A DNA stretch of 64,000 nucleotides, from assembly GCA_044238605.1 (NCBI GenBank), contig JBIICY010000001.1, positions 9,433 to 73,432 of the forward strand, read 5' to 3'. Origin of the DNA: Patescibacteria group bacterium (lineage in GTDB: Bacteria; Bacteroidota; Ignavibacteria; Kapaibacteriales; Kapaibacteriaceae). This document shows, one piece after another, positions 1 through 64,000 of this stretch (positions are counted from its first letter, which is position 1; each line of letters starts with the position of its first letter). The notes below the pieces were generated by a model that saw only the letters and a list, made by a program, of their open reading frames with translations, did not search any database and had not been told where the DNA came from. The position numbers were made by a program, and so were the translations under genes.

Positions 1-234
1 TGATACCTGCGTCCATTGCAGCGGTCTGACCAAAGTTTCTGCGGAGCTCTACAACTCGAACTGGCGAGAGAGTTTTGAGAACATTAACCGTGTTATCCGA
101 CGAACCATCATCGACAACGATGATCTCAAAATCATACCCCTCGCGCTTACACACCTCAAGGATCTCTGCATGGAGGGGTGCTACATTGTCTTCTTCGTTC
201 ATTACTGGAACGACGACGCTAATCGATATAGGGC

Positions 235-1473
235 TCATAGTGTACCACCACGATAATACTCTTTATACCACGCCACAAATCTCTGCAATCCTGTGCGCAG
301 ATCTGTCTGTGGACGAAACTTTGTGAGCTCAAACAACTCTTCGCAGTCGGCCCATGTTGTTGCTACATCCCCCGGCTGCATGTCAACATACTCCTTGATC
401 GCTGGCATCCCAAGCTCTTGCTCGAGGATCTCCACGAAATCGAGCAGGCTTACAGGAGCCCCGTTGCCGATGTTATACGTAGGGGCGAGCCGGTGGCTCG
501 CCCGCATGGCGTCATCAGCATGTGCCCGCATGGCGTCATCAGCATGTGCCCGCATGGCATCATCATCATGTGCCCGCATGGCGTCATCAGCATGTGCCCG
601 GATGGCATCATCGTCATGTGCCCGGATAGCGTCATCAGCATGCGCCCGGATGGCGTCATCAGCATGCGCCCGGATGGCGTCATCACATGCCCGCGCGGCG
701 CCGTCACATGCCCCGTCACGGGCGAGCCACCGGCTCGCCCTTACCTGATCGTCGTGCGTGTCTACTGCCCCGACAAGGCGCACGATGCTCTCGACGATGT
801 CGTCGATGTACGTGAAGTCGCGGCTTAGGTTGCCATGGTTGTAGATGTTGATGGGCTCTCGGGCAAGGATCTTCTCGGCAAAGGAGAAGTAGGCCATGTC
901 GGGACGTCCCCACGGACCATACACGGTAAAGAAGCGGAGTCCGGTGCACGGGATCTGGTAGAGATGGTTGTAGCAATAGGCCATCAGCTCGTTGCTGCGC
1001 TTGGTTACCGCATACAAACTCACGGGCTGGTCTACTCTGTCGGTTGTGCGAAATGGAACATCCGTATTGGCCCCATACACGCTACTGCTACTAGCATAGA
1101 ACAAGTGACGGGGCTTGTGTCGCCTACAGGCTTCCAGAATATTCAAAAACCCAACGATGTTCGATGAGATGTAGGCATCGGGGTTCTCAATGCTATACCG
1201 CACACCAGCTTGCGCAGCAAGATGACACACCAACTCGGGCTTGTGAGTTTCGAAGATGGATGCGATAAGCCCCTTATCCTCGATATCACCCAGATAGAAC
1301 GTAACAGACGTCCCAAGCTGGGCAAGACGTGCATGCTTTAAGGAGGGGTCGTAGTAGTCGTTGCAGTTATCGATGCCGACAACATTCCAGCCGTCTTCCA
1401 CCAGACGTTTTGCTACGTGATACCCTATGAATCCGGCAATCCCCGTAACGAGAATTGTACGTGTATCGTGCAT
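235..1473 (-). CDS. NAD-dependent nucleotide-sugar epimerase/dehydratase (UDP-glucuronate 4-epimerase-like), carrying an in-frame ~80 aa repeat insertion
   Basis: N-terminus TILVTGIAGFIGYHV (Rossmann GxxGxxG), YASSSSVYG...YAVTK active-site region and C-terminal YNIGNGAPVSLLDFV are typical of WbpP/Cap1J-type epimerases. I trimmed the start to MHDTRTILVTG because the ORF-track N-terminal extension runs into the repeat region. Residues AVDTHDDQVRASRWLARDGACDGAARACDDAIRAHADDAIRAHADD... are encoded by the 24-bp tandem repeat at 482-740. Confidence 0.8.
   Translation of the reverse strand: MHDTRTILVTGIAGFIGYHVAKRLVEDGWNVVGIDNCNDYYDPSLKHARLAQLGTSVTFYLGDIEDKGLIASIFETHKPELVCHLAAQAGVRYSIENPDAYISSNIVGFLNILEACRRHKPRHLFYASSSSVYGANTDVPFRTTDRVDQPVSLYAVTKRSNELMAYCYNHLYQIPCTGLRFFTVYGPWGRPDMAYFSFAEKILAREPINIYNHGNLSRDFTYIDDIVESIVRLVGAVDTHDDQVRASRWLARDGACDGAARACDDAIRAHADDAIRAHADDAIRAHDDDAIRAHADDAMRAHDDDAMRAHADDAMRAHADDAMRASHRLAPTYNIGNGAPVSLLDFVEILEQELGMPAIKEYVDMQPGDVATTWADCEELFELTKFRPQTDLRTGLQRFVAWYKEYYRGGTL
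482..740. repeat. 24-bp tandem repeat (~9 copies, catggcgtcatcagcatgtgcccg-like) bounded by two 21-bp palindromes gggcgagcc(g/a)(g/c)cggctcgccc, lying in-frame inside the epimerase CDS
   Basis: Direct reading of the sequence; the unit length of 24 is 8 codons, so frame is preserved. The same palindrome family appears as a terminator-like hairpin at 33633-33653. Confidence 0.85.
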
Positions 1474-1515
1474 AGATATTCCCCCGTGGCAAAGATAACA
1501 GGGGCACCAATACAG

Positions 1516-1872
1516 GGGCACGATATATCGTGCCCGCAGGGTACACATGGGTACGGGGGTACGCGTAGGGGCGACCCAGCGTGGTCGCCCAATGAAGCGT
1601 AGGGGCGACCCAGCGTGGTCGCCCAATGTCGCCCAATGAAATGGTGGGGAAACAATGTCGCCCTCGCGGTAGCGAGGGCATATGCATCATGCGCGAGCTT
1701 CCTCGGCACTACGTGCCTCGGAATGACGCACGCCTTCGCTTTTTTCAATAGGCGCAAGCGCGCCTGCGGCGCGCTTGCGCCACAACACCAACCTAATGCA
1801 TGCCGCGTCATTCCGAGCGCAGCGAGGAACCCAATGCACGCTGCGTCATTCCGAGCGCAGCGAGGAACCTCG
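1516..1872. repeat. Composite palindromic repeat scaffold: a gggcacgatatatcgtgccc palindrome, then A hairpins (cgtaggggcgacccagcgtggtcgcccaatgaa x2), a B element (~100 bp, contains ccctcgcg.tagcgaggg and ggcactacgtgcc hairpins), a C hairpin (ggcgcaagcgcgcc tgc ggcgcgcttgcgcc, 14-bp perfect stem) and D 39-bp tandem repeats (cgtcattccgagcgcagcgaggaacc...) x2
   Basis: Inverted repeats are visible directly. The same A-B-(C)-D architecture recurs at 2658-2978, 3774-4276, 5057-5565, 10588-10793 and 11578-11895. Confidence 0.85.
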
Positions 1873-2160
1873 CTACTCAACTACGTCCGTGTTTACCCAA
1901 GAAAGTAGTTCAGCATTCGAGAGCGCTGCGATGCGTGCCATTAGGCTAAGGGGTGGGTCAGCGCAGAAGTGGATGAGATCATCGAGTTCTTCTTCCGTAA
2001 TGCCCACAAGCTTCGCAAACTCGGGTTGTGAAATCTTGCGCTCTTCCATGATCTGACAGAGGCGTCGAGAGAGGGAGAATTGCCAACGATGATATGTGCG
2101 AGTTTCAGCAGGAATGTGCTCAACCTTTTCCTTGATGTTCAGCATATCTATGCCCTCCAC
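1873..2160 (-). CDS. XRE-family helix-turn-helix protein, putative HigA-like antitoxin
   Basis: RRLCQIMEERKISQPEFAKLVGITEEELDDLIH is a classic HTH_3 motif. It is 93-95 aa, overlaps the upstream partner gene by 13 nt, and has paralogs at 4277-4558 and 10794-11066. Confidence 0.6.
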   Translation of the reverse strand: MEGIDMLNIKEKVEHIPAETRTYHRWQFSLSRRLCQIMEERKISQPEFAKLVGITEEELDDLIHFCADPPLSLMARIAALSNAELLSWVNTDVVE

Positions 2161-2657
2161 AATGAAAGATCAAAAGAATCATGGTAACGGGCCATTAACT
2201 CCGAACCTACAATCATAATCTCACCGGTATCGATTCTAGAGTTGAGAACATGAGTTATACGTCCAAGAAACCCTGCTTCGTTATTTGCATCGCTGTTTGC
2301 CTGGATTGCCTCGTTTTTCGACTTGACGAAACCAGATCCAATCAGCAGTATCCTATTGCTAGTGCCCGCGTACGAACATAGCAATCTACTGGGATTGTAA
2401 CGAGTACGCACACGTTCCTTGTGGTTGTACATAGCAAACACACCTAACTCTGGTCTTTCGGGCCGCAGATATGCTTGCCGGATAACCGATTCCTGTGATA
2501 ACCATTCCAGGAAATCCATTAAGGCATCCGCATTGTTGGCGTCTGACTGATAGAGCTGCTCCATGAACTTATCCGCAAGACAAATGCCGTTGCGCTCAAT
2601 GGCATAGAACGAACAGCTTCCCTCCAACCATGGAATGGTTCGAATTGACTCCGGCAT
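2148..2657 (-). CDS. Gp49/DUF891-type RelE/HigB-like toxin homolog with N- and C-terminal extensions
   Basis: The core LRPERPELGVFAMYNHKE...RLLCSYAGTSNRILLIGSGFVKSKNEAIQ fits the Gp49-family pattern (LKELR...R.LY....R.IVLLHGFiKK.qk.p..EI). It lies upstream of the HTH partner, as in HigB-HigA modules. Paralogs are at 4562-5056 and 11083-11577. Confidence 0.5.
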   Translation of the reverse strand: MPESIRTIPWLEGSCSFYAIERNGICLADKFMEQLYQSDANNADALMDFLEWLSQESVIRQAYLRPERPELGVFAMYNHKERVRTRYNPSRLLCSYAGTSNRILLIGSGFVKSKNEAIQANSDANNEAGFLGRITHVLNSRIDTGEIMIVGSELMARYHDSFDLSLWRA

Positions 2658-2978
2658 AGAGAACCCCGCAATGCGTGTTTTGATGCGCGAAGGAGGTTAG
2701 CCCCCTTCTGGTTCTCTGTGCCGTGAATGCCTGTGAACGTGACATGCGTATGGACGACCCAGCGTGGTCGCCCAATAAAATGATGGCGTAACAACGTCAC
2801 CCTCGCGAACGAGGGTCATATGCACCATCCGCGAGCTTCCTCGGCACTACCTGCCTCGGAATGACGCACGCCGCGTCATTCCGAGCGAAGCGAGGAACCT
2901 CGCTGTTCTTGATGTCACGTTTTGAGATCCTGACGGCACGTAGGGGTGTGAAAGCTCATTTTCCGGCAGGAGTTTAAT
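2658..2978. repeat. Composite repeat: conserved ~95-bp spacer upstream of the Gp49-like gene, then an A-like hairpin, a B element, one D unit and a conserved 40-bp leader (atgtcacgttttgagatcctgacggcacgtaggggtg) that abuts the KilA-N start
   Basis: Near-identical to 5057-5565 and 11578-11700. The leader is shared with the region upstream of the zeta-like gene (5527-5565). Confidence 0.8.
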
Positions 2979-3773
2979 ATGTCCAAGCGAATTGAAGTCC
3001 TCAACGTAGGTATTCGAGTTACACCCATTGGAGACAAAGAATACATCTGCTTGACGGACATCGGCAGATATCGAAATCCTGCAGCAAGCGATGATCTAAT
3101 ACGTAACTGGATTCGTAATAGGAACACACTGGAGTTTCTTGGGCTGTGGGAGTTGATCTACAACCCAGAGTTTAAATCCGTCGAATTCGACGGGATTAAA
3201 ATGCAGGCGGGCTTAAACAGTTTTTCACTAACCCCAAAGCAATGGATTGATCAGACATCAGCTATTGGAATTCAGTCAAGAGCTGGACGATATGGCGGAA
3301 CGTATGCGCATCCAGACATAGCGTTCGAGTTTGCAGCATGGATCTCCGTAGAGTTCAAGCTCTACCTCATCAAAGAATTTCAACGTCTCAAAGAGTCGGA
3401 ACGACGCGAAACGGACTGGGATATACGTCGGAACTTAGCCAAAATCAATTACCGCATTCACACCGATGCAATTCAACATAATCTTCTACCTGTCCAGTTA
3501 ACTGCAAGTAGTTCGGGTCGTGTCTTTTCCTCAGAGGCCGACCTTCTAAATCTTGCTCTATTTGGCCGAACTGCATCCGAATGGAGAAGCTCTCACCCCA
3601 ATGAACATGGCAACATACGCGACCATGCAACAGGTGCTCAGCTCGTTTGTTTGTCGAACCTAGAAAACCTTAATGCGTTATTCATTCAGCAGGGCATATC
3701 TCAAACAGAGCGGCTGCAGCGCTTAAATGAAATAGCAATTGCCCAGATGAAGATTCTAACCAGCGACCGGTAA
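2979..3773 (+). CDS. KilA-N domain-containing protein
   Basis: The N-terminal EVLNVGIRVTPIGDKEYICLTDIGRYRN...DLIRNWIRNRNTLEFLGLWELIYNPEFKSVEF matches the KilA-N (APSES-like) domain family common in phage and Bacteroidota accessory DNA. Confidence 0.7.
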   Translation: MSKRIEVLNVGIRVTPIGDKEYICLTDIGRYRNPAASDDLIRNWIRNRNTLEFLGLWELIYNPEFKSVEFDGIKMQAGLNSFSLTPKQWIDQTSAIGIQSRAGRYGGTYAHPDIAFEFAAWISVEFKLYLIKEFQRLKESERRETDWDIRRNLAKINYRIHTDAIQHNLLPVQLTASSSGRVFSSEADLLNLALFGRTASEWRSSHPNEHGNIRDHATGAQLVCLSNLENLNALFIQQGISQTERLQRLNEIAIAQMKILTSDR

Positions 3774-4276
3774 AATCAGCAATCCCGTAGGGGCGACCCT
3801 ACGTGGTCGCCCAATGAAATGGTGTTCGTAGAGCCGACCCTGCGTGGTCGCCCAATGAAATGGTGTTCGTAGAGCCGACCCTACGTGGTCGCCCAATGAA
3901 ATGGTGTTCGTAGAGCCGACCCTGCGTGGTCGCCCAATGAAGTATTGGGGTGTGTGGTCGCCCAATAAAATGATGGCGTAACAACGTCACCCTCGCGAAC
4001 GAGGGGCATATGCACCATCCGCGAGCTTCCTCGGCACTACGTGCCTCGGAATGACGCACGCCTTCGCTTTTTTCAATAGGCGCAAGCGCGCCTGCGGCGC
4101 GCTTGCGCCACCACACCAAACATTGCACGCCGCGTCATTCCGAGCGCAGCGAGGAACCTAAATGCATGCCGCGTCATTCCGAGCAAAGCGAGGAACCTAA
4201 TGCATGCCGCGTCATTCCGAGCGCAGCGAGGAACCCAATGCACGCCGCGTCATTCCGAGCAAAGCGAGGAACTGCG
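3774..4276. repeat. Composite repeat: A-type hairpin units x4 (~41-bp tandem, gtagagccgaccct(a/g)cgtggtcgcccaatgaaatggtgttc), then B, a C hairpin and D 39-bp units x4
   Basis: Direct reading. It shows the same order of elements as 1556-1872. Confidence 0.85.
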
Positions 4277-4558
4277 CTACTCAACTAGGTCCGTGTTTAT
4301 CCAAGAAAGTAGCTCAGCATTCGAGAACGCTGCAATGCGTGCCATTAGGCTAAGGGGCGGGTCGGCGCAGAAGTGGATGAGATCGTCGAGTTCTTGTTCG
4401 GTAATACCCACCAGCTTTGCAAACTCGGGTTGTGAAATCTTGCGCTCTTCCATGATCTGACAGAGGCGTCGAGAGAGGGAGAATTGCCATTCAAAGAACT
4501 TATTCTCTTCTGCTGGCAACTGGCCAACGACATTTACTGCAGAGCTCATAGTGTTCAT
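4277..4558 (-). CDS. XRE-family HTH protein, putative antitoxin (paralog of 1873-2160)
   Basis: About 85% identical to the 1873-2160 product over the HTH core (FEWQFSLSRRLCQIMEERKISQPEFAKLVGITEQELDDLIH). Confidence 0.6.
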   Translation of the reverse strand: MNTMSSAVNVVGQLPAEENKFFEWQFSLSRRLCQIMEERKISQPEFAKLVGITEQELDDLIHFCADPPLSLMARIAAFSNAELLSWINTDLVE

Positions 4559-4561
4559 TCC

Positions 4562-5056
4562 TCAGAAATCAAATGAATCGTTAGATAAAGGCACTAACTC
4601 CGAGCCGATCACGAGTATCTCACCACATTCTATTCGTTGTCCAACCTTTCGCGCAATATCATAAAGAAACTCTGCTTCACGATTAGCTAACCCATTTCTT
4701 TGTATCGGCTGATCCGTTAACTTGATAAAGCCCGACCCCAGAAGGAGCAATCTGTTACTTTGCCCCACATAGCTACACAGCAACCTGCTTCTGTTGTAGG
4801 GCTCTGCTACTAGCTCCTTGTGATTGTACATTGCAAACACACCGAGCTCCGGACGCTCTGGTCGCAGATATACTTGCCTAACGTGTGTTTCGTTGGATAT
4901 CATTTCAAGAAATGCACGGAGTCTCTTTGCAGCAAAGGGATCTTCAACGTCGAGTTCTTCTAGGAACGCATCTGCCAAGCAGACTCCATCACGCTCGATA
5001 GCATAGAACGAACAGCTTCCCTCCAACCATGGAATGATTCGAATTGACTCCGGCAT
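4562..5056 (-). CDS. Gp49/RelE-HigB-like toxin homolog, extended (paralog of 2148-2657)
   Basis: MPESIRIIPWLEGSCSFYAIERDGVCLAD...RLLCSYVGQSNRLLLLGSGFIKLTDQPIQ is a paralog of the 2148-2657 product. It shares the conserved C-terminal RIECGEILVIGSEL...DSF tail. Confidence 0.5.
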   Translation of the reverse strand: MPESIRIIPWLEGSCSFYAIERDGVCLADAFLEELDVEDPFAAKRLRAFLEMISNETHVRQVYLRPERPELGVFAMYNHKELVAEPYNRSRLLCSYVGQSNRLLLLGSGFIKLTDQPIQRNGLANREAEFLYDIARKVGQRIECGEILVIGSELVPLSNDSFDF

Positions 5057-5565
5057 AGAGAACCTCGCACTGCGTGTTTTGATGCGCGAAGGAGGTTAGC
5101 CCCCTTCTGGTTCTCTGTGCCGTGAATTGGTTTGAACGTGACATGCGTAGGGGCGACCCTACATGGTCGCCCTTTGAAATGGTGGGGAAACAACGTCACC
5201 CTCGCGAACGAGGGTCATATGCACCATCCGCGAGCTTCCTCGGCACTACGTGCCTCGGAATGACGCATGCCTTGTCATTCCGAGCGAAGCGAGGAACCCA
5301 ACGCACGCCTCGTCATTCCGAGCGCAGCGAGGAACCCAATGCACGCCACGTCATTCCGAGCGCAGCGAGGAACCTAATTGCATGCCGCGCCATTCCGAGC
5401 GCAGCGAGGAACCTAATTGCACGCCACGTCATTCCGAGCGCAGCGAGGAACCTAATTGCACGCCACGTCATTCCGAGCGCAGCGAGGAACCTAATTGCAC
5501 GCCACGTCATTCCGAGCAAGGCGAGGAACCCATGTCACGTTTTGATATCCTGACGGCACGTAGGG
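5057..5565. repeat. Composite repeat: spacer, A, B, then D 39-bp tandem units x7 and the shared 40-bp leader
   Basis: Seven near-identical 39-bp units (cgtcattccgagcgcagcgaggaacctaattgcacgcca). The leader atgtcacgttttgatatcctgacggcacgtaggggtg immediately precedes the zeta-like start. Confidence 0.85.
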
Positions 5566-6102
5566 GTGATGGATACACCCTACATTATCGTTATCGCCGG
5601 ACCCAACGGAGTTGGGAAGTCAACGTTTGCGAAGTGGTACCTTCGGCAGCGACCTGCTTGCAAAATGATCGTAGATCCCGATGCAATTGCTAAAGAGCTG
5701 AATATCCCTGATGAGGCTCAGCGCAACATTGCTGCAGGACGCATTGCCCTGGAAACGATCGATGCCAACATCCGCAATGGGATATCGTTTGCGATAGAAT
5801 CAACGCTCTCTGGTAAGACGCTGGCTGCAAAACTCGAACAAGCGCACAACGCGGGGTACTCAATCGAGATATGCCTGCTTCAGATTCCCTCTGTAGAGAT
5901 ATCTACCCAGCGCGTTGTTGAGCGTGTAAATGCTGGCGGACACAACATTCCGGCTGACGCACAGCTACGCCGATTTGAAAGATCTTATCGTAATTTTCAC
6001 GACATATACATCGAGGTATGCCATGAGTGGAGTATCTATGACGCAGACACCAACCCTCCAGAACTCAAGAGCACAGGCCGTGGTGGATTCTCTACGCAAT
6101 GA
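5566..6102 (+). CDS. Zeta-toxin-like P-loop kinase / AAA-ATPase (COG4185-like)
   Basis: The Walker A motif YIIVIAGPNGVGKSTF, followed by ...IVDPDAIAKEL... and a length of ~178 aa, is typical of zeta-toxin/UDP-GlcNAc-kinase-like proteins. Confidence 0.65.
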   Translation: MMDTPYIIVIAGPNGVGKSTFAKWYLRQRPACKMIVDPDAIAKELNIPDEAQRNIAAGRIALETIDANIRNGISFAIESTLSGKTLAAKLEQAHNAGYSIEICLLQIPSVEISTQRVVERVNAGGHNIPADAQLRRFERSYRNFHDIYIEVCHEWSIYDADTNPPELKSTGRGGFSTQ

Positions 6103-6337
6103 GTTGTTGTCCGGGCATGAACATCGCGCGTGCATTGCCGCTGCCTTCATCCGCTCAAGCTATGACATTCGCGACCAGTATCGCCGGGCGGGACGGGGGC
6201 TCGTTGTTATGATCGATGGGGTGGTACAGTCTGTCCATCCCGACTCTTCCCTTCTACCAGATCTTTCTTCCCTCGTTCCGATCGTAAAAGAGTTGTTTCC
6301 GTTGCCACCAGACGAAGAACCGCCAGGGTTTGAGTGA
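6023..6337 (+). CDS. Hypothetical small protein; it overlaps the 3' end of the zeta-like gene in another frame and may be spurious, a frameshifted continuation or a partner gene
   Basis: A 105-aa ORF (MSGVSMTQTPTLQNSRAQAVVDSLRNELL...) with no recognisable domain. GC-rich DNA yields long chance ORFs. Confidence 0.2.
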   Translation: MSGVSMTQTPTLQNSRAQAVVDSLRNELLSGHEHRACIAAAFIRSSYDIRDQYRRAGRGLVVMIDGVVQSVHPDSSLLPDLSSLVPIVKELFPLPPDEEPPGFE

Positions 6338-6339
6338 GA

Positions 6340-6440
6340 AACAATGACGAAGTACTAATGACGAAGTACTAATGACGAAGTACGGATGACAAGCGAAATC
6401 GTACTTGGTAATTCGTCGTTAGTACTTCGTCATTCGCGTC
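6340..6440. terminator. Long inverted repeat containing a 14-bp tandem (atgacgaagtacta x3) and its inverted copy; putative bidirectional terminator between convergent genes
   Basis: gacgaagtactaa ... ttagtacttcgtc are reverse complements. The structure sits between the 3' ends of the + strand ORFs and the - strand gene 6442-8388. Confidence 0.5.
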
Positions 6441-6441
6441 T

Positions 6442-8388
6442 CTACTTCCCTATCGCCGCATACGACTTCTGAAGATATTGGTTTATCAGCGGGAGTGTGC
6501 TGCCCAGACTGCGGGCTTTCTCGAGGTTTGTGATTGCTTCGCGGTGCTGGCCGAGAATACTATTTGCAATGCCCAGCGTGATGTATGGTTCTGGCTTGGT
6601 TGGACGTACCTGTATGGCATACTGACTATACGTAACAGCTGTTGCAGGGTTATTGGTCTTGAGAGATTCTACTGCCGCGCCGTAGGCTGCAGAATATATG
6701 CTCTCCGTGTTAGGCGCTCCGTTCTCTTCAAGAAGTCTTGCGTACGAGGCTTTGTAATCGCGCAGGGCGCCGGTGGATTCTCTAAGGTTAGACTTCGTAA
6801 CAGCACGATTGAGCAGAATGCGCGGGTGATTAGGATTGAGTGAGTCGGCCTTGTTGAGGATCATAAGGGACTTTTCCAATTGGCCACGTTCGCCATAGAG
6901 AATGCCAAGCAACTGATAGGTTCGCCATCGAACTACGCCCCGCTGCTCAAGCACCTGCAGGTCCTGGAACGCCCGTGCTTTGTCGCCGAGGAGGTAGTAA
7001 TTCAGTGCACGAGATTCGTAGGCAATCTCCGATGCCGAACCGTGCAGCGCGATGACCTTGCTCCACAATGTTTCTGAGTTCTCCCATACTGCTGCCTGCG
7101 CACGCGTAACAACCAAGCACATGCCGGCGAACCCTATTGCCAAGGCCCATCCAGCAGCTGGGTATCTGTCTTTGATCCATGATGCACCGTAGGCTAGGAG
7201 CAACAAGCTGCCAATGTAGGGCACGTATGTGTAGCGCTCTGCCATGACTACCTGTCCAACAGAAACAAGCTGAAGCACCATGGCAACAAACAAGACAAAG
7301 ATTCCGATGCACAGAACAATCAGCCTCTGTAGGTCTGGGTTACGTCGTGCGGCATACACCGGTCCCACAACCATTCCAAGCGCTAGCACTGGATACCCAT
7401 AATACCAGATTGGCAGAGCCCCTTGCTTGAGAACCGGATATGGATACAATGCCGATAGGTTGTACGGCACAAGCATCTTGAACCAGTACGTCACATAACC
7501 AAAGCCCGCAAACGCAATACGTTGAGTAAAGCTGTAGGGGTCGGCCTTGGTGATGGCCTCTTCCGACTGAAACTTGACGGCTATAAGGCCCATCACAACA
7601 GAGAAGGCCAGCATTGGAAGCTTCTCGAGTACCGCACGTTTATCTATCTGACGTCGCAGGTAGTAGTCAACAACCAACAAAAGAATCGGCAACGGCGTAG
7701 CCATAGCTTTCGACAACACGGATAGTACGAATGCAGCCATGGCGATGGCAAAGTGGAGCATGCTCCTCTCGCGCACATAGCGCACATAGAAGATCAGCGA
7801 CACCAGCAGAAACAATGTGTAGAGCACATCTTTTGGCTCTGAGATCCATGCAACACTCTCGACGTGCATTGGATGGATACCAAACAATAGTGCCGTAAAA
7901 CCGGCCACAAACGTCGCATTTGGTAGAAGCCTGCGCACAAAGACAAACACAAGAAGTGTGTTAATGATGTGCAGAAGAAGATTCGTTAGTGCAAAGCCAG
8001 ATGCATCATCACCGTGCAACTTGTAATCGACTGCCAGAGAGAGCATCGTGATCGGGTGATAGTTCGATGCAACCTGAGTCCCGGTATCAAACATTTGGGA
8101 AATCGATTGACCACTAAGCTCCTTGACAAGGGGCTGCTCGGTTACATACTGGTTGTCGTCCCAGTTTGTGAACTGCTTTGTTGATCGCAGCGCCGGCTGG
8201 AATGCAACAACTACAGTAACAATCAATACAACTGGCCACAGCCATCGCTGCAGCAGACCAGAAGCAGGCACTGGTGGACGCTTGGTAGCGCGTTGATCTG
8301 AGTGATCTGTAGCCTTCTTAGACTTCGATGATTGTCCCATGCAACATGCTAACCCAAAAAATGTAAAACGCACAGTCTGCAGTCGCAA
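6442..8388 (-). CDS. TMTC/PMT-family (GT39-like) membrane glycosyltransferase with C-terminal TPR repeats
   Basis: It has multiple transmembrane segments and an N-terminal loop motif FTNWDDNQYV (the F..WDD..Y motif of PMT/TMTC O-mannosyltransferases). The C-terminal ~250 aa is TPR-like (AIQVRPTKPEPYITLGIANSILGQHREAI...). The true start may be the internal MGQSSK (ending at ~8340). Confidence 0.6.
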   Translation of the reverse strand: MRLQTVRFTFFGLACCMGQSSKSKKATDHSDQRATKRPPVPASGLLQRWLWPVVLIVTVVVAFQPALRSTKQFTNWDDNQYVTEQPLVKELSGQSISQMFDTGTQVASNYHPITMLSLAVDYKLHGDDASGFALTNLLLHIINTLLVFVFVRRLLPNATFVAGFTALLFGIHPMHVESVAWISEPKDVLYTLFLLVSLIFYVRYVRERSMLHFAIAMAAFVLSVLSKAMATPLPILLLVVDYYLRRQIDKRAVLEKLPMLAFSVVMGLIAVKFQSEEAITKADPYSFTQRIAFAGFGYVTYWFKMLVPYNLSALYPYPVLKQGALPIWYYGYPVLALGMVVGPVYAARRNPDLQRLIVLCIGIFVLFVAMVLQLVSVGQVVMAERYTYVPYIGSLLLLAYGASWIKDRYPAAGWALAIGFAGMCLVVTRAQAAVWENSETLWSKVIALHGSASEIAYESRALNYYLLGDKARAFQDLQVLEQRGVVRWRTYQLLGILYGERGQLEKSLMILNKADSLNPNHPRILLNRAVTKSNLRESTGALRDYKASYARLLEENGAPNTESIYSAAYGAAVESLKTNNPATAVTYSQYAIQVRPTKPEPYITLGIANSILGQHREAITNLEKARSLGSTLPLINQYLQKSYAAIGK

Positions 8389-8427
8389 GATAATGCAGTA
8401 CCAACTCGCGACCGCACCAATCAGGCA

Positions 8428-10428
8428 TTACTGATTACATGGACACGTTACATTGAGTTCGGTAGGATTTGTTACAACCGAGCACGTAGCCGTTGAAACC
8501 ACGCATCGGTATGGCCCCTTTTTAGAAAGTCGTGCGGAGTTCAACGTCAGCACTGAAGTAGTACTTCCTGAAACATCAGGACTATTCGAAAGAGCCACAT
8601 ATTCGCTACCATTAAACACTTGCCACTGATACGAAATAGATTCGCTAGGGCTGGAAGTAGCTGTTACAGCCAACTGAACCTGATGACCGCCTGCTACTGA
8701 TGTCTGATGTACAAGATCGCGAACAACCAGATTACATGTGATAGCTGATCCACGCGTTACCCATTGCCAGTTTTGGACGGAATACGTGCTCTGATCGATA
8801 GCATTGGCAACCGTTTGTCCTCCGCCCTCGTCAAAATGCCAAAGCCCCAAAGCATTTGCTGGGAGATCTGCGAGCTCGTATCGTGATTTGGGCGTGAAGT
8901 TGGATGAATGCATCACATTTCGCGTTACGATCACTTCGTCGATTTCGCCATGGAACCGGCGTCCACCGAGCGGCCAATTTCCAATGTACACCTCAGCAGC
9001 TGCTCCCCAGACAAGATTCCAAGCGGCCTGACTTACAAGAGTACCGTTTACATAGACCTTTGCCTGACCATCCCCATACGTACACAGAAGATGCTGCCAC
9101 TGCCCTTGCTGAAGAGTAAAGTTTGCACCCAAAAAGCCCCAAGTTGCCCCGCTATTCAGCGACTGAACAACCCAATTTGCGTTCGGCAGTACCGCTACAT
9201 TCCCGTGGTTACCATCTACAAGAACGGCATAGCCCTGTCGCTGCGCGGCAGGCTTAACCCACATAGCGACGGAAAACGCTGTAGTCTGGGTTCCGAGGTC
9301 GCCCAGGAGAACATATCCCGCATCTGCCGCAGGTATGGTTATCCCACGCACACCTCCTCCTGGATTGGGAGTGCCAGGATTCTTCACGGCTGCCGAATTG
9401 TCTGTAGGCATCCGAAGTCCGCACTCAGCAGTATAAACAGCACATGTCGGATTCGAAACGATACACCGATATGTTCCAACGAGCTCTGGCTTCATTGACG
9501 CAATTGTTAGCACAGATGATGTCACATTCTGATAATCTGTTCCGTTTGCCAGATTAACAAAATATGCCCCCTGCTTTCGCTGCCATTGATAGCTTAGCAC
9601 TCCAGCAGTTGAGACTGCTGTTACTTGAATAGTAGTATTTAGTCCGGTGCTTACAGTCGCGCCAAGTGGTTGCGATTGTATCGTAACCGTAGAGCAAGGT
9701 TCGTTCTCGAGTGTACGACTAATCCATTGCCAGTTCGTGACGGAATTTGACTGATTTGTATACGCATTCGTAGTCGTGGTTCCACTACCTTCATCAAAAT
9801 GCCACAGCCCTAATGTGTTAGCAGGAAGGTCAGATAATTCGTATCGATTTTTTGGAGAAAAGTCCGTTGTTTGCAAAACATTGCGTGTAACGATTACTTC
9901 ATCGATCTCACCGTGAAATCGACGCCCACCCAGCGGCCAGTTGCCGATGTATACCTCTGCTGCTGCTCCCCAGACTAGGCTCCAGTTAGCCTGACTTACA
10001 AGTGTGCCGTTGACGTACACCTTTGCTTTACCACTTCCATACGTGCACAGAAGATGCTGCCATTGTCCTTGCTGTAATGTAAATGTTGCTCCGAGGAAAC
10101 CCCATGTAGCACCAGCATTCAGCGACTGGATAACCCAGTTTGCGTTAGGCAATACAGCGACGTTTCCGTGATTACCATCTACTAGCACAGCATACGTTTG
10201 AAGTTGTGAAGCAGGCTTAACCCACATTGCTACAGAAAACTCTGTTGTCTGGGTTCCAAGATCACCAAGGAGTATATACCCCGCATCTGCGGCTGGTATT
10301 GTTATGCCACGGACGCCCCCGCCTGGATTCGGCGAACCGGGATTATACAAACCCCATGATGTCGTTTGAGTTGATGCCTCGAAAGACGATGCAAAAACAA
10401 TAAGGAGGATGCAAAAGATACTGCGCAT
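8428..10428 (-). CDS. Secreted tandem-repeat protein: signal peptide + 2 x (LamG/concanavalin-like domain + Ig-like domain)
   Basis: Signal peptide MRSIFCILLIVFASSFEAS. There are two ~330-aa internal repeats, ~80% identical at nucleotide level (8900-9300 vs 9850-10250). Each contains a Laminin_G_3-like block (VAMWVKPA...GNWPLGGRRFHGEIDEVIV) followed by an Ig-like block (SYQWQ...GTYRCIVSN). It is Ser/Thr-rich. Confidence 0.6.
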   Translation of the reverse strand: MRSIFCILLIVFASSFEASTQTTSWGLYNPGSPNPGGGVRGITIPAADAGYILLGDLGTQTTEFSVAMWVKPASQLQTYAVLVDGNHGNVAVLPNANWVIQSLNAGATWGFLGATFTLQQGQWQHLLCTYGSGKAKVYVNGTLVSQANWSLVWGAAAEVYIGNWPLGGRRFHGEIDEVIVTRNVLQTTDFSPKNRYELSDLPANTLGLWHFDEGSGTTTTNAYTNQSNSVTNWQWISRTLENEPCSTVTIQSQPLGATVSTGLNTTIQVTAVSTAGVLSYQWQRKQGAYFVNLANGTDYQNVTSSVLTIASMKPELVGTYRCIVSNPTCAVYTAECGLRMPTDNSAAVKNPGTPNPGGGVRGITIPAADAGYVLLGDLGTQTTAFSVAMWVKPAAQRQGYAVLVDGNHGNVAVLPNANWVVQSLNSGATWGFLGANFTLQQGQWQHLLCTYGDGQAKVYVNGTLVSQAAWNLVWGAAAEVYIGNWPLGGRRFHGEIDEVIVTRNVMHSSNFTPKSRYELADLPANALGLWHFDEGGGQTVANAIDQSTYSVQNWQWVTRGSAITCNLVVRDLVHQTSVAGGHQVQLAVTATSSPSESISYQWQVFNGSEYVALSNSPDVSGSTTSVLTLNSARLSKKGPYRCVVSTATCSVVTNPTELNVTCPCNQ

Positions 10429-10587
10429 ACTGGCCCCGTCTCATAATACGCCGAGGAACAAATCCTGCAGAAACTAATGGTGCTTCAAGCCAGCTCCGGC
10501 GCCAGGCTGGGCCGCAAATCTAGAGGGGTACGTAGTATCTAAAAATGTGAAACAAGTAGTATCTGCACAGCGGTCTTAGGGGCAAAA

Positions 10588-10680
10588 GTCATACCCTACA
10601 TTATCGTTATGGCTTGGCCCAACGTAGATGGGAAGTCCACGTATGTGAGGTGGTACCTGCAGAGGCACCTGATGCACGCT
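10588..10680 (+). pseudogene. Degenerate remnant of the zeta-like kinase 5' end (leader plus first ~25 codons), followed by D-type 39-bp repeats (10670-10790)
   Basis: gtcataccctacattatcgttatggcttggcccaacgtagatgggaagtccacgtatgtgaggtggtacct aligns with 5566-5640 (ggatacaccctacattatcgttatcgccggacccaacggagttgggaagtcaacgtttgcgaagtggtacct) but has lost the P-loop. Confidence 0.45.
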
Positions 10681-10793
10681 GCGTCATTCCGAGCGTAGCG
10701 AGGAACCCAATGCACGCCGCGTCATTCCGAGCGTAGCGAGGAACCCAATGCACGCCGCGTCATTCCGAGCGTAGCGAGGGACCTCGCTGTTCG

Positions 10794-11066
10794 CTACTCA
10801 ACTACGTCCGCATCTTTCCAAAAGAGTAACTCGGTGTTCAAACGGGCGGAGATCTGCGCAAGCAGGCTCAGAGATGGATCAGCTCCGGAGTGAAGCAGGG
10901 CATCGAGTTTATCTTCCGAGATTCCAGCCTTTGCAGCAAACTCGTGCAACGTGAGCTGCTGTTCCTCCAAGACTTGAGATATTCTCACTGCAAGCGAAAG
11001 TTGCCAGTCAACAAGGAGGCGTTCTTCAGGAAGCAGCTGGGCCGATAATTGTTCAACGATGTGCAT
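10794..11066 (-). CDS. XRE-family HTH protein, putative antitoxin (divergent paralog)
   Basis: WQLSLAVRISQVLEEQQLTLHEFAAKAGISEDKLDALLH is an HTH. It has the same position and C-terminal motif (ELLFWKDADVVE) as the other two HTH genes. Confidence 0.6.
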   Translation of the reverse strand: MHIVEQLSAQLLPEERLLVDWQLSLAVRISQVLEEQQLTLHEFAAKAGISEDKLDALLHSGADPSLSLLAQISARLNTELLFWKDADVVE

Positions 11067-11082
11067 GTTCTACTCAACATGG

Positions 11083-11577
11083 TTAGAATGTAAATGAATC
11101 GGGATATAACGGCAACAGTTTCGAGCCCACTATGATTATCTCGCCACATTCAATTCTATCGTTGACCTTCTTCGAAACCGATGCAAGATACTGAGCTTCG
11201 TAACTCGCCCTGCCGTTCATCTGAATTGGTTCATTTCTTGTCTTAATAAAACCCGAGCCAACAAGAAGGATTCGTGCACTGTCACCAACATAGGTGCACA
11301 ACAGTCTGCTTGGATTATACTGCTCAGATGGGAACTCCTTGTGATTATACAGAGCAAACACACCAAGGCCTGGAAGCTCTGGACGCAATATCGCCGGCCT
11401 TATTTGTTGCCTCGTGCGAAGTCCCTGGATCATTCTCGATAACCGCAGCGAGTACCCCCTGTCCGTACCTTCCAATATCTCCATAAACTCATCTGCCAGA
11501 CACACTCCATTACGCTCAATCGCATAGAACGAACACCTTCCTTCCAACCATGGAATGATCCGAATCGACTCCGACAT
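11083..11577 (-). CDS. Gp49/RelE-HigB-like toxin homolog, extended (third paralog)
   Basis: I set the start at MSESIRIIPWLEGRCSFYAIERNG (ATG at 11575-11577); the ORF-track N-terminal extension reads through the repeat. Core RLLCTYVGDSARILLVGSGFIKTRNEPIQ; tail RIECGEIIIVGSKLLPLYPDSF. Confidence 0.5.
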   Translation of the reverse strand: MSESIRIIPWLEGRCSFYAIERNGVCLADEFMEILEGTDRGYSLRLSRMIQGLRTRQQIRPAILRPELPGLGVFALYNHKEFPSEQYNPSRLLCTYVGDSARILLVGSGFIKTRNEPIQMNGRASYEAQYLASVSKKVNDRIECGEIIIVGSKLLPLYPDSFTF

Positions 11578-11913
11578 AGAGAACCTCGCACTGCGTGTGT
11601 TGATGCGCGATGAAGGGTAGCCCCCTTCACGTTCTCTGTGTCGTGAATTGGTTTGAACGTGACATGCGTAGGGGCGACACTGCGTGGTCGCCAAACAAAG
11701 TATTGGGGTGTGTGGTCGCCCGATAAAATGGTGGCGTGACAATGTCACCCTCGCGAACGAGGGGCAGATGCACCATCCGCGAGCTTCCTCGGCACTACGT
11801 GCCTCGGAATGACGCACGCCGCGTCATTCCGAGCAAAGCGAGGAACCCAATGCACGCCGCGTCATTCCGAGCAAAGCGAGGAACCTCGCTACTCGCTACT
11901 CGCTACTCGCTGC
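11578..11913. repeat. Composite repeat: conserved spacer, degenerate A, B, D 39-bp units x2, then a 9-mer microsatellite (cgctactcg x4) that overlaps the stop of the DUF2520 gene
   Basis: Direct reading. The 9-mer family recurs at 33728-33752, 34213-34245 and 38795-38830. Confidence 0.8.
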
Positions 11914-12801
11914 TCTCTTAATCACTTCCTTCAGCGCATTCGTCAGATGAATGTACTGCTCGCGCAGGTTTTCGGGCATGGCGTCGAGCTGACGTTGCAC
12001 GGCGTCCATGTCTCCGCGGACGAGTGGACCTGTGAGCGCAAAGGGGGTGCCATCGTGCATGGCTTTGGCGGCGTTGTCCAGCGTGCGCTGCATGATGGGC
12101 ACGAGAAACGTCTCCGCTGGTATGCCAGCCTCATTTGCCAAACCACGCGCTAGATCATACGCCGCATAGGTAAAGTTCGATGCAGCTACTGCAGCTGCAT
12201 GATACCGCCGCTTCGACACTGGATCTGTCTTCGGCAACCGGAACGGGAAGCCCCCTGTGAGCTTGACAAACTCTTCGGTAAGGGGCCACGCATCATCATC
12301 ACACTCCACGCCCCAGCCTATGCCGTTAAGCGCCGATGGGTCTACAGAACCAAATGTCTGGAATGGGTGCGCCGCCGCAATCCTCGCCCCACATGCACGA
12401 AGGGGCTCCAAGATGTCCGTACCGAGCGAGCCGTTCACATGCATCACGAGTGATCCTGCAAGGCGCTCTCCATACTGCTCCGCCAATCGCTGGATAACTG
12501 CCGGAAGAAAGGCGTCTTTGCAGGCGAGGAGGAAGATGGATGACGAGGGACTAGGGACTAGGGACGAGGGACTAGGTACTAGGGACGAGGTACTGGGTAC
12601 TAGAGACGAGGTACCTGATACGACAGCTCTTGTTCCGTGTAGAAACTCTCTCGCAGATAGGGTTTCCACATTCAACGTCATCTGGTCCCCAGTCCCTAGT
12701 CCCTCGTCCCTAGTACCTAGTCCCTCGTACCTAGTACCTAGTACCTTCCCAACCGACTCCCCCACTCTTCCTTTTCCGATAATCGTAACATGCGTTATCA
12801 T
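11896..12801 (-). CDS. Rossmann-fold NAD(P)-binding / DUF2520-type oxidoreductase-like protein, with an in-frame ~70-aa insertion of a palindromic repeat element
   Basis: I set the start at MITHVTIIGKGRVGESVGKV (GxGxxG). The C-terminal PFALTGPLVRGDMDAVQRQLDAMPENLREQYIHL is DUF2520-like. Residues LGTRYEGLGTRDEGLGTGDQ...SGTSSLVPSTSSLVPSPSSLVPSPSS are encoded by the 9-mer-armed element at 12538-12748. The C-terminal AASSE-stop is encoded by the cgctactcg microsatellite. Confidence 0.55.
   Translation of the reverse strand: MITHVTIIGKGRVGESVGKVLGTRYEGLGTRDEGLGTGDQMTLNVETLSAREFLHGTRAVVSGTSSLVPSTSSLVPSPSSLVPSPSSSIFLLACKDAFLPAVIQRLAEQYGERLAGSLVMHVNGSLGTDILEPLRACGARIAAAHPFQTFGSVDPSALNGIGWGVECDDDAWPLTEEFVKLTGGFPFRLPKTDPVSKRRYHAAAVAASNFTYAAYDLARGLANEAGIPAETFLVPIMQRTLDNAAKAMHDGTPFALTGPLVRGDMDAVQRQLDAMPENLREQYIHLTNALKEVIKRAASSE
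12538..12748. repeat. MITE-like palindromic element: arms built from 9-bp units (gggactagg/gacgaggga on one side, inverted cctagtccc/gtacctagt on the other) around a ~75-bp unique core; inserted in-frame inside the DUF2520 CDS
   Basis: The arms at 12541-12612 and 12687-12746 are reverse complements made of 9-mers. Related copies are at 14485-14554, 15255-15392 and 29016-29078. Confidence 0.8.
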
Positions 12802-12809
12802 CACGTTCC

Positions 12810-14267
12810 TTAGGAAAGGGGCTCGAGGGTGTAGCTGTCTTTGCCGTCCTTCATTATCCACCCGAGGGATGTGAGCTCGTTGCGGAGTCTGTCTGCCTCT
12901 GACCAGTTCTTGGAGCTGCGCGCAGCCCAGCGCTCTTCGGCCAGGTCGCGGATGTTGTCGGGTACGTCTACAGATGGACGTTCCGTAAAGCTCCACACGG
13001 CAAGCACGTTGTTGATTGCGCGGAGGCGCAGAAGTACTTCTAGCGCCTGCACTGGATTGCTCTTCGCATCGGCATTGCTCGAGAGATACTCGTACATGCG
13101 AGCAAGCGCCTGTGGCACGTTGAGGTCATCAGCAAATGCTTCGGCAACTGACGTCGGCATCGGCGCAGCATCATCTGCGCTCGGCACACCTGCAACGTCG
13201 ATAAGATCCCAAATGGTGTTTTGTACTCGCCCCCTAGTAACAGAAGCGGCACGCAGGCTGTCGAAGGTAAAATTCAGTACTGTTCGGTAATGCGCCATCA
13301 TGAGCGCCAGACGAATATCCAATGGGTCGTGTCCGCGCCCAAGCAGGTCGCGAAGAGTGAAGAAGTTGCCAAGCGATTTTGACATCTTCTTGCCTTCCAC
13401 TTCCAAGAACTCGTTGTGCATCCAGAACCTGGCCTGCTCATGCACGTGATACCCTGCGCAGCACTGCGCTAGTTCATCTTCGTGGTGTGGGAAGCGGAGG
13501 TCTACGCCGCCTGTGTGGATATCAAAGGGCAAGCCAAGAAGCTCCTTCGACATCGCAGAACATTCAATGTGCCAGCCCGGACGTCCCGGGATGCTCTCTC
13601 CGTTGAGTTCGAAGTCCCAATATGGCTCGTCATCCTTACGCGCTTTCCACAATACGAAGTCGCTCACGGATTCCCGATCGTATTCATCAGCATCGATACG
13701 AACGCCCTCACGGAAGTTCTCCGTATCGATCGCAAAGAGACGTCCGTAGGAATTCTTGGATGAGTACGATGCAACGTTGAAGTACACCGATCCTTCCGAC
13801 ACATACCCATAGCCGGCATTCACGATCTCACGCGTGAGATCCTGCATCTGCCCGATGTAGTCCGTTGCCCGCGGCATATGGGCAAAGTGCGACATCTCAA
13901 TTCCCAGCGAGACAAGGTCTGCTCGAAACTCTCTGTCAAAGAATTCGGTATACGCGCGAAGATTCGCGCGCACGTCATCCGACTGCTCTCCCATCGCACT
14001 GCGCCATCTGGCAGAGCCCACAGCACTGTCGCGAATGGTCTTGTCATCAACATCGGTAATGTTCATCACCCAGCGGACAGGGTAGCCCCCTACCTCGCGC
14101 ACCACACGCTGCAACAGATCCGTAAACACAAAGGCACGCATGTTCCCAAGATGGGCCACATCGTACACGGTCGGACCACACGAGTAGATGCGCACCGCCG
14201 CTGGGTCAAGGGGCGTAAAGGGTTCGACAGATTTTGTGAGGGTGTTGTAGAAGGAAAGCATTGTCAA
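12810..14267 (-). CDS. cysS: Cysteine--tRNA ligase
   Basis: CGPTVYDVAHLGNMRAFVFTDLL (HIGH-type motif) and KKMSKSLGNFFTLRDLL (KMSKS); 485 aa. Confidence 0.9.
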   Translation of the reverse strand: MTMLSFYNTLTKSVEPFTPLDPAAVRIYSCGPTVYDVAHLGNMRAFVFTDLLQRVVREVGGYPVRWVMNITDVDDKTIRDSAVGSARWRSAMGEQSDDVRANLRAYTEFFDREFRADLVSLGIEMSHFAHMPRATDYIGQMQDLTREIVNAGYGYVSEGSVYFNVASYSSKNSYGRLFAIDTENFREGVRIDADEYDRESVSDFVLWKARKDDEPYWDFELNGESIPGRPGWHIECSAMSKELLGLPFDIHTGGVDLRFPHHEDELAQCCAGYHVHEQARFWMHNEFLEVEGKKMSKSLGNFFTLRDLLGRGHDPLDIRLALMMAHYRTVLNFTFDSLRAASVTRGRVQNTIWDLIDVAGVPSADDAAPMPTSVAEAFADDLNVPQALARMYEYLSSNADAKSNPVQALEVLLRLRAINNVLAVWSFTERPSVDVPDNIRDLAEERWAARSSKNWSEADRLRNELTSLGWIMKDGKDSYTLEPLS

Positions 14268-14484
14268 AATTACTCCGCTTCGCGTAATTACTCCGCTCGA
14301 CTGCGTCGAGCAATTACGAAGGACCCATTACGCTCGTTTCGGCTTTCGCAAGAATGGCGTAGATTTGGGCATGGAAAACTCAACCCAAAACCCTGAAAAG
14401 CGCGTTGGCTGGTTTAACAATGTTGAGCCTGACAGCAACTTGCTACAAGATATTCCATTAGACGAAGATTCGTCAGATTGGTGC

Positions 14485-14554
14485 TGGGACTCAGAAGACG
14501 AGGACTAATCTGCTGTACCCCTGTGTACCTAGTACCTTGTACCTTGTACCTAGG
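14485..14554. repeat. Small copy of the 9-mer-armed palindromic element immediately 3' of hutI
   Basis: gggactcagaagacgaggactaa...gtacctagtaccttgtaccttgtacctagg. Confidence 0.6.
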
Positions 14555-14556
14555 CC

Positions 14557-15891
14557 TCAAGCTACCCACACCCTCTCCACATGGTTTACACCATAGTGGT
14601 ACACAATGTCCTTGTACGAAGGCACATCGTAGAGTACAACGTCTGCTCGTTTACCAACTTCGAGGGAGCCACATGTGGCTGATATGCCAAGTGCAGCCGC
14701 ACCGTTGATGGTGGATGCAACAATGGCTTCTTCGATGCTCATACGCATGTTCATGCAGGCAAGCGACATGATCGTTGGCATGCTCTCGCTGTAGCTCGAC
14801 CCCGGATTGCAATCTGTGGCAAGGGCAACGACAGCCCCTTCGGCGATCATCGTGCGCGCATCCGGATATGGCAGACGAAGCGTGTAAGCAGTGCCTGGAA
14901 GCAGCGTGCATACAACTCCTGCATCACGCAGAATGCGTATCTCGTCGATTGTACTGTGCTCCAGGTGATCGGCGCTGATACACCCAAGCTCCGCAGCCAT
15001 CTGCGAGGCTCCGATGAGCGCAATTTCATCCGCATGAACCTTGAGCTTGAGCCCAAGCTCCTTGGCTTTCTTCAGTATTCGCGTAGACTGCTCAACAGTA
15101 AAGAACCCTGCATCTGTGAACACATCACAGAATTCAGCAATCCCCTGCTCTGCAACAGCGGGTAACATCTCATTGATAACGATGTTTACGTATGCCTCGG
15201 GATCATGCTTCCACTCAGGGGGCACGGCGTGAGCACCGAGGAAGGTGATGAAGACACTAGGTACTAGGGACGAGGGACTAGGTACTAGGGACGAGGAACG
15301 AGGGACTAGGGACGAGGGACTAGGTACCGGGGACGAGGGACTAGGGACGAGGGACGGAGACTGCTGTACCTTGTACCTAGTACCTTGTACCTTCTTCGTC
15401 GCTTCCAACATCTTCAGCTCGCTCTCTGTATCCAACCCATAGCCGCTCTTGATCTCCACCGTCGTGGTGCCATGAGCCAGCGCAGATTGAACGAGCTTGC
15501 GTCCGTTTGCTGCGAGCTGCTCGAGCGTTGCCTCGCGCACGGCGCGCATGGTTGTGAGGATGCCACCGCCTTCTGCGGCGATCTCTGCGTACGTTGCGCC
15601 TGCGACACGACGCGCGAATTCATGTGCGCGAGAGCCGGCAAACACCATGTGCGTGTGAGAGTCGACAAATCCGGGCAGAACAGTTTTGCCTGTGCATTCG
15701 ATGACCGTTACATCTGTATGATCAAGGTGCTTGGCGTCTTCTGTTGTGCCTATCCATTCGATCACATCGCTAAAGAGGATAGCCCCTTGATTGATCTCTC
15801 CTACTTCGCGCATGGCTTCGCCAGTAATGAAGGGGGCTCCGTTGGCATCAACAGTTACGAGAGAAGAGATGTTGGTAAGGAGTGTCTTCAT
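14557..15891 (-). CDS. hutI: Imidazolonepropionase (amidohydrolase superfamily), with an in-frame ~45-aa S/P-rich insertion derived from the 9-mer element
   Basis: KTVLPGFVDSHTHMVFAGSRAHEF and HADEI...TDCNPGSS metal-binding motifs. The segment VQGTRYKVQQSPSLVPSPSSPVPSPSSLVPRSSSLVPSPSSLVPS is encoded by the repeat at 15255-15392. Confidence 0.8.
   Translation of the reverse strand: MKTLLTNISSLVTVDANGAPFITGEAMREVGEINQGAILFSDVIEWIGTTEDAKHLDHTDVTVIECTGKTVLPGFVDSHTHMVFAGSRAHEFARRVAGATYAEIAAEGGGILTTMRAVREATLEQLAANGRKLVQSALAHGTTTVEIKSGYGLDTESELKMLEATKKVQGTRYKVQQSPSLVPSPSSPVPSPSSLVPRSSSLVPSPSSLVPSVFITFLGAHAVPPEWKHDPEAYVNIVINEMLPAVAEQGIAEFCDVFTDAGFFTVEQSTRILKKAKELGLKLKVHADEIALIGASQMAAELGCISADHLEHSTIDEIRILRDAGVVCTLLPGTAYTLRLPYPDARTMIAEGAVVALATDCNPGSSYSESMPTIMSLACMNMRMSIEEAIVASTINGAAALGISATCGSLEVGKRADVVLYDVPSYKDIVYHYGVNHVERVWVA
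15255..15392. repeat. 9-mer-armed palindromic element (ggtactagg/gacgaggga units ... gtaccttgtacctagtacc) inserted in-frame in hutI
   Basis: Direct reading; the length is a multiple of 3 and the ORF is uninterrupted. Confidence 0.8.
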
Positions 15892-16223
15892 GAATTGCTC
15901 TCCTCTTGCCCACGCGCATGGTCGGCGCGGGATTGTGCCTTTTCGAGCTGACGTGTGATGATGAGGTCTGCCAGGTGGATGGGCACTTCGAGCGGGAACG
16001 AGGTGGACATGATCTGATTGACTGCGGCTTCCTTCACATCGATGCGATAGAGAATGGCCATCAGCTTTTCGGGATTGCGCGACAAAAGCTCGGTGATGCG
16101 GTTGATGAGCATTGCCCGCATTTCTTCGAACGTCCCAACAAACTCGAGATCATCACCGGCTAGGTCAAACGCTGCGGCGATGCGTTGTGATGCGCTGTGC
16201 TTTACAAGCTCAGAGGACATCAC
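15888..16223 (-). CDS. Hypothetical protein (111 aa)
   Basis: Overlaps hutI start by 4 nt (ATGA) and manC 3' end by 14 nt, consistent with a co-transcribed gene; no recognisable domain. Confidence 0.4.
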   Translation of the reverse strand: MMSSELVKHSASQRIAAAFDLAGDDLEFVGTFEEMRAMLINRITELLSRNPEKLMAILYRIDVKEAAVNQIMSTSFPLEVPIHLADLIITRQLEKAQSRADHARGQEESNS

Positions 16224-17289
16224 TGCGTCCTTGCTCGCGAAGTGCCTTCACGATATTCTTGACGTCCTGTGCCTTATGCTTCGGACAAATCATCGTTGCG
16301 TCGTTGGTTACAACAACAACGAGATTGTCTACTCCAACGGTGGTAACCACATGGTCGCCATCGTGTGCGTTTACAACAACGGAGTTCTGCGAATCCAGTG
16401 TTAGCGTGGAGCCCTGCCGCACGTTGCCCCGATCGTCATTCGGCTGCATACGGTCGAGCGAATCCCACGACCCTACATCGTCCCATGGGAAGGACGCCGG
16501 CACGGTATAGACATTCTCTGCACGCTCCATCACGCCATAGTCGATCGAGATATCCGGCATCTCGCTAAATGTGAGTCCAAGCGCTACGCTCTTATGTTCC
16601 CTGCACGAAGCCGTCATTGCTTCGATATGCTTGCCTACATCGGGCAGCACAGACATCATCGCATCTCGCAGGGCGTGTGTGCGCCAGAAGAACATGCCGC
16701 TATTCCAGACGTACTCCCCGCTGCGCACGTATTCGAGTGCAACGTCAAACGCTGGTTTTTCTTTGAACTCGGCGACCTTTGCGATCGTCGATGGCTTCGC
16801 GCGCTCCGTCATACGGATGTACCCATAGCCCGTCTCCGGACGTGTTGGCGGAATACCCATGGTCACGAGGGCATCACTCGTTTGTGCATGCGCAAGCGCA
16901 AGTGCTACGTCTTTCCGGAAAGCCTGCACATCACCGATAAAGTGATCGGCTGTAAGCACTGCCATCAGCGCATCAGCCCCTTCACGAGCTTCGATTACGC
17001 TGCACGCAAGTGCCAGGCACGGTGCTGTGTTGCGCTTAGCTGGCTCTGCGACAACATTTTCTGGGGGCAGGCCTGGAAGAGCATCGATAATGGGCTGACG
17101 CAACATCTCGCTCGTGATGATAAGGATGCGCTCCCTTGGGATAAGGGGCTCGATACGCTCTATAGCCTCTTCGATCATCATCGCATCTGGCGATGTAAGC
17201 TTTAAGAGCTGCTTTGGCTTGCGCATGCGGGAAAGCGGCCAGAATCGTTCGCCGGATCCGCCGGCCATAATCACTACGTATGAGTTCAT
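16210..17289 (-). CDS. manC: Mannose-1-phosphate guanylyltransferase
   Basis: I set the start at MNSYVVIMAGGSGERFWPLSR (the nucleotidyltransferase G-rich loop); the ORF-track upstream extension is arginine-rich noise. Start ATG overlaps the asd stop (ATGA). Confidence 0.8.
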   Translation of the reverse strand: MNSYVVIMAGGSGERFWPLSRMRKPKQLLKLTSPDAMMIEEAIERIEPLIPRERILIITSEMLRQPIIDALPGLPPENVVAEPAKRNTAPCLALACSVIEAREGADALMAVLTADHFIGDVQAFRKDVALALAHAQTSDALVTMGIPPTRPETGYGYIRMTERAKPSTIAKVAEFKEKPAFDVALEYVRSGEYVWNSGMFFWRTHALRDAMMSVLPDVGKHIEAMTASCREHKSVALGLTFSEMPDISIDYGVMERAENVYTVPASFPWDDVGSWDSLDRMQPNDDRGNVRQGSTLTLDSQNSVVVNAHDGDHVVTTVGVDNLVVVVTNDATMICPKHKAQDVKNIVKALREQGRSDVL

Positions 17290-18278
17290 GTTGTTGTGGT
17301 ATTCGTAAGAAGTTGGAGTATCTGAACGGCGTTGGTTGCCGCCCCTTTCCGCAGGTTGTCTGCTACAACCCACATAAGTAGTCCATGTTCTACCGACGCG
17401 TCCTTTCGGATTCGTCCAACATAGACTGGGTCTGTACCCTTGGACGCAGTAGGCGTCGGGTACGTGTGTGAAGCGGGATCGTCTACCACGACAATTCCCT
17501 CTTGCGCAGAGAGCAGCTTGCGTGCGGCATCGGGATCGCACGCATGCACGGTCTCGATAGCCACGCTCTCGGCATGTCCGCCAAGCACGGGCACGCGCAC
17601 GCACGTGACAGCGATCGGTAGTTCGGGCAGGTGGAGAATACGACGTGTTTCGCGCATCATCTTGACTTCTTCTTCTGATGATCCGTTGAGTTCGTTGATG
17701 GTATGAAACACCGTATTCATGGCTAGGGTATGCGGCGTGATGCGGTTCTGAGGCTCTTGGCCGGCGAGCTCGGCAGTTAGCTGGTCTACACCCTGCTGTC
17801 CGGCACCGGACGGACTCTGATACGTGCTCACTACGAGACGCTTCGCGCCATACATGTCGATAAGGGGCTTTACTGCCACCACAAGCTGAATTGTGCTGCA
17901 GTTCGGATTGGCAATGATCCCCGAGTGCGTATGCACATCACCAGGGTTTACCTCTGGTACGACCAGCGGAACGGCTGGGTCCATGCGCCAGGAGCTGGAG
18001 TTATCGATGGCCACGCACCCTGCTGATGCAGCAATGGGCGCATAGATCTTACTGATGGCCCCACCGGCGCTGAACAGGGCGTAGTCCATGCCGGCAAAAG
18101 ACTCCGGCGTTAGCTCCTGGACAACATTCTCACGTCCAAGACCGTGGATGACCACTCCGGCAGACCTCTTCGAGGCAAGTAATCGCAGCTCGCCAACCTG
18201 CACCTGATGTTCCTCAAGCACACGCAGCATGGTGCGTCCAACGAGCCCCGTGGCTCCAACAATGGCAACATTTATCAC
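17286..18278 (-). CDS. asd: Aspartate-semialdehyde dehydrogenase
   Basis: MINVAIVGATGLVGRTMLRVLEE N-terminus; catalytic-site region ...NPNCSTIQLVVAVKPL; 330 aa. Confidence 0.85.
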   Translation of the reverse strand: MINVAIVGATGLVGRTMLRVLEEHQVQVGELRLLASKRSAGVVIHGLGRENVVQELTPESFAGMDYALFSAGGAISKIYAPIAASAGCVAIDNSSSWRMDPAVPLVVPEVNPGDVHTHSGIIANPNCSTIQLVVAVKPLIDMYGAKRLVVSTYQSPSGAGQQGVDQLTAELAGQEPQNRITPHTLAMNTVFHTINELNGSSEEEVKMMRETRRILHLPELPIAVTCVRVPVLGGHAESVAIETVHACDPDAARKLLSAQEGIVVVDDPASHTYPTPTASKGTDPVYVGRIRKDASVEHGLLMWVVADNLRKGAATNAVQILQLLTNTTTT

Positions 18279-18304
18279 GTTCGAAAATACGCCCTGCCCT
18301 ACTT

Positions 18305-19033
18305 TTGCACATGAAGCATTTTATCGTACTCATGTTGGCCGTGTGCTCTTTGAGCGCTCAGGATGTTGATGTTGATTACTTCGGCTGGGATGGACGTCTG
18401 GTCTATGAGATCAACTCCATCAAGAGCGAAGGCCTCAAAAACGTTTCTCGGTTCATGTCCGATGCTGCATCAACGGTCTATGTTGCCGTGCCTGCATCGC
18501 TCTATGCCTATGGCGTGCTCGCTTCGGAGCTGGATAAGCCGTCGGCAGACAGACGGTATGCAGCAGAAACGGGGATCCAAGCTCTAACCACACTTGGCAT
18601 CACCTATGGCATTGCCGTGGCAACGAAGATCATCGTGGATCGAGAACGCCCCTACCAGGCATATCCCGGACTGATAGTGAACGGCGAAGGGAAGAACGAC
18701 AAGTACCTTAGCTCCTTTCCATCTGGACACTCTGCTGGTGCCGCTGCCATCGCAACGACGATGATGCTGCGCTACCCTAAATGGTATGTAATCGCCCCAT
18801 CCGTTGGATACACACTCTGGATGGGATTCTCTCGCATGAACCTTGGTGTACACTACCTCACAGACGTGCTCGCTGGATATGCAGTTGGTGCAGGCGTTGC
18901 CTACGGAGTCCATGTGCTGAGCAAAGAACTCTTCAGCATCGCAGAACCTCTGTTGCCTGCTGATGGCTCAATTGTTGTGGGCATGGCGGGTACTCCGACA
19001 ACGCCGATCTTTACGATCTCGATGAATTTTTGA
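18305..19033 (+). CDS. PAP2-family phosphatase (membrane)
   Basis: KIIVDRERP...PSGHSAGAAA...SRMNLGVHYLTDV (PAP2 motifs 1-3); signal peptide/TM at the N-terminus. Confidence 0.7.
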   Translation: MHMKHFIVLMLAVCSLSAQDVDVDYFGWDGRLVYEINSIKSEGLKNVSRFMSDAASTVYVAVPASLYAYGVLASELDKPSADRRYAAETGIQALTTLGITYGIAVATKIIVDRERPYQAYPGLIVNGEGKNDKYLSSFPSGHSAGAAAIATTMMLRYPKWYVIAPSVGYTLWMGFSRMNLGVHYLTDVLAGYAVGAGVAYGVHVLSKELFSIAEPLLPADGSIVVGMAGTPTTPIFTISMNF

Positions 19034-19824
19034 TGCGCATTGCCTGCATTCAATTCGCACCCGTCTTTGGTGATCTCGATGCCAACACGCAGACAATCAC
19101 CGAGGCCATTCGTACTGCCAAGGCAGATGTGGTTGTGGTGCCTGAGCTTGCAACATCGGGCTATTTCTTTGCCACTCGCGAAGAGGCACGCATAGCAGCA
19201 GAGCCTGTTGATGGTGATCATATCTCGTTAATCGTTCAAACCGCGCGAGATACCGGCAGCGTTGTGATATGTGGCTTTGCAGAGTCCACCGGTGAGAACG
19301 TCTATAATTCAGCAGTTATTGCCGGTCCGGACATCGAAACGCAGGTGTACCGAAAAACGCATCTCTTTTATAAAGAGCGCTACTGCTTTGACGAGGGCAA
19401 TACAGGATTTTTCTGCACGCCCCTTCCCCACCTAGACTGCACACTTGGCACGATGATATGCTACGACTGGCGCTTCCCGGAGTCAGCACGCACACTCGCG
19501 CTGCAAGGGGCCGACCTCGTTGTCTGTCCGTCGAATCTCGTAACCCACCTCTGGCGCATGGCCATGCCCGTGCGGGCACTTGAGAACAAGGTGTTCCTGG
19601 CAGTGGCAAACAGAACCGGCGCAGAGCATAATGGCGGTGAAGACGTTGCGTTTAACGGACTCAGCGCCATCTATGGCACAAACGGTGAGACGCTTGCTGA
19701 GACGGGGCCAACGGAGATGGCCATCATCACTGCCGATATTGACCCTGCTGCCGCAAGAACAAAGAGCTTCAACTCCATCAATGATATTTTCGCGGACAGA
19801 CGTCCAGAAACCTACCGTACATGA
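19030..19824 (+). CDS. Carbon-nitrogen hydrolase (nitrilase superfamily) protein
   Basis: A Glu (VVPELATSGY), Lys and Cys (MICYDWRFPE) catalytic triad arrangement. Confidence 0.75.
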   Translation: MMRIACIQFAPVFGDLDANTQTITEAIRTAKADVVVVPELATSGYFFATREEARIAAEPVDGDHISLIVQTARDTGSVVICGFAESTGENVYNSAVIAGPDIETQVYRKTHLFYKERYCFDEGNTGFFCTPLPHLDCTLGTMICYDWRFPESARTLALQGADLVVCPSNLVTHLWRMAMPVRALENKVFLAVANRTGAEHNGGEDVAFNGLSAIYGTNGETLAETGPTEMAIITADIDPAAARTKSFNSINDIFADRRPETYRT

Positions 19825-21188
19825 ATTTTTCGTCCGTTAACCACATCCACTTCGTCGGCATCGGCGGCTCCGGCATGAGCGGCATTGCAGAGATCCTGCT
19901 TTCTCAGGGCTTTACTGTGTCCGGCTCGGATATGCAGTCCTCCGAAACCACAGCCTACCTAGCCCGACAAGGTGCGTCTGTTTTTATCGGACATGCCAAG
20001 GAGAACATTGAGGGGGCCGAGGTTGTGGTCTACTCCTCTGCAGTACGGCCAACGGACAATCCCGAAACATTAGCCGCTCTCGAGCGAAAGATTCCGATCA
20101 TTCGCCGAGCCGAGATGCTCAGCGAAGTCTCACGGCTGAAGTACACGCTGGCTATTGCCGGAACACATGGGAAGACCACTACTACATCGATGTGCGGCCT
20201 GGTGATGATGAAGGCCGGTCTTGACCCTACCGTTATTGTAGGCGGACGCCTCAAGGGGCTGGGCGGCACAAATGCACGGCTGGGCAAGGGAGACTGGATT
20301 GTTCTCGAAGCTGATGAATACGACCGCAGCTTCCTGCAGCTTCTGCCAACCATCGCAGTTGTAACGAATATTGAGGCAGATCACCTGGACATCTACTCGG
20401 ATTTGGACGACATTAAAGGGGCATTTACTGAGTTTTCAAACAAAGTGCCCTTTTACGGGACCGCCTGTGTGTGCCTCGACGACCCCGGCGTTCGGGATGT
20501 ACTCCCGCTAATCAAGCGTGTTGTAACCACTTACGGAACAACACCCCAGTGCGACGTGCGCGCAACCGAGATCTCGTATCACGACAACACTTCGTCATTT
20601 ACGCTGAATTATCATGGCGAGCCCCTTTGCCAGATAACCCTTAATGTACCCGGTGAACATAATGTGCTCAATGCTCTGGCGGCATGTGCCGTTGCCTTGC
20701 AGTGCAACGTGGCGCTTGACGTAATTGCCGAAGCACTTGCCGAGTTTGGAGGCGTCTACCGCAGGTTTGAGATCAAGGGAGAACGCAACGGAATACTCGT
20801 AATCGATGATTATGCGCACCATCCAACGGAGATCCTGGCAACTCTTGAGGCCGCCCGGAATGGATGGAACCGGCGTATAGTGGCTGTGTTTCAGCCCCAT
20901 ACCTATACCCGCACGCGTGACTTCTACAAAGAGTTTGCCACTTCCTTTGATAACGCAGATATGTTAATCCTTACCGACGTCTTCCCAGCTCGGGAAGAAC
21001 CGATCGAAGGGGTCTCAGGTAAACTTATTTCTGATGCGGCCAGAGATGCTGGCCACAGGCATGTTCAGTACGTTCCAAGGCTTGTTGATGTGCCTTCCGT
21101 GCTCCGAGAGATCCTCAAAGACGGCGACATATTGTTAACAATGGGTGCCGGAGACGTCTGGAAGGTAGGTCAAGACGTCCTGAACTGA
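19821..21188 (+). CDS. murC: UDP-N-acetylmuramate--L-alanine ligase
   Basis: HFVGIGGSGMSGIAEILLSQGFTVSGSD and ...AIAGTHGKTTTTSM (Mur ligase P-loop). Confidence 0.9.
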   Translation: MNFSSVNHIHFVGIGGSGMSGIAEILLSQGFTVSGSDMQSSETTAYLARQGASVFIGHAKENIEGAEVVVYSSAVRPTDNPETLAALERKIPIIRRAEMLSEVSRLKYTLAIAGTHGKTTTTSMCGLVMMKAGLDPTVIVGGRLKGLGGTNARLGKGDWIVLEADEYDRSFLQLLPTIAVVTNIEADHLDIYSDLDDIKGAFTEFSNKVPFYGTACVCLDDPGVRDVLPLIKRVVTTYGTTPQCDVRATEISYHDNTSSFTLNYHGEPLCQITLNVPGEHNVLNALAACAVALQCNVALDVIAEALAEFGGVYRRFEIKGERNGILVIDDYAHHPTEILATLEAARNGWNRRIVAVFQPHTYTRTRDFYKEFATSFDNADMLILTDVFPAREEPIEGVSGKLISDAARDAGHRHVQYVPRLVDVPSVLREILKDGDILLTMGAGDVWKVGQDVLN

Positions 21189-21251
21189 CTATTTTTGCAA
21201 CCCGGTCGTCTAAACCCGTCCGCATTACATCATTGATTTTACGGTTGTTTC

Positions 21252-23390
21252 ATGTTGCATAACGCCATGATGATTCGTCTTCGCATCCTTGCCCTGACGG
21301 CAATCGCCTGCTCAGCGGCGATCTCTGCTCACGCTCAAAAGAAAACGCGTCCATCAAAACCCGTTGATCAATCGCAAACCATCATTGCTACCGTTGGCAC
21401 CGAGAACATCCCGTTTGGTGACGTTGAGCGTGCGTTTCAGAAGAACCTCACACGCCGCGACACGAAGCTCTCAAGCGTGCCGAAGGACACCGCGATGGAG
21501 TTCCTGCGCCTGTATACCAATTACCGGCTAAAGGTCCAGGATGCCCGCGATAGGGGGCTCGACAAAGACTCAGCTGTGAAGGTAGACCTGGCAAACAACC
21601 GCCGACTTCTCTCAGAAACATTCTTCTACGACAAGGCCGTTGCCAACCGTCGCGTAGAAGAACTGGCCCAGCGCCGCCTTACAGAGCTTGAAATTGGTGT
21701 GATTCTCTGCGCTATTCCAGATCCGGCAACACGTGGGTGGGATACCCTGGCAAGCCGCCGCAAGGCAGAACGTCTGATTGCCCAGTTAACTGCTGGTGCT
21801 GACTTTGATAAAACAGCTCGTGACTCATCAGATGACAAGGAAACGGCAGCCAATGGCGGACGCCTTCCATGGATCAGTGGTGGCACGATCATCAAGGCCG
21901 TTGAAGATGCTGCATACGGAATGAGCATCGGACAGGTTAGCCCTGCACCGATTTACTCTCGCTTCGGTTACTTCATCGTAAAGCTGTTCCGTTCGGCAGG
22001 ACGCGAATCAGTGAAGTTCCGTCACATTCTTCTGCAGCCAAAAGACACACGCGACAGCATCGCAACACAGCTGTTTGCAGACTCCCTCATCAGCATTCTC
22101 AAGATGCCTGCAGCACAGCAGAATGCAGCGCTTACGGGAAGGGGCTTGCAGCCATCTGGCGATATTTTCGGCGATCTTGCCAAGGCATACTCAGACGACA
22201 AGACGTCTGCATCTAAAGGTGGATACCTCGGAGCCCCCTACACCCGCTCTGGAGGTATGGAAAACAATAACTCTCGTCTGGTGCCTGACTTTGAGCGCGC
22301 GATCTTCGACCTCAAGGACGGACAGGTCTCTGGTAAGGTTAAAACACTGTTCGGCACACACATCATCATTCGCGATTCAACCAAGCGTCCAGATGCCTTC
22401 GTAGAGCGCGACGCAGCGAAGAGATCATATCGCAGACTCTACTACGAAGAAGACAAGCGCCTAGTTCTGGATTCCGTGAAGAAAGCCAACGGCTACGGAT
22501 GGAACATTGTAAATCTTGCCAAGCTGTTGAATTCAATCGATACCAACCGCAACACGCAGGATACCCTGTGGCACCGCTCAATCATGGACGACCTCCTGCC
22601 ACAGCCGCTGTATTACCTTTCTAATGGCAGCTACAGCGTGCAGCAGTTTACCGATACGCTACGCAAGCGGTCAGATCTGCGCGGCTTTACGCTCAATCGT
22701 GCTGGTTTTGACCGTGCGATTAACAAGATGACGGACCCGATCGCTCTTGAGCAGGCAACAGCAAATCTTGAACGTGACTATCCAGACTTTGCTTCACTGA
22801 TGCGCGAATTCAATGATGGTATTCTGCTCTTTAAGGTGGAAGAAAAGGAAGTATGGAGCAAGCTCAAGTTCGACACAACGGATGCCCGAGCGTTCTACGA
22901 GACAACGAAGTCACGCTGGATGACCGAGACCAAGTATGACGTTACAGAGATCTTTGTTCTGAACGACTCACTTCTTGCTGTGATCCAACAGCGCTTGAAC
23001 AAGGGCGAGAACTTCTCGTCACTTGCGCAGGAGTATACCCAGCGCGACGGCATGCGCGATAAGAAGGGCTACACCAATGCATTGTCGCCCAAGACATCAA
23101 AGGTTGCTCAGCAAATCACTGGCACAACGAAGATTGGCGATGTGATCGGTCCTGTAAAACTCGATGCCGGCTGGTCGATGATCAAACTTGAAGCGATCAT
23201 TCCACCTCAGCAGAAGACATTTGAGAATGCTATGTCGGAGATTGCCCCTGCATATCAGGATGCCCTGCAGAAGCGTCTAACAGAGAACTGGTTGTCGGGT
23301 GTTCGGACACGTCACCCAGTAACGTACAACGCTAAAGTGCTCGATGCTGTTTGGCCAGCTGAGAAGACCGACAAAAAGTCGAAGAAGTAA
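21252..23390 (+). CDS. Periplasmic peptidyl-prolyl cis-trans isomerase, SurA/PpiD-like with multiple parvulin domains
   Basis: Signal peptide, then repeated parvulin-like blocks (FRHILLQPK..., GGYLGAPYTRSG..., GMSIGQVSPAPIYSRFGYFIVKL). Confidence 0.65.
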   Translation: MLHNAMMIRLRILALTAIACSAAISAHAQKKTRPSKPVDQSQTIIATVGTENIPFGDVERAFQKNLTRRDTKLSSVPKDTAMEFLRLYTNYRLKVQDARDRGLDKDSAVKVDLANNRRLLSETFFYDKAVANRRVEELAQRRLTELEIGVILCAIPDPATRGWDTLASRRKAERLIAQLTAGADFDKTARDSSDDKETAANGGRLPWISGGTIIKAVEDAAYGMSIGQVSPAPIYSRFGYFIVKLFRSAGRESVKFRHILLQPKDTRDSIATQLFADSLISILKMPAAQQNAALTGRGLQPSGDIFGDLAKAYSDDKTSASKGGYLGAPYTRSGGMENNNSRLVPDFERAIFDLKDGQVSGKVKTLFGTHIIIRDSTKRPDAFVERDAAKRSYRRLYYEEDKRLVLDSVKKANGYGWNIVNLAKLLNSIDTNRNTQDTLWHRSIMDDLLPQPLYYLSNGSYSVQQFTDTLRKRSDLRGFTLNRAGFDRAINKMTDPIALEQATANLERDYPDFASLMREFNDGILLFKVEEKEVWSKLKFDTTDARAFYETTKSRWMTETKYDVTEIFVLNDSLLAVIQQRLNKGENFSSLAQEYTQRDGMRDKKGYTNALSPKTSKVAQQITGTTKIGDVIGPVKLDAGWSMIKLEAIIPPQQKTFENAMSEIAPAYQDALQKRLTENWLSGVRTRHPVTYNAKVLDAVWPAEKTDKKSKK

Positions 23391-24682
23391 TGAGCATCCT
23401 TCGTCGCATATCGCTGGCTTCGGCCATAGGCTTCGCCCTGATATCACCCTCGGCATGCGTACTAGCGCAGGATGCTGTAGAGGGAATTGTAGCGATCGTT
23501 GGACGTGAGATCATTTTGAAGTCTGACGTAGACGGGCAGCTAGAGGTAATGGCTCAGCGAGATCCACGGATCAATAAAAAAGATCCTGCGATGCGCAGAG
23601 CAATCGTAGACCAACTCATCAATGAGCGGTTAATCGTTACAAAGGCGATTGAAGACAGCGTTGACGTTCAGGAAGACGAGATCACGCAGCGGATGGAATA
23701 TCAGATCCAAATGCTGGTACAACAGTACGGCTCGGAAAAACGGATTGAAGACCTCTACGGCATGAGCATGTCGCGCATTCGCAAGGACTTTCGTGATGAG
23801 ATCCGCAAGCGCCTGCTTGTTGAGAAGATTCAAGGAGAGAAGTTCGGCGACGTCAAAGCATCGCGTTCCGATGTTGAGGCTTTTTTTGCGAAGTACAAGG
23901 ATTCCATACCTCAGATCAACGACCGTGTAGACCTGTACCACATCGTAAAGTATGTTACAGCCTCCAGCGCAAAGAACAAAGAAGCTCAGATGCTTGCTAT
24001 TCGCGTCCGTGATTCAATCATCAAGGGCAGCTCCTTTAGCGACTTTGCCCGCAGGTACAGCGGAGATGCTGTTTCTGCTGCAAATGGCGGAGACCTTGGT
24101 ACTGTAGAAAAGGGAAAGTTTGTCCCTGCATTTGAGTCGGCCGCATTTGCTCTCGAGTCTAACGAAATCTCACAGCCCGTCGAGACGCCGTTTGGCTGGC
24201 ACATCATCCAGCTTATCGGCAAGACATCTTCAACAATCACCTGTCGGCACATCCTTATCCGTGTTGGCCAGAGCGATGAAGACCGCGAAGCAGTGAAGAA
24301 GCAGTTATCAGATATTCGCGAGCGTGTGAAGGCCGGAGAAGACTTCGAAGCACTAGCAAAGAAGTTCAGCGAGGAGAAAGAGACGCAAGGCTTTGGTGGT
24401 GCGATGGGGCAGATTGATCTGCAGCGTCTCCCAGAAGATATGCGCAAAACGATCCTTGCGATGAAGGACGGTGATGTTACGGAGCCGCTGCCGTACGCAG
24501 CAGATCCCACAAAGCCTGGTTTCCATATTCTCTGGCGTAAGAAGTTTCTTAAGCAGCACTTCCCCACAATCGAGGAAGACTTTAAGCAGCTTGAACAGAT
24601 GGCATCAATGGAAAAGCGTCAGCGCTTGGAACAGGAATGGATTCAGGAGCTTCGGAAAAAGCTTTACTGGGAAGTGCGATAG
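23390..24682 (+). CDS. SurA-like periplasmic chaperone / PPIase
   Basis: SurA N-terminal domain plus two parvulin domains (RHILIRVGQ..., GGDLGTVEKGKFVPAFESAAFAL, PFGWHIIQL). Confidence 0.7.
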   Translation: MSILRRISLASAIGFALISPSACVLAQDAVEGIVAIVGREIILKSDVDGQLEVMAQRDPRINKKDPAMRRAIVDQLINERLIVTKAIEDSVDVQEDEITQRMEYQIQMLVQQYGSEKRIEDLYGMSMSRIRKDFRDEIRKRLLVEKIQGEKFGDVKASRSDVEAFFAKYKDSIPQINDRVDLYHIVKYVTASSAKNKEAQMLAIRVRDSIIKGSSFSDFARRYSGDAVSAANGGDLGTVEKGKFVPAFESAAFALESNEISQPVETPFGWHIIQLIGKTSSTITCRHILIRVGQSDEDREAVKKQLSDIRERVKAGEDFEALAKKFSEEKETQGFGGAMGQIDLQRLPEDMRKTILAMKDGDVTEPLPYAADPTKPGFHILWRKKFLKQHFPTIEEDFKQLEQMASMEKRQRLEQEWIQELRKKLYWEVR

Positions 24683-24766
24683 GGGTGCCTGCTGCGCGTT
24701 GATAACGTGCGCGACGAGGAAATACACCCTGTGCCGTAACTTGCAGGCCTACAATTACACTACGCC

Positions 24767-25306
24767 ATGTTTTCCAGCCGATTTTCGCGAATAGTCCTTT
24801 CCCTCTTTGTGCTGGCCAGCTCTATCTGGCTTGGCTTAGCTGTTGCCCGCCTGGCTGTTGGCTATGACGCTTTTGTTGCAGGCACCGTTACGCTGAAGCA
24901 GAAACTCAGTCAGCCCGTGTTGCTCCAAACGATCTGGCTGTACACCAGTCTGGGAATGTGGACAACGATTGCGTACGCAACGGCAGCTGCAACGGGGCTG
25001 TTGGTTCTGTGGCTGGTTCGGCAATCCTTTAGAACACATGGCTGGGTGTTGATGTCGGCCATCCTCTTTGTGATACTGATTCCAGCGCAGGCCTACCTGA
25101 TCGATGCTGATCTCCTGCTCTGGAGCTTCTTTGACTACCACACCGGCATGCCACTGGCACAGCCGGGTCAGATCATCAATGTCTTTACATCGCGGTTTTC
25201 TAATCAGGCGATCGGCATAACGACATCGCTCGTGCTCTTGTCTGGCATCACGATTGTCCTCTTCACCACGATGCGTCCGTTACACAACACGGCAACCAAC
25301 GAATGA
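24767..25306 (+). CDS. Hypothetical membrane protein
   Basis: Four predicted hydrophobic helices; no recognisable motif. Confidence 0.4.
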   Translation: MFSSRFSRIVLSLFVLASSIWLGLAVARLAVGYDAFVAGTVTLKQKLSQPVLLQTIWLYTSLGMWTTIAYATAAATGLLVLWLVRQSFRTHGWVLMSAILFVILIPAQAYLIDADLLLWSFFDYHTGMPLAQPGQIINVFTSRFSNQAIGITTSLVLLSGITIVLFTTMRPLHNTATNE

Positions 25307-25608
25307 AAGCAGATAAGCTACTCGAAGAACTTACAGCCCTAGCAAAATCGCTGGAATACACAGTGCGGCGCGAGCAAGGAACGTTCCGCGGCGGCGCATG
25401 CCTTGTCAAGGAACAGCGTCTTGTTATCATCAACCGGTCCATGCCTATAGAGGCAGCCTGTGTGATCCTGGCGCGCGCCATGTGTCAGTTCGTGCCCGAA
25501 GACATTTTTTTAAAGCCAGCTGTCCGGGAGATCATCGATCGTGAACGGGCATGGGTGGCCGCACATCCGGATGTGACGTTCGAGCCAACGTCGAAAGAGG
25601 CAGCGTGA
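25303..25608 (+). CDS. Hypothetical small protein
   Basis: ATGA-type overlaps with both neighbours suggest co-translation with era. Confidence 0.4.
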   Translation: MKADKLLEELTALAKSLEYTVRREQGTFRGGACLVKEQRLVIINRSMPIEAACVILARAMCQFVPEDIFLKPAVREIIDRERAWVAAHPDVTFEPTSKEAA

Positions 25609-26495
25609 CGAAGTACGCAACTGTTGCACTTATCGGGCGTCCAAACGCCGGCAAGTCCACGCTCATGAATGCTATCATGGAAATGCATCTGAGCATTGTG
25701 ACGAACAAACCGCAGACTACCCGGCGAAGGGTGCTTGGCATTGACACAAAGGACGATGCCCAGCTTGTGTTCTTGGATACGCCAGGAATCCTGAAGCCAA
25801 AGTACCGGCTTCAGCGCTCTATGATGGGGTTTGTAGACGAAGCACTAGACGAAGCAGATATCATCTGCGTTGTGGTGGATACACCGAAGGCCATTGAGCG
25901 GGGCAACATCCTGGACCCCATGTGGGCCGGCATCATCGAAAAGCGGAAGCGTCCAACCGTTCTCGTCCTCAATAAGATGGACGCAGTAAAGATCCGCAAG
26001 GAAGCACTTCCGTTGATGGAGCAGGCACGCACAAGTGGTCTCTTCGCAAAGGCTATCGCTCTATCAGCGAAGGGCAACACCTACGTCGAAGATCTCATGG
26101 CAATGCTCCGTGAGATTGCGCCTGAAGGCCCCTTTCAGTATGATTCTGAACTTGCTTCAGACCAAACGGACAGGTTCTTCGTCGCAGAATTCGTGCGCGA
26201 AGCTGTATTCAAACAATTCACCGAAGAAGTCCCCTACGCAACCGAGGTTATGATCACCGAGTTCAAAGAGCGCGAAGGGGGCAAGTGGTATATCTCTGCC
26301 GACGTGATCGTTGAGCGGGAGAATCAAAAAGCCATTCTTATCGGCGCAAAGGGTGCTGCACTCAAGCAGGTGGGATCGGCCGCACGCGCCACCATCGAAG
26401 CACACCTTGGGTATCCTGTCTTCCTCGAATTGTACGTTAAAGTGCGAAGCGACTGGCGCAATGATCGCGCCCAACTTGCGAGCATGGGATACTGA
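25605..26495 (+). CDS. era: GTPase Era
   Basis: I set a GTG start at VTKYATVALIGRPNAGKSTLMN (G1), followed by DTPG (G3), NKMD (G4) and a C-terminal KH domain. Confidence 0.85.
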   Translation: MTKYATVALIGRPNAGKSTLMNAIMEMHLSIVTNKPQTTRRRVLGIDTKDDAQLVFLDTPGILKPKYRLQRSMMGFVDEALDEADIICVVVDTPKAIERGNILDPMWAGIIEKRKRPTVLVLNKMDAVKIRKEALPLMEQARTSGLFAKAIALSAKGNTYVEDLMAMLREIAPEGPFQYDSELASDQTDRFFVAEFVREAVFKQFTEEVPYATEVMITEFKEREGGKWYISADVIVERENQKAILIGAKGAALKQVGSAARATIEAHLGYPVFLELYVKVRSDWRNDRAQLASMGY

Positions 26496-26500
26496 TCGGC

Positions 26501-27265
26501 ATGACGAACCTTCTCCGGCATCGCATTCTTCTTGTCATCGCAGGCATAAGTACTGCGCTGATGCTGCATGCGTGCTCGAGTGCAGAAGGGGCTGGTGCCA
26601 AGAAGTCCGTTGACGACATCTACTCGGCTGGCAAGAAATCATTCGATGACGGGAACTACCTTGATGCCCAGTCACAGTTTGATGTGATCAAGCTGCAGTA
26701 CCCTGCATCCCAGTATGCTGATGATGCTCAGTACTATACCGCTGAGATCAACTTTGAGCGTGGCGAGTACATCATGGCGGCCTTCAATTACAATCAGGTT
26801 CGCAGATCCTACCCATCAAGTGAGTTCGTCCGCGAGTCAATGTTCAAAGCCGCGCAGTGCTATGAGAAGATTGCGCTACCGGCTGACCGCGACCAGGAGA
26901 ACACTCGTAAGGCAATACAGGCGTATACGGACTTTCAGGCGCTATTCGTGCGTGATTCATTATCGCTCGAGGCATCGAAACGCATTCGCGAACTTCGTGA
27001 TCGTCTTGCAGAGCGCTTCTGGCTTATTGCCGATCACTATCTGCTAACGCTTTCGCGCAAAGCAGCCATGATTCAGCTTGACGCTATCGTTGATGAGTAT
27101 CCCGACACGAAATGGTTTGAGCCTGCGTTAGTAAAGAAGATTGAGTTGCTTACCGAGCTCGAGCGTATCGACGAAGCACGCACGGCTATTTCGACATATC
27201 GACGAACAGTAAAGCAACCTCAGCAGCAGGCTGTGGTTGATGCAATCGAACGAGGACTACGATGA
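26501..27265 (+). CDS. bamD: Outer membrane protein assembly factor BamD-like TPR lipoprotein
   Basis: Lipoprotein signal (LMLHACSS) and TPR repeats; its position next to era is typical. Confidence 0.55.
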   Translation: MTNLLRHRILLVIAGISTALMLHACSSAEGAGAKKSVDDIYSAGKKSFDDGNYLDAQSQFDVIKLQYPASQYADDAQYYTAEINFERGEYIMAAFNYNQVRRSYPSSEFVRESMFKAAQCYEKIALPADRDQENTRKAIQAYTDFQALFVRDSLSLEASKRIRELRDRLAERFWLIADHYLLTLSRKAAMIQLDAIVDEYPDTKWFEPALVKKIELLTELERIDEARTAISTYRRTVKQPQQQAVVDAIERGLR

Positions 27266-27741
27266 AGACTCCAGCAAACAGTCAGGTTGTCATGACGGAG
27301 CTTGTGCTCCCGAACGACACGAATTATCTCGGGAACCTGCTTGGCGGACGCCTCATGCATTGGGTGGACATTGCGGCTGCATTATCCGCGATGCGTCATT
27401 CCGGGAAGGTCTGTGTTACAGCTTCCGTAGACCAGATCACATTTGAAGAACCGATCAAGCTGGGTCACGTGGTCCACATCACGTCTATCCTAACGCGTGC
27501 ATTCAAAACGTCCATGGAAGTGTACGTTCAGGTAGAACGCGAAGACCCTCTTAACGGAACTCGCACGCGTACGTCTGAAGCGTACCTCACATTTGTGGCA
27601 ATTGACCAATACGGCAAGCCCCTTCCTGCTCCTGGACTTGTCGCTGAGACAGAGGAAGAAAAACACCGATTTGAAGAAGCGGCAATGCGCCGGGAAATCC
27701 GCCTGCGTGCGCGTGAAGCAATGAAAGCGCGCCGGGGATGA
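27262..27741 (+). CDS. Acyl-CoA thioesterase (hotdog fold, YciA-like)
   Basis: VMTELVLPNDTNYLGNLLGGRLMHWVDIAAA...VTASVDQITFEEPIKLGHVVHI. Confidence 0.7.
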   Translation: MKTPANSQVVMTELVLPNDTNYLGNLLGGRLMHWVDIAAALSAMRHSGKVCVTASVDQITFEEPIKLGHVVHITSILTRAFKTSMEVYVQVEREDPLNGTRTRTSEAYLTFVAIDQYGKPLPAPGLVAETEEEKHRFEEAAMRREIRLRAREAMKARRG

Positions 27742-29015
27742 TTGGCCGGCTGATTGGACTGCTGCTCCTGGTAAGCATGCGCCTTTCAGCGCAGGATGGC
27801 GATGTAGTGCTTCGCTACATACGAAGCTATGGGGCTAATGATGAACGTCTGCCTCCCGTGGTTATTCTGAATTCGACAGAGTCAAATGACGTTGGCTCGG
27901 AGTACGTAACCGTCGAGTTTGATGTCTCTGCGCAGTCAATTCCAAACGTGTATGCGCGTATCACCCACTGCACCGCAGATTGGCAGCCGTCTGACAACGG
28001 CTTTCTCAATGACATCACCAACCGAACAAGTCTTGCCGACTGGGTAATAGCACCGGAGCGCTCAAAGTACTCGCGATATCGTGGCAAGATGGTCTTTCCC
28101 AACCCGCAGACATCTATCCGGTTCTCGGGTAACTGGAAAGTAACATTGTATAGTTTGGATAACGACTCCGTGATCGGCGAGACGAAGTTCTTTGCCGTTG
28201 ATGCCCGGGCGTCAATGAGAATGTCGTTCATGACAGATTTTTATCAGCCCCGTTTTCAGGTATCCTCGATAGCCTACACCATTGAAGCTCGTATCTCAGA
28301 CCGTACGAGCAAACTCCTGAGCACGAACCTTCATACGCTGGCAATGTATAGGAATCACCGTTGGAACGAGCCGTTCTACGCTAGCGAGCGTTTGCTATCG
28401 GCAGGCAACTCCAGTGGCGTTGGCAGCGCTGTTGTTGGCATGGTGCAAAGCGGAAAGGTCTTTCGGTTAGAGCGCATCCCTGCACAAAACGAATACCGCA
28501 TTCTAGATCTCACGGACATGTCGCGCTATCCATTTGTCGGGGCACCCGTACGTATGCCTATGTCGGACATGCGAAGAAACGGGACATTTTTCGAGCGCGC
28601 TGATGACGGCGCGATGACCTCCATGGGTATTGTCGGAGCCAATGATGAATTCGTACCTATCGAGATCCTTCTCGACCCCAACCCCGGAGGGCTGAGCAGA
28701 GAGGATGTGTTTGTGGCCGGATCATTCAACAACTGGAAGCCGGACAAGACCTGGATGATGTGGTACGACGAATCCATGAATCTCTACCGCCTGCGCCAAT
28801 GGATGCGCAGAGGACGTCACAACTACCTCTATGCCACGGGGCGTCTCAACGCCGATACAGACCAGATCATGGATCTGAGCTACGAAGAATTCGAGGGCAA
28901 CACCGCATCTGCAAACAACTCTTTCATCGGCTTTGCCTACTACCGCGAACTCGACTACGGCGGCTACGACGGCATCGTTGCAGTGGGCGCTAGCACGATG
29001 TATTTGGGAAGATGA
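27738..29015 (+). CDS. Hypothetical secreted protein (425 aa)
   Basis: N-terminal signal peptide; no motif recognised by eye. A family conserved near ruvB in Bacteroidota-like genomes is possible but unverified. Confidence 0.45.
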
Positions 29016-29078
29016 GGGAACAGGGACTAGGGACTAGGGACCAGGGACTAGGGACGGTACCTAGTACCTTGTACCTAG
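29016..29078. repeat. Intergenic copy of the 9-mer-armed palindromic element (gggactagg x4 ... ggtacctagtaccttgtacctag)
   Basis: Direct reading. It lies upstream of ruvB, and the ORF-track N-terminal extension of ruvB reads through it. Confidence 0.75.
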
Positions 29079-29101
29079 CAAACTCTACATACTTTTGCCA
29101 C

Positions 29102-30127
29102 ATGACTCGCAAGCACCCACAAGTAGATCCCCACAAGATGGACGACGATGTTGACGCATCACTTCGCCCCCTATCATTTGATGATTTTACGGGGCAGCCG
29201 AAGATCGTGGAGAACCTAAAGATCTTTATTGCTGCTGCTAAGGGGCGCGGCGAGGCATTGGATCATGTCTTATTGACCGGGCCGCCGGGGCTTGGCAAGA
29301 CAACGCTATCGCACATCATAGCGCGTGAGATGGGTGCTCAAATCAAGATTACGTCGGGTCCGGTGCTTGAGAAGCCTGGAGACTTGGCTGGACTTCTGAC
29401 AAGTCTTGACGAAAACGACATCCTCTTTATCGACGAGATCCATCGGTTGTCTCCAGTAGTTGAAGAGTACTTGTACTCGGCCATGGAGGACTTCCGACTC
29501 GACATCATGATCGACTCGGGTCCGGCAGCACGCTCCGTGCAGCTTGCCATCCCACGCTTTACGCTTGTTGGTGCAACAACGCGACAAGGCTTACTGACTG
29601 CCCCATTGCGCTCGCGCTTTGGTATTACCAATCGCCTTGACTACTACGATGCAGAAGAGCTCGCACGCGTGATAACACGCAGCGCCCACCTGCTGGGGGC
29701 TGAGATCGACCCGCAAGGGGCTCATGAACTTGCACGCCGTGCACGAGGCACCCCACGCATTGCGAACAGACTTCTGCGTCGCACTCGTGACTTTGCAGAC
29801 GTTAAGGGTACGGGTGTTATCACCCGAGACATCGCGCGCATTGCCCTCGAAGCTCTCGAGGTTGACGAGTTTGGTCTCGACGAAATGGACACGCGCGTAA
29901 TCCTTGCACTGATCGAGAAGTTCGGTGGTGGACCTGTTGGCATCTCTACGCTCGCTGTTGCCGTTGGTGAGGATTCCGGAACGCTCGAAGAAGTCTACGA
30001 GCCGTTTCTGATTCAGCAGGGATTTCTGCAGAGAACACCACGTGGACGCATTGCCACACCCCTTGCATACAGGCACATGGGTCTGCAGCCACCGAAACCA
30101 GATGCTCCCCTGTTCGATCCTGCGTAA
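29102..30127 (+). CDS. ruvB: Holliday junction branch migration helicase RuvB
   Basis: [18 protein letters not shown]...[18 protein letters not shown] (Walker A), DEIHRL (Walker B). I set the start at MTRKHPQ, downstream of the repeat element; an alternative start is MDDDVD at 29138. Confidence 0.9.
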
Positions 30128-30138
30128 ATTCGCAGCAT

Positions 30139-31605
30139 ATGAGCAAAGACATAACCTCCCGCAGCGAAGATTATTCACAGTGGTACATCGACCTTGTCCG
30201 CAAGGCCGGCCTAGCTGATTACTCAGCCGTCAAAGGCTGCATGGTGATCAAGCCCTATGGCTTTGCCATCTGGGAGAACATGCGCGATACACTCGATCGG
30301 ATGTTCAAAGAAACCGGACACGTTAATGCGTACTTCCCGCTCTTCATCCCGAAGAGCTTCTTAAGCAAGGAAGCGGCGCACGTTGAAGGCTTCGCCAAGG
30401 AGTGTGCAGTTGTAACGCACTATCGTTTGAAGAATGCCGAAGACGGCAGTGGCGTCGTGGTGGACCCCGATGCGCGCCTCGAAGAAGAACTCATCGTGCG
30501 TCCAACGTCTGAGACGATCATCTGGAACACCTATCGCGACTGGATTCAATCCTACCGCGACCTGCCGTTGCTCATCAATCAGTGGGCCAATGTTGTCCGC
30601 TGGGAAATGCGCACACGCCTCTTCCTGCGCACAGCTGAGTTCCTCTGGCAAGAAGGCCACACGGCCCACGCCACGCGTGAAGAAGCCATCGAAGAAACAC
30701 GGAAGATGCTGGACGTCTACGCAACGTTCGCCGAAGAGTGGATGGCACTTCCAGTTGTGAAGGGTGTAAAGACGGCAAACGAGCGTTTTGCTGGCGCGGA
30801 AGACACCTACTGCATCGAGGCACTCATGCAGGACGGTAAAGCGTTGCAGGCAGGAACATCACACTTCCTGGGTCAGAACTTTGCTAAGGCGTTTGATGTG
30901 CAGTTCTCGTCAAAAGAAGGCACACTCGAATACGTATGGGCTACCTCATGGGGCGTATCAACACGTCTGATGGGCGCTCTCGTGATGGCCCACTCTGACG
31001 ATGAAGGCCTGATGATTCCGCCGAAGATCGCGCCGCATCAGGTTGTGATTGTGCCGATACCAAAGCCCCTTGCCGAACTTGACGAGGCGATCAACAACGT
31101 TGCCAAGGAACTCCGTGCTCGCGGTATTCGTGTAAAGATCGACACCGACGATCAGAATCGTCCGGGCTACAAGTTTGCCGAGTATGAAAAGATCGGCATC
31201 CCTGTCCGCCTAGCCGTTGGTGCGCGCGACCTTGCAGCGGGCACCATCGAAGTTGCTCGTCGTGACACGCGCGAGAAAACCAGCGTGGCTCTTGAGGGCA
31301 TTGGCGAGTACGTTGCTACCCTTCTTGATGAAATTCAGCTCAATCTCTTTGAGCGCGCGAAGACCTACCGTGATGAGCACATCACGCGTGTTGATACATG
31401 GGATGAATTCGTGAAAGCCCTTGATGAGAAAGGGGGCTTTATCAGCGCTCATTGGGACGGCACAGGAGAGACAGAAGACTTGATCAAGGATGAGACCAAG
31501 GCAACGATCCGCTGCATTCCGCTGAACAATCCGCAGGAAGATGGCCTCTGCGTGCGCACAGGCAAGCCAAGCACACAGCGTGTGTTGTTTGCGCGGGCGT
31601 ATTGA
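30139..31605 (+). CDS. proS: Proline--tRNA ligase (archaeal/eukaryotic-type class II)
   Basis: [29 protein letters not shown]...; the class II motifs and C-terminal zinc-binding-domain layout are typical of the ProRS found in Bacteroidota. Confidence 0.9.
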
Positions 31606-31627
31606 GACATCGAAGGAGTTTGGTGCT

Positions 31628-32704
31628 ATGAGGGCACTTAGCATTGCTGTCGTAGCTCTGATGCTCATGCAGCAGCGAGTGGCAATCTGCAGTGAGGCAG
31701 ACAGCATGTCCGTAACTGTTTCGCTGCTCGCAGACATGGTGTATTCCTCATCGAATGCAACGTTTGAAAACAACACGAGGTTGTTTACGCTTCAGCCCTC
31801 GGTGGACAGAACAGTGGGCCTTATGCAGGGGCAGATAAAAGTAGCTGGAACATCACGTTCTTTGTGGTGGAACCTCACAATCCAGGAGGGATGGTTTACC
31901 AAGGCCAACTACCTCGGTGAAGATGCAAAATGGCGTTTCCTACAGGAAGCATCGGTGCACGGCCGCGTGAGTGACAAGCTCGTCATCCGTGCTGGTGTAA
32001 TGCCATCACACATTGGTTACGAATCAATGATCGCTCGCGAAAACATCACGCTTTCGCGGTCGTTCACGGCAGATAACACGCCCTACTACGAAACTGGTGT
32101 AGCTGCACGATATGAAGCACAGGACAACCTGACGGTGCAGTTTCTTGTGCTCAATGGATGGCAGCGCATTGTTGACAACAACGACGACATCTCCTGTGGC
32201 ACCAGTGTAAGCTATGTTCCCCATCCAAAGCTTGAGATGTCATGGAACACATATCTTGGAAATGATCAGCCAAGAGGTTCGGCAAAACTCTTGCGCCTGC
32301 ACAACAACTTCTGGACATCTATCAATCTAACCGAAGAGCTTACGCTTGTAGGATTGCTGGATGTGGGTATTCAGGAGCGAGCACAACAAGGTACAAGCCA
32401 ACAGTGGTATGCTGGTGCAGTAGCACGGTATAGCATCACCGAGAACCTGCGCATTGCTGGTCGCATTGAGCATTATTCAGATCCAGATGCCTTCATTGTA
32501 CAGACTCCGCTCGGTGGATCGTTTACTGCATCTGCTGCATCGATCAATGCAGACTTCCGTCTTCTGACAAATCTCCTCATCCGAGGTGAGTGGCGGACTA
32601 TTCACTACAACGACGCATTTCTTAACAGGCAGACAGCCACGCCAAGATCTTCTGAGTCGTACGTTACGTTGTCGATATCAACAGCATTTGGGAATCCGTT
32701 ATGA
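31628..32704 (+). CDS. Putative outer-membrane beta-barrel protein / porin
   Basis: Signal peptide (start at MRALSIAVVALMLMQQ), alternating amphipathic beta-strand pattern, and a C-terminal aromatic-rich segment. Confidence 0.4.
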   Translation: MRALSIAVVALMLMQQRVAICSEADSMSVTVSLLADMVYSSSNATFENNTRLFTLQPSVDRTVGLMQGQIKVAGTSRSLWWNLTIQEGWFTKANYLGEDAKWRFLQEASVHGRVSDKLVIRAGVMPSHIGYESMIARENITLSRSFTADNTPYYETGVAARYEAQDNLTVQFLVLNGWQRIVDNNDDISCGTSVSYVPHPKLEMSWNTYLGNDQPRGSAKLLRLHNNFWTSINLTEELTLVGLLDVGIQERAQQGTSQQWYAGAVARYSITENLRIAGRIEHYSDPDAFIVQTPLGGSFTASAASINADFRLLTNLLIRGEWRTIHYNDAFLNRQTATPRSSESYVTLSISTAFGNPL

Positions 32705-33612
32705 AGTACATTCTAGCCCTCTTCGGTATCGCCCTTGTTGGCTGCGCGTCTGCGCGAAAAGAGCCCCTTCCCAACACCCAGATCTGGATTGCGAAGTTCG
32801 ACGAGCGTACGCTTGAAGTCAGCGATGTACGACAGATCACCTTTGGCAAAGGATATAAGAACCAGCCATGCTTTAGCAACGATAGCAAGTATCTGCTCTA
32901 TGCATCGGATGAGGATGGCAGCGGATCACCCGATGTTATGAAGTACGATCTTCAACGAGATTCTGCAATGCAGATCACATCGACAGATGCATCAGAGTTT
33001 TCACCAACGCCAACAGCCAATGGCAGATTCACGGCCATACATGTTGCCAAACCCAATGCCGAAGGCGAAGCATACACAGAGTCTCAAGAACTCTGGGAAT
33101 ACGATTCATCAGGTAAGGGGCTTGGACCGATCATCCCGGCAACACGCGTTGGATATCATGCATGGCTTGATCAGAATCATGCAGCCGTATTCATTGTTGG
33201 CAGTGAGGATGCGAAGGTTCCACACAAGCTTGTTGTCTATAATACTGTGGACTCAACCAAACTGGACGTAGCAACGAACATTGGCCGCTGTATCAAGCGC
33301 GCACCCAACGGCATGCTTACCTATGTCGATAAATCAGATTCCACTGCCTACAAGATCATCGCAACAGCTGGGGATAATCAGAGCGGCGATACACTCGTTA
33401 CCCTGCCAAAGGGCACCGAAGACTTCTGCTGGATGTATGAGGGTACGATCTTTACCTTCGCGAATGGAACGCTGTATGGGTGCGCTACGTACAATCAGCC
33501 TCGCACATGGAAGCCATTTGTTTCTCCCTATGTTGACGGCACGATCAGCCGGCTTGTCATGAGTCCCGACAGCAAGTTTTTTGCCTGGGTGGTGAAGAAG
33601 AACAGCGAGTAG
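32701..33612 (+). CDS. Lipoprotein with TolB-like beta-propeller repeats
   Basis: Lipobox LVGCAS; WD40-like beta-propeller-style repeats (YLLYASDEDGSG..., FTAIHVAKPNAEGE...). Confidence 0.45.
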   Translation: MKYILALFGIALVGCASARKEPLPNTQIWIAKFDERTLEVSDVRQITFGKGYKNQPCFSNDSKYLLYASDEDGSGSPDVMKYDLQRDSAMQITSTDASEFSPTPTANGRFTAIHVAKPNAEGEAYTESQELWEYDSSGKGLGPIIPATRVGYHAWLDQNHAAVFIVGSEDAKVPHKLVVYNTVDSTKLDVATNIGRCIKRAPNGMLTYVDKSDSTAYKIIATAGDNQSGDTLVTLPKGTEDFCWMYEGTIFTFANGTLYGCATYNQPRTWKPFVSPYVDGTISRLVMSPDSKFFAWVVKKNSE

Positions 33613-33630
33613 CGCATAAACAAAAAGGGC

Positions 33631-33752
33631 AAGCCACCGGCTCGCCCTTTTGATTTTTCTCGATATCTGGGCACGATGTATCGTGCGGCTATGTGTTTCT
33701 CGCTGTTTCGGCACGATACATCGTGCCGCTATCTTGCTACTCGCTACTCGCT
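33631..33752. repeat. Cluster of hairpins: gggcaagccaccggctcgccc (terminator-like, followed by a T-run), two cacgat(g/a)tatcgtg palindromes, then a cgctactcg microsatellite
   Basis: Direct reading. It sits between the convergent genes 32701-33612 (+) and 33755-34117 (-). Confidence 0.7.
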
Positions 33753-33754
33753 GC

Positions 33755-34117
33755 TCACTCTTCCGTGTACAACGTCGAATTGTCTACGTAGATCAAATAA
33801 TCTTTGATCTTGCCGTCTACCATGTTGAACACGTTTGCAAATGGCACTTGAAGCGTGGAGCCGCTGTGACGTGTGTATGTAACGGTGCCCTCTGTCAGAA
33901 CGAAACCATCGCCTTCGCGTACGTTGAGGTCTGAGTGCTTGATGGCTGCGATGCTCTGGAACCATCCCTCGAGGAAGGCCACGATCGTATCCTTGCCTAC
34001 AACTGCTGGGTGATTTGCGAAACGGAACTGTGCGTCATCTGTCAAGAACGTACCGAACAGGACATGATCCTTTGCATCGATACCATTGAACAACACCGAA
34101 AAATCTGGGTTTGCCAT
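33755..34117 (-). CDS. SnoaL-like / NTF2-like domain protein
   Basis: 120 aa with alpha+beta cone-type composition (FLEGWFQSIAAIKHSDLNVREGDGFVLTEGTVTYTRHSG). Confidence 0.5.
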   Translation of the reverse strand: MANPDFSVLFNGIDAKDHVLFGTFLTDDAQFRFANHPAVVGKDTIVAFLEGWFQSIAAIKHSDLNVREGDGFVLTEGTVTYTRHSGSTLQVPFANVFNMVDGKIKDYLIYVDNSTLYTEE

Positions 34118-34266
34118 GGGGCTGATTCCTATACGATGAAAAATTTGACCTAAAGCGCTGATAACTCGAAACTACGAACTTTGGTTCCGTTTCCGACCAG
34201 CGGGTCGGGATGAGCAGCGAGCAGCGAACAGCGAGCTGCTCCCTTCTTCCGTATCTTTGCTCACTT

Positions 34267-36066
34267 ATGCAGAACTACCGCAACTTTTGCATCATTGCGC
34301 ACATTGACCACGGAAAGTCCACCCTGGCAGACAGGTTGTTGGAGCGTACCGGACGGGTCTCGGCGCGTGAGATGACGATGAATCAAATCCTTGATGACAA
34401 TCCGCTCGAACAGGAACGCGGGATTACCATCAAGCTGCACGCCATTCAGATGGACTACAAGGCCAAAAATGGCGAGACGTACAAGCTCAACCTGATCGAT
34501 ACTCCTGGCCACGTAGACTTTTCATACGAAGTGTCTCGCTCACTGAGTGCCTGCGAAGGGGCACTGCTGGTCGTAGATGCTACGCAGGGTGTTGAGGCTC
34601 AGACGATATCAAACTTGTTTATGGCCATTGATCAGGGTCTCGAGATCATTCCGGTCATTAACAAGATTGACCTCCCGAGTGCCGTCACAACAATCGAGAA
34701 TGTGAAGAAACAGGTGATGGACCTGATCGGCTGCAAGGAAGAAGATATGATCCTTGCATCTGCGAAGGCAGGCATTGGAATCGACGAGATCCTTGAGGCT
34801 GTTGTTGATCGCGTACCAGCGCCTAAGGGCGACCCCAAAGCCCCGTTGCGCGCGCTCATCTACGACTCCGTATTCGATGCCTATCGCGGTGTTATTGTCT
34901 ACGTGCGCGTTATCGACGGCACAATGCGTGAGAAGGATAAGATCCTTTTCATGGCAACCGGGCAGACGTACGATCTGGACGAGGTGGGCGTGCTCTTTAT
35001 GCAGCGTCAGCGGACAGGTGTGCTCTCGGCTGGTGACGTAGGCTACTTTACTGCAGCCATTCGTAAGCTGCAGGATACGAAGGTGGGCGATACCGTTACG
35101 CTTGCATCCAACCCAACAACAGAAATGATTTCGGGCTTCCGCGAAGTAAAGCCGATGGTCTTCAGCGGTATCTATCCTGCCGACAGTGATGATTTCGAAG
35201 ATCTCCGCGAGGCGCTCGGCAAGCTTTCGCTCAACGACTCCGCGATTACCTTCGAGCCTGAATCTTCAAGTGCTCTTGGGTTTGGCTTCCGTTGCGGATT
35301 CCTTGGTCTGTTACACATGGAGATCGTCCAGGAACGCCTCGAGCGTGAGTTCAATCAGACGATCGTTACCACGGTTCCGAACGTTCAGTATAAGGTTATC
35401 ACAACACGCGACGAAGTTCTCTGGGTTGATAACCCTGCGCAATTGCCGAATCCAACGCTGATCAACGAGATACAAGAGCCATACATCCGAGCACAGATCA
35501 TCGCGCCGTCGGAATACGTTGGCACGATTATGAAGCTCTGTATGGAGCGTCGCGGACAGATGCTGGGTCAGTCCTATCTCTCTGCCGACCGTGTAGATAT
35601 GACCTTCGAGCTACCGCTTGGAGAGGTCGTATTCGACTTCTACGATAAGCTCAAGTCGAACACACGGGGCTATGCATCACTTGATTACGAATACGCTGAC
35701 TACAAAGCCGGCGAGCTTGTTCGAATGGACATTCTCCTTAACGGCGAGCAGGTAGATGCGCTCAGTTCTATTGTGCACCGTCAGAAGGCCCATGAATGGG
35801 GCAAGAAGCTCTGCACAAAGCTTCGCGAACTTATCCCACGGCAGATGTTCGACGTAGCCATCCAGGCTGCTATCGGTGCAAAGATCATTGCACGCGAGTC
35901 CATCAGCGCCATGCGCAAGAACGTTTTGGCAAAGTGCTATGGTGGAGATATTTCCCGTAAGCGCAAGCTTATCGAGAAGCAGAAGGAAGGTAAGAAGCGT
36001 ATGAAACAGGTTGGTAAGGTGGAGATCCCACAGGAAGCATTTCACGCTGTTCTTTCATTGGATTAA
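34267..36066 (+). CDS. lepA: Elongation factor 4
   Basis: [20 protein letters not shown] (G1), DTPGHVDF (G3), NKID (G4) and the LepA C-terminal domain. I set the start at MQNYRNF. Confidence 0.9.
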
Positions 36067-36069
36067 TCT

Positions 36070-37044
36070 ATGTCGCTTGCCGAATGGTTCTACGACCTAC
36101 TCCCAGATGCAATTGGTTCGTTTCTGAAGCGCAGACGCGACAAGCGTCTGAATGCTCCCAAGCCGGAGACATTTGTCGAGCATATCGTTGCATGGATCAA
36201 GACCCTCGTCAGGGCCGTGTTGGTCGTTACGATCGTAAACGGCTTAGCACTGGCATCATTCGTTGTGCCAACAGGTTCGATGGAAAGTACGGTGATGGCG
36301 GGCGACTTCCTGTTCGTCAACAAGTTTATCTATGGTCCGTCAACTCCACAGATCATCCCCTTCATTAACCAGCCCCTTCCCTACTACAAGCTCCCACCGA
36401 TCTGGAAGCCTGAGCAGGGAGATGTAATCGTGTTTGTGTTTCCCGGGAATCGGGATGAAGCAAAGCCTCAAAATTTCGAGTACTACCTTAAGCGCTGCAT
36501 TGCAGTGGCGGGGGACAAGCTCGAGATCAAGGGCGGCAGGATCTATGTGAACGGGGCGGAATACCCGCTGCCCGAACACGGACAGTTCTTTGCATGGCCC
36601 CCTGAGATCCGTCAGCAGATCTATGAAAGCGACAGGGCATCGACGTTCCCGCCAGGACGCGGCTACACTCGCGATGATTATGGTCCGATTCGCATTCCGA
36701 AAGAGGGCGACGTAATCAAGCTCACGGAGCAAAACTTCAATGAGTGGGCAGTCTTTATCGGACGCGAGGGACACACCGTTGATGCCTATGCGCGTACGAT
36801 CGACGGCGCTCCAGCAACGTCGTATACTGTTAAGCGTGATTACGTATTCGGCATGGGAGATAATCGAGACAATTCACTCGATTCCCGTTTCTGGGGCTTT
36901 ATCCCAGAAGAGGACGTCGTGGGTACGCCTGTGGTTGTCTATTGGTCTTGGGAACCAGATGATGCCCAAACAGGCAAGCGCCTCTCCCTGGGACAGCGAT
37001 TTAAGTCGATACGGTGGAGTCGGCTCGGCACGCTTATTCACTAA
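36070..37044 (+). CDS. lepB: Signal peptidase I
   Basis: The Ser box VPTGSMESTVMAGDFLFVNKF, the Lys box YLKRCIAVAGD, and GDNRDNSLDSRFWGF. Confidence 0.85.
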   Translation: MSLAEWFYDLLPDAIGSFLKRRRDKRLNAPKPETFVEHIVAWIKTLVRAVLVVTIVNGLALASFVVPTGSMESTVMAGDFLFVNKFIYGPSTPQIIPFINQPLPYYKLPPIWKPEQGDVIVFVFPGNRDEAKPQNFEYYLKRCIAVAGDKLEIKGGRIYVNGAEYPLPEHGQFFAWPPEIRQQIYESDRASTFPPGRGYTRDDYGPIRIPKEGDVIKLTEQNFNEWAVFIGREGHTVDAYARTIDGAPATSYTVKRDYVFGMGDNRDNSLDSRFWGFIPEEDVVGTPVVVYWSWEPDDAQTGKRLSLGQRFKSIRWSRLGTLIH

Positions 37045-37061
37045 CGCGCAACAACGCTTCT

Positions 37062-37670
37062 ATGCGTGATACGCCTGGATCAGGCTTTGAGAACACACGA
37101 ATGCGCGACATTGCGGTTACAGCATTGTACGCCGTAGTCGTTGCGCTGCTCCTTCGAGTCTTTGTCCTTGCCGCGTATGAGATTCCATCCCACTCCATGG
37201 AAGAAACGCTTCTACCGGGAGATTACATCATCGTAAGCAAGCTTGCGTATGTGTTTCGCGACGTACAAAGGGGCGACATCATCACGTTCAAGTACCGAGA
37301 TACCGTCAATAGCGACCGCCATGAACTGTTTGTCAAGCGCATTGTCGGGCTCCCCGGTGATACGCTTCTCTTTACGCCCGACGGAATCATCGTAAACGGA
37401 ACTCCCTTGCTTACGCCTCCCGAGGCCAAGATCCCTACAAGTCCGCTGCTTCCGTCGATGAAATCAGGTGCCCGCATCGTTGTTGGGAAGGATTCTGTTT
37501 TTGTGGTGGGCGACAATCGACGTAACTCATTTGACTCGAGATATTGGGGCGGTGTATCACTAGAAGACATCACTGGCACGCCGTTGTTTATCTACTGGTC
37601 TCATGGTCCGAGCACAAGTAACCCTCTGCCCCATATCCGGTGGGAGCGCGTCTTCAACGGGATTCATTGA
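37062..37670 (+). CDS. Signal peptidase I (second copy)
   Basis: IPSHSMEETLLPGDYIIVSK, FVKRIVGLPGD, GDNRRNSFDSRYWG. Confidence 0.75.
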   Translation: MRDTPGSGFENTRMRDIAVTALYAVVVALLLRVFVLAAYEIPSHSMEETLLPGDYIIVSKLAYVFRDVQRGDIITFKYRDTVNSDRHELFVKRIVGLPGDTLLFTPDGIIVNGTPLLTPPEAKIPTSPLLPSMKSGARIVVGKDSVFVVGDNRRNSFDSRYWGGVSLEDITGTPLFIYWSHGPSTSNPLPHIRWERVFNGIH

Positions 37671-38809
37671 TGTACGGAATCTACCTTCATATACCGTTCT
37701 GCGAAAAGAAGTGCTCCTATTGCGACTTCTACAGCATCGAATCGATGACGCACATCGATCGGTTCACTGATACGCTCCTGCAAGAGATTGATCTTCGTAA
37801 ACATCAGTACGATGGCACAGCTATTACATCCGTCTTTTTTGGAGGGGGCACCCCTTCGCTACTTTCTCCAGAGGCCATTGCACGGATCAATACAGCGGTG
37901 CGCAATGTAGCGCAGGTTGCAGATGATGCCGAGTGGACGATGGAATGCAATCCTGGAACCGTCACGCTTGAACGCCTTCAAGCATACCGTGCCGCCGGCA
38001 TCAATCGCCTTTCCTTCGGTGTGCAGTCGTTCACCGCCTCAGAGCTTGAATTCCTCGACCGCATACACGATGCCAAGCAGGCGGAACAGGCAATGCAGCT
38101 TGCCAGAGAAGCCGGCTTTGCAAATGTGAACATGGACCTCATGTTTGCAGTACCGGGCCAGACACTGGAGTCATTGGCACATAACCTCGAGCGCATGATC
38201 GCGCTATCCCCAGATCACATTAGCGCCTACTCTCTGATCTACGAGCAAGGCACTCCGCTCTATACGAAGTTGAAAAAGGGGCTCGTACAGCCCCTTGCTG
38301 AAGAGGTCGATGTTGAGATGTACAAGCTCGTGATCGACACACTACGTGGGGCAGGATATCACCAGTACGAAGTGAGTAACTTTGCCAAGCCAGGCAAGGA
38401 ATGCAGACATAATCTCACGTATTGGCATGCAGAGAATTACCTGGCCTTTGGTCCGAGCGCCCACGGCTATATTGGCAACACGCGCTACTGGAACAAACGC
38501 TCGCTCACGGCGTGGATGCAAGATGTTTCGAACGACACTCTGCCCGAGGCCAATCGAGAAGAGCTTTCTAAAGACGACCTGTTATCGGAATTCCTCTTCC
38601 TTCATCTGCGTGCAGATGGCATCCCACTTGACGCTGTCCAGCAGCGATTCGACATCGATCTCCGCACACTACTACAGCCCAATCTCCGCTATTGGATCGA
38701 AGAGGGCTTCATCGAAGACACAGGCACCATGCTGCGCCTAACAGCCGAGGGGTATAGGGTGTGCGATGAGATAACGGTGAAGGTGTTAGAAGCAGCGAGC
38801 AGCGAGTAG
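37670..38809 (+). CDS. hemW: Radical SAM heme chaperone HemW / oxygen-independent coproporphyrinogen-III oxidase-like protein
   Basis: YLHIPFCEKKCSYCDFYS (CxxxCxxC); start ATG overlaps the lepB2 stop. The C-terminal AASSE-stop is encoded by the microsatellite. Confidence 0.8.
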   Translation: MYGIYLHIPFCEKKCSYCDFYSIESMTHIDRFTDTLLQEIDLRKHQYDGTAITSVFFGGGTPSLLSPEAIARINTAVRNVAQVADDAEWTMECNPGTVTLERLQAYRAAGINRLSFGVQSFTASELEFLDRIHDAKQAEQAMQLAREAGFANVNMDLMFAVPGQTLESLAHNLERMIALSPDHISAYSLIYEQGTPLYTKLKKGLVQPLAEEVDVEMYKLVIDTLRGAGYHQYEVSNFAKPGKECRHNLTYWHAENYLAFGPSAHGYIGNTRYWNKRSLTAWMQDVSNDTLPEANREELSKDDLLSEFLFLHLRADGIPLDAVQQRFDIDLRTLLQPNLRYWIEEGFIEDTGTMLRLTAEGYRVCDEITVKVLEAASSE

Positions 38810-38997
38810 CGAGCAGCGAATTACTCAATTACTCAATTACTCAATTACTCAGTTACTCAATTACTCAATTACAGAGTTACGGACTCGCTGTTCGCTGTTC
38901 GCTGTTCGCTACTCGCTGTTCGCCGCTCGCTGTTCGCTGTTCGCTACTCGCTGTTCGCTGTTCGCTGTTCGCTGCTCGCTGTTCGCTGCTCGCTGCT
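38810..38997. repeat. Pure microsatellite hairpin filling the whole hemW/lolE convergent intergenic region: gcgagcagcgagtagcgagcagcga + (attactcaa x7) + inverted (tcgctgttcgc-type 9-mers x ~12)
   Basis: Direct reading. The left arm is the reverse complement of the right arm, and the hemW stop codon lies within the repeat. Confidence 0.85.
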
Positions 38998-40182
38998 TTA
39001 TCTTGCCGCTCTTCTTGCCGGATAGATCGCGGCAATGGCAGCAAGTATAATGCCCAAGGCAACAACGATCAGGACATCAACTGCCTCAACGTCTATTGGC
39101 AAAGCAGGAATGAGGAAGCCCTGCTGCATGTCAAAGGCGATCCAGTGAAACTGCTGTTGTCCGAAGCAAAACGCAAGACCCAGCAACGCGCCTATAGTAA
39201 CGCTTACAAGACCGATAGCTAGGCCCTGCTTAACGTAGATGGACCGGATCATCGAATCTGTTAGCCCGATGGTCTTTAACACCTGAATATCCTGACGCTT
39301 CTCAACAACACCCATCGTTAGGGATATCACGATATTGAACGCTGCAACAACAACGATCAGCATCAGCACGATGAAGGAACCCATGCGTTCAAGTTTCATC
39401 GTATCATACACGCCGCGGTTCATGTCTTCCCATGTCTCGATACAACCCTCTAGGCTGTAGAGACTTGCAAGGTATGCTGCGCTATCACGAGCGTGTTCAG
39501 GATTTTGGAGCCGGATATCCCATGCGGATGGGCCCTTGCCAGTAAGACCCTGGATAAGTTCACTCGAGCAGATGATATACGTTGCATCGATGTCGCGGGA
39601 GGAGTTCGATTGAAACACGCCCCCTACCACTGCCCGTGCACCAGTTGGTATCGACATTCCTGCAATACCCGATTCAATTTGCTGCGGGGAAACCATTTCA
39701 ACAGTGTCGCCCAGCATAAGCTGCAGATTCTGCGCTACACCAAGCGATACAACCACGCGTGGGAGACCATCGGCTGGCGTAAGATTCGACGAGCCATAGA
39801 TCACTGAGGTCGTAAGTGCATGCATTGCCCGTTCATCACCTGGCAAGTTGCCTTGCGCGTATACAACAGACATTCCCGAGGGGGCTCGCAGAACAAGCTT
39901 CGACAACCATACTGGCGACACGTTCCAGTGCTCACGTTCAGCTGCTGTGAGGGTGAACTGCGGGCCTCCATGGGCATCTGCCGCATAGATGCGTATATGA
40001 GGCCCGAATGAAGTCATGAGTTCGCGCGCGACACCTCGAAAGCCATTGAACAACGACATCACGATGATCAATGCCGCCGTACCCAGAACGATGCCAAACA
40101 CAGAGATCACCCCGATGATCCCGACGTAGGATAACCGGCGTGGCCGCAGATATCGTTTAGCAATAAAGGTTGTAACGTTCAT
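38998..40182 (-). CDS. Lipoprotein-releasing system permease LolC/LolE family (FtsX-like)
   Basis: N-terminal TM (MNVTTFIAKRYLRPRRLSYVGIIGVISVFGIVLG), a large periplasmic domain and three C-terminal TM helices; 394 aa. Confidence 0.7.
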   Translation of the reverse strand: MNVTTFIAKRYLRPRRLSYVGIIGVISVFGIVLGTAALIIVMSLFNGFRGVARELMTSFGPHIRIYAADAHGGPQFTLTAAEREHWNVSPVWLSKLVLRAPSGMSVVYAQGNLPGDERAMHALTTSVIYGSSNLTPADGLPRVVVSLGVAQNLQLMLGDTVEMVSPQQIESGIAGMSIPTGARAVVGGVFQSNSSRDIDATYIICSSELIQGLTGKGPSAWDIRLQNPEHARDSAAYLASLYSLEGCIETWEDMNRGVYDTMKLERMGSFIVLMLIVVVAAFNIVISLTMGVVEKRQDIQVLKTIGLTDSMIRSIYVKQGLAIGLVSVTIGALLGLAFCFGQQQFHWIAFDMQQGFLIPALPIDVEAVDVLIVVALGIILAAIAAIYPARRAAR

Positions 40183-42299
40183 CGACGTTTAGTCGCAGCA
40201 AGAAGATCTGATTGAACCCGCACAGGTGCTGGACCAATTGTACTGCGAACATACGTACCATCACTTTGAAGAAAGCGTGACTTTACATCATCGGATAGGT
40301 ACAGAGAAAGGATGTCTCGCAGCTTCTTTCTGACCTTGCGGTCGTGAACTGGGAACAGGAGCTCAACGCGACGCTCCATGTTGCGATTCATCCAGTCTGC
40401 GCTGGATATGTACACGTCTTCTTCGCCACCATTACGGAACCAGAACAATCGGCTGTGCTCTAAGAACCTGTCGAGAATGCTCCGCACGGTAATGTTTGTA
40501 CTTACACCCTCAATGCCTGGCTTTAAGGCACACACACCGCGCACGATAAGATCAATCTTCACTCCAGCCATCGATGCCTCATAGAGGGCACGAATAATCT
40601 TCTCATCGATCAATGCATTCATCTTGGTGATGATATAGCCTTGACGTCCTTCCTTTTGGTGCATCATCTCGCGCTGAATAAGCTCAATGAAGCGCTCCCG
40701 AAGATTGATCGGCGCCACACCAAGGTGCTGCCACGATGCATGCTTTGAATAACCCGTAAGAAGGTTAAAGAGATGTACAAAGTCCCGCTCGAACTCCTGA
40801 CGTCCAGTAAAGATGCCAACATCCGTATACAGCCGCGATGTACCAAGGTTGTAGTTGCCTGTTGCAACATGGGCATATGTGAGTACGTTCTTTCCTTCTT
40901 TACGAATCACCAGGCACACCTTACAGTGCACCTTTAGCCCCATAACTCCGTAGACAACATGCACGCCGGCCTGCTCTAGTGCGCGTGCCCATGCGATGTT
41001 GGTTTCTTCGTCAAATCGCGCCTTGAGCTCTACAAACGCTGTAACGTTCTTACCAGCACTGGCGGCATGCTTTAATGCCTCAATAACAGGAGAGCGTCCG
41101 CCGGCGCGGTAGAGCGTCATCTTGATTGCAAGCACATTCGGATCGTTTGCGGCAGTCTCAATAAACTTGACAACCGAATTTGTAAACGAATCAAACGGAT
41201 GATGCACAACAAGGTCGCGCTCCTTCAAAACGTCAAAGATGTCCGTTGCATCGTTGGCAAACTCCGGAAGTACTCTTGAATTGAACGGGGCGTCTTTGAG
41301 CTTTCTCTTATCCAGCTGCAGCAACACGAGAAAGTCCTGCAGATTCAGCGGCGTATCTACACGATACACGTCACTGTTTTCAAGCTCTAGTGCCTTGGTA
41401 AAGAACTGCAGCAGCTTTCGCGGCATATCGGATGTGATCTCCATCCGAACTGCATCAGTTCCCCACCGCCTGCGCCGAATGCCTTCGGCAACTGCCGTAA
41501 TAAGATCGTTGGCTTCGTCTTCTGCTATCTCGACGTCCGCATCTCGTGTTACGCGGAAAATGTGACTCTCATGAATCCTATGGCCCGGAAACAAGATATC
41601 CGCATGGGCGCGGATGAGGTCTTCGACAAGAACGTAGTGATGTCCGCCTTGACGGCTGAGCTTGATCATACGCGGTAGCGCCGACGGCAGCTGGACTACC
41701 GCTACCTTCATCTCTTCTTTTACATCATGCTCATCATACAGCACAAATGCAATAGTGAGCGATCTGTTGAGAAGCCGTGGGAAAGGATGCCCGGGATCAA
41801 GAGCAAGTGGCGTTAGCACCGGCAGTATGTTGTCTACAAAGTCCTGCCGAAACTCATCGCGCTCGTCCTTAGTCAACTCGTTGATCTCGTGCAGGATGAT
41901 GCCTTCTTTCGTCAACTCCGGAAGGACCTGTTTACTCCAAATGGCTGATTGACGTTTATACAGGGGTACTAGACGCGACCGAATCTCCTTGAGCTGCTCG
42001 GCAGGCGTCATGCCGTCTTCCGACAAGTCGGTAACGCCGGAATAGATCTGTTCCTGCAAACCCGCCACGCGGATCATAAAGAACTCATCGAGATTGGTTG
42101 AGTATATCGCTAGAAACTTCAATCGCTCAAGAAGCGGGTGTGTTTTATCCTCGGCTTCTTCGAGTACGCGCTTATTGAATTCGATCCACGATAACTCACG
42201 GTTCAGGTAGAACTCCTCGCTGTGAAGATCAACAAGGGGCTTGCGTTGTGCTGCTTGTGGACGCGGATTTCGGACGGCTGTTTTCTTTGTGGACGGCAT
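40179..42299 (-). CDS. ppk: Polyphosphate kinase 1
   Basis: 706 aa. N-terminal FYLNRELSWIEFNKRVLEEA, and PLD-like domains with catalytic His motifs (LKVHCKVCLVIRKEG..., VATGNYN). Confidence 0.9.
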   Translation of the reverse strand: MPSTKKTAVRNPRPQAAQRKPLVDLHSEEFYLNRELSWIEFNKRVLEEAEDKTHPLLERLKFLAIYSTNLDEFFMIRVAGLQEQIYSGVTDLSEDGMTPAEQLKEIRSRLVPLYKRQSAIWSKQVLPELTKEGIILHEINELTKDERDEFRQDFVDNILPVLTPLALDPGHPFPRLLNRSLTIAFVLYDEHDVKEEMKVAVVQLPSALPRMIKLSRQGGHHYVLVEDLIRAHADILFPGHRIHESHIFRVTRDADVEIAEDEANDLITAVAEGIRRRRWGTDAVRMEITSDMPRKLLQFFTKALELENSDVYRVDTPLNLQDFLVLLQLDKRKLKDAPFNSRVLPEFANDATDIFDVLKERDLVVHHPFDSFTNSVVKFIETAANDPNVLAIKMTLYRAGGRSPVIEALKHAASAGKNVTAFVELKARFDEETNIAWARALEQAGVHVVYGVMGLKVHCKVCLVIRKEGKNVLTYAHVATGNYNLGTSRLYTDVGIFTGRQEFERDFVHLFNLLTGYSKHASWQHLGVAPINLRERFIELIQREMMHQKEGRQGYIITKMNALIDEKIIRALYEASMAGVKIDLIVRGVCALKPGIEGVSTNITVRSILDRFLEHSRLFWFRNGGEEDVYISSADWMNRNMERRVELLFPVHDRKVRKKLRDILSLYLSDDVKSRFLQSDGTYVRSTIGPAPVRVQSDLLAATKRR

Positions 42300-42375
42300 A
42301 CTATCTCACTTGTGCTTGGTCTGAGCCAATCACGAAGCTAGGAAAGGTTTCGTGCATCTCTATGTAATGATTGTT

Positions 42376-43977
42376 TTACCGGGACTCGCCTATCACAACA
42401 GGACAGGTTCCCCTGATCACCTGGTTCGTATTTGCATCGATACACTCAAAAGCAGCAACATAGATTCCAACGGCAGCATTGGCACGCGTGGCAGTATTGC
42501 GACCATCCCATGCCACCGACCCACGTGTTCCGATAAATTCTCCGTTCAGCAACTCTGCAATGGCAGATCCATCAAGCCCAACCACGAAGAGACGTCCGAA
42601 GGCCTGTTCAAAGGGCTGCGACCATGATAGGATGCACGGAAACCGCGCGGCACCTTCATAGGTTGAAAAGGGGCTAGGATGAGCAGACAAGATCGCTGTT
42701 CCAGCAGAACGGTCCATCGCAAGCGTATTGGGTGCGCCTGGCGTGCTGCCTACATTGGCGGTGGATGTTCCCCAAGCGGCAGACCCGATGTTTCGTGCAT
42801 TCTCCATGCGTTTCTCAAGCGACTTTCCCTTTGTTGTCAACAACAGTGAGTTGTGATGTTTCTTGTCATAGACTGCTACGTCTGCAACGAAGCCCGAAGA
42901 TGTGCGAAGGGTCAGAGAATCGGAGATCGCATGCACATTCAATGAAGGTCTCACCAGAGCCCAGCGTGCTCCTGCACTCATGCGTGCGATTGCTGTGTCG
43001 GAAGCGCATGCAAGGAATGTATGAGGAGCCAAGCGCTGCGGACCTAAGATCCTGCATACCTGACCGCTTCCGTCATCTATCGTCCAGTCGGATAGCTCTA
43101 CGGTATCAGCTGTGCCATTCCATAGCTCAACAAAGTCGCAATCGCCTTCGACCGGCTCTGCGAGGATCTCTGTGATGGTTATCCCTCCTGCCGTAGGCGG
43201 TATCGTAATGGTTGTTACATACTTATTGTTCTCCATTCGCATATCGGTAGTTGTCAGGATCACGCACAGTGTATCTGTTCGCAGAACCTCCGTTGGCGCA
43301 ATATCTCGTAGGTGGACCCGGGCAGACCACCATGCTTTGGCCATAAGGGGCGGACAGTGCCGCTCTGTCGAATAACTACCAACAGTAATCCGCACTAGCT
43401 GTCCTTCAGCACGAGTTCTCCCTGCATTTACGACACCAACATTCAGCACTGAATCGTGAATGAATATCCCGGAAATGCCAACATCATGTTCATACTCTAC
43501 ATGTGAATTGATTCGGCCGCATGTTGCGCTGTCGAAGGCAGCGGATGCTGACCATTGGGAGCCATAGGCGACCACGCCATCATCAATCATGCCATGGCGT
43601 TCAATGCTACGTCCTCGCTCTTCGGCCCGGATACTGTAGGCAACACTATCAGTGATTGAGGAGTCGATTCGACGCAGTTCAACGCGATCAGACGTGTTAT
43701 TCAGCGATGGTAATGCACATTCCACAATGACTACACCCGTGGGCACTGGGCGTGTCTCGCGCAGCGCTTGTTCATCGCGAGTGAGGATTAGGCAGGCCCC
43801 CTTCTCAACCTTTACATTGGGTAGGCGAGCACATGACCTGTTGTCGCAAACCAGCAGAGTGTCAAGGCGTACGGGACCAGCAGTCTGGATGGCACATTCA
43901 ACCCATTCCGGCTCCCCTGCAGCCGGTGTAGGATGAATTTCGGTGATGAGGATCTGGAGAAGTATGAGGTATTCCAT
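42376..43977 (-). CDS. Secreted protein with two lamin-tail-domain (LTD)-like modules
   Basis: ILITEIHPTPAAGEPEWVECAI and ITITEILAEPVEGDCDFVELWNGTADTVELSDWTIDDGSG match the LTD signature (NE...P....D.EFVEL.N......L.GW.L.D). Confidence 0.45.
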   Translation of the reverse strand: MEYLILLQILITEIHPTPAAGEPEWVECAIQTAGPVRLDTLLVCDNRSCARLPNVKVEKGACLILTRDEQALRETRPVPTGVVIVECALPSLNNTSDRVELRRIDSSITDSVAYSIRAEERGRSIERHGMIDDGVVAYGSQWSASAAFDSATCGRINSHVEYEHDVGISGIFIHDSVLNVGVVNAGRTRAEGQLVRITVGSYSTERHCPPLMAKAWWSARVHLRDIAPTEVLRTDTLCVILTTTDMRMENNKYVTTITIPPTAGGITITEILAEPVEGDCDFVELWNGTADTVELSDWTIDDGSGQVCRILGPQRLAPHTFLACASDTAIARMSAGARWALVRPSLNVHAISDSLTLRTSSGFVADVAVYDKKHHNSLLLTTKGKSLEKRMENARNIGSAAWGTSTANVGSTPGAPNTLAMDRSAGTAILSAHPSPFSTYEGAARFPCILSWSQPFEQAFGRLFVVGLDGSAIAELLNGEFIGTRGSVAWDGRNTATRANAAVGIYVAAFECIDANTNQVIRGTCPVVIGESR

Positions 43978-43992
43978 ACTTCTCCGTGCGTT

Positions 43993-44481
43993 CTATGGTG
44001 TGCAACGTGACATCAACAGCTCGACGATGCGTTCCAGATGTAGACGATCGACTTCGTTAAATCTATTCAGCACAGGACTGTCGATATCCATTACGCCGAT
44101 GCAGCCACGTGAGCTGATCATGGGCACAACGATCTCGCTCGCACTTGCAGCGTCACACGCAATGTGTCCTGGAAACTCATGGACATTGCCAACAACAACC
44201 GTTTTCTGCGTGTCTGCTGATGTTCCACAGACACCCCGTCCGAGAGCAATTCGAATACAGGCGGGCTTGCCATGAAATGGTCCAAGTACAAGCTCGCCGT
44301 CGCGCATCAGATAAAATCCAGCCCAGTTAACATCGGGCATCATGTGGTAGAGCACTGATGCAGTATTTGCAAGGTTTGCGATCAGATCAGACTCCCCATC
44401 AGTAACTGCAGTAACAACCGAGGTGATCTCCTGATAGAGCGCATCCGGATGGTCTGCAGTTGAAGATGGAATCTGAAACAT
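43993..44481 (-). CDS. GAF-domain protein, free methionine-(R)-sulfoxide reductase-like
   Basis: NWAGFYL...GPFHGKPACIRIALGRGVCGTSADTQKTVVVGNVHEFPGHIACDAASASEIVVP matches the fRMsr/YebR pattern. Confidence 0.6.
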   Translation of the reverse strand: MFQIPSSTADHPDALYQEITSVVTAVTDGESDLIANLANTASVLYHMMPDVNWAGFYLMRDGELVLGPFHGKPACIRIALGRGVCGTSADTQKTVVVGNVHEFPGHIACDAASASEIVVPMISSRGCIGVMDIDSPVLNRFNEVDRLHLERIVELLMSRCTP

Positions 44482-44495
44482 GTTCAGGCTGTCCT

Positions 44496-47400
44496 TTATC
44501 GCTGAACTGAGAGTCTGCGTGTTGTTACACCATGCGCAGTTGCGCAGCTGACGATATACGTGCCCTGTGCCAACATTTCAATCGGCACGGTGACTGCACC
44601 ACGCTGATCAATCTCTGCACTTGCCACGATCCTACCTTGTAGATCGAGAATCGTCACCACTGCCGCATCTTCAGAACGAATCGTTACAACATCATTCGCT
44701 GGATTAGGCATGATCACTATATCATCTGATTGATTCACTTCATCTTGTACACCTACCAGAACAGGTAGCACAACATTGATCTTTGTCTCATCGGTGCAGC
44801 CACCGGCAAAGGTTCTGCGCACAACAACCGTGCCGACTGAATCAACACTGTTCCACTGTACCAGGATCTCATCAGATTCCTGACCACTGAGAATTGAACC
44901 GCCACGCACTTCCCACGTATAGGTAGCATTGGGCACCCTTACTCGAGTGTAGCGTGCTGTGTCTCCACGCTGTACAATGCGGCGTCCATGCACCAGTGCT
45001 GGTGCGTGCATGAGTGATGACGTGACAGCTTCGCCCCACATGGGCTCCGTAGGCGCTGATCCCGACATCAGGGCATTGAGAGCATCATTTATCTGCGTTC
45101 CCTTGCCTTCGTCCAGGTAATAATTGGCGAGCAGATTTGGCCGCGGCTCAGTGATGTGCTCGAACATTGAGTTTGCGATCTGTCGTTCACTGCGCATGGT
45201 ATTCCATAGTCGGAAATTCCGAATACTACCCTTGAACCAGGTAGAGCTATGTGGATTGCCCCCTATGGTTAGCTGACGTAGCAACTCGGGAGCGCCTGTA
45301 AACGTTGATCGCTTAGCAAGCACACCATCAAGGTAGATCGCCATTGTGTCGTATCCATTTGATACAAGAGCCACATGTGTCCACTTACCGATGTTGCTTT
45401 CATATGAAGAAGACACCCGACCGTTTTCACGCCAATCGCCGTAATCCCAGTACAATGTCTTGTCGCCCCATGGAGCATGAGCTTGCAAACGTCGAGCATC
45501 GTCTGCCTTTTCGCCAACACTGAAAGAAACGGAGTTCATGAGCTGCGTCGGGTCGATGTAGCTCCAATACTCCACAGTGGCTGCCTTGCCGCTATACAAG
45601 AACTTGTCTACGGTAAACCGCTCTTTATTTCCATTGAACGTTACCATTGACCCCGAACATGGCGTCGGCGTGGTGAGAGTTATCTGTGTTTCGTCACTTG
45701 ATCCATACGTATTGCGGATGCGAACGCCCACTGAGAATGAACTATCAGCTGGAAGCCCCCTGAGAGTATATGTCATCTCACCCTTGCTGTTTGCAGGGAT
45801 GTTGTTGATCAGCTTAAGCGTGCGAGCAGATGGCGTTGCGACCTCAAGCTCGTACCAGGTTGATCCACGGCTTGGCATGGTATGCTTCCATGAAAGCTCA
45901 TACTCATGCACACGCAGATTTGGAGCAACAGGCGCAACGTTGATCGTTGTAAGCGATCGAATATCAACTGGATCTTCACATGATACAAGTGCCTCACTGT
46001 CCGTCCACATACTTCCTGATGTAAGGGAGAGTTGGCGCTGACGAACCACGTCTTTTGTGGTAATACCCGAACCTTCATCCAATCGCCACCATCCAGCAAT
46101 TTTTGACGTTTCTGAGGCCTGCGGCACCCTACGGTTCATGTTCGAACGAATCTCTTCTGGAGTGCGTACCTCTGTCCAAACACGAAACTCATCCACCATG
46201 CCATTGAACCAGGTATATGAGCGCATGCCGCCAATAGTAAGCTCCTTGAGTCCCGTTGGAGATGATGCATCCTTAGCTGAAGCAACCTCTTCGCCATTAA
46301 CATAGATTGCCTTGAATGTAGCGCCATCACTTACGAGTGCGATGTGCACCCAGCGGTCAAAGTTGCCATCTCCGAGTGGGCCACTGATGCGCCCCTTGTC
46401 ATTGATATTGCCGTAATCCCAATAGATGCGTCCATCGTCCCATGGAGCATGAGCTTGGAATCGGTTACCAGCATTGTCGCTTTCGCCAACCATGAACGTT
46501 GTTGATGCTTTAAGCGTTGATCGCTTAACAAACGTCCAGTACTCAATTGTTACCGGTCCGCCGTTCCACGTAAACGTTGGATCAATTGCTTTGTTTCCGT
46601 TGCCGTTGAACGTGAGCGCCTTACCTGCGCAGTTCTTTGTTGTAACAAACGTAGCAGGCGTTGACCACGTGCCCGTAGCAGTTTGGTTCATCGCACGCAC
46701 GCGCCAGCGTCGGGTTGTGTTGAATTCGAGAGGCAATGTGAGCATGCCTGGGTCGCGGACCACGGCAACATGCTCGAGGTCCTGGAAGGAATTGTCGAGT
46801 GCAATCTGCACTTCGTACTGATCGCCCGCTTGAACGGATGTCCACACAAAATCGGTCAGCGCTGGGACACCCACCGTGCCGTTGATTGGTGAGATATGCT
46901 CAGGTACACCGGGAGCGCCAGCGCCAGGGAATACTTGTGGCTTGGTGTACACAAAGGGTGTAAACACACTTTGCTGACTTCCCTTGACGACGCGCAAAGC
47001 ATAGATATACGTTGCATCGTTGGTGAGTCCATCGTCTACAAACGTGTTGACAGATTCTCGAAGTGTGCGAATCTTTTGCATCGATGCAGTGCTGGAACCC
47101 CTCCATATCTCGACGCGCTGAGAAGCATCACTTGCACGCACACGCCACTGGAGTAGTACTCGATTGGGACCTTCTTCATACCGGATATCGGACGGTGGCG
47201 TAAGCCCCCTTGCTGAGAACTCTCTCCAAAACCGGTCGTTGGCTGCATTTGTATCACTAGGAGCATCAACATAGAGCTCCATTGTATGAACACCGTCTGC
47301 AAGGACCGGAGTTGGCGCTAAGGTGAGCGTGTCTTGAGCACGGGCCTTAACAAGTGGGAGCGTAAAGGTTGTATCGTAACAGGGTCCAGTAGCACGGACC

Positions 47401-49469
47401 CACTTCATGAAGAAGCGAACCTTAACATCTTTTGCATCGTTAGCACCGATGTTCCGAACAACGATCTTTGGAACAAGGGGCGTGTTTTGCGGATCCTTTG
47501 TTGCTGGGTCTACGATGTCATATGCCTGAAGATCAAGCGGGGCATCGATGGAAAACCGTGCATTAGACACATCTGTCACTGCGGCATTCGCTGTGCTAAA
47601 CACCCGCACAAGGCACTGATTTGAGACAATAAACGGCACCACCCATGCCTGTTCCTTTTGCGAAGACGCATTTGCATTCACCAAATACTGCAGCGTGGTC
47701 CATGTTGCACCATCGTCTGTAGAGTACTGAAGTGAAACCGTCTCAACCTTCGTCGCAGCAAATCGCACAGTGACCGTGGAGCCTGCAGTGAGTTTCTCAC
47801 CACCATTAGGATAGAGAATCTCAACAGAGCCTGAGTCTGAAGCAACGATGGCAAACGGACGCGTCATAATATCATTCGTGGCGTACTGATCATTTGCAAC
47901 ATTAGCCGTGATGCGTGCCAGATAACTGCCAGCAGTATCAATGCTTACGCCCGTAAACTGGGCAAGGTAGGTTTGTCCAACGCCAAGCTGAGCTACCGTT
48001 GTATTCAGTGTTTTCTTTACAACGTTGTTAAGATCTGTTAGCTCACAAGTCACGGTAATGTTGTTCAGCGCCTTGTCACCCAGGTTCCGGATATAGGCCG
48101 AAGGCTGGAACGTCTTCTTGGTAAGGTACGCGGCTCCATTGAGCGGTACGTTGATGCTAACAACGGCAACGTCTGTGTCCTTTCGTGTCGGCACAGGTGC
48201 ATTGCACCATGTTGTAGACAGCACCCGGTTGAACAGAGTTGCCACGCGTGGATGGAATTGGAGCTCGGTGCCCTTGTTTGTGAGGTGACAGTAGCTCATG
48301 ATTGTGCCACGGCGTGCACGGGTGTTTTCGTAGCAACCGCCCTCGGCATTCCAACACGAATCGATCGGCGGATTCCAGCCACAGTTGTGCGTGTGGGACG
48401 AGCCAATGTTATGTCCAAGCTCGTGCGAAGTAACATCGATATCCCAGATGTAGTTTGGTGCCGGGAAGTTGACGCGACCGTCAACACCGCTAACATTGTA
48501 TCCGTAACCGCCGCAGAGCACACCAACCCATGCAAGACCACCACCGCCCTCTCCAGAGAGCAGACATGTAACACTGCGACGAACATGCTTCATGTTGCCT
48601 TCCCAGTGCTCGCGGATCTTACCAAGCTTGTTGCCAATATCACCCGGATAAGGGTCGGCAACGGTCCACACACGCAGGTAGGGAACTCTGATAAGCACAT
48701 TCGCATCGCGGAAATAAACGGCTCCGCAGGCGCCTGTGATTGCAATAGCTGAGCTTGCTGAGGTAGTCAGACTATTGCCGAGGTTCTTATAGAACGAGTT
48801 TGTGCAATCCAATGCAAGCTGAAGTGAATACTGCGTGGCGTCCTGCGTATCGTCACCAGCCCCTTTCACAGACTCATCTCGATTCGTGATAGCAAAGATC
48901 GAGTCCACCTGACGCTGATACGTTGGCAGCTCCTCGGCATAACATTGAGTAGGTGTTCCCTGTCCAGAACGCACCTCATACACAATGTGATTTGCCATGC
49001 GGCCTTCGATAACCGTATCTGGACAGATCATGAATCGCCGCTTGCCCTCTGGCTCGTTGATCTCCAGCACGCCAATAACGTGCGTTGAGAAAGCTGCCAT
49101 GTAGACCGACGAACCCGGATATCCCTTGATCGAACCACGCACAAGGGCGTGGTCGGGAATCGGCACGTATTCATCTCCCCGCTCGGTTCTGCTGATCATC
49201 ACAGCGTCATCTGTAAACAACTCAAAGGTTGTGCCCAGAACTTCGAACATTCCACGCGAACTTGGGATCGACATCGTGTGCGTTGGAACAGCCCGAAGAT
49301 CTCGCACGATCGACGACGATGGAGCCACTGCCCGTGCATCGCTGGGAAGGGGGCTTCTTGTCCGTAGTGTTGCCGGATCAACCGATCGGAACTCGATCTG
49401 AGCAGTCAAAACAACCGTTTGCGCAAGCAGTACGAACAATATCGTACGTAGACTACGTATTCTGTCCAT
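44496..49469 (-). CDS. Giant secreted zinc metalloprotease (metzincin, HExxHxxGxxH) with two LamG domains, FN3-like modules and a T9SS C-terminal sorting domain
   Basis: HELGHNIGSSHTHNCGW. There are two Laminin_G_3-like blocks (LTFNGNGNKAIDP...EYWTFVK... and MVTFNGNKERFTV...EYWSYID...). The C-terminal ~80 aa (IVIMPNPANDVVTIRSE...GTYIVSCATAHGVTTRRLSV) looks like a Por-secretion CTD. I set the start at the signal peptide MDRIRSLRTILFVLLAQ. Confidence 0.7.
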   Translation of the reverse strand: MDRIRSLRTILFVLLAQTVVLTAQIEFRSVDPATLRTRSPLPSDARAVAPSSSIVRDLRAVPTHTMSIPSSRGMFEVLGTTFELFTDDAVMISRTERGDEYVPIPDHALVRGSIKGYPGSSVYMAAFSTHVIGVLEINEPEGKRRFMICPDTVIEGRMANHIVYEVRSGQGTPTQCYAEELPTYQRQVDSIFAITNRDESVKGAGDDTQDATQYSLQLALDCTNSFYKNLGNSLTTSASSAIAITGACGAVYFRDANVLIRVPYLRVWTVADPYPGDIGNKLGKIREHWEGNMKHVRRSVTCLLSGEGGGGLAWVGVLCGGYGYNVSGVDGRVNFPAPNYIWDIDVTSHELGHNIGSSHTHNCGWNPPIDSCWNAEGGCYENTRARRGTIMSYCHLTNKGTELQFHPRVATLFNRVLSTTWCNAPVPTRKDTDVAVVSINVPLNGAAYLTKKTFQPSAYIRNLGDKALNNITVTCELTDLNNVVKKTLNTTVAQLGVGQTYLAQFTGVSIDTAGSYLARITANVANDQYATNDIMTRPFAIVASDSGSVEILYPNGGEKLTAGSTVTVRFAATKVETVSLQYSTDDGATWTTLQYLVNANASSQKEQAWVVPFIVSNQCLVRVFSTANAAVTDVSNARFSIDAPLDLQAYDIVDPATKDPQNTPLVPKIVVRNIGANDAKDVKVRFFMKWVRATGPCYDTTFTLPLVKARAQDTLTLAPTPVLADGVHTMELYVDAPSDTNAANDRFWREFSARGLTPPSDIRYEEGPNRVLLQWRVRASDASQRVEIWRGSSTASMQKIRTLRESVNTFVDDGLTNDATYIYALRVVKGSQQSVFTPFVYTKPQVFPGAGAPGVPEHISPINGTVGVPALTDFVWTSVQAGDQYEVQIALDNSFQDLEHVAVVRDPGMLTLPLEFNTTRRWRVRAMNQTATGTWSTPATFVTTKNCAGKALTFNGNGNKAIDPTFTWNGGPVTIEYWTFVKRSTLKASTTFMVGESDNAGNRFQAHAPWDDGRIYWDYGNINDKGRISGPLGDGNFDRWVHIALVSDGATFKAIYVNGEEVASAKDASSPTGLKELTIGGMRSYTWFNGMVDEFRVWTEVRTPEEIRSNMNRRVPQASETSKIAGWWRLDEGSGITTKDVVRQRQLSLTSGSMWTDSEALVSCEDPVDIRSLTTINVAPVAPNLRVHEYELSWKHTMPSRGSTWYELEVATPSARTLKLINNIPANSKGEMTYTLRGLPADSSFSVGVRIRNTYGSSDETQITLTTPTPCSGSMVTFNGNKERFTVDKFLYSGKAATVEYWSYIDPTQLMNSVSFSVGEKADDARRLQAHAPWGDKTLYWDYGDWRENGRVSSSYESNIGKWTHVALVSNGYDTMAIYLDGVLAKRSTFTGAPELLRQLTIGGNPHSSTWFKGSIRNFRLWNTMRSERQIANSMFEHITEPRPNLLANYYLDEGKGTQINDALNALMSGSAPTEPMWGEAVTSSLMHAPALVHGRRIVQRGDTARYTRVRVPNATYTWEVRGGSILSGQESDEILVQWNSVDSVGTVVVRRTFAGGCTDETKINVVLPVLVGVQDEVNQSDDIVIMPNPANDVVTIRSEDAAVVTILDLQGRIVASAEIDQRGAVTVPIEMLAQGTYIVSCATAHGVTTRRLSVQR

Positions 49470-49515
49470 GGTGTTCTCAGGTTTATCTCGTCCAATATAC
49501 TCCCGATAATCCTGA

Positions 49516-52510
<2,995 letters not shown>

Positions 52511-52563
52511 GTGGATACAAAACTACATTGCCTCGTGGTGCAGACATCTAACTTCGTAGCATC

Positions 52564-53712
52564 ATGCTACGGCAACCATCGATCAAACCCGTTCTCTCGC
52601 TGCCCCATCGTCTGCAGGCAGAAACGCTCTCTCGTGGCCGTGGCGTTACGATAGCAATGGTCGACAGCGACTTTGTATCACATCCTGACCTTGCAGAACC
52701 AGTTCAGCGTGTGAAGCTCTATGTCAATGCCGTAGACCAGACCACCAGTAATCACCTTCCAGACCATGCACTAGCAAGACACTGGCACGGCACGATGACG
52801 GCGTGCACAGCCGCAGGTAACGGATATCTGTCGCACGGGCTGTACACCTCTCTGGCGCCAATGGCCTCAATCGTTGCGATTCGGACGATGAACGACGTTG
52901 GACGCATCACAACACCATCGATTGTGTGGGCACTACGATGGATCGAACGCAATGCCGAGCACCTTGGAATTGATATTGTAAACATCAGTGTCTATGCAGA
53001 CGAGATCGATCAGAGTCTGGAGCATCCCGTCAACGCAGCCGTCGAAGATCTCGTTGCTTTGGGCGTTGTAGTTATTGCCGCGGCCGGCAATAATCCCCAA
53101 GCTCCGATAAGGCCTCCGGCAGCCGCACCGAGCGCGATAACCGTTGGTGGTCTCAACGACAACAACTCTCTCGATCGGTCAGACGACAGCATGTACCACA
53201 GCACGTTCGGCATCACGAGCCTAAAGGTGCAGAAACCCGACGTTATTGCTCCCTCGATATGGTTGCCTGCGCCGGTTCTACCGGGAACATCAGGGTCCCA
53301 GCAGGCATCTGTGCTCTGCGCCCTGGACTGCATGAGTGATGAGCACCTCATGCGCCAAGGCATCGACCTCGCTATTGAGGCCAATATTATCAGCGATCCG
53401 ACGATATCACTGGAGCATCTCAGACACACGGTTGCCTCCGGTATTCGAGAAAACATGCTCATCAATCCATGGTACAAGATGGTTGATGGGACATCGTTTG
53501 CGGCCCCGATTGTGGCCTCTATTGCGGCTCAGATGCTCGAAATTGCCCCCTCACTAACGCCGCATGACGTAAAAGACATCCTGCAACAGACCGCAAAACG
53601 GCTTTCCGGGGTTGATGCCCTCTGTCAGGGGGCTGGAGTGATCCAGCAGCGCGAAGCCCTAGCCTTAGCCGGCATGTATTCCGGCCGGGGAACGCATTCA
53701 CCTGTCAGATAG
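52564..53712 (+). CDS. S8-family subtilisin-like serine peptidase
   Basis: Asp (AMVDSDF), His (HGTMTACTAAG) and Ser (GTSFAAPIVASIAAQ) catalytic motifs. Confidence 0.75.
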   Translation: MLRQPSIKPVLSLPHRLQAETLSRGRGVTIAMVDSDFVSHPDLAEPVQRVKLYVNAVDQTTSNHLPDHALARHWHGTMTACTAAGNGYLSHGLYTSLAPMASIVAIRTMNDVGRITTPSIVWALRWIERNAEHLGIDIVNISVYADEIDQSLEHPVNAAVEDLVALGVVVIAAAGNNPQAPIRPPAAAPSAITVGGLNDNNSLDRSDDSMYHSTFGITSLKVQKPDVIAPSIWLPAPVLPGTSGSQQASVLCALDCMSDEHLMRQGIDLAIEANIISDPTISLEHLRHTVASGIRENMLINPWYKMVDGTSFAAPIVASIAAQMLEIAPSLTPHDVKDILQQTAKRLSGVDALCQGAGVIQQREALALAGMYSGRGTHSPVR

Positions 53713-53739
53713 CATTGGTATGCGCCGTAATTTTGGCGC

Positions 53740-56700
53740 ATGACTCGTTTCCTCGTCTTTTTGTTTGCTGCAGCAGCAGTTACTGCGCAAGTATCAACAA
53801 CATCAGTAGACGGCCTGCGCGATAAGCGCACGACCTACACTGCCTATGTGAATTGCACTGCGATTCCATACCCTGGTGCTCGCATCGATTCCGCGGTGAT
53901 CATCGTTCATGATGAACGCATCGTTCGCGTGGGCAAGAACCTAGCCGTGCCGCAAGGTGCCGATGTGCGTGATTTGCGCGGTGCGTATGTCTATGCAGGT
54001 TTTGTTGAACCGTACCTCGATGTGGACGCACTCCGTGGAGCGGCATCCGAGCAGAAGCGTCCGCAATGGGAAGAAGATGAGAACCCCAACACACCAGAGC
54101 CGCAGGGAGCTCACTACTGGAACCAGGCCGTACGTCCTGAACGACGTGCAACAGACGCTCTGCGCATGAGCGATGATGCAGCAAAAGAATGGCAGTCACT
54201 CGGATACGGTGCAGCAGCGGCCGTATCGCAGGACGGTATCTTTAGCGGCAGTGCTGCTACTGTTCTGATGCGCGGCGGAACATCTTCAAAGACCGTTATC
54301 GCAGACAACGTCTACCAAAGACTGTCATTCTCTAAGGGCACGTCAAAGACTCCATACCCATCATCGCAGATGGGTTCCATTGCGCTCATTCGTCAGGCCT
54401 TCCTCGATGCATCGTGGTATGGCAAGGCGCATGCCGCAGCTCAACGCGTTAGCACAAACCGTCCGCCAGAAGTAAACCTTTCCCTCGAAGCTCTTCACAA
54501 CGCTGTTGTCTCAAAAACACCGTTCCTTGCTGAGTCATACGATGAGCACGATATTGTTCGTTGGAACCGCATCGCAAAGGAAGCCGGAATTTCGGTCGTC
54601 AATCTTGGCAGTGGCACGGAGTTCCGTCGGCTAAACTCTATTACAGCAGCTAAACCCGATGCAATCATTATACCTCTTACGTTCCCAGACGTTCCGGATG
54701 TTCGCGATGCCGTAAGTGCGCACGAAGTGGGATTAACCGATCTGATCAATTGGTACTGGGCGGCAGATAACGCGCGCCTACTCGATTCTGCAGGGATTCA
54801 CGTGGCGTTTACACTGCACGGGCTCAAAGACAAGTCTGCAATGCTTACTCGCATTCGTGAGTGTGTGCAACGCGGACTCCGCGAAGATGTAGCTCTGGCC
54901 GCACTTACAACAGAGCCTGCGCAGGTTGCACGTGTTGGAGACCGCATCGGGCGTGTCGACGCCGGATATTATGCCAACCTTGTGGTTGCCAGCGGCCCCC
55001 TTTTTGCTGATGGTACAGAAATTCAGCGTGTAGTTGTAGCTGGTTCTGAGCGCGTGTTGCGTCTGCCGGTAGACATCGATGTTCGCGGCCATTGGACAAT
55101 CACATCGGCTGGCCTGCCTAATGGCAAGAGCCTAAAGGTTAAGCTCTCCGGCAGCATCGAACAGCCAACGGCGGAGTTTACGCGCGATTCGATTTCTCTC
55201 ATCGGAACGTTTACACTCCAAGGAAAGAGAGCAGCATTTAATGTGCATCTCGACACACTCGGTGTGCCAGGGATGCTGCGCGCTGCAAGCATTGCTGATT
55301 CTATTATGATCGGTGGAGAGGCACTCCTGCCTGATGGACGACTGATCAGCTTTATCATGCGTCGTGATTCCACACTGAAAGACCGCAGCGAAACCTCCAA
55401 TTGGGTGAGAATCCAACAGCGACTTCCGATGCCGAAAGTCTATCCAATGGGGCCTTTCGGGCTTGCATCAGCACCATCTGCAGCAGACGTTGTTTTGAAG
55501 AATGCAACCGTGTGGACATGCGGCCCGCAGGGTATTCTCGAGAACGCAGACGTAGCCTTGCGCGATGGAAAGATCATAGGGGTTGGCAAGGGGCTTGTAG
55601 CCGCCACAACTATCGACTGTAAAGGCATGCACATAACGCCCGGCATTATTGATGAGCATTCTCACATTGCAATCACTCGCGGCGTAAATGAGGGCACTCA
55701 CGCCGTTACAACAGAAGTGCGCATCGGAGATGTGCTCGACCCCGATGATGTAAACATTTACCGTCAGCTCGCTGGCGGCGTTACCTCTACTCACCTTCTT
55801 CACGGATCTGCCAATCCAATGGGCGGCCAGCTGCAGTACATCAAGACACGCTGGGGTTCCGATGCCGAGGGACTCAAGGTAGAGGGCGCGGTTCCTACGG
55901 TCAAGTTCGCACTCGGCGAAAATGTCAAGCAGGCAAACTGGGGAGACCGCTACACATTGCGCTATCCGCAAACACGCATGGGCGTTGAGCAGATTATGCG
56001 CGATGCATTCCGCACTGCGCGTGAGTACGAACGTGATCTCAAAGCAAATGATCCAACAAAGCCTGTGCGTCAGGATTTGCAGCTCGATGCCCTTGTTGAA
56101 ATCATCAACAGCAAGCGTAACATCCACTGTCACTCGTACGTGCAGAGTGAGATCCTTATGCTTATGCGTCTTGCCGAAGAGTTCGGATTCCGCGTTCATA
56201 CATTTACACACATCCTCGAAGGCTACAAGGTTGCCCAAGAGATGGCAAAGCATGGTGTCGGTGCATCGTCATTCGCAGACTGGTGGGCCTACAAGATGGA
56301 GGTGTTCGACGCAATTCCGGAAAGCCCGTCCATTATGCACGATGCCGGCGTAAACGTCTCAATCAATTCAGATGACGCAGAAATGGCTCGCAGACTCAAC
56401 CAAGAGGCGGCAAAGAGCGTCAAGTACGGCAACGTCGCTGAGATCGATGCCATGAAGTTTGTAACGATCAATGCTGCAAAGCAGATGGCCATCGAACAGC
56501 GCACCGGAAGCCTGGAGATTGGAAAAGACGGCGATGTTGTTGTCTGGACTGGCCATCCGCTCTCGAACATGTCTCGTGTTGAACGCACGTTTGTAGACGG
56601 ACGTGAGTATTTCTCACGCACAACAGATGCGCAGCTTCGCGACCGTGATGCAGCTCTCCGCAGACTGCTTGAGCAGGAAGCAATCAAGGCAATCAGCAAG

Positions 56701-56784
56701 GGGGCAAGCACCTCTCGCGGCGGACGTGGACCACGCAGAGAATACCATTGCGATACGGCCGAAGATGAAGTTGCAGGACGTTGA
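53740..56784 (+). CDS. Tandem-domain amidohydrolase-family protein (secreted, ~1014 aa)
   Basis: Signal peptide. The second half carries the HxH metal motif (IIDEHSHIAI) and the DxH-type C-terminal motif; the first half is a degenerate amidohydrolase-like domain. Confidence 0.6.
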   Translation: MTRFLVFLFAAAAVTAQVSTTSVDGLRDKRTTYTAYVNCTAIPYPGARIDSAVIIVHDERIVRVGKNLAVPQGADVRDLRGAYVYAGFVEPYLDVDALRGAASEQKRPQWEEDENPNTPEPQGAHYWNQAVRPERRATDALRMSDDAAKEWQSLGYGAAAAVSQDGIFSGSAATVLMRGGTSSKTVIADNVYQRLSFSKGTSKTPYPSSQMGSIALIRQAFLDASWYGKAHAAAQRVSTNRPPEVNLSLEALHNAVVSKTPFLAESYDEHDIVRWNRIAKEAGISVVNLGSGTEFRRLNSITAAKPDAIIIPLTFPDVPDVRDAVSAHEVGLTDLINWYWAADNARLLDSAGIHVAFTLHGLKDKSAMLTRIRECVQRGLREDVALAALTTEPAQVARVGDRIGRVDAGYYANLVVASGPLFADGTEIQRVVVAGSERVLRLPVDIDVRGHWTITSAGLPNGKSLKVKLSGSIEQPTAEFTRDSISLIGTFTLQGKRAAFNVHLDTLGVPGMLRAASIADSIMIGGEALLPDGRLISFIMRRDSTLKDRSETSNWVRIQQRLPMPKVYPMGPFGLASAPSAADVVLKNATVWTCGPQGILENADVALRDGKIIGVGKGLVAATTIDCKGMHITPGIIDEHSHIAITRGVNEGTHAVTTEVRIGDVLDPDDVNIYRQLAGGVTSTHLLHGSANPMGGQLQYIKTRWGSDAEGLKVEGAVPTVKFALGENVKQANWGDRYTLRYPQTRMGVEQIMRDAFRTAREYERDLKANDPTKPVRQDLQLDALVEIINSKRNIHCHSYVQSEILMLMRLAEEFGFRVHTFTHILEGYKVAQEMAKHGVGASSFADWWAYKMEVFDAIPESPSIMHDAGVNVSINSDDAEMARRLNQEAAKSVKYGNVAEIDAMKFVTINAAKQMAIEQRTGSLEIGKDGDVVVWTGHPLSNMSRVERTFVDGREYFSRTTDAQLRDRDAALRRLLEQEAIKAISKGASTSRGGRGPRREYHCDTAEDEVAGR

Positions 56785-58294
56785 TACTCGCTTCTGCGAA
56801 TCACGATCTCGTCAGGGAGCTTCGCGATCTCGGCTCGCACAACTTATACGTCAGTCTCTTGGTCATGTGCAGATCTCTGCACAGCAGGAATCTGCCATCA
56901 AAACACTGCAGAATCCAACGAGTGTAGTTGCCATAACAGGCCAGCAGGTAGGTCTGTTTGGTGGCCCGATGTATACGTTATACAAGATCCGCAGCGCCGT
57001 ACAAGCAGCTCAGGATATTGAGCGTCGAACTGGTGTGCTCTGCGTTCCAATCTTCTGGATCGAAGACAATGATCACGACGCTCGCGAGGCGATGTCGGCA
57101 AAGCTGCTCTCTGCTCCGTGCGACGTTATCGATGTCGCACCGTATGACGGCTCAGAACCACGCCAGCGTGTAGGCGATCGCTTACTGAGTGCTGTAGAAT
57201 GCGCAACCATTGATCGATCCTGCGAGCACTTGGTGGGCAGATTTGCAGATACCACCCGCGAGCGTATGAAGCGTACGTACACAGTGGGCGCATCGTGGAG
57301 CGCATCATTTGTGGATGTACTAGCCCCCTACCTTGCACACTGGGGCGTGCTGCCGTTGCGATCGAGTCTACTGGTAACATCTGGGCTGCACAGCTCCGTG
57401 CTTGAGCATCTGCTTGGCATCAACGCAGACCTCGTTCAATCGATGCGCACTGCCACTGCCGAGATTACTGCAAGGGGCGAACACGCGCAGGCTGCCGTGT
57501 TGGACATTCCGTGGATGTACACAACATCTGCTGGACGTCAGCGTATTGAGCCTGCAGCAAACGGCGTGCGGATTGTCGATAAGGATTTGTCTTTTGACGA
57601 ACTGCTGCATGCCGCAAGAACCGAGCCCAATAACTTTACCCCAACGGTACTTACACGGCCAATGCTTCAGGATGCCCTGCTTCCAACCGTTGTTGCTGTG
57701 CTTGGAAAGGCCGAACTAGCATATCACAGCCAGCTTCCGCAGGCATATGCAGCTGCAGGCTTTACCATGCCCGCACTGCAGATGCGCTCAGGGGGCACAT
57801 TGCTACCATCAAAGACCTGGCGAAACATCAGCAAATCAGGTCATGATACAACATGGTTTCTTCGGCCATGGCAGGAGGTAGAGCGTGATGTTGCATCTGA
57901 ACTAACAAACGACCTCATACCTGCTGGCGACGACATACGTGCTCGCATTAACGAGACGTTTGAACCCTATCAGGGGGCCGCCCAGATCATTGATCCCACG
58001 CTAGTGGCAACTGTCAACGCTCAGCGTGCGAACATGATCTCAGCAGTTGAAGCACTGGAAGGTAAACTACGATCTGCGGCGAAGAAAAAACATACCGCCG
58101 CACTCGACAGAGCACGTGCGATTCACACTAGCTTGTACCCGCTCGACACACTTCAGGAACGTGTCTATCCGCTTGCAATGTGGGAGGCAGAATTCGGCGT
58201 TGAAGCACTGCTTGCCATGTGCGACGAACTTGCGCATCATGCTATTGGCACACACGTACCTATACAAGCCCCAGCATATGAAGAAGGCACGTAA
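56765..58294 (+). CDS. bshC: Bacillithiol biosynthesis cysteine-adding enzyme BshC-like
   Basis: VVAITGQQVGLFGGPMYTLYKIRSAVQAAQDIERRTGVLCVPIFWIEDNDHD matches the conserved BshC N-terminal core (GQQ.GLF.GP.Y...K...A...A...E...G....PVFW...EDHD). I chose the start at MKLQDV; upstream in-frame Met codons also exist. Confidence 0.65.
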   Translation: MKLQDVDTRFCESRSRQGASRSRLAQLIRQSLGHVQISAQQESAIKTLQNPTSVVAITGQQVGLFGGPMYTLYKIRSAVQAAQDIERRTGVLCVPIFWIEDNDHDAREAMSAKLLSAPCDVIDVAPYDGSEPRQRVGDRLLSAVECATIDRSCEHLVGRFADTTRERMKRTYTVGASWSASFVDVLAPYLAHWGVLPLRSSLLVTSGLHSSVLEHLLGINADLVQSMRTATAEITARGEHAQAAVLDIPWMYTTSAGRQRIEPAANGVRIVDKDLSFDELLHAARTEPNNFTPTVLTRPMLQDALLPTVVAVLGKAELAYHSQLPQAYAAAGFTMPALQMRSGGTLLPSKTWRNISKSGHDTTWFLRPWQEVERDVASELTNDLIPAGDDIRARINETFEPYQGAAQIIDPTLVATVNAQRANMISAVEALEGKLRSAAKKKHTAALDRARAIHTSLYPLDTLQERVYPLAMWEAEFGVEALLAMCDELAHHAIGTHVPIQAPAYEEGT

Positions 58295-59780
58295 CTCGCG
58301 CGTATGCGTGATAGGCGGAGGTATCGGTGGACTTGTTGCATCGATCCAGCTGGCCTATGCTGGATTTGATGTTTCGGTCTATGAGCAGGCAGCCAAGGTT
58401 GGAGGTAAGTGCAACACGTCTGAGTTTGACGGCTGCACCTTTGAAACAGGGCCTACGCTCGTTACAATGCCATTTGTGCTGGACGAAGTATTCCGCCGTG
58501 TGGGTAGGAACCGTGAAGACTACATCACGCTTCGTCCGGTTGATCCGGCATGCCAGTACAGGTGGAGCGATGGTTCGCAGCTAAACATGCCCTTTGACCT
58601 AGAAGCGGTAATCCAGGCAGTTGAAGACTTTGCCCCGGGTGAAGGCAAGCATGCGCGAGCATATCTCGACCATGCGAAAGAAGTGTATGAGATGACCAAG
58701 GACATCTTCATCTTCTCTCCTTTTGACGGCTTTCGTGAGTTCTTTAAGCTAAAGAACGCCTCGCTTCTTCCGCGGCTTCCACGACTCAGGTTTGCATCAA
58801 CGCTTCACAAGCATAACGCATCGTATTTCAAAGACCCGCGCATTCGTCAGTTGTTTGACAGATTCGCAACCTACAATGGATCGAATCCTTACAAGGCTCC
58901 AGCAACGCTCATGGTTATACCGTGGGTAGAGATCGGCTACGGGGCATGGTATCCCGACGGTGGAATGTACAGCATCGTTAACGGCCTGGTGACACTCGCA
59001 TCTGAACTCGGCGTTGAAACACACACGAATCAACGTGTGACATCAATCGAAGTAGCTGCCAATTCAGTTCAAGGTATCCGGCTTGCTCATGGGCAGATCA
59101 TATCATGCGACCATGTTGTATCGAACGCAGACGTATACGTTACACGAAAGCACCTACTCGGATTGCCGGTACCCGAGCCCCGTGACCTCTCGTGCAGCGG
59201 TGTTGTTGTTCAGGCCAGTGTTGATGCCGTTGATCACGGCCTAGCGCATCACAACATCCTGTTTGCTGATGACTACAAGCGTGAGTTCATGGCAATTGAG
59301 CAACAGAGACATCATGATCCACATGCAACGATCTATATCTCGCGATCTGGCTCTGCTGATGCAACTCTGAGTGCACCCGGACGGGAGAATTGGTTTATCC
59401 TTATCAACGCGCCAGCTAATGGAGTATCGCCAGTTCTAAATGCTCAGGAATCCTCTCAGTGGAAGGGGCACGAAGACGCGGTGATTGATAAGCTACTTGG
59501 CCGGTTAGCAGCGTTTGGGCTAAATCCTACCATTCGTGAGCATCGCCTGCGAACACCAGACACGATGGCGGAAGAATGGTCGTCGTATCGTGGGGCCTTG
59601 TACGGAGCATCTTCCAACTCACCATTCAGTGCCTTCCTGCGACCACGTCAGAAGTCGCGGGAGGTCGGAAATCTTTGGTATGTTGGAGGAAGTTCACACC
59701 CTGGCGGCGGTATCCCACTGGTAGCAACAAGCGGGATGATCGCAGCGTCGCTGATTGAACTATCATCACCACATTCCTAG
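58278..59780 (+). CDS. Phytoene desaturase-family FAD-dependent oxidoreductase (CrtI/CrtD-like)
   Basis: VCVIGGGIGGLVASIQLAYAGFDVSVYEQAAKVGGKC (dinucleotide-binding), and the C-terminal LWYVGGSSHPGGGIPLVATSG motif typical of the CrtI family. Confidence 0.7.
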   Translation: MKKARNSRVCVIGGGIGGLVASIQLAYAGFDVSVYEQAAKVGGKCNTSEFDGCTFETGPTLVTMPFVLDEVFRRVGRNREDYITLRPVDPACQYRWSDGSQLNMPFDLEAVIQAVEDFAPGEGKHARAYLDHAKEVYEMTKDIFIFSPFDGFREFFKLKNASLLPRLPRLRFASTLHKHNASYFKDPRIRQLFDRFATYNGSNPYKAPATLMVIPWVEIGYGAWYPDGGMYSIVNGLVTLASELGVETHTNQRVTSIEVAANSVQGIRLAHGQIISCDHVVSNADVYVTRKHLLGLPVPEPRDLSCSGVVVQASVDAVDHGLAHHNILFADDYKREFMAIEQQRHHDPHATIYISRSGSADATLSAPGRENWFILINAPANGVSPVLNAQESSQWKGHEDAVIDKLLGRLAAFGLNPTIREHRLRTPDTMAEEWSSYRGALYGASSNSPFSAFLRPRQKSREVGNLWYVGGSSHPGGGIPLVATSGMIAASLIELSSPHS

Positions 59781-59789
59781 AGTACTTCT

Positions 59790-60410
59790 ATGATCATCAG
59801 AGTTGTTGCGGTTCTTACCGTTCTTCTTGTTTCCTCATGCGCAAGCATTCGCGATCTCACAAATGCCGTCATGTCTATGAAGGACATGCAGTTCCGCATT
59901 GTACGAGTCACAGATCTAAAGATTTCCGGTATCGATGCAGCACGGCTGTCATCAATCTCGGACGTAAGCCCAACAGACGCGGTTCGATTGCTTGAGGCAT
60001 ATCACGCGAAGAACGTCAAGGCAACGTTTACGGTGGAGCTCGAAGCCAAGAACCCGAATGATGGAACCGTTACGAACACTAAGCCCCTTGACCTTACTCT
60101 CAAGGAGCTTCCGTGGACGCTGTACTTCGATGAGCGGACTGTAGTAAGCGGTGTTGTCCGCAAAGACATCCCTTTGGCAGGTGGAGCAACATCGAGTGCA
60201 ATCCCCGTTGACATAACAATGGACGTCTCGAAAGTGCTCTTTGACAAAGGGTACGAAGAGATCATGCAGTCAGTTCTTGCCCTTGGCGGTGCGAACGGCT
60301 CTGCTGCTAAACTCACAGTAAAGGCTCGTCCAACAGTGAGCACACCATACGGCATCGTTAAGTCGCCCAATGATATCACAATCGTTAGTACCGAGTTTCG
60401 CAGTAAGTAA
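59790..60410 (+). CDS. Lipoprotein, LEA_2/WHy-like domain protein
   Basis: Lipobox LVSSCAS; ~200 aa beta-rich sequence with LEA14-like spacing. Confidence 0.4.
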   Translation: MIIRVVAVLTVLLVSSCASIRDLTNAVMSMKDMQFRIVRVTDLKISGIDAARLSSISDVSPTDAVRLLEAYHAKNVKATFTVELEAKNPNDGTVTNTKPLDLTLKELPWTLYFDERTVVSGVVRKDIPLAGGATSSAIPVDITMDVSKVLFDKGYEEIMQSVLALGGANGSAAKLTVKARPTVSTPYGIVKSPNDITIVSTEFRSK

Positions 60411-61445
60411 ATGGACTATGTTATAGTTACCCTCGCTATTGCTGTGAGCGGACTCTGTGAGTTCGCTGCTTCAGTGCTTGTGAACCTTCCTATGGGAGTT
60501 GTAGCAACCATGTCAGACGAAGGCTCGCCAGCCGGCATCAGGTTAAAGCATGCAATCGACGAGCCAGTAGAAGCGCAACTTGCCATTCGGCTGGTAGATC
60601 TTGCAGTTCTTGTTGGAGCAGTCCTAACTCTGGCGACACTCTTTGCGATAGACGGGAGTTCGTTCTACACCGAATCAGCAATTCTTGTTTCAGGTATCGC
60701 ACTATTCAAGATCGTGTTTTCTGTGATCGGAGAGCGCATCTCTGATCGATCCTTGCTCTTTACCAGTAAGCTTTTCTCTGTGATCACCGCTCTCGCTACG
60801 CCAATGCTGCTGGTGCGTCGGGGATTACTTGCGCTCACAAAACCGCGCACACAGGAGGAAGAGGAAGAAGAGGCGAGAGAAGAACTTGAAGCACTGGTAG
60901 AAACTGCACGCGAGGAAGGGGCTCTCGATCCCGGTGAGTACAGGATCATGACCAATATCATGCAGTTGAGCAGTATTGAGGTAACAGATGTAATGACGCC
61001 TCGTACCGTTGTGTCTGGTCTTGCTTCGGAGTTAACGGTAGCAGAAGCAATCAAACGGCCAGAACTGCAGATGTTCTCGAGAATGCCAGTGTATGAAGGG
61101 GCAGATCTTGATTCGGTAGCAGGATATGTGATGACGAAGGACATCCTCCGTGCTGCGGTAGCTGGGCGTCAGTCAGCAGAGATAGGCCGTCTGAAGCGTG
61201 AGATCGGATTCATTCCCGAGAACATCACGCTTGACCATGCTCTGGAGCAGTTTCTGCAGCAGCGTCAGCATGTGTTCATGGTTGTAGATGAGCACGGCGG
61301 TGTCGAGGGCATCATCACCATGGAAGACGTCCTTGAAACAATGCTCGGTGCCGAGATCGTAGACGAAGCAGACCATGTTGTGGATCTTCGAGCTCTTGCA
61401 AAACAACGCCGAGATGCTCGCGTTGCCCGAATCAGCCAATCGTAA
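60411..61445 (+). CDS. CNNM/CorC-family transporter (DUF21 + CBS pair)
   Basis: N-terminal TM DUF21 region, then a CBS pair (VMTPRTVVSGL..., IITMEDVLETMLG). Confidence 0.75.
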   Translation: MDYVIVTLAIAVSGLCEFAASVLVNLPMGVVATMSDEGSPAGIRLKHAIDEPVEAQLAIRLVDLAVLVGAVLTLATLFAIDGSSFYTESAILVSGIALFKIVFSVIGERISDRSLLFTSKLFSVITALATPMLLVRRGLLALTKPRTQEEEEEEAREELEALVETAREEGALDPGEYRIMTNIMQLSSIEVTDVMTPRTVVSGLASELTVAEAIKRPELQMFSRMPVYEGADLDSVAGYVMTKDILRAAVAGRQSAEIGRLKREIGFIPENITLDHALEQFLQQRQHVFMVVDEHGGVEGIITMEDVLETMLGAEIVDEADHVVDLRALAKQRRDARVARISQS

Positions 61446-62802
61446 TATTCTTTACGTTGACAAATTCCAGCATGCCCCATCGGCCGAGTTCTCTTCCGTA
61501 ACCGGATTTCTTAACACCACCGAACGGAAGACGTGCATCGCTTCGAACGAAGTCATTGATGAACACCGTGCCGCACTCGAGTCTGCGTGCTATTGTAGAG
61601 GCACGATCCAGATCCCGGGAGCAGATGGCCGCGCCAAGTCCAAGCGATGATGAGTTTGCAAGCGCAACGGCTTCGTGTTCATCGCTGAAGGTGGTAACTG
61701 TTGCTACTGGTCCAAACAGCTCTTCCTGGAACGCGGGGTTCGACGCATCAACGTCGACAAGTAATGTTGGACAGACGTAGAAACCCTCCATCCCAGCATC
61801 GACTGCACCTCTGCGTGTTACGCACCGGGCCCCGGCCTGCAATGCTCGTTTAAGTTGATCCAGCAGAAGATGTTGGAGATCGTGTCGTGCCAACGGTCCG
61901 ATCTCTGTTGCCGGATCCATAGGGCTGCCAACAACCATTGCATCAAAGCGGTCTTGCACTCGGCGAATGAACTCATCAGCGACAGATTGATGCACGATGA
62001 ATCTCTTTGCTGCTATGCAGGATTGACCGCTGTTAATCGTACGTCCTGTTGCACACATCGCCGCTGCAATGTCTACATCTGCATCATGACATATGATGTA
62101 CGGGTCGCTGCCCCCTAACTCCATCACAGATTTTTTGAGATACTTCCCTGCAAGAGCAGCTACAATAGAGCCTGCACCTGTGCTACCGGTAAATGTGACA
62201 GCATGAATTCTATCATCTGCAATCACTGATTCAACATGCTCAACGTCAATGCGCAGGTCTGCAACCAGTTCCTCTGGTATGCCAGCAATATGACAGAGCC
62301 GCGCAGCCATCATGCCACATCCCATTGTTGATGGTGCATGCTTGAGCAGGACCGCATTCCCAGCAAGCAGTGCGGGCACGGCAAACCGAAAAAACTGCCA
62401 CATCGGAAAATTCCACGGCATGATCGAGAAGACAGTGCCCAAGGGTTCATGTATGACAAGACTGCTTCGAAATCCTGCATCAACACTTACATCTGAAAGC
62501 ACTTCGGGAGCTATACCGGCCATGTAGCGGCACAGTGAGGCGCATTTGAGCAGTTCTGCCCTGCTCTGAGCAAGGGGCTTACCCATCTCCTTTGTGATCA
62601 GACGAGCAGCAGGCTCGCTATGCCGTTCTAACGCGTCTGCCAGATCAAGTATGCGCAGAGCCCGTTCATGAAGTGGAGTAGCAGCCCACAGTTTCTGCAC
62701 ACGAAATGCCTCGGATATTCGTGACTCGCATTCAGCAGCACTGTGACTTGGATATACAGCACAGATTTGTCCTGTAGCTGGGTTGACACTGGTAAAACTC
62801 AT
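61432..62802 (-). CDS. NAD(P)-dependent aldehyde dehydrogenase (succinate-semialdehyde dehydrogenase-like)
   Basis: ALDH motifs: catalytic Cys region ([14 protein letters not shown]), Glu region ([10 protein letters not shown]) and FTGSTGAG. Confidence 0.8.
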
Positions 62803-62826
62803 AAAAACAAAATTACATTTGTGCCC

Positions 62827-63597
62827 ATGGAAACTCTCTTCACTGTCGACGGCATTGTTGCTCTTGTTACGTTAACGATCCTAGAGATCGTTCTGGGAAT
62901 TGACAATATCATCTTTATTTCAATTCTCGTTGGACGCCTTCCCGAATCACAGCAGGCAAAGGCACGCTCCATCGGTCTGTCGTTAGCGCTCATCCTCCGG
63001 CTTGTCTTCCTCATGGGTGCTGTTTGGATTGCCCAGCTCACAACCCCACTCGTTACTATTCCGAAGATGTTACTGATGTCTGGAGATTGGGGCATTAGTG
63101 GACGTGACATGATCATGATGGCAGGGGGCTTGTTTCTTCTGGCAAAGGCCACTAGCGAACTGCATGCAAAACTCGAAGGTGAGCAGCACCCAGATCAGGC
63201 AAGTGCCAAAGGTTCTGCTTTTGGCATGATGATCTTTCAGATTATCCTTTTGGATCTTGTCTTTTCAATTGATTCGGTCATCACCGCAATTGGCCTATCC
63301 CAGGACTTCGCAGTCATGGCCATCGCTGTGATCGTGGCTGTTATTGTTATGCAGCTCAGCGCAGGCGGTGTTTCCAGGTTCATTCACCAGCACCCTACCG
63401 TAAAAATACTGGCACTGGCATTCCTTCTGATGGTAGGACTTGTCTTAGTTCTTGAGGGAGTAGCTGTACATGTGCCGAAAGGCTATGTGTACTTTGCAAT
63501 GGCCTTCTCGATTTCGGTTGAGTTCCTGAATATGCGCCTACGAAAGAAGGTTCCCGGTGGTACAGTTGAGCTCAGAGAGCCCCAGCTTCCAGAATAA
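62827..63597 (+). CDS. TerC-family integral membrane protein
   Basis: ILEIVLGIDNIIFISIL and a later LSQDFAVMAIAV-type repeat of the TerC signature. I set the start at METLFTV. Confidence 0.7.
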   Translation: METLFTVDGIVALVTLTILEIVLGIDNIIFISILVGRLPESQQAKARSIGLSLALILRLVFLMGAVWIAQLTTPLVTIPKMLLMSGDWGISGRDMIMMAGGLFLLAKATSELHAKLEGEQHPDQASAKGSAFGMMIFQIILLDLVFSIDSVITAIGLSQDFAVMAIAVIVAVIVMQLSAGGVSRFIHQHPTVKILALAFLLMVGLVLVLEGVAVHVPKGYVYFAMAFSISVEFLNMRLRKKVPGGTVELREPQLPE

Positions 63598-63675
63598 GTT
63601 ATACCCATCGCTTGCTTTCTGATGAAGGTATTTCTATTATTATTGATAACTCGAAATGCCTAGAAAGGGGCCTGT

Positions 63676-64000
63676 ATGCCCAAGAATCCAGCCGCGTCTA
63701 TAGATACGTCGAATATGTTCGACACCTTGTACCGTTTTTCTGAACAGGTCAAGGATGCCGTACACATCGGTGAAAGCGCCCCCTTGTGGCGTCAGCAAGC
63801 TACCTCTAACCGCTATGCATTCTTCGGCTTAGGCGGATCTGCAATAGGTGCAGACCTCCTCCGAAGCTATGCGGCCGTTACGCCAGGAGCCGACCACCTG
63901 AACATCTCCGTGCACCGTGGCTATACGGTACCATCGTGGATGGATTCTGATACAAACGTGGTGTGCTCGAGCTATTCTGGCGAAACAGAGGAGACACTTG
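63676..64000 (+). CDS. SIS-domain glucose-6-phosphate/mannose-6-phosphate isomerase (bifunctional PGI/PMI-type), 5' partial and truncated by the window end
   Basis: RYAFFGLGGSAIGADLL...VVCSSYSGETEETL is an SIS phosphosugar-binding motif. Confidence 0.5.
   Translation, partial: MPKNPAASIDTSNMFDTLYRFSEQVKDAVHIGESAPLWRQQATSNRYAFFGLGGSAIGADLLRSYAAVTPGADHLNISVHRGYTVPSWMDSDTNVVCSSYSGETEETL

Follow-up and report, generated by a model that had tools for sequence, protein, structure and literature searches.

The epimerase locus and its inserted element

Near the start of the window (the whole stretch of DNA that was analysed, 64,000 nucleotides) lies a gene for a putative UDP-glucuronate 4-epimerase that contains, wholly in frame, an element of 266 bp bounded by two 26-nt inverted arms (479–504 and 719–744; Table 1). 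The arms are 96% complementary, and none of 100 dinucleotide-preserving shuffles gave as many matches. Each consists of a 9-3-9 hairpin (9-bp stems, 3-nt loop) with an unpaired GTAG or GTAA head, and the second hairpin repeats the first in inverted orientation (loop GGT versus ACC), the heads pointing outward. The hairpin at 483–503 reads GGGCGAGCC-GGT-GGCTCGCCC (= GGGCGAGCCGGTGGCTCGCCC), and its reverse complement, with the loop ACC, is found at 720–740. Folded as single-stranded DNA, arm 1 reaches -12.1 kcal/mol (z = -4.1) and arm 2 -12.2 kcal/mol (z = -5.3).

The gap of ~214–216 nt between the arms is taken up by seven clean and one degenerate 24-bp units together with partial units. An in-frame 24-bp repeat with flanking palindromes had been noted in the epimerase gene in a preliminary description made by reading the sequence; the repeat is real, and Tandem Repeats Finder places it at 500–689 with a period of 24, 8.0 copies, 91% matches and a score of 289, while a looser call covers 500–713 with 9.2 copies. 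The palindromes are likewise present, but that description missed that they are inverted copies with GTAG/GTAA heads and thus form a doublet of the RAYT-associated type of REP. In the coding-strand register the array comprises seven canonical units, one degenerate unit, an 11-nt head and a 13-nt partial unit, and the order of the whole element on the coding strand is GTAA-GGGCGAGCCGGTGGCTCGCCC, the 11-nt head, the degenerate unit, seven GAYGAYGCYATSCGGGCRCATGNY, the 13-nt partial unit and CGGGCGAGCCACCGGCTCGCCC-CTAC. Position 719, which belongs to the head, doubles as the inner base of arm 2. On the coding (minus) strand arm 1 reads CGGGCGAGCCACCGGCTCGCCCCTAC and encodes (M)RASHRLAPT.

Table 1. 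Features of the epimerase locus and related repeats, in window coordinates
Feature	Position	Strand	Details
Putative UDP-glucuronate 4-epimerase-like extended SDR	235..1473	-	412-aa ORF
REP arm 1	479..504	+	GTAG head, GGGCGAGCC-GGT-GGCTCGCCC, G
13-nt terminal partial unit GATGACGCCATGC	504..516	-	abuts CGGGCGAGCC of REP arm 1
Seven canonical 24-bp units GAYGAYGCYATSCGGGCRCATGNY	517..684	-	each DDA(I/M)RAH(A/D); register reading and Tandem Repeats Finder
Degenerate 24-bp unit and 11-nt head	685..719	-	unit 685–708, CDGAARAC; head 709–719
REP arm 2	719..744	-	GTAA head (744–741), then the arm 1 hairpin, inverted; encodes (Q)VRASRWLAR
REP-B, two tandem copies	1565..1628	+	GTAG-GGGCGACCC-AGCG-TGGTCGCCC-AATG; just upstream of the epimerase start codon
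Third REP core copy	33627..33647	-	1 mismatch; without GTAG head, flanked by A5 and T4

Three of the six reading frames of the element are free of stop codons and two more have just one or two, an openness that partly accounts for its read-through. Its minimum-free-energy fold pairs both arms with each other, with a modest score for the whole element as RNA (z = -2.2), and two 24-bp units folded as DNA were no more stable than their shuffles (z = -1.0). We also considered the intragenic arms as intrinsic terminators and rejected this, as they are followed by GTGAC and CTACG with no T run, unlike the copy at 33627. A scan of the whole window against Rfam at the gathering threshold returned no match, and the hairpins are therefore not explained by a known RNA family.

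Host enzyme and position of the insert

Several features identify the product of the host gene, as judged from its sequence, as a likely UDP-glucuronate 4-epimerase-like enzyme, including an NAD motif, a YxxxK motif, a match to Pfam Epimerase (E=3.7e-55) and best structural matches to 5u4q and 6zll. The closest solved structure is 5u4q, a Klebsiella NAD-dependent epimerase (E=1e-115). The glycines of the GxxGxxG NAD motif (G11, G14 and G17) and the catalytic Y154 and K158 of YxxxK are invariant in the alignment. The epimerase stop codon (237–235) overlaps the ATG (238–236) of a downstream glycosyltransferase family 2 (GT2) gene in an ATGA at 238–235, and the epimerase is predicted on these grounds to be translationally coupled to the GT2 gene, which runs off the window start. 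Genes for GT2, Gly_transf_sug and YfhO proteins are neighbours at orthologous loci, and the epimerase may plausibly act in a surface-glycan pathway.

The insert lies between ...IVRLVGAV and YNIGNG, which agrees with its initial placement between the VRLV and YNIGNG blocks. The loop at this position has 17 residues in 5u4q versus 86 in the window protein, so that ~69 aa have been added by this measure and 74–92 aa by comparison with close alleles lacking the insert; the figure of ~80 added residues given in the preliminary description is corrected accordingly, while the insertion itself stands. Pfam searches with the protein returned SDR and epimerase families only, all of which end before the insert or skip it, and no intein or other domain.

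An AlphaFold2 model of the protein was built with a 25-sequence alignment (mean pLDDT 66.9). Its core superimposes on 5u4q and on 6zll, the UDP-GlcA 4-epimerase of Bacillus cereus, with TM-scores of 0.84–0.85 normalised to the target. The insert (residues 241–328) is flanked by a helix (223–239) and a strand (332–335) and is itself nominally helical at pLDDT < 50, so that the model gives its topological position and not its shape. The earlier assignment to a loop thus agrees with a predicted, low-confidence location in a helix-to-strand connection. As a rule, helix-to-strand connections of the Rossmann fold are found at the sheet edge that is opposite to the site of the cofactor. Given this rule, the insert is expected to form an external excursion pointing away from the cofactor side.

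The arms belong to a GTAG-type REP family

A scan of one genome per species with the exact 21-mer hairpin core as query found it in >117 stretches of other genomes, mostly of Chloroflexota among the matches listed. Also among the matches listed are Acidobacteriota, FCPU426, Planctomycetia, Armatimonadia and Calidithermus, as well as a Kapaibacterium MAG, an Ignavibacteria MAG and a Bacteroidota MAG. The four bases 5' of the 140 copies among these listed matches are GTAC in 62, GTAG in 56 and GTAA in 3, and GTAG or GTAC thus directly precedes 118 of the 140. At an Aggregatilineales (Chloroflexota) locus, L021, an inverted pair of the hairpin flanks a RAYT-like ORF with the motifs YDY, MPNHLHGLL and YYDHIVR. 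The best NCBIfam family for this ORF is REP_Tyr_transpos (E=8e-18), with a score of 64.7 bits that is below the curated cut-off of 80, and the match to Pfam Y1_Tnp is weak. Outward-headed doublets of the hairpin family are also present at L020 and L021 and at L042, where the spacer is 27 nt, and two further loci carry arrays of the hairpin (L059, L064).

The hairpin is a member of a GTAG-type REP family. The arms are short stem-loop palindromes with an unpaired GTAG or degenerate head; contrary to the extragenic location that defines REPs, both lie inside the epimerase coding sequence. The segment at 479–744 is an inverted REP doublet with outward heads, the organisation of a REP dimer or REPIN, in which two inverted REPs are able to form one long hairpin, here across an atypically long gap.

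Three copies of the REP core were found in the 64-kb window, two of which form its only doublet. The third copy is the terminator-like hairpin near 33633 that had been assigned to the same family as the flanking palindromes, and its single mismatch bears this out; it scores as terminator-like, with 13 pairs, and follows the stop codon TAG (33611–33613) by ~13 nt. Elsewhere in the lineage the family occurs at other sites in five contigs (L013, L015, L016, L043 and L077) in addition to window position 33627. A related family, REP-B (GTAG-GGGCGACCC-NNNN-TGGTCGCCC-AATG), has nine copies in the window. No RAYT or other Y1 transposase gene was found in the 64-kb window, nor was a RAYT gene found in the related contigs examined, and tblastn of the window with the L021 RAYT-like protein and an IS200-type transposase from contig L009 gave nothing below E=3.

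Allelic variation among relatives

A protein search recovered eleven relatives (P0001–P0011) of 365–396 aa and 85–94% identity, all with the doublet at the same position. Including the window protein, the doublet occupies an identical site in 12 complete proteins (11 distinct sequences), and two further partial examples come from contig L135 and protein fragment P0121. The inner spacers of the 12 complete proteins range from 24 to 71 aa, the window allele being the longest, and all complete alleles recovered are in frame. Truncation of some units leaves certain spacers with a length in aa that is not divisible by 8. The unit number thus varies at one fixed site, in keeping with the initial observation that an 8-codon unit preserves the frame when copy number changes, as it does among these relatives. 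The doublet architecture was seen in >10 independent assemblies (JGI, ENA, NCBI and Logan), and identical alleles were recovered from 4–5 contigs, which come from separate samples where this is recorded.

Equally close relatives lack the doublet. Four proteins (P0012–P0015, on contigs L001, L004, L005 and L007) are encoded by genes whose flanking DNA is 93–96% identical to that of the window, and their loops hold other repeats: heptamer arrays (CTCGCTG)n in L001 and L005, and one or two CCCCGG-NNTGAANN-CCGGGG hairpins in L007 and L004. In a sister lineage at ~74% identity the loop contains a REP-B copy and heptamers (L013) or two GGGCACGATRTATCGTKCCC hairpins (L015), and two more distant outgroup proteins, P0030 (named Candidatus Kapabacteria) and P0024, have a plain loop of ~20 aa. 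Across outgroups and solved homologs the loop measures 17–27 aa. The preliminary description had proposed a repeat element that was inserted or had expanded, and the absence of the element from equally close orthologs and from outgroups upholds this; the relatives share no non-repetitive segment of similar length that would mark a native linker. The same description placed a repeat in this loop correctly and missed that the loop holds other repeat families in other lineages, with at least five repeat types using it in all. Every close insert-free allele holds another repeat and no clean empty site exists among them, which places the insertion event itself beyond reconstruction.

Loop content does not follow the similarity of the flanks. 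Upstream of the loop (on the N-terminal side), insert-free L005 is 96.2% identical to the window and REPIN-bearing L009 only 89.6%, whereas downstream L005 is 83.3% identical to the window and 96.7% to L009 despite their different loop contents. This indicates mosaic alleles with recombination at work, and recombination, rather than repeated insertion or loss, may lie behind the distribution of loop states.

Selection on the host gene

Over the N-terminal 684 nt upstream of the loop, Nei-Gojobori dN/dS with the window as reference is 0.065–0.10 against insert-bearing alleles and 0.03–0.11 against insert-free alleles, with dS reaching 0.42 in the flank comparisons. Such low ratios at substantial divergence indicate that purifying selection has persisted with the insert in place, and the epimerase gene by all appearances stays functional, as the invariant catalytic residues and the predicted coupling to the GT2 gene also suggest. 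Most of the differences between the 24-bp units are at third positions of codons (5 of the 7 common variable sites), an excess that is marginal (about p=0.05) among mutually non-independent units and that is compatible with translation in the frame of the insert.

Origin of the 24-bp array

The unit and the inner edge of the REP arm have the string CGGGC in common. A metagenome scan with a degenerate form of the 24-bp unit returned six stretches, and the one true match among them is another epimerase ortholog; the other five were rejected as single chance matches in unrelated GC-rich genes. A protein search with the insert peptide found only the epimerase fragment P0121, with at least seven near-perfect units, and missed the known insert-bearing P0001–P0011, probably owing to composition filtering. 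The finding of the unit only in the epimerase gene points to local slippage, and it is weak negative evidence since the peptide search missed those proteins. On present evidence the minisatellite is locus-specific and derives from local duplication beside the REP arm.

Proposed history of the element and alternatives to it

Our preferred explanation, to which we assign a probability of about 0.72, is that a REP doublet, lying in frame, was fixed in a permissive loop of the epimerase, that its spacer grew into a minisatellite, and that the enzyme is still made and working. On this account a REP doublet would have come to lie in frame in the permissive helix-to-strand loop of the Rossmann domain, replication slippage or unequal recombination would then have expanded the inner spacer into a minisatellite of 24-bp (8-codon) units, and strains would have diverged through gain and loss of units and through recombination while the enzyme remained under selection. 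The protein would still be made and would work with an extra ~88 aa, largely (DDA[I/M]RAH[A/D])n. The anatomy of the element, the membership of its hairpin in a REP family, the recurrence of the element at one site with variable unit number, the close alleles that lack it and the purifying selection on the flanks are direct observations. Arrival by a RAYT-type single-strand transposase, expansion by slippage, and a neutral or nearly neutral effect of the insert are what we infer from them; the doublet could first have arrived by RAYT transposition or by recombination with REP-rich DNA. Against the preferred explanation stand the lack of a RAYT gene in the 64-kb window and the related contigs examined, the score of the L021 protein below the NCBIfam cut-off (64.7 versus 80 bits), an arm gap of ~214 nt that exceeds the 20–100 bp of most REP dimers (PMC3733652), the want of a clean empty site among the close insert-free alleles, loop states that do not follow the phylogeny of the flanks, the weakness of the evidence that the unit is confined to the epimerase gene, and a structural model that is poor across the insert (pLDDT below 50).

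It is unlikely that the repeats arrived entirely by homologous or illegitimate recombination with REP-rich DNA, without transposition, at a site acting as a recombination-prone junkyard. The mosaic flanks (L005 at 96.2% upstream and 83.3% downstream, and at 96.7% to L009 downstream), the five different repeat types in one loop and the REP-B arrays immediately upstream of the gene all favour such a history, which would account for the spread of alleles but not for the first in-frame arrival of a complete outward-headed doublet, an architecture that the REP family also displays at L042, L020 and L021. Nor does the size of the element (266 bp) with its 26-nt terminal inverted repeats make it a convincing MITE from a DDE-type insertion sequence, which would carry terminal inverted repeats and a target-site duplication. 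No direct duplication flanks it (...TTATAC/GTAG... on one side and ...CTTAC/CTGATC on the other), each arm is itself a hairpin with the GTAG head that marks REPs, and the same arms flank a RAYT-like gene in L021, not a DDE transposase; we regard this origin as very improbable. Least credible of all are the readings that the segment is native to the enzyme as a low-complexity linker or that it arose in assembly, for which the repetitive composition speaks and nothing more, given loops of only 17–27 aa in outgroups and solved homologs and the recovery of one architecture from >10 independent assemblies.

Contingency loci switch expression through a frame shift or a change in promoter spacing. 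The preliminary description had suggested that the array might be such a locus affecting surface polysaccharide, and in its adaptive form this would mean that gain and loss of units are selected and that loop length tunes the epimerase or its partners, varying the surface glycan. Such a role seems doubtful to us. There are at least 11 different insert lengths or sequences among close relatives, the gene sits in a glycan-modification cluster (GT2, YfhO, Gly_transf_sug), and the third-position bias of unit differences (5/7) hints at constraint on the peptide. However, an 8-codon unit shifts no frame and permits no on/off switching, the sharing of identical alleles by 4–5 contigs (from separate samples where recorded) is at odds with very high switching rates, purifying selection is just as strong on the coexisting alleles that are insert-free or carry unrelated repeats, the insert yielded no domain match, and the third-position excess is marginal (about p=0.05) among non-independent units. 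The suggestion is thus set aside as regards an on/off switch, which is impossible here, and the locus does not appear to be a regulatory switch. A more far-reaching proposal, which we rate as a long shot, is that repeats (RAYT-type REPs, CCCGG and GGCACGAT hairpins, heptamers) routinely colonise loops in a freshwater Kapabacteria-like lineage and that the epimerase loop is a maintained hypervariable site, in which length variation, or the 26-bp REP–REP stem in the mRNA of the epimerase–GT2 operon, would be selected to modulate the supply of UDP-galacturonate and through it the composition of surface glycans.

Comparison with known systems

The preferred explanation, a tolerated REP doublet with an expanded spacer, has its closest precedent in GTAG-tagged REPs, which are short hairpins with an unpaired GTAG head that are often paired in opposite orientation and associated with RAYTs (Di Nocera, De Gregorio and Rocco 2013, PMC3733652). 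In several species GTAG and CGTC REPs lie wholly inside ORFs, where dimers encode 20–30 aa and clusters 43–82 aa, and the authors argue for a position in loops or linkers and a neutral effect (PMC3733652). The window doublet is likewise intragenic, GTAG-headed, inverted and located in a loop; it differs in its spacer, which is 214 nt long and made of a 24-bp minisatellite in place of the usual 20–100 bp (PMC3733652), and in encoding ~88 aa. The lineage, whose relatives bear the labels Kapabacteria or Kapaibacterium, falls outside the phyla given for GTAG repeats in PMC3733652, and neither variation of unit number in populations nor a loop common to several repeat families is described there. 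The locus therefore looks like a case of an already described kind, the intragenic GTAG REP dimer, and like a tolerated insertion and not a genetic switch, with the long minisatellite spacer, the lineage, the allelic series at population level and the occurrence of at least five repeat types in one loop as its unusual traits.

REPINs consist of two inverted REPs forming one long hairpin and are non-autonomous elements whose movement is attributed to a single-copy RAYT (Bertels and Rainey 2011, PMC3116915). They are described as extragenic, with short conserved spacers, and reach tens to hundreds of copies per genome (PMC3116915). As in a REPIN, the window arms pair with each other in the predicted fold of the mRNA or single strand; unlike in a REPIN, the only doublet in the 64 kb of the window lies within a coding sequence, and the window yielded no RAYT. 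Rickettsia palindromic elements (RPEs) are in-frame palindromic repeats in unrelated metabolic genes, compatible with fold and function (PMC10969869), and the window doublet resembles them in being an in-frame insertion in a metabolic gene, with a flank dN/dS of 0.03–0.11 and the core fold kept; relatedness in sequence is not expected. RPEs are ~100–150 bp long with no known transposase and no internal minisatellite, whereas the window element has one. Two RPE families, RPE-4 and RPE-6, carry a CGTC and not a GTAG tag (PMC3733652), and membership of an RPE family by sequence was rejected, the tag in the window being GTAG/GTAA and not CGTC. The array shares with contingency loci and with the in-frame VNTRs of bacterial surface proteins a coding tandem repeat whose copy number differs between strains, but its 24-bp unit cannot shift the frame as in the former, and its host is a cytoplasmic enzyme, unlike the latter.

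REPs are defined as extragenic and clear in-frame cases are uncommon, the known ones coming for the most part from Rickettsia and from a small number of genomes of proteobacteria and the PVC group. The epimerase locus thus offers an approach to the entry of REP-type elements into coding sequence, and its alleles (the doublet with a spacer of 24–71 aa, heptamers, hairpins, and the plain loop) form a natural series for the tolerance of foreign sequence by a Rossmann-fold enzyme. For annotation it is a warning that the extra ~88 aa derive from repeats and do not constitute a domain. In-frame heptamer arrays occur in two more genes of the window, and an ortholog of one of them lacks the array, so that coding loops may be generally prone to colonisation by repeats in this genome.

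Repeat content of the epimerase loop

The loop of the UDP-glucuronate 4-epimerase-like protein between the IDDIVE and NIGNG motifs carries at least five repeat types that differ by lineage, as seen when the insert-bearing alleles are set beside the close alleles lacking the REP doublet (L001, L004, L005 and L007) and the sister lineage (L013 and L015). Besides the REP-A doublet and REP-B, these comprise two kinds of hairpin (CCCCGG and GGGCACGAT) and the heptamers (CTCGCTG)n. The loop acts as a hotspot or sink that takes up dispersed repeats of the lineage. REP-B is a related, GTAG-headed REP family with the consensus GTAG-GGGCGACCC-NNNN-TGGTCGCCC-AATG, present in nine copies within the window, some of which are arranged as 34-bp or 41-bp tandem arrays; five compared loci (L001, L005, L008, L011 and L012) likewise have it upstream of the epimerase.

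One insert-bearing lineage (L009 and L010) has an IS200-type Y1 transposase gene upstream of the epimerase, at a distance of ~1.3 kb; this gene is absent from the 64-kb window. In L135, a further insert-bearing ortholog, the tblastn match is broken just past the loop (query residues 344-355), suggesting that this contig contains either a 1-nt frameshift or an error of assembly.

Repeat arrays and other features in the window and compared loci
Feature	Location	Context
Heptamer arrays (two), in frame	window 12542-12611 and 12685-12746	DUF2520/Rossmann-like gene, 11899 to ~12790, minus strand
Heptamer array, 21-bp super-period, in frame	window 15256-15393	within amidohydrolase gene, ~14560-15891, minus strand
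REP-B copies	window 1565-1628, 2752, 3787-3941, 5147, 11668	
Tandem arrays, 38-39-bp unit	window 1790-1869, 4124-4272, 5274-5530, 10672-10783	
IS200-type Y1 transposase gene	L009 8296-8670; L010 317-691	NCBIfam transpos_IS200, 90.8 bits
Split in tblastn match	L135, near positions 200-170	minus strand

Tandem and heptamer arrays elsewhere in the window

Both arrays of the DUF2520/Rossmann-like gene fall in the N-terminal domain, where they encode the peptides LGTRYEGLGTRDEG... and SSLVPSTSSLVPSPSSLVP, and have shorter counterparts at matching places in the distant L013 ortholog. The amidohydrolase array encodes ~40 amino acids (SPSLVPSPSSPVPSPSSLVP...); L002 possesses the array and the L009 ortholog lacks it, making this a second polymorphic case of a repeat within a gene in the window. 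The REP tail CTCGCCCCTAC is similar in sequence to the heptamers CTCGCTG and CTCGCTA (L016 1843-1924; window 33727-33756), and in the L016 contig this tail directly terminates a heptamer run. Judged from these sequences, the heptamer arrays may have been derived from REP tails via slippage.

The 38-39-bp tandem arrays (GTCATTCCGAGCGCAGCGAGGAACC...) comprise 2 to 6.6 copies each with 90-97% identity, and were ruled out as CRISPRs as they contain no spacers.

Distribution of the REP core

REP families are, as a rule, lineage-specific, and the phylum breadth of the identical 21-nt REP core is therefore odd. Among the matches listed (genome contigs L016-L132), this core occurs in distant phyla, with hosts comprising Chloroflexota, Acidobacteriota, FCPU426, Planctomycetia, Armatimonadia, Deinococcota and Kapaibacterium/Ignavibacteria.

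Follow-up and report, generated by a model that had tools for sequence, protein, structure and literature searches.

Background

BIMEs are built of palindromic units that alternate in orientation and occur as hundreds of dispersed copies, and chromosomal integrons typically carry toxin-antitoxin (TA) cassettes. In Neisseria, NIME arrays are dynamic and promote the exchange of neighbouring genes (PMC1797815). The dRS3 repeat is CGTC-1 in the scheme of Di Nocera, in which CGTC REPs are seldom arranged as head-to-tail tandems or as tag-to-tag dimers (PMC3733652). The folA-apaH region is a REP-containing variable site with the ccdO157 TA system (PMC3184786), so that a TA locus within a very plastic intergenic region that contains REPs has a precedent (PMC3184786; PMC3333891).

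In the window, the 64-kb stretch of DNA analyzed here, a 10-kb islet of TA and candidate phage-defence genes is strain-variable. It lies between two conserved neighbours, an epimerase gene on one side and DUF2520-cysS on the other, and it is partitioned by ordinary bacterial REP hairpin clusters, without integron sites. The host is probably a Kapabacteria-like bacterium within the Bacteroidota. Our reading is that a REP-mosaic scaffold, through recombination between its composites, shuffles TA and defence modules; we assign this reading a probability of about 0.62. Independent contigs (L001-L006) are piecewise 99.5-100% identical to the window, which supports its module order.

Repeat units and composites

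The four repeat types described in the original prediction, A to D, were all confirmed; all are on the + strand, and a scan of the whole 64-kb window found none outside this locus (chance expectation 0). A, B and D units were likewise found neither in the window's other 52 kb nor in about 16 kb of flanking DNA in the related contig L149. The A units (n=9, GGCGACC-N6-GGTCGCC, period 34 or 41 bp) combine a GTAG tag, an 8-bp stem and a 6-nt loop, and represent a GTAG-tagged REP in head-to-tail tandem. B occurs in five copies, all with an exact 35-nt core, GAGCTTCCTCGGCACTACNTGCCTCGGAATGACGC. Its first hairpin, B1 (CGTC tag, ACCCTCG/CGAGGGT stem, 4-nt loop), belongs to the CGTC-tagged REPs; B2 is a CGTC REP in inverted orientation, placed tag-to-tag with the first D to give a long imperfect palindrome, the spacer of which is sometimes occupied by hairpin C, with its perfect 14-bp stem. 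The 19 D units (period 38-39 bp) begin with CGTC in 17 cases and continue with ATTCC...GGAAC, often with a CCA tail; D is a CGTC-tagged REP amplified to a 38-39-bp minisatellite, although two G·A mismatches and a first pair of A·C in its stem make it an atypical CGTC member.

Folded as single strands, A, B1 and C gave their hairpins and B2/D gave the long palindrome (z scores -4.0 to -4.6), and the tags and hairpins of A, B1 and D agree with the scheme of Di Nocera et al. 2013 (PMC3733652). The D core was found in at least 120 genome stretches from Acidobacteriota, Bacteroidota, Verrucomicrobiota, Chloroflexota and other phyla, with an inverted partner near 33 of 137 D-core sites. The B2 core matched 8 metagenome contigs and none of 185,579 species genomes, a set from which the host genome is absent. 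The placement of A, B and D in REP families is suggested by their sequence architecture, not by dispersed high copy number, and the head-to-tail and tag-to-tag arrangements, uncommon among CGTC REPs, speak against it. The scaffold is described here as a mosaic cluster of two known REP superfamilies and no new site type. The original prediction had considered that it might be simply a lineage-wide REP family; the superfamilies are indeed widespread, but the particular composite is concentrated here, and the array as a whole does not reflect one simple segmental duplication.

The units form six composites of 110-490 bp, built from tandem units, which share one direct orientation and are 83-100% identical to each other: A2-B-C-D2, A1-B-D1, A4-B-C-D4, A1-B-D7, D3 only and A1(+A')-B-D2. 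The predicted sixfold recurrence of the full A-B-C-D order does not hold, as C is found in two of the six and one consists of D alone; D copy number, given as 2-7, was measured as 1-7. Composite 1 (1563-1870, +), between the 5' end of the epimerase gene and the 3' end of HTH1, contains two A units (GTAG REPs at 1565 and 1599), a B1-like hairpin (1657-1678), B2 (1695-1729), C (1751-1781) and two D units (1806-1868); its equivalent in strains L149-L154 has eight A units. Composite 2 (2746-2911, +) interrupts the palindrome AACGTGACAT / ATGTCACGTT at its centre and has one A with a degenerate tag, B1 (2795-2815), B2 (2833-2867) and one D (2874-2898). Composite 3 (3786-4272, +) comprises four A units with a 41-bp period, A', B1 (3985-4005), B2 (4023-4057), C (4079-4109) and four D units (4133-4272), and composite 4 (5146-5530, +) one A, B1 (5194-5214), B2 (5232-5266) and seven D units (5273-5529), compared with only a single D in its counterpart in strain L018. 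Three D units make up composite 5 (10664-10790, +). Composite 6 (11667-11915, +), which adjoins the DUF2520 gene, consists of A, A', B1 (11743-11763), B2 (11781-11815), two D units (11822-11884) and four copies of CTCGCTA; its variant in L020 has C plus an extra B2-D.

The clusters occupy two kinds of site. One is the middle of a conserved palindrome, AACGTGAC...GTCACGTT, which lies in the leader region that separates a toxin gene from the divergent kinase or KilA-N gene; the other is the point where the 3' ends of modules converge. Convergent gene ends also carry a long palindrome at 6343-6440 (no strand assigned), formed by a 14-bp tandem repeat in three copies and its inverse, and this palindrome differs among strains.

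Cargo of the islet

The islet carries three higBA-like pairs, genes for a KilA-N protein and for a zeta-toxin-like kinase that is accompanied by a small partner ORF, the remnant of another kinase gene, and an operon encoding a glycosyltransferase and a secreted protein. In the first pair, HTH1 (1873-2160, -; 95 aa, Xre-type HTH; Pfam HTH_26, 4.5e-4; PADLOC PDC-M64C) is a candidate HigA-like antitoxin and toxin 1 (2148-2657, -; 169 aa) has a predicted HigB/RelE fold. HTH2 (4277-4558, -; 93 aa), to which residues 26-95 of HTH1 are nearly identical, is the candidate antitoxin of TA2, and HTH3 (10794-11066, -; 90 aa; Pfam HTH_3 and HTH_26; PDC-M64C, 7.5e-6) that of TA3. Their partners, toxin 2 (4562-5056, -) and toxin 3 (11083-11577, -), are predicted HigB-fold paralogues of 164 aa each.

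The three toxins (164-169 aa, 57-62% mutual amino acid identity) and three Xre HTH proteins bear out the prediction of three pairs. The Gp49-like label was not recovered by sequence, as profile searches that included the Gp49/HigB Pfam models gave no Pfam or NCBIfam match for the toxins; their predicted fold, which is nearest to S. pneumoniae HigB and M. tuberculosis HigB1, nevertheless suggests a Gp49/HigB-type identity. The toxin family is very small, with 32 representatives among 1.84 billion, and the toxin+HTH pair is kept in every relative examined. PADLOC matches in the cargo are to PDC-M64B/C and PDC-S22, and the probable role of the TA pairs is in islet stability or in defence.

As predicted, a conserved spacer, S, is found 5' of all three toxin genes (2656-2728, 5055-5127 and 11576-11648). 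Each copy is part of a longer toxin leader on the - strand. S1 (2656-2745), which has a homologue in the Kapabacteria MAG L144, contains the inverted repeat AGAGAACC...GGTTCTCT and terminates with the palindrome half AACGTGACAT (2736-2745). S2 (5055-5144) also includes a palindrome half, and S3 (11576-11665) ends in AACGTGACAT (11656-11665), with the right half of the palindrome (E) absent.

On the other side of the palindrome, the KilA-N gene and the kinase gene share leader E. The leader, predicted to be an identical 40 bp, is a shared one but spans 37 nt with one difference between E1 (2912-2948, +), upstream of KilA-N, and the kinase copy (5532-5568). Both predicted cargo genes were confirmed: the KilA-N domain protein (2979-3773, +; 264 aa; Pfam KilA-N, 2.1e-20) matches the PADLOC phage-defence candidate PDC-S22 over its full length (8.4e-123), and the kinase (5566-6102, in the E2 leader, kinase and partner ORF unit at 5532-6337, +) matches Zeta_toxin (2.8e-10) and AAA_33 (2.2e-10). 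The partner ORF (about 6023-6337), with C-terminus LFPLPPDEEPPGFE, overlaps the kinase. A second, decayed kinase gene, of which the 5' end is left, was also found where expected (10577-10660, +), just after a degenerate E, and 10577-10658 is 79% identical to 5561-5642. The array brackets the operon at 6442-10428, as had been proposed, since the PMT_2/TPR glycosyltransferase gene (6442-8388, -) and the LamG/Ig secreted protein gene (8428-10428, -) both lie inside it; both are missing at this locus in L149 and L150.

Strain variation and probable recombination

The presence/absence polymorphism that the original prediction proposed as a check was found: whole modules distinguish related strains, and the break points are inside REP clusters. 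L149, a contig of 160 kb, and L150, from an independent sample, both at about 95% identity, have the order epimerase-A8-B-C-D2-TA1-S-A-B-D-E-KilA-N-A3-B-C-D-DUF2520 and lack window positions ~4160-11847, with a single hybrid composite spanning the junction. In L151, TA2 immediately follows composite 1, with the junction within the D array; in L016, a TA1-like module adjoins DUF2520; and in L020, TA3 is 100% identical and its flanking DNA 85-90% identical. A and D copy numbers vary in almost every contig. These haplotypes are short-read metagenome assemblies, in which chimerism within repeats is possible, and long contigs from two samples back only that of L149/L150.

Within the window, TA1 and TA2 are 90-100% identical over D and the 3' two-thirds of the HTH gene, drop to 42-60% in the core within about 60 nt, and return to 92-97% over the first 100 nt of the toxin gene and S, A and B. 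Such profiles show the paralogous modules to be mosaics and point to recombination as the cause. Under a plain tandem segmental duplication, a ~2.3-kb unit (A-B-C-D, HTH<-toxin, S-A-B-D-E, cargo) would have been copied and would then have diverged and decayed in the ordinary way, leaving the repeats as passive passengers and their modularity without significance. All repeats do share one orientation, blocks 1563-2948 and 3786-5568 share their internal order, decay is visible in the kinase remnant, and the presence of the divergent kinase/toxin unit in L144 too marks that unit as ancestral. However, this explanation is quite unlikely: non-coding scaffold and gene ends are 90-100% identical against about 45-55% for coding cores, with identity dropping from 100% to 43% in the space of about 60 nt, whereas uniform divergence would give the reverse pattern. 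One leader preceding different cargo (KilA-N or kinase), the multiple strain haplotypes and the invariant TA3 between more divergent flanks in L020 also argue against it.

Since the composites are co-oriented and 83-100% mutually identical, they provide portable homology. The junction positions point to exchange between composites, by unequal or homologous recombination and by gene conversion, which could delete, duplicate and swap whole modules and alter A and D copy numbers; the gene ends abutting the repeats would be homogenised while module cores remained divergent. The non-homologous junctions of two cargo truncations, in L017 and at the window's kinase remnant, do not fit this reading. 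The original prediction's fallback of REP-scaffolded cassettes or a repeat-recombination hotspot was largely borne out by module polymorphism, junctions in composites and mosaic paralogues.

The MAG L144 has the same architecture with different REPs: the kinase and ORF are divergent from toxin+HTH, a kinase remnant is present, and GTAG REPs (GTAGGGGCGAGAC...) and dRS3-like CGTC REPs are centred in the same palindrome as those of the window. That REP clusters of different sequence occupy exactly the same palindrome centre in both genomes suggests that a hairpin or cruciform was the target of insertion. It would fit a trans-encoded, REP-specific recombinase or transposase that cuts CGTC or GTAG REPs, with composites playing the attC role in a true cassette system; a RAYT/Y1 HUH enzyme, or an IS110/Piv-type one like the enzyme that integrates Neisseria filamentous phage at dRS3, would be a candidate. 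The indel junctions within composites, one of them inside a D array, would fit as well, as would the B2-C-D cluster of L019, which accompanies an orphan HigA-like gene away from this locus, and the role of dRS3, a CGTC-1 REP, as a phage integration target and proposed recombinase site (PMC1797815). We consider such an enzyme unlikely, as none was found among ORFs of at least 180 aa in the 64 kb or the L149 flanks, and CGTC REPs have no known dedicated transposase (PMC3733652). Moreover, the crossover varies (the A/B part in L149, D in L151, B in L016), two cargo truncations (in L017 and at the window's kinase remnant) have irregular, non-homologous junctions, and 100-400 bp of homology at 83-100% identity is enough for RecA-dependent recombination.

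Comparison with known systems

An integron-type (CALIN) array, with attC-bounded cassettes and an IntI integrase encoded elsewhere, had been the resemblance first proposed. At the level of outcome the likeness holds, as small accessory modules, many of them TA pairs, are set apart by conserved, co-oriented repeats with secondary structure, and strains differ by whole modules. In structure it is contradicted, and we consider this origin highly improbable. On neither strand of 1400-12000 was an R'' (RYYYAAC) found paired with an R' (GTTRRRY) at a distance of 50-160 nt, and there was no recombinase, transposase or integrase among ORFs of at least 180 aa in the window or in the 9 kb beyond the epimerase gene in L149. 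The units bear GTAG/CGTC tags and are REPs, not attC sites; composites are 110-490 bp of tandem units versus 57-141 bp for attC. Instead of single-ORF promoterless cassettes, the modules are multi-gene, each with its own conserved leaders, and junctions are spread across 100-400 bp of homology.

The TA pairs resemble HigBA in the predicted toxin fold and in having the toxin gene first, with the Xre-HTH partner downstream, but the toxins are longer (164-169 versus about 90-125 aa) and lack a sequence match to the Pfam Gp49/HigB models. Like BIMEs, the composites are intergenic mosaics of REP hairpins and conserved linker motifs with variable copy number; unlike BIMEs, their units are co-oriented, in tandem and concentrated at a single locus, and no RAYT was seen among ORFs of at least 180 aa in the window.

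The likeness to NIMEs is in arrays made of CGTC-type REPs (dRS3 being CGTC-1), interleaved with other repeat families, whose copy number and length change between strains and which flank variable genes, with recombination end points in the arrays (PMC1797815). A REP carried by the related contigs L144, L004 and L022 fits the dRS3 consensus ATTCCC-N8-GGGAAT exactly, and the islet array holds a divergent secreted LamG/Ig protein. By contrast, the islet belongs to another phylum, NIMEs being described as Neisseria-specific (PMC1797815); the window's D is ATTCC-N11-GGAAC with G·A mismatches and not dRS3, units are head-to-tail tandem rather than dRS3-RS-dRS3, and the composite includes GTAG REPs. 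The islet arrays flank TA and defence-candidate modules that vary by whole-module presence or absence, whereas NIMEs exchange alleles. The islet appears to follow the same logic as the NIME arrays of Neisseria and the BIME clusters of E. coli, here on a TA/defence islet.

Repeat units and composites

Mismatch-tolerant pattern searches of the window identified 19 D units, 9 A hairpins, 5 B cores and 2 C hairpins. They are encoded without exception on the + strand between positions 1563 and 11884, and the 52 kb of the window outside this region gave no matches to the A, B, C or D patterns, with mismatches allowed; in a shuffled-sequence control, three of the four patterns gave no matches and the A hairpin gave a mean of 0.13. 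These searches support the predicted repeats as real and show them to be confined to this region within the window. Tandem Repeats Finder and a repeat finder gave periods of 34 or 41 bp for A and of 38-39 bp for D. The units are grouped into six co-oriented composites of 110-490 bp with mutual identities of 83-100%, i.e., composite 1 (A2-B-C-D2, numerals giving copies; 1563-1870), composite 2 (A1-B-D1; 2746-2911), composite 3 (A4-B-C-D4; 3786-4272), composite 4 (A1-B-D7; 5146-5530), composite 5 (D3 alone; 10664-10790) and composite 6 (A1-B-D2 with an additional unit A'; 11667-11884). While the predicted repeats are present, the claim that one architecture recurs six times was only partly borne out, as the six scaffolds are not identical; C is found in two composites and composite 5 consists of D only. 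The order seen in the window was matched piecewise, at 99.5-100% identity, by independent metagenome and SRA contigs (L001-L006), and the array is therefore not an assembly artefact of the window.

Readings of the array as a CRISPR, a retron or a DGR were rejected because the D units abut without spacers and RT and cas genes are absent. No tRNA or tmRNA that might represent an integration target was found. Scans for sigma-70 promoters and intrinsic terminators, a method unsuited to Bacteroidota-type promoters, performed no better than on shuffled sequence, and a full-text literature search with the D sequence matched only unrelated primers.

Relationship of the units to known REP superfamilies

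Two superfamilies of REP elements, GTAG-tagged and CGTC-tagged, were defined by Di Nocera et al. 2013 (PMC3733652). In the former, a G+C-rich palindrome of 20-40 bp follows an unpaired GTAG tag; the latter have a CGTC or TGTC tag, an 8-9-bp stem that opens with A-T pairs, a 4-5-nt loop and a short CCA-like tail (PMC3733652). Judged by sequence, A, B1, B2 and D would each fit one of these two superfamilies, with D having an atypical stem. The A unit, cGTAG-GGGCGACC-N6-GGTCGCCC, has the features of a GTAG-tagged REP; GTAG, GGGCGACC/GGTCGCCC (or GCCGACC) and a 6-nt loop are combined in seven of the nine A units, and either the tag or the stem is degenerate in the other two. B1 (CGTC-ACCCTCG-CGAA-CGAGGGT) fits the CGTC-tagged type. 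D reads CGTC-ATTCCGAGC-GNA-GCGAGGAAC, often followed by CCA, and carries the CGTC tag in 17 of 19 units; its stem is atypical, as a GCGNAGC mini-hairpin is flanked by two G·A mismatches and the loop has 3 nt. B2 is a D-like unit in reverse orientation with a 5-bp inner stem. It lies tag to tag with the first D, the two forming a long imperfect palindrome whose spacer holds the C hairpin in two composites. The A, B1 and C hairpins and the long B2/D palindrome were all recovered by single-strand folding, with z of -4.0 to -4.6.

The D core, GTCATTCCGAGC-N3-GCGAGGAAC, was found in at least 120 stretches from species-representative genomes, commonly in several copies per genome. Among the matches listed, the phyla were Acidobacteriota, Bacteroidota, Verrucomicrobiota, Chloroflexota, Armatimonadota, Gemmatimonadota and Proteobacteria, and an inverted partner was located near the core at 33 of 137 sites. 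As the D core is widespread and the units fit known REP superfamilies, the units themselves are probably not new; their arrangement is unusual in that they share one orientation, are amplified in tandem and cluster at a single locus. A search for the exact B2 core gave no match in 185,579 species genomes (one genome per GTDB species) and matches in only 8 metagenome contigs, 7 of which represent this same locus. REP families generally have many copies spread through the intergenic DNA of a genome; no copies of A, B or D were detected in the flanks on L149, a 160-kb contig.

One REP not found in the window, CGTCATTCCCGCGAAAGCGGGAATCC, is an exact match to the Neisseria dRS3 consensus, ATTCCC-N8-GGGAAT, and occurs in Kapabacteria-like contigs. 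It is located at 1872-1897, 2836-2927 and 4203-4228 of L144 (a contig of a Kapabacteria MAG), 2555-2580 of L004, 232-257 of L022 and 6879-6904 of L145. In the strain variants L022 and L004 this dRS3-like REP replaces B1.

Integron-like readings

The original prediction likened the array to an integron or CALIN. Searches of both strands of 1400-12000 for pairs of attC boxes R'' (RYYYAAC) and R' (GTTRRRY) 50-160 nt apart identified none. In integron attC sites these boxes bracket an imperfect palindrome of 57-141 bp, whereas the composites found here are built of tandem units over 110-490 bp. A complete integron would also have an IntI tyrosine recombinase gene with attI/Pc next to it. No IntI, Phage_integrase or other recombinase or transposase was found among the window ORFs of at least 180 aa, 40-odd in number, all of which encode housekeeping or surface proteins. 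The 9 kb beyond the epimerase gene in L149, which encode rpe, an aldo-keto reductase, trpS and uvrD, did not contain a recombinase either. With no R''/R' pairs in 1400-12000 and no integrase among the window ORFs of at least 180 aa or in this flank, the integron/CALIN analogy was rejected.

Cargo genes of the islet

Pfam matches support the predicted identities of KilA-N (2e-20), the zeta-like kinase (Zeta_toxin/AAA_33, about 3e-10) and the Xre-type HTH proteins. The three toxin candidates of 164-169 aa, originally described as Gp49-like, have 57-62% mutual amino acid identity and did not match any entry in Pfam, NCBIfam, PHROGs or PDB sequences; neither they nor 10 remote relatives matched the Pfam sequence models for Gp49 (PF05973), HigB or RelE, and their predicted fold is of the RelE/HigB type. 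The family is tiny, with 39 clusters among 5.8 billion sequences. A whole-library HMMER profile search found 32 relatives (representatives) among 1.84 billion, with no Pfam domain in any of the 10 scanned, and one family member is labelled as originating from a Candidatus Kapabacteria MAG. The probable placement of the window in a Kapabacteria-like lineage is based on this one named homologue and on T9SS-type domains encoded in the window. Based on its predicted structure, this probably represents a new small HigB-fold family that was previously unannotated. In every relative examined a small gene encoding an Xre-HTH partner follows the toxin gene, and this putative toxin-then-HTH order is that of HigBA, in which the partner neutralizes the toxin. 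PADLOC, which includes candidate defence systems (PDC), showed the toxin to resemble component B of PDC-M64 (5e-8) and the HTH protein component C (7.5e-6). The KilA-N protein, a full-length match to PDC-S22 (E 8.4e-123; residues 2-262 versus profile positions 2-266 of 281), is a predicted member of this candidate defence family. The G+C content is 0.48-0.52 in the islet and 0.54-0.57 in the flanks.

The kinase scored 40.4 bits against Zeta_toxin (cut-off, 22.3) and carries the motif GPNGVGKS. Zeta toxin kinases have an N-terminal P-loop and an epsilon-type antitoxin upstream; the partner ORF of this kinase is located downstream, is unrelated to epsilon and has no Pfam match. The kinase and the overlapping small ORF represent a conserved pair, found at 5566-6337 of the window and at 1021-1804 and 3584-4137 of L144, and the small ORF ends in LFPLPP[D/E]EEPPGFE; this pair may encode a candidate kinase toxin with a downstream antitoxin. 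A decayed second copy is found nearby in both the window and L144, and the predicted 5' remnant of the kinase was located at 10577-10658 (79% identity). The conserved leaders also proved to be present, S upstream of all three toxin genes and E, 37 nt with one mismatch, upstream of both KilA-N and the kinase.

Mosaic modules and strain haplotypes

The three toxin-HTH modules (TA1, TA2 and TA3) were compared by sliding-window identity. Between TA1 and TA2, identity is 90-100% over D and the 3' two-thirds of the HTH gene, drops from 100% to 43% within about 60 nt, remains at about 42-60% across the HTH N-terminus and most of the toxin gene, and recovers to 92-97% across the initial ~100 nt of the toxin gene, S, A and B. 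Accordingly, the two HTH proteins are almost identical from residue 26 on and unrelated before. This pattern is the opposite of the uniform divergence expected after a duplication and thus indicates that the modules were probably shaped by gene conversion or recombination anchored in the repeats. The three paralogous TA pairs, with a near-identical DNA-binding half and leader and divergent toxin and antitoxin N-terminal cores, represent a natural system for studying TA insulation.

Long orthologous contigs were identified through a protein-database search with a spurious ORF translated from composite 1, which returned this locus and no other; the results included L149 and L150, the latter from an independent sample. 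Along cysS-DUF2520 and the epimerase gene, both share about 95% identity with the window. Between those genes they carry only A8-B-C-D2, TA1, S-A-B-D-E, KilA-N and A3-B-C-D, and they lack the equivalent of window positions ~4160-11847, i.e., TA2, the kinase, the glycosyltransferase/LamG operon, the kinase remnant and TA3. The junction of this 7.7-kb indel is bridged by a single hybrid composite. The diagnostic bases of B in L149 show this composite to be mixed, and the junction is placed only inside the composite. The L149/L150 haplotype is present on long contigs from two samples; short contigs among the other haplotypes may be short-read chimeras. In L151, TA2 directly follows composite 1 with a crossover inside the D array, and in L016 a TA1-like module is joined to DUF2520 through A-B1-B2-C-D2. 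TA3 is 100% identical in L020, embedded in flanks of 85-90% identity, and composite 6 of this contig has an extra C and an extra B2-D. Copy numbers also differ, with one D in L018 where the window has seven, and three D and two A in L021 where the window has one D and four A; in L017 and L022, truncated kinase and KilA-N genes lie directly against REPs. Between strains with ~5% divergence in the flanking genes, the orthologous B of composite 1 shows 100% identity. The composites therefore vary between strains, and the end points of recombination in adjacent genes fall in them, as in the Neisseria intergenic mosaic elements (NIMEs).

Leader palindrome and REP clusters in a Kapabacteria contig

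In L144 (GCA_018883125.1), a zeta-like kinase and its small downstream ORF, which has the same C-terminus (LFPLPPEEEPPGFE) as in the window, are divergent from a toxin-HTH pair, with the decayed second kinase copy after them. This arrangement in L144 reveals the basic unit underlying the modules. The L144 leaders are homologous to E and S of the window. As these homologous leaders are divergent in L144, the E that precedes KilA-N corresponds to the kinase half of a divergent leader region, and KilA-N appears to have replaced a kinase at this position. In the window and in L144 alike, the junction of the two leaders is a palindrome, AACGTGAC...GTCACGTT, and a REP cluster is located exactly at its centre. 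The REP types differ; the cluster is A-B1-B2-D in the window and three copies of the dRS3-like CGTCATTCCCGCGAAAGCGGGAATCC in L144. Downstream (3') of the L144 HTH gene is an 800-bp mosaic of CGTCATTCCCGCGAAAGCGGGAATCC, another GTAG REP (GTAGGGGCGAGAC-GCA-GTCTCGCCC, in 34-bp tandem) and tandem repeats of 32, 8 and 7 bp. At a separate locus, L019 carries six B2, C and two D beside an orphan HigA-like gene and a McrBC-type system.

Movement of the modules by a REP-specific enzyme is an unlikely alternative to homologous exchange. It keeps some weight because differing REP clusters occupy the same palindrome centre in two genomes, because a cluster of B2, C and D is found beside a HigA-like gene at a different locus, and because dRS3 is a known integration target. 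In REPIN-RAYT systems a single-copy RAYT (Y1 HUH transposase) gene is flanked by the REPs; no RAYT gene was found among the window ORFs of at least 180 aa. The more distantly related TA pairs occur in single copy and lack A, B and D repeats.

In the more distant relative L012/L013 (10001-10757), a homologous toxin-partner pair without REPs is located between the aldo-keto reductase gene and rpe. This is one intergenic site from the epimerase site of the window, in the same conserved trpS-uvrD neighborhood (L149 11476-14789).

Other repeats in the window

The epimerase ORF (235-1470, - strand) contains an inverted pair of GTAG-type REPs with stem GGGCGAGCC at 479-503 and 718-742 (region 476-742), which encloses a tandem array of about nine 24-bp units (500-713) within the coding sequence. 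The ORF stays open, encoding 411 aa with the repeat 'DDAIRAHA'; the array is far shorter in L149, L150, L153 and L023, where the product has 355 aa. Two mutually inverted heptamer arrays are located within the single DUF2520 coding gene (12542-12611 and 12685-12746), and others are found at 11885-11915, 15256-15393, 29015-29055 and 38791-38995. The heptamers include GACTAGG, GTCCCTA, CTCGCTA and TCGCTGT, with similar ones in L008, L011, L019 and L144, which looks like a lineage-wide microsatellite habit. A hairpin family, GGCACGATA-N-TATCGTGCC, is found once at the left edge of the array (1517-1534) and twice, as a 40-bp tandem, between housekeeping genes (33670-33727), and is the only small repeat common to the array edge and the rest of the window. 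Where the kinase partner ORF and the PMT_2/TPR gene converge (6343-6440), three copies of AATGACGAAGTACT followed by its inverse form a ~100-nt palindrome that differs between strains (L017, L018). Rfam scans at gathering and permissive thresholds gave nothing relevant (Rfam has no attC family), the only matches being sub-threshold, spurious miRNA matches to this palindrome. The LamG/Ig secreted protein (8428-10428) has an internal duplication (8801-9100 versus 9764-10063, 74%); this protein is only about 80-85% identical in L020 (1-275), and the adjoining TA3 module is 100% identical.

Interpretation and comparison with known systems

REP elements are usually viewed as dispersed, passive or regulatory hairpins. 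The most economical account of the array would be a REP mosaic of the kind represented by NIMEs and by BIMEs, the REP clusters of E. coli. The co-oriented composites would supply portable homology, such that recombination between them could remove, duplicate or swap modules and homogenize the adjoining gene ends, while slippage could alter the copy number of A and D. We infer a RecA-type process rather than the action of a REP-specific enzyme, and likewise infer whether modules were gained or lost and what the cargo genes do. The fallback reading of the original prediction, a REP-scaffolded recombination hotspot, is supported by the module differences between strains and by the junctions located in composites. 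The natural variants, which are distinguished by entire modules and have their break points in repeats, provide a testable case of the assembly and reshuffling of a defence islet without an integrase.

A bolder proposal, to which we give little credence, is that Kapabacteria-like bacteria have an integrase-independent 'REP-cassette' system, in which GTAG+CGTC composites would be functionally equal to attC, a module with one composite would loop out and re-enter at any composite by RecA or a REP-specific recombinase, and REP clusters would be targeted to the conserved palindrome of the kinase/HigBA promoter. If true, such a system would offer a general route by which TA and defence islets are assembled and reshuffled, one retained across genomes despite turnover of the REP sequences.

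The REP mosaic has parallels in known systems. NIME arrays, in which dRS3 (a CGTC-1 REP) alternates with RS repeat families, vary between strains, promote the exchange of genes and have been reported as Neisseria-specific (PMC1797815). In E. coli, a REP is often found at the plastic folA-apaH site, where the ccdO157 TA system may be present or absent (PMC3184786). The window resembles NIMEs in having an array of REPs, the exact dRS3 consensus being found in the REP of L144, L004 and L022 and not in the window's D, and the LamG/Ig gene represents a divergent surface-protein allele beside a repeat array, as described for genes flanked by NIMEs. REP and NIME-like arrays are thus already known; here, a NIME/BIME-like mosaic in a phylum distant from Neisseria partitions an islet of TA and candidate defence genes, and is combined with what is probably a new small HigB-fold toxin family.

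Follow-up and report, generated by a model that had tools for sequence, protein, structure and literature searches.

A bipartite element upstream of a Zeta-toxin-type kinase gene in a Kapabacteria-like genome is most likely the native kinase promoter, copied before a KilA-N gene

Results

Gene and repeat content of the locus

The window, the whole stretch of DNA analysed here, comprises 64,000 nucleotides. Between positions 1500 and 11900 it carries three diverged two-gene modules on the minus strand (68-74% nucleotide identity), each bordered by mosaics of A repeats, D repeats of 38-39 bp and hairpins in plus orientation, together with a KilA-N domain gene and a small Zeta-toxin/AAA_33-type kinase gene on the plus strand (Table 1). 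The first protein of the modules (about 165 aa) gave no sequence-level family match in Pfam, NCBIfam or PDB profile searches. The best PDB structure matches of its AF2 model (pLDDT 88) were the toxins HigB, YoeB and RelE (probability about 1, E about 5e-3, TM 0.42/0.58), and the second protein matched HTH_26 and HTH_3 just under the Pfam cut-offs. We call the modules HigBA-like, the toxin likeness being that of the predicted fold alone.

The kinase gene overlaps a downstream partner gene. Such a gene (called at 84-103 aa) also accompanies the kinase in L013, L014, L020, L022 and L024. In L010 and L011 the kinase is followed by an equivalent ORF. Directly after the kinase operon, at 6334-6446, lies a long inverted repeat of three 14-bp tandem units (AATGACGAAGTACT) and their complement, which may be a bidirectional terminator. 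A gene for a PMT_2/TPR membrane protein (6442-8388) and one for a secreted LamG/Ig-domain protein (8428-10428, minus strand) are inserted between the operon and a kinase remnant when compared with syntenic genomes; the LamG/Ig gene contains an internal duplication (8752-9386 versus 9715-10349, 74% identity). Just downstream of the kinase pair in L014 (11068-11442), and also in L015 and L017-L019, is a 124-aa gene of the Y1-transposase family (PF01797; RAYT- or IS200-like), a candidate for the mobilisation of the palindromic repeats found throughout these intergenic regions.

Two paralogous blocks of the locus, 1564-2899 and 3868-5298, are 74% identical. Within scaffolds S2 and S3, positions 2764-2872 and 3954-4062 are 98% identical over 109 nt, against about 74% for the adjacent paralogous genes, which suggests that the intergenic repeats have undergone gene conversion or moved recently. 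Repeats also lie within two of the outer genes. The NAD-dependent epimerase gene (235-1473, minus strand) holds 8-9 in-frame tandem repeats of 24 bp at 481-745, bracketed by GGGCGAGCC..GGCTCGCCC palindromes, and its ORF is still open (412 aa versus 330, 372 and 391 aa in L013, L020 and L014). The DUF2520 gene (11896-12996, minus strand) contains two opposed 7-bp/21-bp repeat arrays that form a long hairpin at 12534-12746, for which Rfam returned spurious miRNA-like matches only; this ORF is likewise still open (366 aa versus 295 aa in L013).

Table 1. Features of the repeat locus and of the distant motif copy (window coordinates; arrows give the direction of reading)
Feature	Position	Strand	Details
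HigBA-like module A	1873..2657	-	169-aa protein of RelE/HigB-type predicted fold, then 95-aa XRE-type HTH protein
Conserved stem, HigB-like 5' region	2658..2721	-	GCACAGAGAACC (box 2 and next 8 nt) base-pairs with GGTTCTCTATGC, whose 3' end is the start codon
Motif copy, HigBA-like module A	2709..2745	-	box 1 2743->2736, box 2 2721->2718
Scaffold S2	2746..2911	+	A repeat, hairpins, one D repeat; between divergent motif copies
Leader copy A	2912..2948	+	box 1 GTCACGTT 2914-2921, spacer 2922-2935, box 2 GCAC 2936-2939, then GTAGGGGTG
KilA-N 5' region	2949..2978	+	AGGAG 2968-2972, 6 nt before ATG; not common to the kinase copy
KilA-N domain gene	2979..3773	+	264 aa; PF04383
HigBA-like module B	4277-5056	-	paralogue of module A
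Motif copy, HigBA-like module B	5108..5144	-	box 1 5142->5135, box 2 5120->5117
Scaffold S4	5145-5531		equivalent of S2
Leader copy B	5532..5568	+	box 1 5534-5541, spacer 5542-5555, box 2 5556-5559, 9 nt, ATG 5569
Zeta-toxin/AAA_33-type small kinase	5569..6102	+	177 aa from ATG
Kinase partner gene, overlapping	6035..6337	+	start ATG 6035 or GTG 6083; without Pfam match
Decayed leader and kinase pseudogene	10561..10671	+	box 1 lost, ATG changed to AAA, about 95 nt coding, ends in D repeats
HigBA-like module C	10794-11577	-	paralogue of module A
Motif copy, HigBA-like module C	11629..11665	-	box 1 11663->11656, box 2 ACAC 11641->11638
Motif copy outside the repeat locus	43975..44013	-	box 1 44011->44004, box 2 43989->43986

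Two leader copies before unrelated genes

The 37-nt sequence ATGTCACGTTTTGA[G/T]ATCCTGACGGCACGTAGGGGTG occurs twice on the plus strand, with G versus T as the single difference between the copies. An exact search with the 37-mer ATGTCACGTTTTGAKATCCTGACGGCACGTAGGGGTG returned 2 matches in the window and 0 in 100 shuffles. Copy A begins 13 nt 3' of the last D-repeat core (2875-2898), and 30 nt separate its end from the KilA-N ATG, while copy B begins 2 nt 3' of the last D core (5506-5529) and abuts the kinase ATG. A preliminary description of this DNA had reported the same leader before two unrelated genes, and the domain assignments bear this out (KilA-N, PF04383, E 2e-20; Zeta_toxin/AAA_33 kinase, E 3e-10). 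Both copies that it listed exist, with a length of 37 rather than 40 nt, and the second lies 5 nt to the right of 5527-5563, where it had been placed. The degenerate third version that it mentioned was also found, though badly decayed (alignment 10528-10700 versus 5505-5665): of the leader only TATC.TG.CAC..TTAGGGG survives, and the coding sequence of the remnant is about 77% identical (blastn).

Six copies of a bipartite core in the window

The first 10 nt of the leader also occur inverted at 2736-2745, 5135-5144 and 11656-11665, beside the three minus-strand modules, sites that the preliminary description had missed. These inverted 10-mers proved to be full copies of a bipartite motif, GTCACGTT-N14-GCAC, of which six copies are present in the window (five exact, one carrying a single mismatch), all facing gene starts. 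The pattern TCACGTT-N11-ACGNCAC alone gave 5 sites in the window against 0.02 expected, two of them facing the KilA-N and kinase genes and three facing HigB-like genes; the sixth core site, at 44011, was found with GTCACGTT-N14-GCAC. This last copy lies 40 kb from the repeat locus, in the last codons of a GAF-domain gene and 8 nt before the ATG (43977) of a gene for a 533-aa lamin-tail-domain protein. Since three copies face the minus-strand modules, each leader has an inverted partner across its scaffold, the two forming divergent copies. We rejected a split 18-bp palindromic operator, AACGTGACATGTCACGTT, separated by scaffold insertion, as each half runs into a full gene-oriented copy of the motif.

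Conservation at kinase and HigB-like loci

Seven kinase loci, that of the window included, were retrieved by protein identity only (54-86% at the amino acid level); the source names of the homologues include '[Candidatus Kapabacteria bacterium]' and '[Candidatus Kapaibacterium sp.]', an indication of the lineage. At all seven, GTCACGTT and GCAC were exact, the spacer was 14 nt and the ATG stood 9 nt past GCAC. In the 60 nt before the kinase ATG, the invariant positions were the 12 of the boxes and 2 others only. The spacers were 14-93% identical at a constant length of 14 nt, and the 25 nt upstream of box 1 were 8-44% identical, i.e. random, and often lacked D repeats. The base before box 1 was not constant (T, with GC, AA and AC also found there). 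The left-hand neighbour of the kinase, where visible, was not a close co-directional gene. We set aside a hairpin in which GUAGGGGUG would pair with kinase codons 4-6, as it is found in the window clade and is missing in L014, L021, L022 and L024.

The motif was found with the same spacing at diverged HigB-like loci, which were also retrieved by protein. Both boxes were exact in L005 and L025, and read GTCACATT and ACAC in L026/L027, which share one protein (P0006). The HigB-like/XRE-HTH family is rare (8 clusters), and no member was found at kinase loci L011, L013, L020, L021 and L024 in 0.3-10 kb of flanking DNA to either side. The motif is therefore unlikely to be an operator for a neighbouring XRE-HTH protein, most motif-bearing kinase loci having no such module nearby.

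The preliminary description had proposed that the repeat scaffold supplies the leader to captured ORFs. This does not agree with its occurrence elsewhere: leader or motif was found without D or A repeats, behind different and unrelated upstream DNA, in L009 (KilA-N) and in L013, L010, L011, L021, L022 and L024 (kinase), and in syntenic genomes the leader is the kinase's own upstream region. In L009 the window's epimerase gene is followed by unrelated heptamer repeats and then by leader and KilA-N, a HigBA-like module, A repeats and D repeats all being absent. The leader is thus reclassified as an ordinary gene-proximal control element, the neighbouring repeats being the variable part.

The motif before other gene families

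When metagenomes were scanned with 21 specified leader bases, five contigs were found, three with leader and kinase and two with leader and KilA-N. L010 carries two kinase copies, the leader of the second differing from the search pattern by one base. The exact core also stands before a 52-aa + PemK pair (a PemK/MazF pair; L013), before a GIY-YIG gene (L022, ATG 8 nt past GCAC) and, in L010, before a gene whose first 23 codons we take to be HicB-like and within which the contig ends. Altogether the exact core was present in about 17 distinct sequences (184 kb and 230 kb of non-viral sequence), always with a 14-nt spacer, and near-matches with 1-2 changes came in addition. All exact sites face an ORF start shortly downstream, 9-70 nt away where measured, and the chance expectation for the exact core in the non-viral sequence searched is about 0.03 by our own arithmetic. 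As the instances outside the kinase and HigB-like families were found by motif search, box conservation in them is circular, while their orientation and position are independent evidence. The core thus faces the start of at least six gene families, in keeping with the expression-signal-like sequence common to unrelated genes that had been proposed. The concern raised with that proposal, that the motif might always be followed by one gene family, applies in part to the full 37-mer, which in the metagenome scan preceded kinase or KilA-N genes only, and not to the 12-nt core, which precedes many families.

Scanning a genome collection, from which the source species is seemingly absent, with the same 21 bases gave one match, in the Clostridia MAG L001; this lacks GTCACG and GGCAC and was discarded as chance. 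A scan of viral contigs with ATGTCACGTT-N14-GCAC gave at least 120 matches, which looked random: among the 120 listed, 29 had T at spacer position 10 and none had a spacer starting with TTGA. No sigma gene or sigma/anti-sigma pair with the motif and no cognate factor was found in the 230 kb searched. A literature search for the 8-mer GTCACGTT gave primer sequences only, and searches on Kapabacteria promoters gave nothing relevant by title or abstract.

Comparison with known promoter elements

No sigma-70 consensus (-35 TTGACA and -10 TATAAT, separated by 16-18 nt) was present in either leader on the plus strand, in a scan of 1400-6500 that gave 6 sites against 4.5 expected. The -7 element TAnnTTTG of the Bacteroidetes/FCB type is absent from the leader, CACGTTTT fitting 4 of the 6 specified positions, and no -33 TTG stands at a consistent distance upstream. 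TAnnTTTG was about 9-fold enriched upstream of the window's genes (120 nt upstream of 46 ORFs), and TATAAT and TTGACA were absent there, a pattern that suggests that the organism uses Bacteroidetes-type housekeeping promoters. A sigma-54 site was rejected: despite the likeness of TGTCACG to TGGCACG, the GG is interrupted and TTGC is missing at -12. To our knowledge the boxes resemble no promoter consensus, the sigma-70, sigma-54, Bacteroidetes TTG/TAnnTTTG and ECF AAC/CGT types included. The predicted fold of the leader was not significant (z +0.55 on the plus strand, -0.17 on the minus strand), and Rfam gave no relevant match (E<=1, positions 1-13000).

Origin of the KilA-N copy

The gene order of L013 is epimerase, kinase and partner, DUF2520 and CysS, and in L020 the epimerase is followed by the kinase pair, with the contig stopping about 300 nt past it. 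The window has the same outer genes as L013, which makes the kinase and its leader the resident elements; judged by this gene order, the window's lineage has gained the HigBA-like modules, KilA-N and two minus-strand genes. The KilA-N family is huge and very widespread at about 70% identity, and the gene is therefore probably a horizontal import; two of the 120 KilA-N matches listed carried taxon names, a Synechococcaceae cyanobacterium and Pseudomonadota. The part of the preliminary reading in which a leader copy stands before a captured gene is thus supported, the horizontal acquisition of KilA-N being probable.

The leaders themselves point to recent copying. The two window leaders differ at 1 of 25 non-box positions, whereas 74% identity predicts about 6.5 differences (binomial P about 0.005, our own calculation), and both carry a derived 5-nt block, GATCC/TATCC, where the other strains and species examined have TCGGT, TCGGC or TCTGT and more distant loci have unrelated spacers. 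From the near-identity and the common derived block we infer that the two sites recently exchanged sequence through copying or gene conversion, probably mediated by the neighbouring repeats, to which the nearly identical stretch of S2 and S3 belongs. In another strain, the regions before KilA-N (L007) and the kinase (L008) are identical for about 100 nt upstream and split exactly after GGGGTG. The simpler syntenic order suggests that the KilA-N copy consists of a duplicated kinase promoter and an imported gene.

The KilA-N 5' region itself varies. In L009 a 49-nt insert (1354-1402) replaces 8 nt of the window sequence right after GCACGTAGGG; it holds a small GGGTTAAAGCCC-type palindrome, so small palindromic elements also land downstream of the motif.

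A conserved stem in the HigB-like 5' region

A stem that takes in box 2 of the inverted motif copies is conserved in the 5' region of the HigB-like genes, not only at module A but also at 5057-5120 and 11578-11641 (minus strand). Its fold is significant (z about -5), and RNAalifold gave 5 pairs with compensatory changes; 92% of stem cells were paired, against 42-55% in slid controls, and the observed covariation was reached by 2 of 500 shuffles. Across the three window sites and L005, L025 and L026 the 5' structure has two levels, a 12-bp outer stem that sequesters the start codon and inner hairpins that keep their position and change in sequence between lineages. This structure could regulate how the toxin is translated or guard against read-through.

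Discussion

On the comparative sequence evidence, the leader is most likely the native promoter of the kinase, copied before a horizontally acquired KilA-N gene. Upstream of the kinase nothing else non-coding is conserved, and where the left-hand neighbour is visible it is not a close co-directional gene, so the element would have to contain the kinase promoter. More specifically, and with a little better than even confidence, we read the 37 nt as the core transcription-initiation region of the kinase operon, a bipartite element served by a dedicated factor and possibly giving a leaderless kinase mRNA, with the KilA-N copy as a duplicate. Its functional part would be GTCACGTT-N14-GCAC, which a dedicated factor of the Kapabacteria-like lineage, at first guess an alternative sigma factor, probably recognises. 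Boxes 1 and 2 would act as -35-like and -10-like elements, box 1 beginning at -35 and the invariant A of GCAC lying at -11. The predicted start, 9-10 nt past GCAC, would then be the A of the kinase ATG, and the kinase mRNA would be leaderless. The 9-nt gap from GCAC to the ATG at all seven kinase loci is consistent with this geometry, and no usable Shine-Dalgarno spacing is available. At the KilA-N gene the promoter would have been duplicated along with the end of the upstream scaffold, the copy ending at -1, and the imported gene would keep its own 30-nt leader with a Shine-Dalgarno sequence. The inverted motif copies would drive the three HigBA-like modules, which would place each scaffold between divergent promoters. 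At other motif-bearing genes 40-70 nt separate GCAC from the start codon, some with a Shine-Dalgarno sequence. What the sequences show directly is the identity of the two copies, the motif with its fixed spacing and its orientation toward genes, its conservation in orthologues, its independence of the scaffold, and the synteny; promoter function, start site, factor and the order of evolutionary events are inferred.

The kind of element, as judged from its sequence and distribution, would be a lineage-specific regulon promoter or operator motif, and the choice between the two bears on the reading just given. In an operator model the boxes would bind a trans-acting repressor or activator over a weak core promoter and so coordinate toxin-antitoxin and accessory genes; a possible example is a tandem-binding regulator reading GTCAC ... 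GGCAC about two helical turns apart. Eight invariant bases are stricter than most promoter elements and would suit a transcription-factor site too, and the extreme invariance of the 8+4 bases, the fixed spacer, the misfit of the boxes to known sigma consensus sequences (by scan and inspection) and the likeness of the gene set to an accessory-gene regulon all speak for such a site. We nevertheless consider it unlikely, because nothing else is conserved upstream of the kinases to act as the promoter proper, and the strict 9-nt gap to the ATG over 54-86% amino acid divergence would not be expected of a pure operator; moreover the site is asymmetric, no regulator gene travels with it, and the rare XRE-HTH/HigB-like family is absent from the five kinase loci named above. 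The conserved HigB-like stem raises a different difficulty. Were it formed on the native mRNA, the start of transcription could lie no further downstream than box 2, which would invalidate the -35/-10 reading. Box 1 (TGTCACGTT) might instead be an extended -10-like element (TG, A at -11, T at -7) with the start in the spacer or in box 2, in which case a 5' UTR of 10-20 nt would make up the 3' half of the leader and box 2 would be an RNA-level or initiation-region element. The stem does take in box 2 and the bases directly after it, and CACGTT contains the A, T and T of the TAnnTT part of the Bacteroidetes -7 box, the TAnnTTTG form of which is enriched here. This geometry seems doubtful all the same, as it leaves the invariance of GCAC in stem-less families and the fixed 9-nt gap of the kinases without a reason, the T before box 1 is not conserved, and no -33 TTG lies at a consistent distance. 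The promoter reading could be reconciled with the stem if the native start fell immediately after the 5' arm; only read-through RNA would then form the stem and be silenced.

Two further explanations are both very improbable in our view. The inverted 10-mers could be terminal inverted repeats of the scaffold, and the leader a site of recombination or attachment, or else one end of a mobile repeat. AACGTGACAT and ATGTCACGTT do flank scaffolds S2 and S4, as well as an unrelated repeat block in L010, strain variation begins exactly at the left edge of the leader, and the Y1-transposase gene lies beside the kinase pair in five loci. The inverted 10-mers are, however, fully accounted for by divergent gene-oriented motif copies, and a sharp conservation edge is the expected look of a promoter's upstream boundary. 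The analogy to a cassette attachment junction in the preliminary description fares no better: the motif is confined to the 5' side of genes, and direct repeats of it never bracket an inserted segment, with no duplicated site when L009 is compared with the window; its single-strand fold is no better than shuffled; and no integrase or recombinase was found among the ORFs scanned (the locus genes and about 20 other window ORFs). The leader might also be a functionless relic, the tail of a segmental duplication that took in the scaffold, in line with the position of the copies at the ends of the paralogous blocks and with the identity over about 100 nt upstream in another strain. Such a relic is hard to square with boxes that are invariant in orthologues with randomised flanks and with the decay of the motif in the pseudogene copy, and the deficit of non-box differences points to recent copying or gene conversion and not to old neutral decay.

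As a promoter, the element invites comparison with several known systems. It shares with the regulons of ECF-type and other alternative sigma factors two short boxes at rigid spacing before several functionally related genes, with little else conserved; it differs in that GTCACGTT and GCAC are unlike the usual AAC / CGT elements and in that no motif-bearing sigma/anti-sigma pair was found. Promoters of leaderless mRNAs are common for toxin-antitoxin genes in some phyla, and the kinase start codon at a fixed 9-10 nt after a -10-like box (8 nt in two other genes) fits this type, whereas the wider gaps and Shine-Dalgarno sequences at other motif-bearing genes do not. The predicted expression of an imported KilA-N gene from a resident promoter, with toxin-antitoxin modules interleaved with repeats, recalls the Pc promoter and cassette array of integrons. 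Integrons, however, have a single Pc at one end, while the motif here stands 5' of each gene in either orientation, apparently copied by repeat-mediated duplication or gene conversion, with no integrase in the scanned ORFs and no attC-like fold. Like the Correia elements of Neisseria and the REP/BIME mosaics of enterobacteria, the repeats that the leaders abut are mosaic, intergenic and variable between strains, but the leader is not part of the repeat, persists without it and has neither element ends nor a target-site duplication. No MITE- or Correia-like unit mobilised in one piece between terminal inverted repeats was seen, the full leader in the metagenome scan standing only before kinase and KilA-N genes. 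The HigB-like copies, and not leaders A and B, resemble the fold-back inhibition of IS10, in that a 12-nt arm upstream of the predicted start pairs with the start-codon region and would silence read-through RNA.

A broader reading, which we regard as speculative and unlikely to hold in full, is that the core is the recognition site of a dedicated sigma or transcription factor that coordinates the toxin-antitoxin and accessory 'mobilome' genes of Kapabacteria, and a portable module that captures incoming genes. Its compactness (37 nt, ending at -1) and its position at the edge of recombination-prone repeats are what would make it portable; repeat-mediated duplication would copy the motif and incoming genes would then be captured, an integron-like outcome without an integrase.

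If the motif is a factor-specific promoter, it would be a regulon signal not described before, from a lineage that is uncultured (Kapabacteria), uniting unrelated toxin-antitoxin and accessory families, and its 12-nt core with fixed spacing would be a simple handle by which regulon and regulator could be located in complete genomes. The KilA-N copy would be a concrete example of a resident promoter that was duplicated and joined, apparently at -1, to a horizontally acquired gene.

Follow-up and report, generated by a model that had tools for sequence, protein, structure and literature searches.

The palindromic elements of the 64,000-nucleotide stretch of DNA analysed here (hereafter 'the window') are convergent pairs of heptanucleotide arrays and not MITEs of fixed sequence. 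Where such arrays lie inside hutI and the gene of a DUF2520 oxidoreductase, they are probably read through in surface loops by way of phase-locked stop-free units, with slippage acting on their length and homogenisation on their content. The outcome is RPE-like and the mechanism probably that of a heptamer repeat; the family would be a variant of the known class of G-rich heptamers.

Repeat unit and abundance

A sequence-only reading of the window had described elements assembled from 9-bp units. The repeat positions it gave are correct, and the counts are far above those in shuffled sequence: GGGACTAGG, with at most one mismatch, has 33 matches in the window compared with 7.0 ± 2.4 in shuffles (0/100 shuffles reach 33), and GACGAGGGA has 38 compared with 12.3 ± 3.4. 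Two isolated matches apart, the GGGACTAGG sites fall at 12542-12746, 14525-14553, 15256-15393 and 29015-29078. The unit is the heptamer GGGACTA/GGGACGA/GGTACTA and not a 9-mer: in the first-family (GGGACTA/GGTACTA) arrays of the window, TRF detects a 7-bp unit with a 21-bp super-period (period 7, 3-14 copies, at 12542-12611, 12685-12746, 14525-14553, 15256-15355, 15365-15393, 29022-29055 and 29057-29078). A 21-mer, TCGTCCCTAGTACCTAGTCCC, is common to hutI and the DUF2520 gene. All first-family loci of the window (Table 1) present a G-rich arm and then a C-rich arm; since this order reads alike on either strand, the same relative orientation remarked upon earlier for the two genes is true, but automatic. 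The copies comprise 63, 70, 138 and 65+78 bp of tandem units without a unique core (spanning 63 to about 210 bp if the DUF2520 site is taken whole), and their 'arms' are the tandem arrays themselves rather than defined terminal inverted repeats. The 64-kb window holds four canonical G-quadruplex (G4) motifs, (G3N1-7)x4, all inside GGGAC arrays, while many units are GGTAC, and a scan of the window against Rfam returned no family at gathering score.

Table 1. Heptamer arrays in the window and the genes that contain them.
Feature	Position	Strand	Basis
DUF2520/Rossmann-like oxidoreductase gene, 301 aa, starts MITHVTIIGKGRVG	11896-12801	-	ORF list, Pfam
Second heptamer family, TAGCGAG/CTCGCTA	11885-11915	-	TRF, ORF end
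DUF2520 arm B, reverse-complement heptamers TCGTCCC/TAGTACC/TAGTCCC	12538-12615	-	TRF, codons
Native DUF2520 segment between the arms, M41-S62, 66 nt, non-repeat	12616-12681	-	Orthologue alignment, AF2
DUF2520 arm A, heptamers GGTACTA/GGGACGA/GGGACTA, G-rich in gene sense	12682-12746	-	TRF 7/21, codon layout
Non-coding hairpin copy: (AGGTACW)x4, CAGCAG, degenerate C-rich arm	14485-14554	-	Sequence; TRF 14525-14553
hutI (imidazolonepropionase), 444 aa	14557-15891	-	Pfam Amidohydro_1/3
In-frame insert in hutI, V168-S212	15256-15390	-	TRF, codons
Copy 5' of ruvB: (GGGACNA)x5.5, then GGTACCTAGTACCTTGTACCTAG	29016-29078	+	Sequence
Second-family composite palindrome: (AGCAGCG)x4, (AATTACTC)x7, (TCGCTGT)x16	38791-38995	.	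Sequence, TRF

Arrays inside and beside genes

Pfam supports both enzyme identities given by the sequence-only reading, namely a DUF2520/Rossmann-like protein (PF10728, E=5.6e-25, and also PF10727) and an amidohydrolase, which matches solved imidazolonepropionases (PDB 2bb0, E=1.5e-95) and is identical to a protein carrying the JGI name imidazolonepropionase. Some homologues of the DUF2520 product are named Candidatus Kapabacteria by their sources, the named homologues being 57-63% identical. As had been proposed, the ORFs of both genes run through the repeats, giving peptides of the GTR(Y/D)EGLGT and SLVPSPS types; neither ORF is interrupted in the repeats, and the sequence downstream of them is conserved.

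In gene sense, the short arm of the hutI insert, (AGGTACW)x4 at 15365-15393, is followed by the loop GCAGTCTCC and then by a long arm, (GTCCCTN)x14 at 15256-15356, and the insert codes VQGTRYKVQQSPSLVPSPSS...LVPS. The earlier figure of ~45 aa added to the protein agrees with the 45 repeat-coded codons; however, the insert replaces six residues of B. subtilis HutI, and the net gain is only 33-38 aa relative to orthologues of 406-411 aa (about 37 aa relative to B. subtilis HutI). In the AlphaFold model (mean pLDDT 88.9), residues 179-206 fall below 50, and this stretch is located between helix 155-168 and strand 212-220, which ends at the invariant His221. The insert is predicted to be a surface loop of the amidohydrolase barrel, on its non-catalytic face. 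Strain alleles (≥93% identity) code for 444, 437 and 430 aa, the 7-aa gaps being located in the array, and orthologues at ≤67% identity are devoid of the insert.

The DUF2520 gene had been thought to carry a single insert of ~70 aa at 12538-12748. This does not hold, since two arms surround 66 nt of native sequence and the net gain over insert-free orthologues is about 30 aa (301 vs 271). Arm A codes V20-Q40 (VLGTRYEGLGTRDEGLGTGDQ) and arm B G63-S88 (GTSSLVPSTSSLVPSPSSLVPSPSSS); the segment between them provides a conserved β-strand and the short helix NVETLSAREFL, of which a V..SAREF consensus is retained in orthologues with other repeats, and insert-free orthologues of 271 aa align across the segment with divergent sequence. 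In the AF2 model (mean pLDDT 83.8), residues 28-39 and 64-84 are below 50, while the centre forms a strand (44-48) and a helix (50-55) with mean pLDDT of 87 and 80 for 10-residue blocks. The arms would accordingly represent two separate loops, one on each side of the second Rossmann-domain strand. Alleles of 301, 294 and 287 aa differ by loss of a 7-aa unit from arm A, arm B or both, the arm A unit being absent in P0258, P0005 and P0259. At the mRNA level, the arms pair over about 80 nt (predicted fold -140.8 kcal/mol, z = -9.2).

Outside these genes, the first family recurs at two loci that had been called intergenic. The copy at 14485-14554, which begins 3 nt past the hutI stop codon and shares GGTACAGCAG at its loop with the hutI insert, is indeed the only clearly non-coding first-family copy in the window; in the relative L124, an orthologously placed array overlaps the hutI stop. 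The copy at 29016-29078 begins 1 nt past the stop of a type 9 secretion (T9SS) plug-like gene (27738-29015), so that its location was rightly given, but an open frame shared with ruvB runs through it from ATG 29012 (ORF 29012-30127, RuvB_N from residue 51 by Pfam). Its in-frame units are CAG, CAG and TTG, while the out-of-frame units keep TAG; it is possibly translated and may not be purely intergenic. Both loci share units with the inserts, in support of the earlier proposal that the extra peptides derive from DNA repeats. The second heptamer family overlaps the last DUF2520 codons (..AASSE) and provides the TAG stop; the family occupies this position also in L121, L123 and L125. Its composite palindrome fills the gap between the stops of convergent HemN-like and FtsX-like genes (Pfam).

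Reading frame and stop codons

Since 7 and 3 have no common factor, the units of a tandem array visit all three phases every 21 bp, and since CTAG is palindromic, an unmodified array has TAG in all frames on both strands. The statement that two of three frames are open was thus mistaken, and the coding arrays are open for the sole reason that every third unit is a non-TAG variant. These stop-free units are found at every third position, exactly in phase, and the change CTAG to CGAG removes TAG from both strands at once. TAG is present in 0/25 in-frame and in 42/48 out-of-frame units of the window, L121 and L124, a test that in part presupposes open ORFs and in which window and L121 are not independent. 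Units of the form GGGACGA are also found in intergenic arrays of other phyla, which suggests that the stop-free unit may be selected standing variation and not a new mutation.

Strains, relatives and other phyla

Tract length differences in the listed hutI and DUF2520 alleles are all whole multiples of 7 aa (21 bp). Two short gene calls, P0014 and P0143, are not frameshift alleles: one has a start called too late (L156), the other stops where its contig ends (L157), and both frames are intact. Gene callers mis-start or split array-bearing genes, as exemplified by L156. An assembly artefact is rejected because independent ENA, JGI and Logan assemblies show identical sites.

The relatives conserve the sites and exchange their content. 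Units are GGKACTA in the window, L121 and L124, and GGATTAC/GGAGTAC in L123 and L125; heptamers of L124 and L125 differ at four orthologous sites, that is, the hutI loop, both DUF2520 loops and the spacer between rpe and an aldo/keto-reductase gene. Within each of the genomes compared, intergenic arrays match coding arrays, and the relatives' peptides (ITDYGLR/VTSNQSS) change along with the intergenic heptamers. Orthologous sites with different heptamers, each in agreement with the rest of its genome, suggest that loci are homogenised with one another; such a process bears on the long-standing question of the nature and spread of STRR-type heptamers such as GGGGA(C/T)T of Nostoc, which we take to be the classical STRR1 repeat. 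Between the window and L121, divergence amounts to 8.1% in the array and 8.3% in the rest of the gene for hutI, and to 3.5% and 8.2%, respectively, for DUF2520. Hypermutability of the arrays is not seen in this comparison, and constraint or conversion therefore fits better than pure neutrality.

Arrays of (GGGACTA)n are found in Acidobacteriota, Cyanobacteria, Planctomycetota and the lineage of the window. Among the 112 cross-phylum arrays with enough upstream sequence, 63 (56%) lie ≤60 nt past the stop of a long same-strand ORF, compared with 10.6% of random positions. In the cross-phylum arrays, inverted partners are located downstream in 14 cases and upstream in none. About 7% (9/121) are spanned by ORFs, including those of LeuRS, Lhr, an aminotransferase, LptF/G and LarC, and a separate metagenome scan adds one in-ORF array in GidA. 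An idealised (GLGTRDE)5(SSLVPSP)5 peptide retrieved only 16 short unannotated ORFs, a search probably limited by composition filter and word index.

Discussion

It appears probable that the arrays are G-rich heptanucleotide simple-sequence repeats of the GGGNNNN class, laid out as a G-rich arm and then its C-rich complement, which would usually sit directly after stop codons and could form hairpins between convergent arms or, in GGGAC arms, a G4. Three filters would keep copies within genes harmless: (i) confinement to surface loops (the helix-to-strand loop of HutI and the two DUF2520 loops), (ii) a stop-free third unit arising by CTAG to CGAG, with which the array would read (GLGTRDE)n in one orientation and (SSLVPSP)n in the other, and (iii) survival only of three-unit length changes (21 bp, 7 aa). 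Translation would yield a disordered loop 20-45 aa long, presumably neutral and without required function. Arrays would grow and shrink by replication slippage once a first seed had entered a loop, and their content would be homogenised between loci of a genome, perhaps through gene conversion or re-seeding, so that each genome would come to write its own heptamer 'dialect' at conserved sites. Predicted structures agree with such a course, the inserts appearing in the AlphaFold models as disordered surface loops around a confident core, as does the comparison with orthologues, which the sequence-only reading had itself named as a refuting test of its proposal and which did not refute it: distant orthologues lack the inserts. 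Against the reading favoured here count the partly conditional phase test, the array divergence between window and L121 and the GGGACGA units in intergenic arrays of other phyla. In addition, tolerance alone does not account for the coding share, which is three of about five first-family arrays in the window vs 7-11% in Xanthomonas, and the convergent arrangement of arms around the native DUF2520 segment is not explained.

The earlier interpretation as an RPE-like MITE, that is, a discrete palindromic mobile element transposed in one piece and in frame into both genes, is supported as to in-frame extra peptides in housekeeping genes, predicted to form surface loops, and unlikely as to the mobile element. 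Dispersed copies with inverted arms, the compact arm-loop-arm unit of hutI and the loop sequence common to this unit and the post-hutI copy all speak for it. In addition, the same loops hold different small hairpin repeats in relatives (GTCATTCCCGCGAAAGTGGGAATC nested in the DUF2520 gene of L124, GGGGCGAGCCACCGGCTCGCCC in hutI of L154), which implies real insertion events. Yet the copies vary in length and share no core of unique sequence, and inspection of the flanks of the three compact ones, without statistics, shows no target-site duplication. A Pfam scan of 32 window ORFs reveals no transposase domain, and in particular no RAYT (Y1 transposase). Tract lengths moreover change by 21-bp slippage steps, the heptamers at a given site differ between related species, and an unmodified element would bring stops in every frame. 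For DUF2520, single-piece insertion of a MITE is rejected because the centre is native gene sequence.

Alternatively, the arrays might be selected as functional nucleic-acid elements forming a G4 or hairpin, for example to stabilise mRNA 3' ends, to act as terminator-like barriers or to slow translation, with the in-ORF copies tuning expression of hutI and DUF2520. Confinement of all four G4 motifs to the arrays, the stability of the DUF2520 mRNA stem, the preference for post-stop positions, the 14:0 polarity of convergent partners and an array divergence no higher than that of the rest of the gene are all consistent with this proposal, as is G4 formation by related heptamers in vitro (PMC4692102). 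We nevertheless regard it as improbable: half of the units are GGTAC and not GGG, the hairpins have no downstream T-run, relatives have unrelated repeats instead or no arrays, and PMC4692102 reports no regulatory role. The hutI hairpin is weak and variable, with z of -0.4, -1.1, -2.3, -5.5 and -6.4 across five relatives, and the idea of selection on the coding hairpin itself was dropped because this hairpin is not consistently conserved.

It is tempting to speculate, even if the odds seem to us quite poor, that arrays are actively written and overwritten in a genome-specific manner instead of drifting by passive slippage; candidates would be templated G-strand repeat addition with fold-back copying or a dedicated conversion system. 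If true, this would explain the strict order of G-arm and C-arm, the switch of dialect at all orthologous sites with the second family unchanged, the reuse of particular protein loops, and the same GGGACTA arrays across phyla, some of them in frame in the essential LeuRS and GidA.

A phase-variation switch, in which gain or loss of a single 7-bp unit would shift the frame into array TAGs and reversibly turn the gene off, is very unlikely. Its premises are present, in that the in-ORF unit is not a multiple of 3 and TAG awaits in the other frames, and heptanucleotide contingency repeats exist in other bacteria. However, the listed alleles all differ by multiples of 7 aa (with the proviso that databases under-sample frameshifted alleles), apparent truncations are contig ends or late start calls with intact frame, and the genes are metabolic and do not encode surface antigens. 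Still more remote is the notion that the inserts are low-complexity linkers which evolved for the benefit of the protein and resemble intergenic repeats by chance. Loops rich in S/P and in G/T/R/D/E are common and the inserts are kept in frame, but a single DNA unit, read on one strand or the other, gives both peptides, a non-coding array of the genome is built from the same units, the relatives' peptides switch together with intergenic heptamers, and distant orthologues lack inserts; convergence of protein linkers is rejected on this DNA-level evidence. Finally, intron, intein and bypass were considered and rejected: ribosome hopping has precedents in T4 gene 60 and mitochondrial byps, and the inserts are hairpin-forming and lie within coding sequence, but bypass or removal from mRNA or protein would need neither frame, stop avoidance nor 21-bp-only indels, all of which are kept, the DUF2520 loop contains a needed native strand and no Rfam match is found in the window, so that practically no weight attaches to it.

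Microsatellites with units other than triplets are assumed either to be kept out of coding sequence in bacteria or to serve as frameshift switches. The reading through of heptamer arrays favoured here predicts, instead, that a 7-bp repeat with a stop in every frame on both strands can nevertheless stay open through conserved enzymes, and it offers a concrete route by which selfish or structural DNA repeats may become intrinsically disordered protein loops via a codon-compatible super-unit of 21 bp.

Comparison with known repeat systems

REP sequences are single imperfect palindromes of 20-40 bp, and REP/REPIN are short post-stop repeats, present in many copies per genome and mobilised by REP-associated tyrosine transposases (RAYTs), whose inverted pairs form a long hairpin. 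The window arrays share with them the inverted pairs after stop codons and differ in being tandem heptamers.

TAACTGA heptamers of Beggiatoaceae, Cyanobacteria and Bacteroidetes (MacGregor 2015, PMC4679880) likewise have stops in all frames of one orientation, occasional in-ORF copies and a patchy phylogeny, and they overlap and supply stop codons as does the second family at the DUF2520 end. They are, however, direct and not inverted repeats, located mainly upstream of start codons, and their in-ORF cases concern mostly protein ends or hypothetical proteins in the naturally open orientation, whereas the window arrays are read in both orientations and within conserved domains. In Borg elements, coding tandem repeats are reported to give perfect amino-acid repeats and regions predicted to be disordered (Schoelmerich et al. 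2023, PMC9879509). Fast-evolving in-ORF nucleotide repeats, predicted disorder and conserved hotspots are common to both systems; the window unit, in contrast, has 7 bp with only the 21-bp super-unit being codon-compatible, and its arrays occur as inverted pairs in bacterial chromosomal housekeeping genes.

RPE of Rickettsia are discrete elements of ~150 bp whose consensus and encoded peptide are conserved (Ogata et al. 2000, summarised in PMC10969869). The likeness extends to palindromic repeats in frame in unrelated housekeeping genes, to non-coding copies and to fold-compatible peptides, here predicted. The window inserts differ in being 7-bp tandem arrays of variable length that need periodic stop removal, would change length by slippage, and are split around native sequence in DUF2520. 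A discrete element of ~100-150 bp with a conserved consensus is not seen among the window copies, as judged from these copies themselves. The RPE paradigm may apply beyond a single intracellular genus, in free-living bacteria belonging to several phyla.

The closest resemblance is to G-rich heptamers of Xanthomonas (GGGAATC) and Nostoc (GGGGA(C/T)T), which, according to Rehm et al. 2015 (PMC4692102), are present in 2 to >14 copies a few nucleotides past stop codons, form convergent pairs, vary in length between strains, are G4-capable and have no known function, with 89-93% of the Xanthomonas arrays being intergenic and 7-11% coding. Tandem 7-bp units, post-stop placement, convergent pairs and strain length variation recur in the window, where GGGAC units carry a G3 tract but many units are GGTAC; its unit (GGGACTA/GGTACTA) and its host, probably Kapabacteria-like, are different, and the non-coding bias is not apparent in its small sample, in which hutI and both DUF2520 arms are coding. 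Phase-locked stop-free units, a 21-bp super-period and genome 'dialects' do not appear in the parts of PMC4692102 consulted. The family of the window fits better among the G-rich heptameric repeats of these two genera than among MITE or RPE.

Repeat Unit and Reading Frame

The repeat noticed in the sequence-only reading is real and non-random, with 33 matches to GGGACTAGG (at most one mismatch) and 38 to GACGAGGGA in the window versus 7.0 ± 2.4 and 12.3 ± 3.4, respectively, in shuffles. That reading was, however, mistaken about the repeat unit, about how the frames stay open and about the anatomy of the DUF2520 gene. Tandem Repeats Finder yields a unit of 7 bp (GGGACTA, GGGACGA or GGTACTA; 'family 1') with a super-period of 21 bp, and the two proposed '9-mers' turn out to be overlapping reads of adjacent heptamers. 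At every family 1 locus in the window, a G-rich arm is followed by its reverse-complement arm. The whole 64 kb contain just four canonical G-quadruplex motifs, (G3N1-7)x4, each of them within a heptamer array. The window scan against Rfam gave no match. The three compact hairpins each pair a GGGAC-type arm with a GGTAC-type arm (which is which varies among the loci), so that every 7 bp of stem contain a single mismatch, G.A for one strand, C.T for the opposite one; the units pack the palindromic tetramers GTAC and CTAG, with GGTACC at the arm junctions.

As 7 shares no factor with 3, a tandem array of heptamers runs through all three phases in each 21 bp and encodes the same peptide from each frame. 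CTAG being palindromic, (GGGACTA)n has a TAG in all frames of either strand, in conflict with the earlier proposal that two of three frames are open. The coding arrays are open because each third unit is a variant, precisely where TAG would fall in frame: the triplet read there is GAG or AAG for arrays in G-rich orientation and TCG or TTG for those in C-rich orientation, and TAG is found at 0 of 25 in-frame units and at 42 of 48 out-of-frame units (window and the related contigs L121 and L124). A single substitution that turns CTAG into CGAG abolishes the stops of both strands, and one variant unit, GGGACGA, therefore serves both arms. It is this stop-free variant at each third unit which creates the 21-bp super-period, and the latter would fit growth in 21-bp steps from a small stop-free seed.

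Positions of the repeats, their host genes and related features (window coordinates unless a locus is named)
Feature	Position	Strand	Basis or remark
DUF2520/Rossmann-like protein	11896-12801	-	Pfam
cysS	12810-14267	-	match in syntenic relatives
Imidazolonepropionase (hutI)	14557-15891	-	Pfam; PDB 2bb0, E=1.5e-95
Family 1 arrays	12542-12611, 12685-12746, 14525-14553, 15256-15355, 15365-15393, 29022-29055, 29057-29078		Tandem Repeats Finder
G-quadruplex motifs (G3N1-7)x4	12547-12570, 15329-15353, 29006-29032	+	
G-quadruplex motif (G3N1-7)x4	12687-12710	-	
Compact hairpins	15256-15393, 14485-14554, 29016-29078		
NAD-dependent epimerase/dehydratase ORF	235-1626	-	
24-bp repeat in epimerase/dehydratase	500-713		in frame
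Array 5' of ruvB	29012-29104		
Composite palindrome	38791-38995		
Family 2 array at DUF2520 stop	11885-11915		
34-41-bp tandem repeats	1563-5530, 10672-10783		
KilA-N-domain ORF	2979-3773		
DUF2520, related contig L156	2714-3000		called from downstream of arrays
TP_methylase-CbiA/CobQ linker array, metagenome locus L147	about 5800-5830		
In-frame arrays, other phyla	L108, L083, L041, L092, L022, L031, L152		LeuRS editing domain, Lhr, Nostoc aminotransferase, LptF/G, LarC, GidA domain

Inserts in HutI and the DUF2520 Protein

The DUF2520, cysS-like and hutI genes are all encoded on the minus strand. In HutI, V168-S212 are repeat-coded (in gene sense: short arm (AGGTACW)x4, loop GCAGTCTCC, long arm (GTCCCTN)x14), and residues 170-212 stand in place of six residues of B. 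subtilis HutI. For the DUF2520 protein, a continuous addition of ~70 residues had been proposed; instead, arm A (V20-Q40) and arm B (G63-S88) lie on either side of M41-S62, for a net gain of ~30 aa. Alignment with 28 orthologs identifies this centre as native: its consensus V..SAREF is kept in orthologs with other repeats, and insert-free orthologs of 271 aa align across the stretch, with divergent sequence there. Hence, two arrays of opposite orientation occupy two loops. As RNA, the DUF2520 arms are predicted to form a stem of ~80 nt (−140.8 kcal/mol; z = −9.2); those of hutI differ in length and pair weakly (z = −1.8).

AlphaFold2 models (mean pLDDT 88.9 for HutI and 83.8 for the DUF2520 protein) are of low confidence only in the repeats. 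HutI residues 179-206 (pLDDT <50) lie between helix 155-168 and strand 212-220, which ends at His221, invariant in the alignment. In amidohydrolase barrels the active site is located at the C-terminal ends of the strands; the insert is predicted to enter the opposite face of the barrel. In the DUF2520 model, residues 28-39 and 64-84 have pLDDT <50; the native segment that separates them (strand 44-48, helix 50-55) is modelled with confidence.

Length Polymorphism

Among HutI proteins of at least 93% identity, the insert comprises 45, 38 or 31 aa (totals of 444, 437 and 430 aa), with gaps of exactly 7 aa. DUF2520 proteins with the family 1 repeat likewise lack a 7-aa unit from arm A (P0258), arm B (P0003, P0004) or both arms (P0005, P0259), so that all repeat-tract length differences of the alleles listed are whole multiples of 7 aa, a pattern in favour of slippage under selection for an intact frame. 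DNA-level inspection of two short gene calls traced one to a contig end and the other, on L156, to a late start call with the frame intact through the array: the DUF2520 gene was called there from downstream of the arrays (201 aa) despite an intact full ORF. Repeat-coded segments give rise to mis-annotated gene starts. A phase-variation switch is argued against by lengths in multiples of 7 aa and by the intact frames, even though protein databases under-sample frameshifted alleles.

Same Sites, Changing Content

Syntenic contigs from five related organisms were compared, along with L155, a true empty-site outgroup, and the near relative L154. The hutI insert has identical borders in the window, L121, L123 and L125, after KMLEA(T/M)KK and before the (P)H-x-H/VFI-TFLGAH strand, starts earlier in L124, directly after KML, and is missing in orthologs of ≤67% identity. 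Its units are GGKACTA/GGGACGA in the window and L121, GGTACTA in L124, and GGATTAC/GGAGTAC in L123 and L125 (peptides ITDYGLR and VTSNQSS). Genome by genome, intergenic and coding arrays share their heptamers, and those of L124 and L125 differ at four orthologous places, namely the hutI loop, both DUF2520 loops and the rpe-aldo/keto-reductase spacer, where the flanks align and the arrays begin at the same point. A second heptamer family (AGCGAGY; 'family 2') at the DUF2520 stop codon is the same in the window, L121, L123 and L125, four of the five genomes under comparison, while family 1 differs; the heptamer switch is therefore family-specific and not merely a matter of time. Between the window and L121, divergence of the arrays does not exceed that of the remaining gene (8.1% versus 8.3% in hutI, 3.5% versus 8.2% in DUF2520). 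We read this as permissive sites occupied of old, with concerted inter-locus turnover of their content. Unrelated repeats occur in the same loops of other relatives, that is, a GGGGCGAGCCACCGGCTCGCCC hairpin in hutI of L154, a nested GTCATTCCCGCGAAAGTGGGAATC element in the DUF2520 loop region of L124, and the peptides GSQHAATL and RHSRERGNPSS in more distant DUF2520 proteins, so that these sites are also insertion hotspots or selective sinks.

The hutI-cysS spacer varies among relatives: L121, L125 and L155 carry a PemK/MazE toxin-antitoxin pair, L124 and L154 a Por_Secre_tail gene, and the window the repeat hairpin only. DUF2520 homologs of 57-63% identity bear the source name Candidatus Kapabacteria, and it is from these names that the taxon is taken. 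The remainder of the window is ordinary chromosome (Era, YfiO-family lipoprotein, RuvB, ProRS, LepA, signal peptidases, PPK, LigA and BshC), and no transposase domain was found among the window ORFs scanned.

Other Repeats in the Window

A third housekeeping gene with an in-frame repeat, an epimerase/dehydratase, carries a different family: nine 24-bp units encoding (DDAIRAHA)n, flanked by GGGCGAGCC..GGCTCGCCC hairpins (RASRWLAR/RASHRLAP), with heptamer-coded or other repeat peptides (..AARCSLLA..) at the same site in L124 and L125. On the 5' side of ruvB, an array can be read without a stop into the ruvB frame from an ATG that overlaps the stop of the preceding gene (ATGA). Units in frame read CAG, CAG and TTG, those out of frame keep TAG, and the next in-frame ATG is at 29102. 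RuvB may therefore carry a repeat-coded N-terminal extension.

Family 2 (TAGCGAG) overlaps the final DUF2520 codons and provides the TAG stop; the C-terminal tail varies among orthologs (ASSE, VPNIV, QL). Family 2 heptamers with an octamer-array loop, (AGCAGCG)4-(AATTACTC)7-(TCGCTGT)16, also build a large composite palindrome exactly spanning the gap between the stops of convergent HemN-like and FtsX-like genes. Dense 34-41-bp tandem repeats, including GTCATTCCGAGCGCAGCGAGGAACC-type units and GGGGCGACC..GGTCGCCC hairpins, enclose a lone KilA-N-domain ORF, and the peptides RHSEQSEEP and GSQHAATL, read from units of this type, occur in ORFs (spurious or real) of the window and relatives.

Heptamer Arrays in Other Phyla

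A search for GGGACTAGGGACNAGGGAC with one genome per species gave at least 120 loci, those among the matches listed being from Acidobacteriota (many Terracidiphilus), Nostoc and other cyanobacteria, Gemmatimonadota, Planctomycetota, Anaerolineae, Gammaproteobacteria and others. One and the same (GGGACTA)n array thus recurs across many phyla, notably, among the matches listed, in Acidobacteriota and cyanobacteria, and is often mixed with GGGATTA, GGGAACA, GGGGCTA or GGGAATA units. Among the matches listed, (i) a same-strand ORF of at least 100 aa ends ≤60 nt upstream in 56% of 112 usable arrays, versus 10.6% at random positions of the same loci, (ii) 14 arrays have an inverted partner on their downstream side and none has one upstream, the order always being G-arm then C-arm, and (iii) 9 of 121 arrays lie within ORFs that extend at least 60 aa to either side of them. 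Pfam places the latter in a LeuRS editing domain, Lhr helicase (arrays at several sites), a Nostoc class I/II aminotransferase (both arms in frame), LptF/G and LarC, and a metagenome scan with a stop-free 24-mer added in-frame arrays in a GidA domain, a GT4 glycosyltransferase linker and a TPR protein. In-frame residence is thus a general but minority fate of G-rich heptamer repeats. At L147, from the same metagenome scan, an array links a TP_methylase (tetrapyrrole methylase) domain to a CbiA/CobQ domain within a single ORF, which may be a gene fusion made by read-through of a stop-proximal array.

Proposed Mechanism and Comparison with Known Systems

We infer that the arrays are translated into neutral peptides, began from a first seed and undergo a homogenising process. 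On the best explanation, hairpin- and G4-capable heptamer arrays are tolerated in surface loops by virtue of stop-free units at every third position and of length changes restricted to 21-bp steps, with their content homogenised within each genome.

The sequence-only reading had likened the repeats to MITEs and Rickettsia palindromic elements (RPEs). The outcome is indeed shared with RPEs: in both, a housekeeping gene carries a palindromic repeat within its reading frame. The MITE mechanism does not hold: RPEs are discrete elements of about 150 bp (PMC10969869), and the arrays are hence neither RPE nor MITE. TAACTGA arrays described by MacGregor have stops in all frames in one orientation, and their in-ORF cases lie mostly at protein ends (PMC4679880). 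Borg tandem repeats resemble the window arrays in being in-ORF repeats that yield disordered regions, there as perfect amino-acid tandem repeats (PMC9879509). Phase-locked stop removal with a super-unit of 21 bp as its result, convergent pairs of which both arms are translated within conserved domains, arms around a native strand, and genome-specific heptamers at orthologous sites were not found in the available text of PMC4692102, PMC4679880, PMC10969869 and PMC9879509. The closest described class comprises heptameric repeats rich in G, with the unit GGGAATC in Xanthomonas and GGGGA(C/T)T in Nostoc; they are 89-93% intergenic at a mean distance of 28 nt to the upstream ORF, form 70-75 convergent inverted pairs per genome, vary in length among strains, and fold into G4 in vitro, with a function described as unknown (PMC4692102). 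Family 1 resembles them in unit, placement, pairing and variability.
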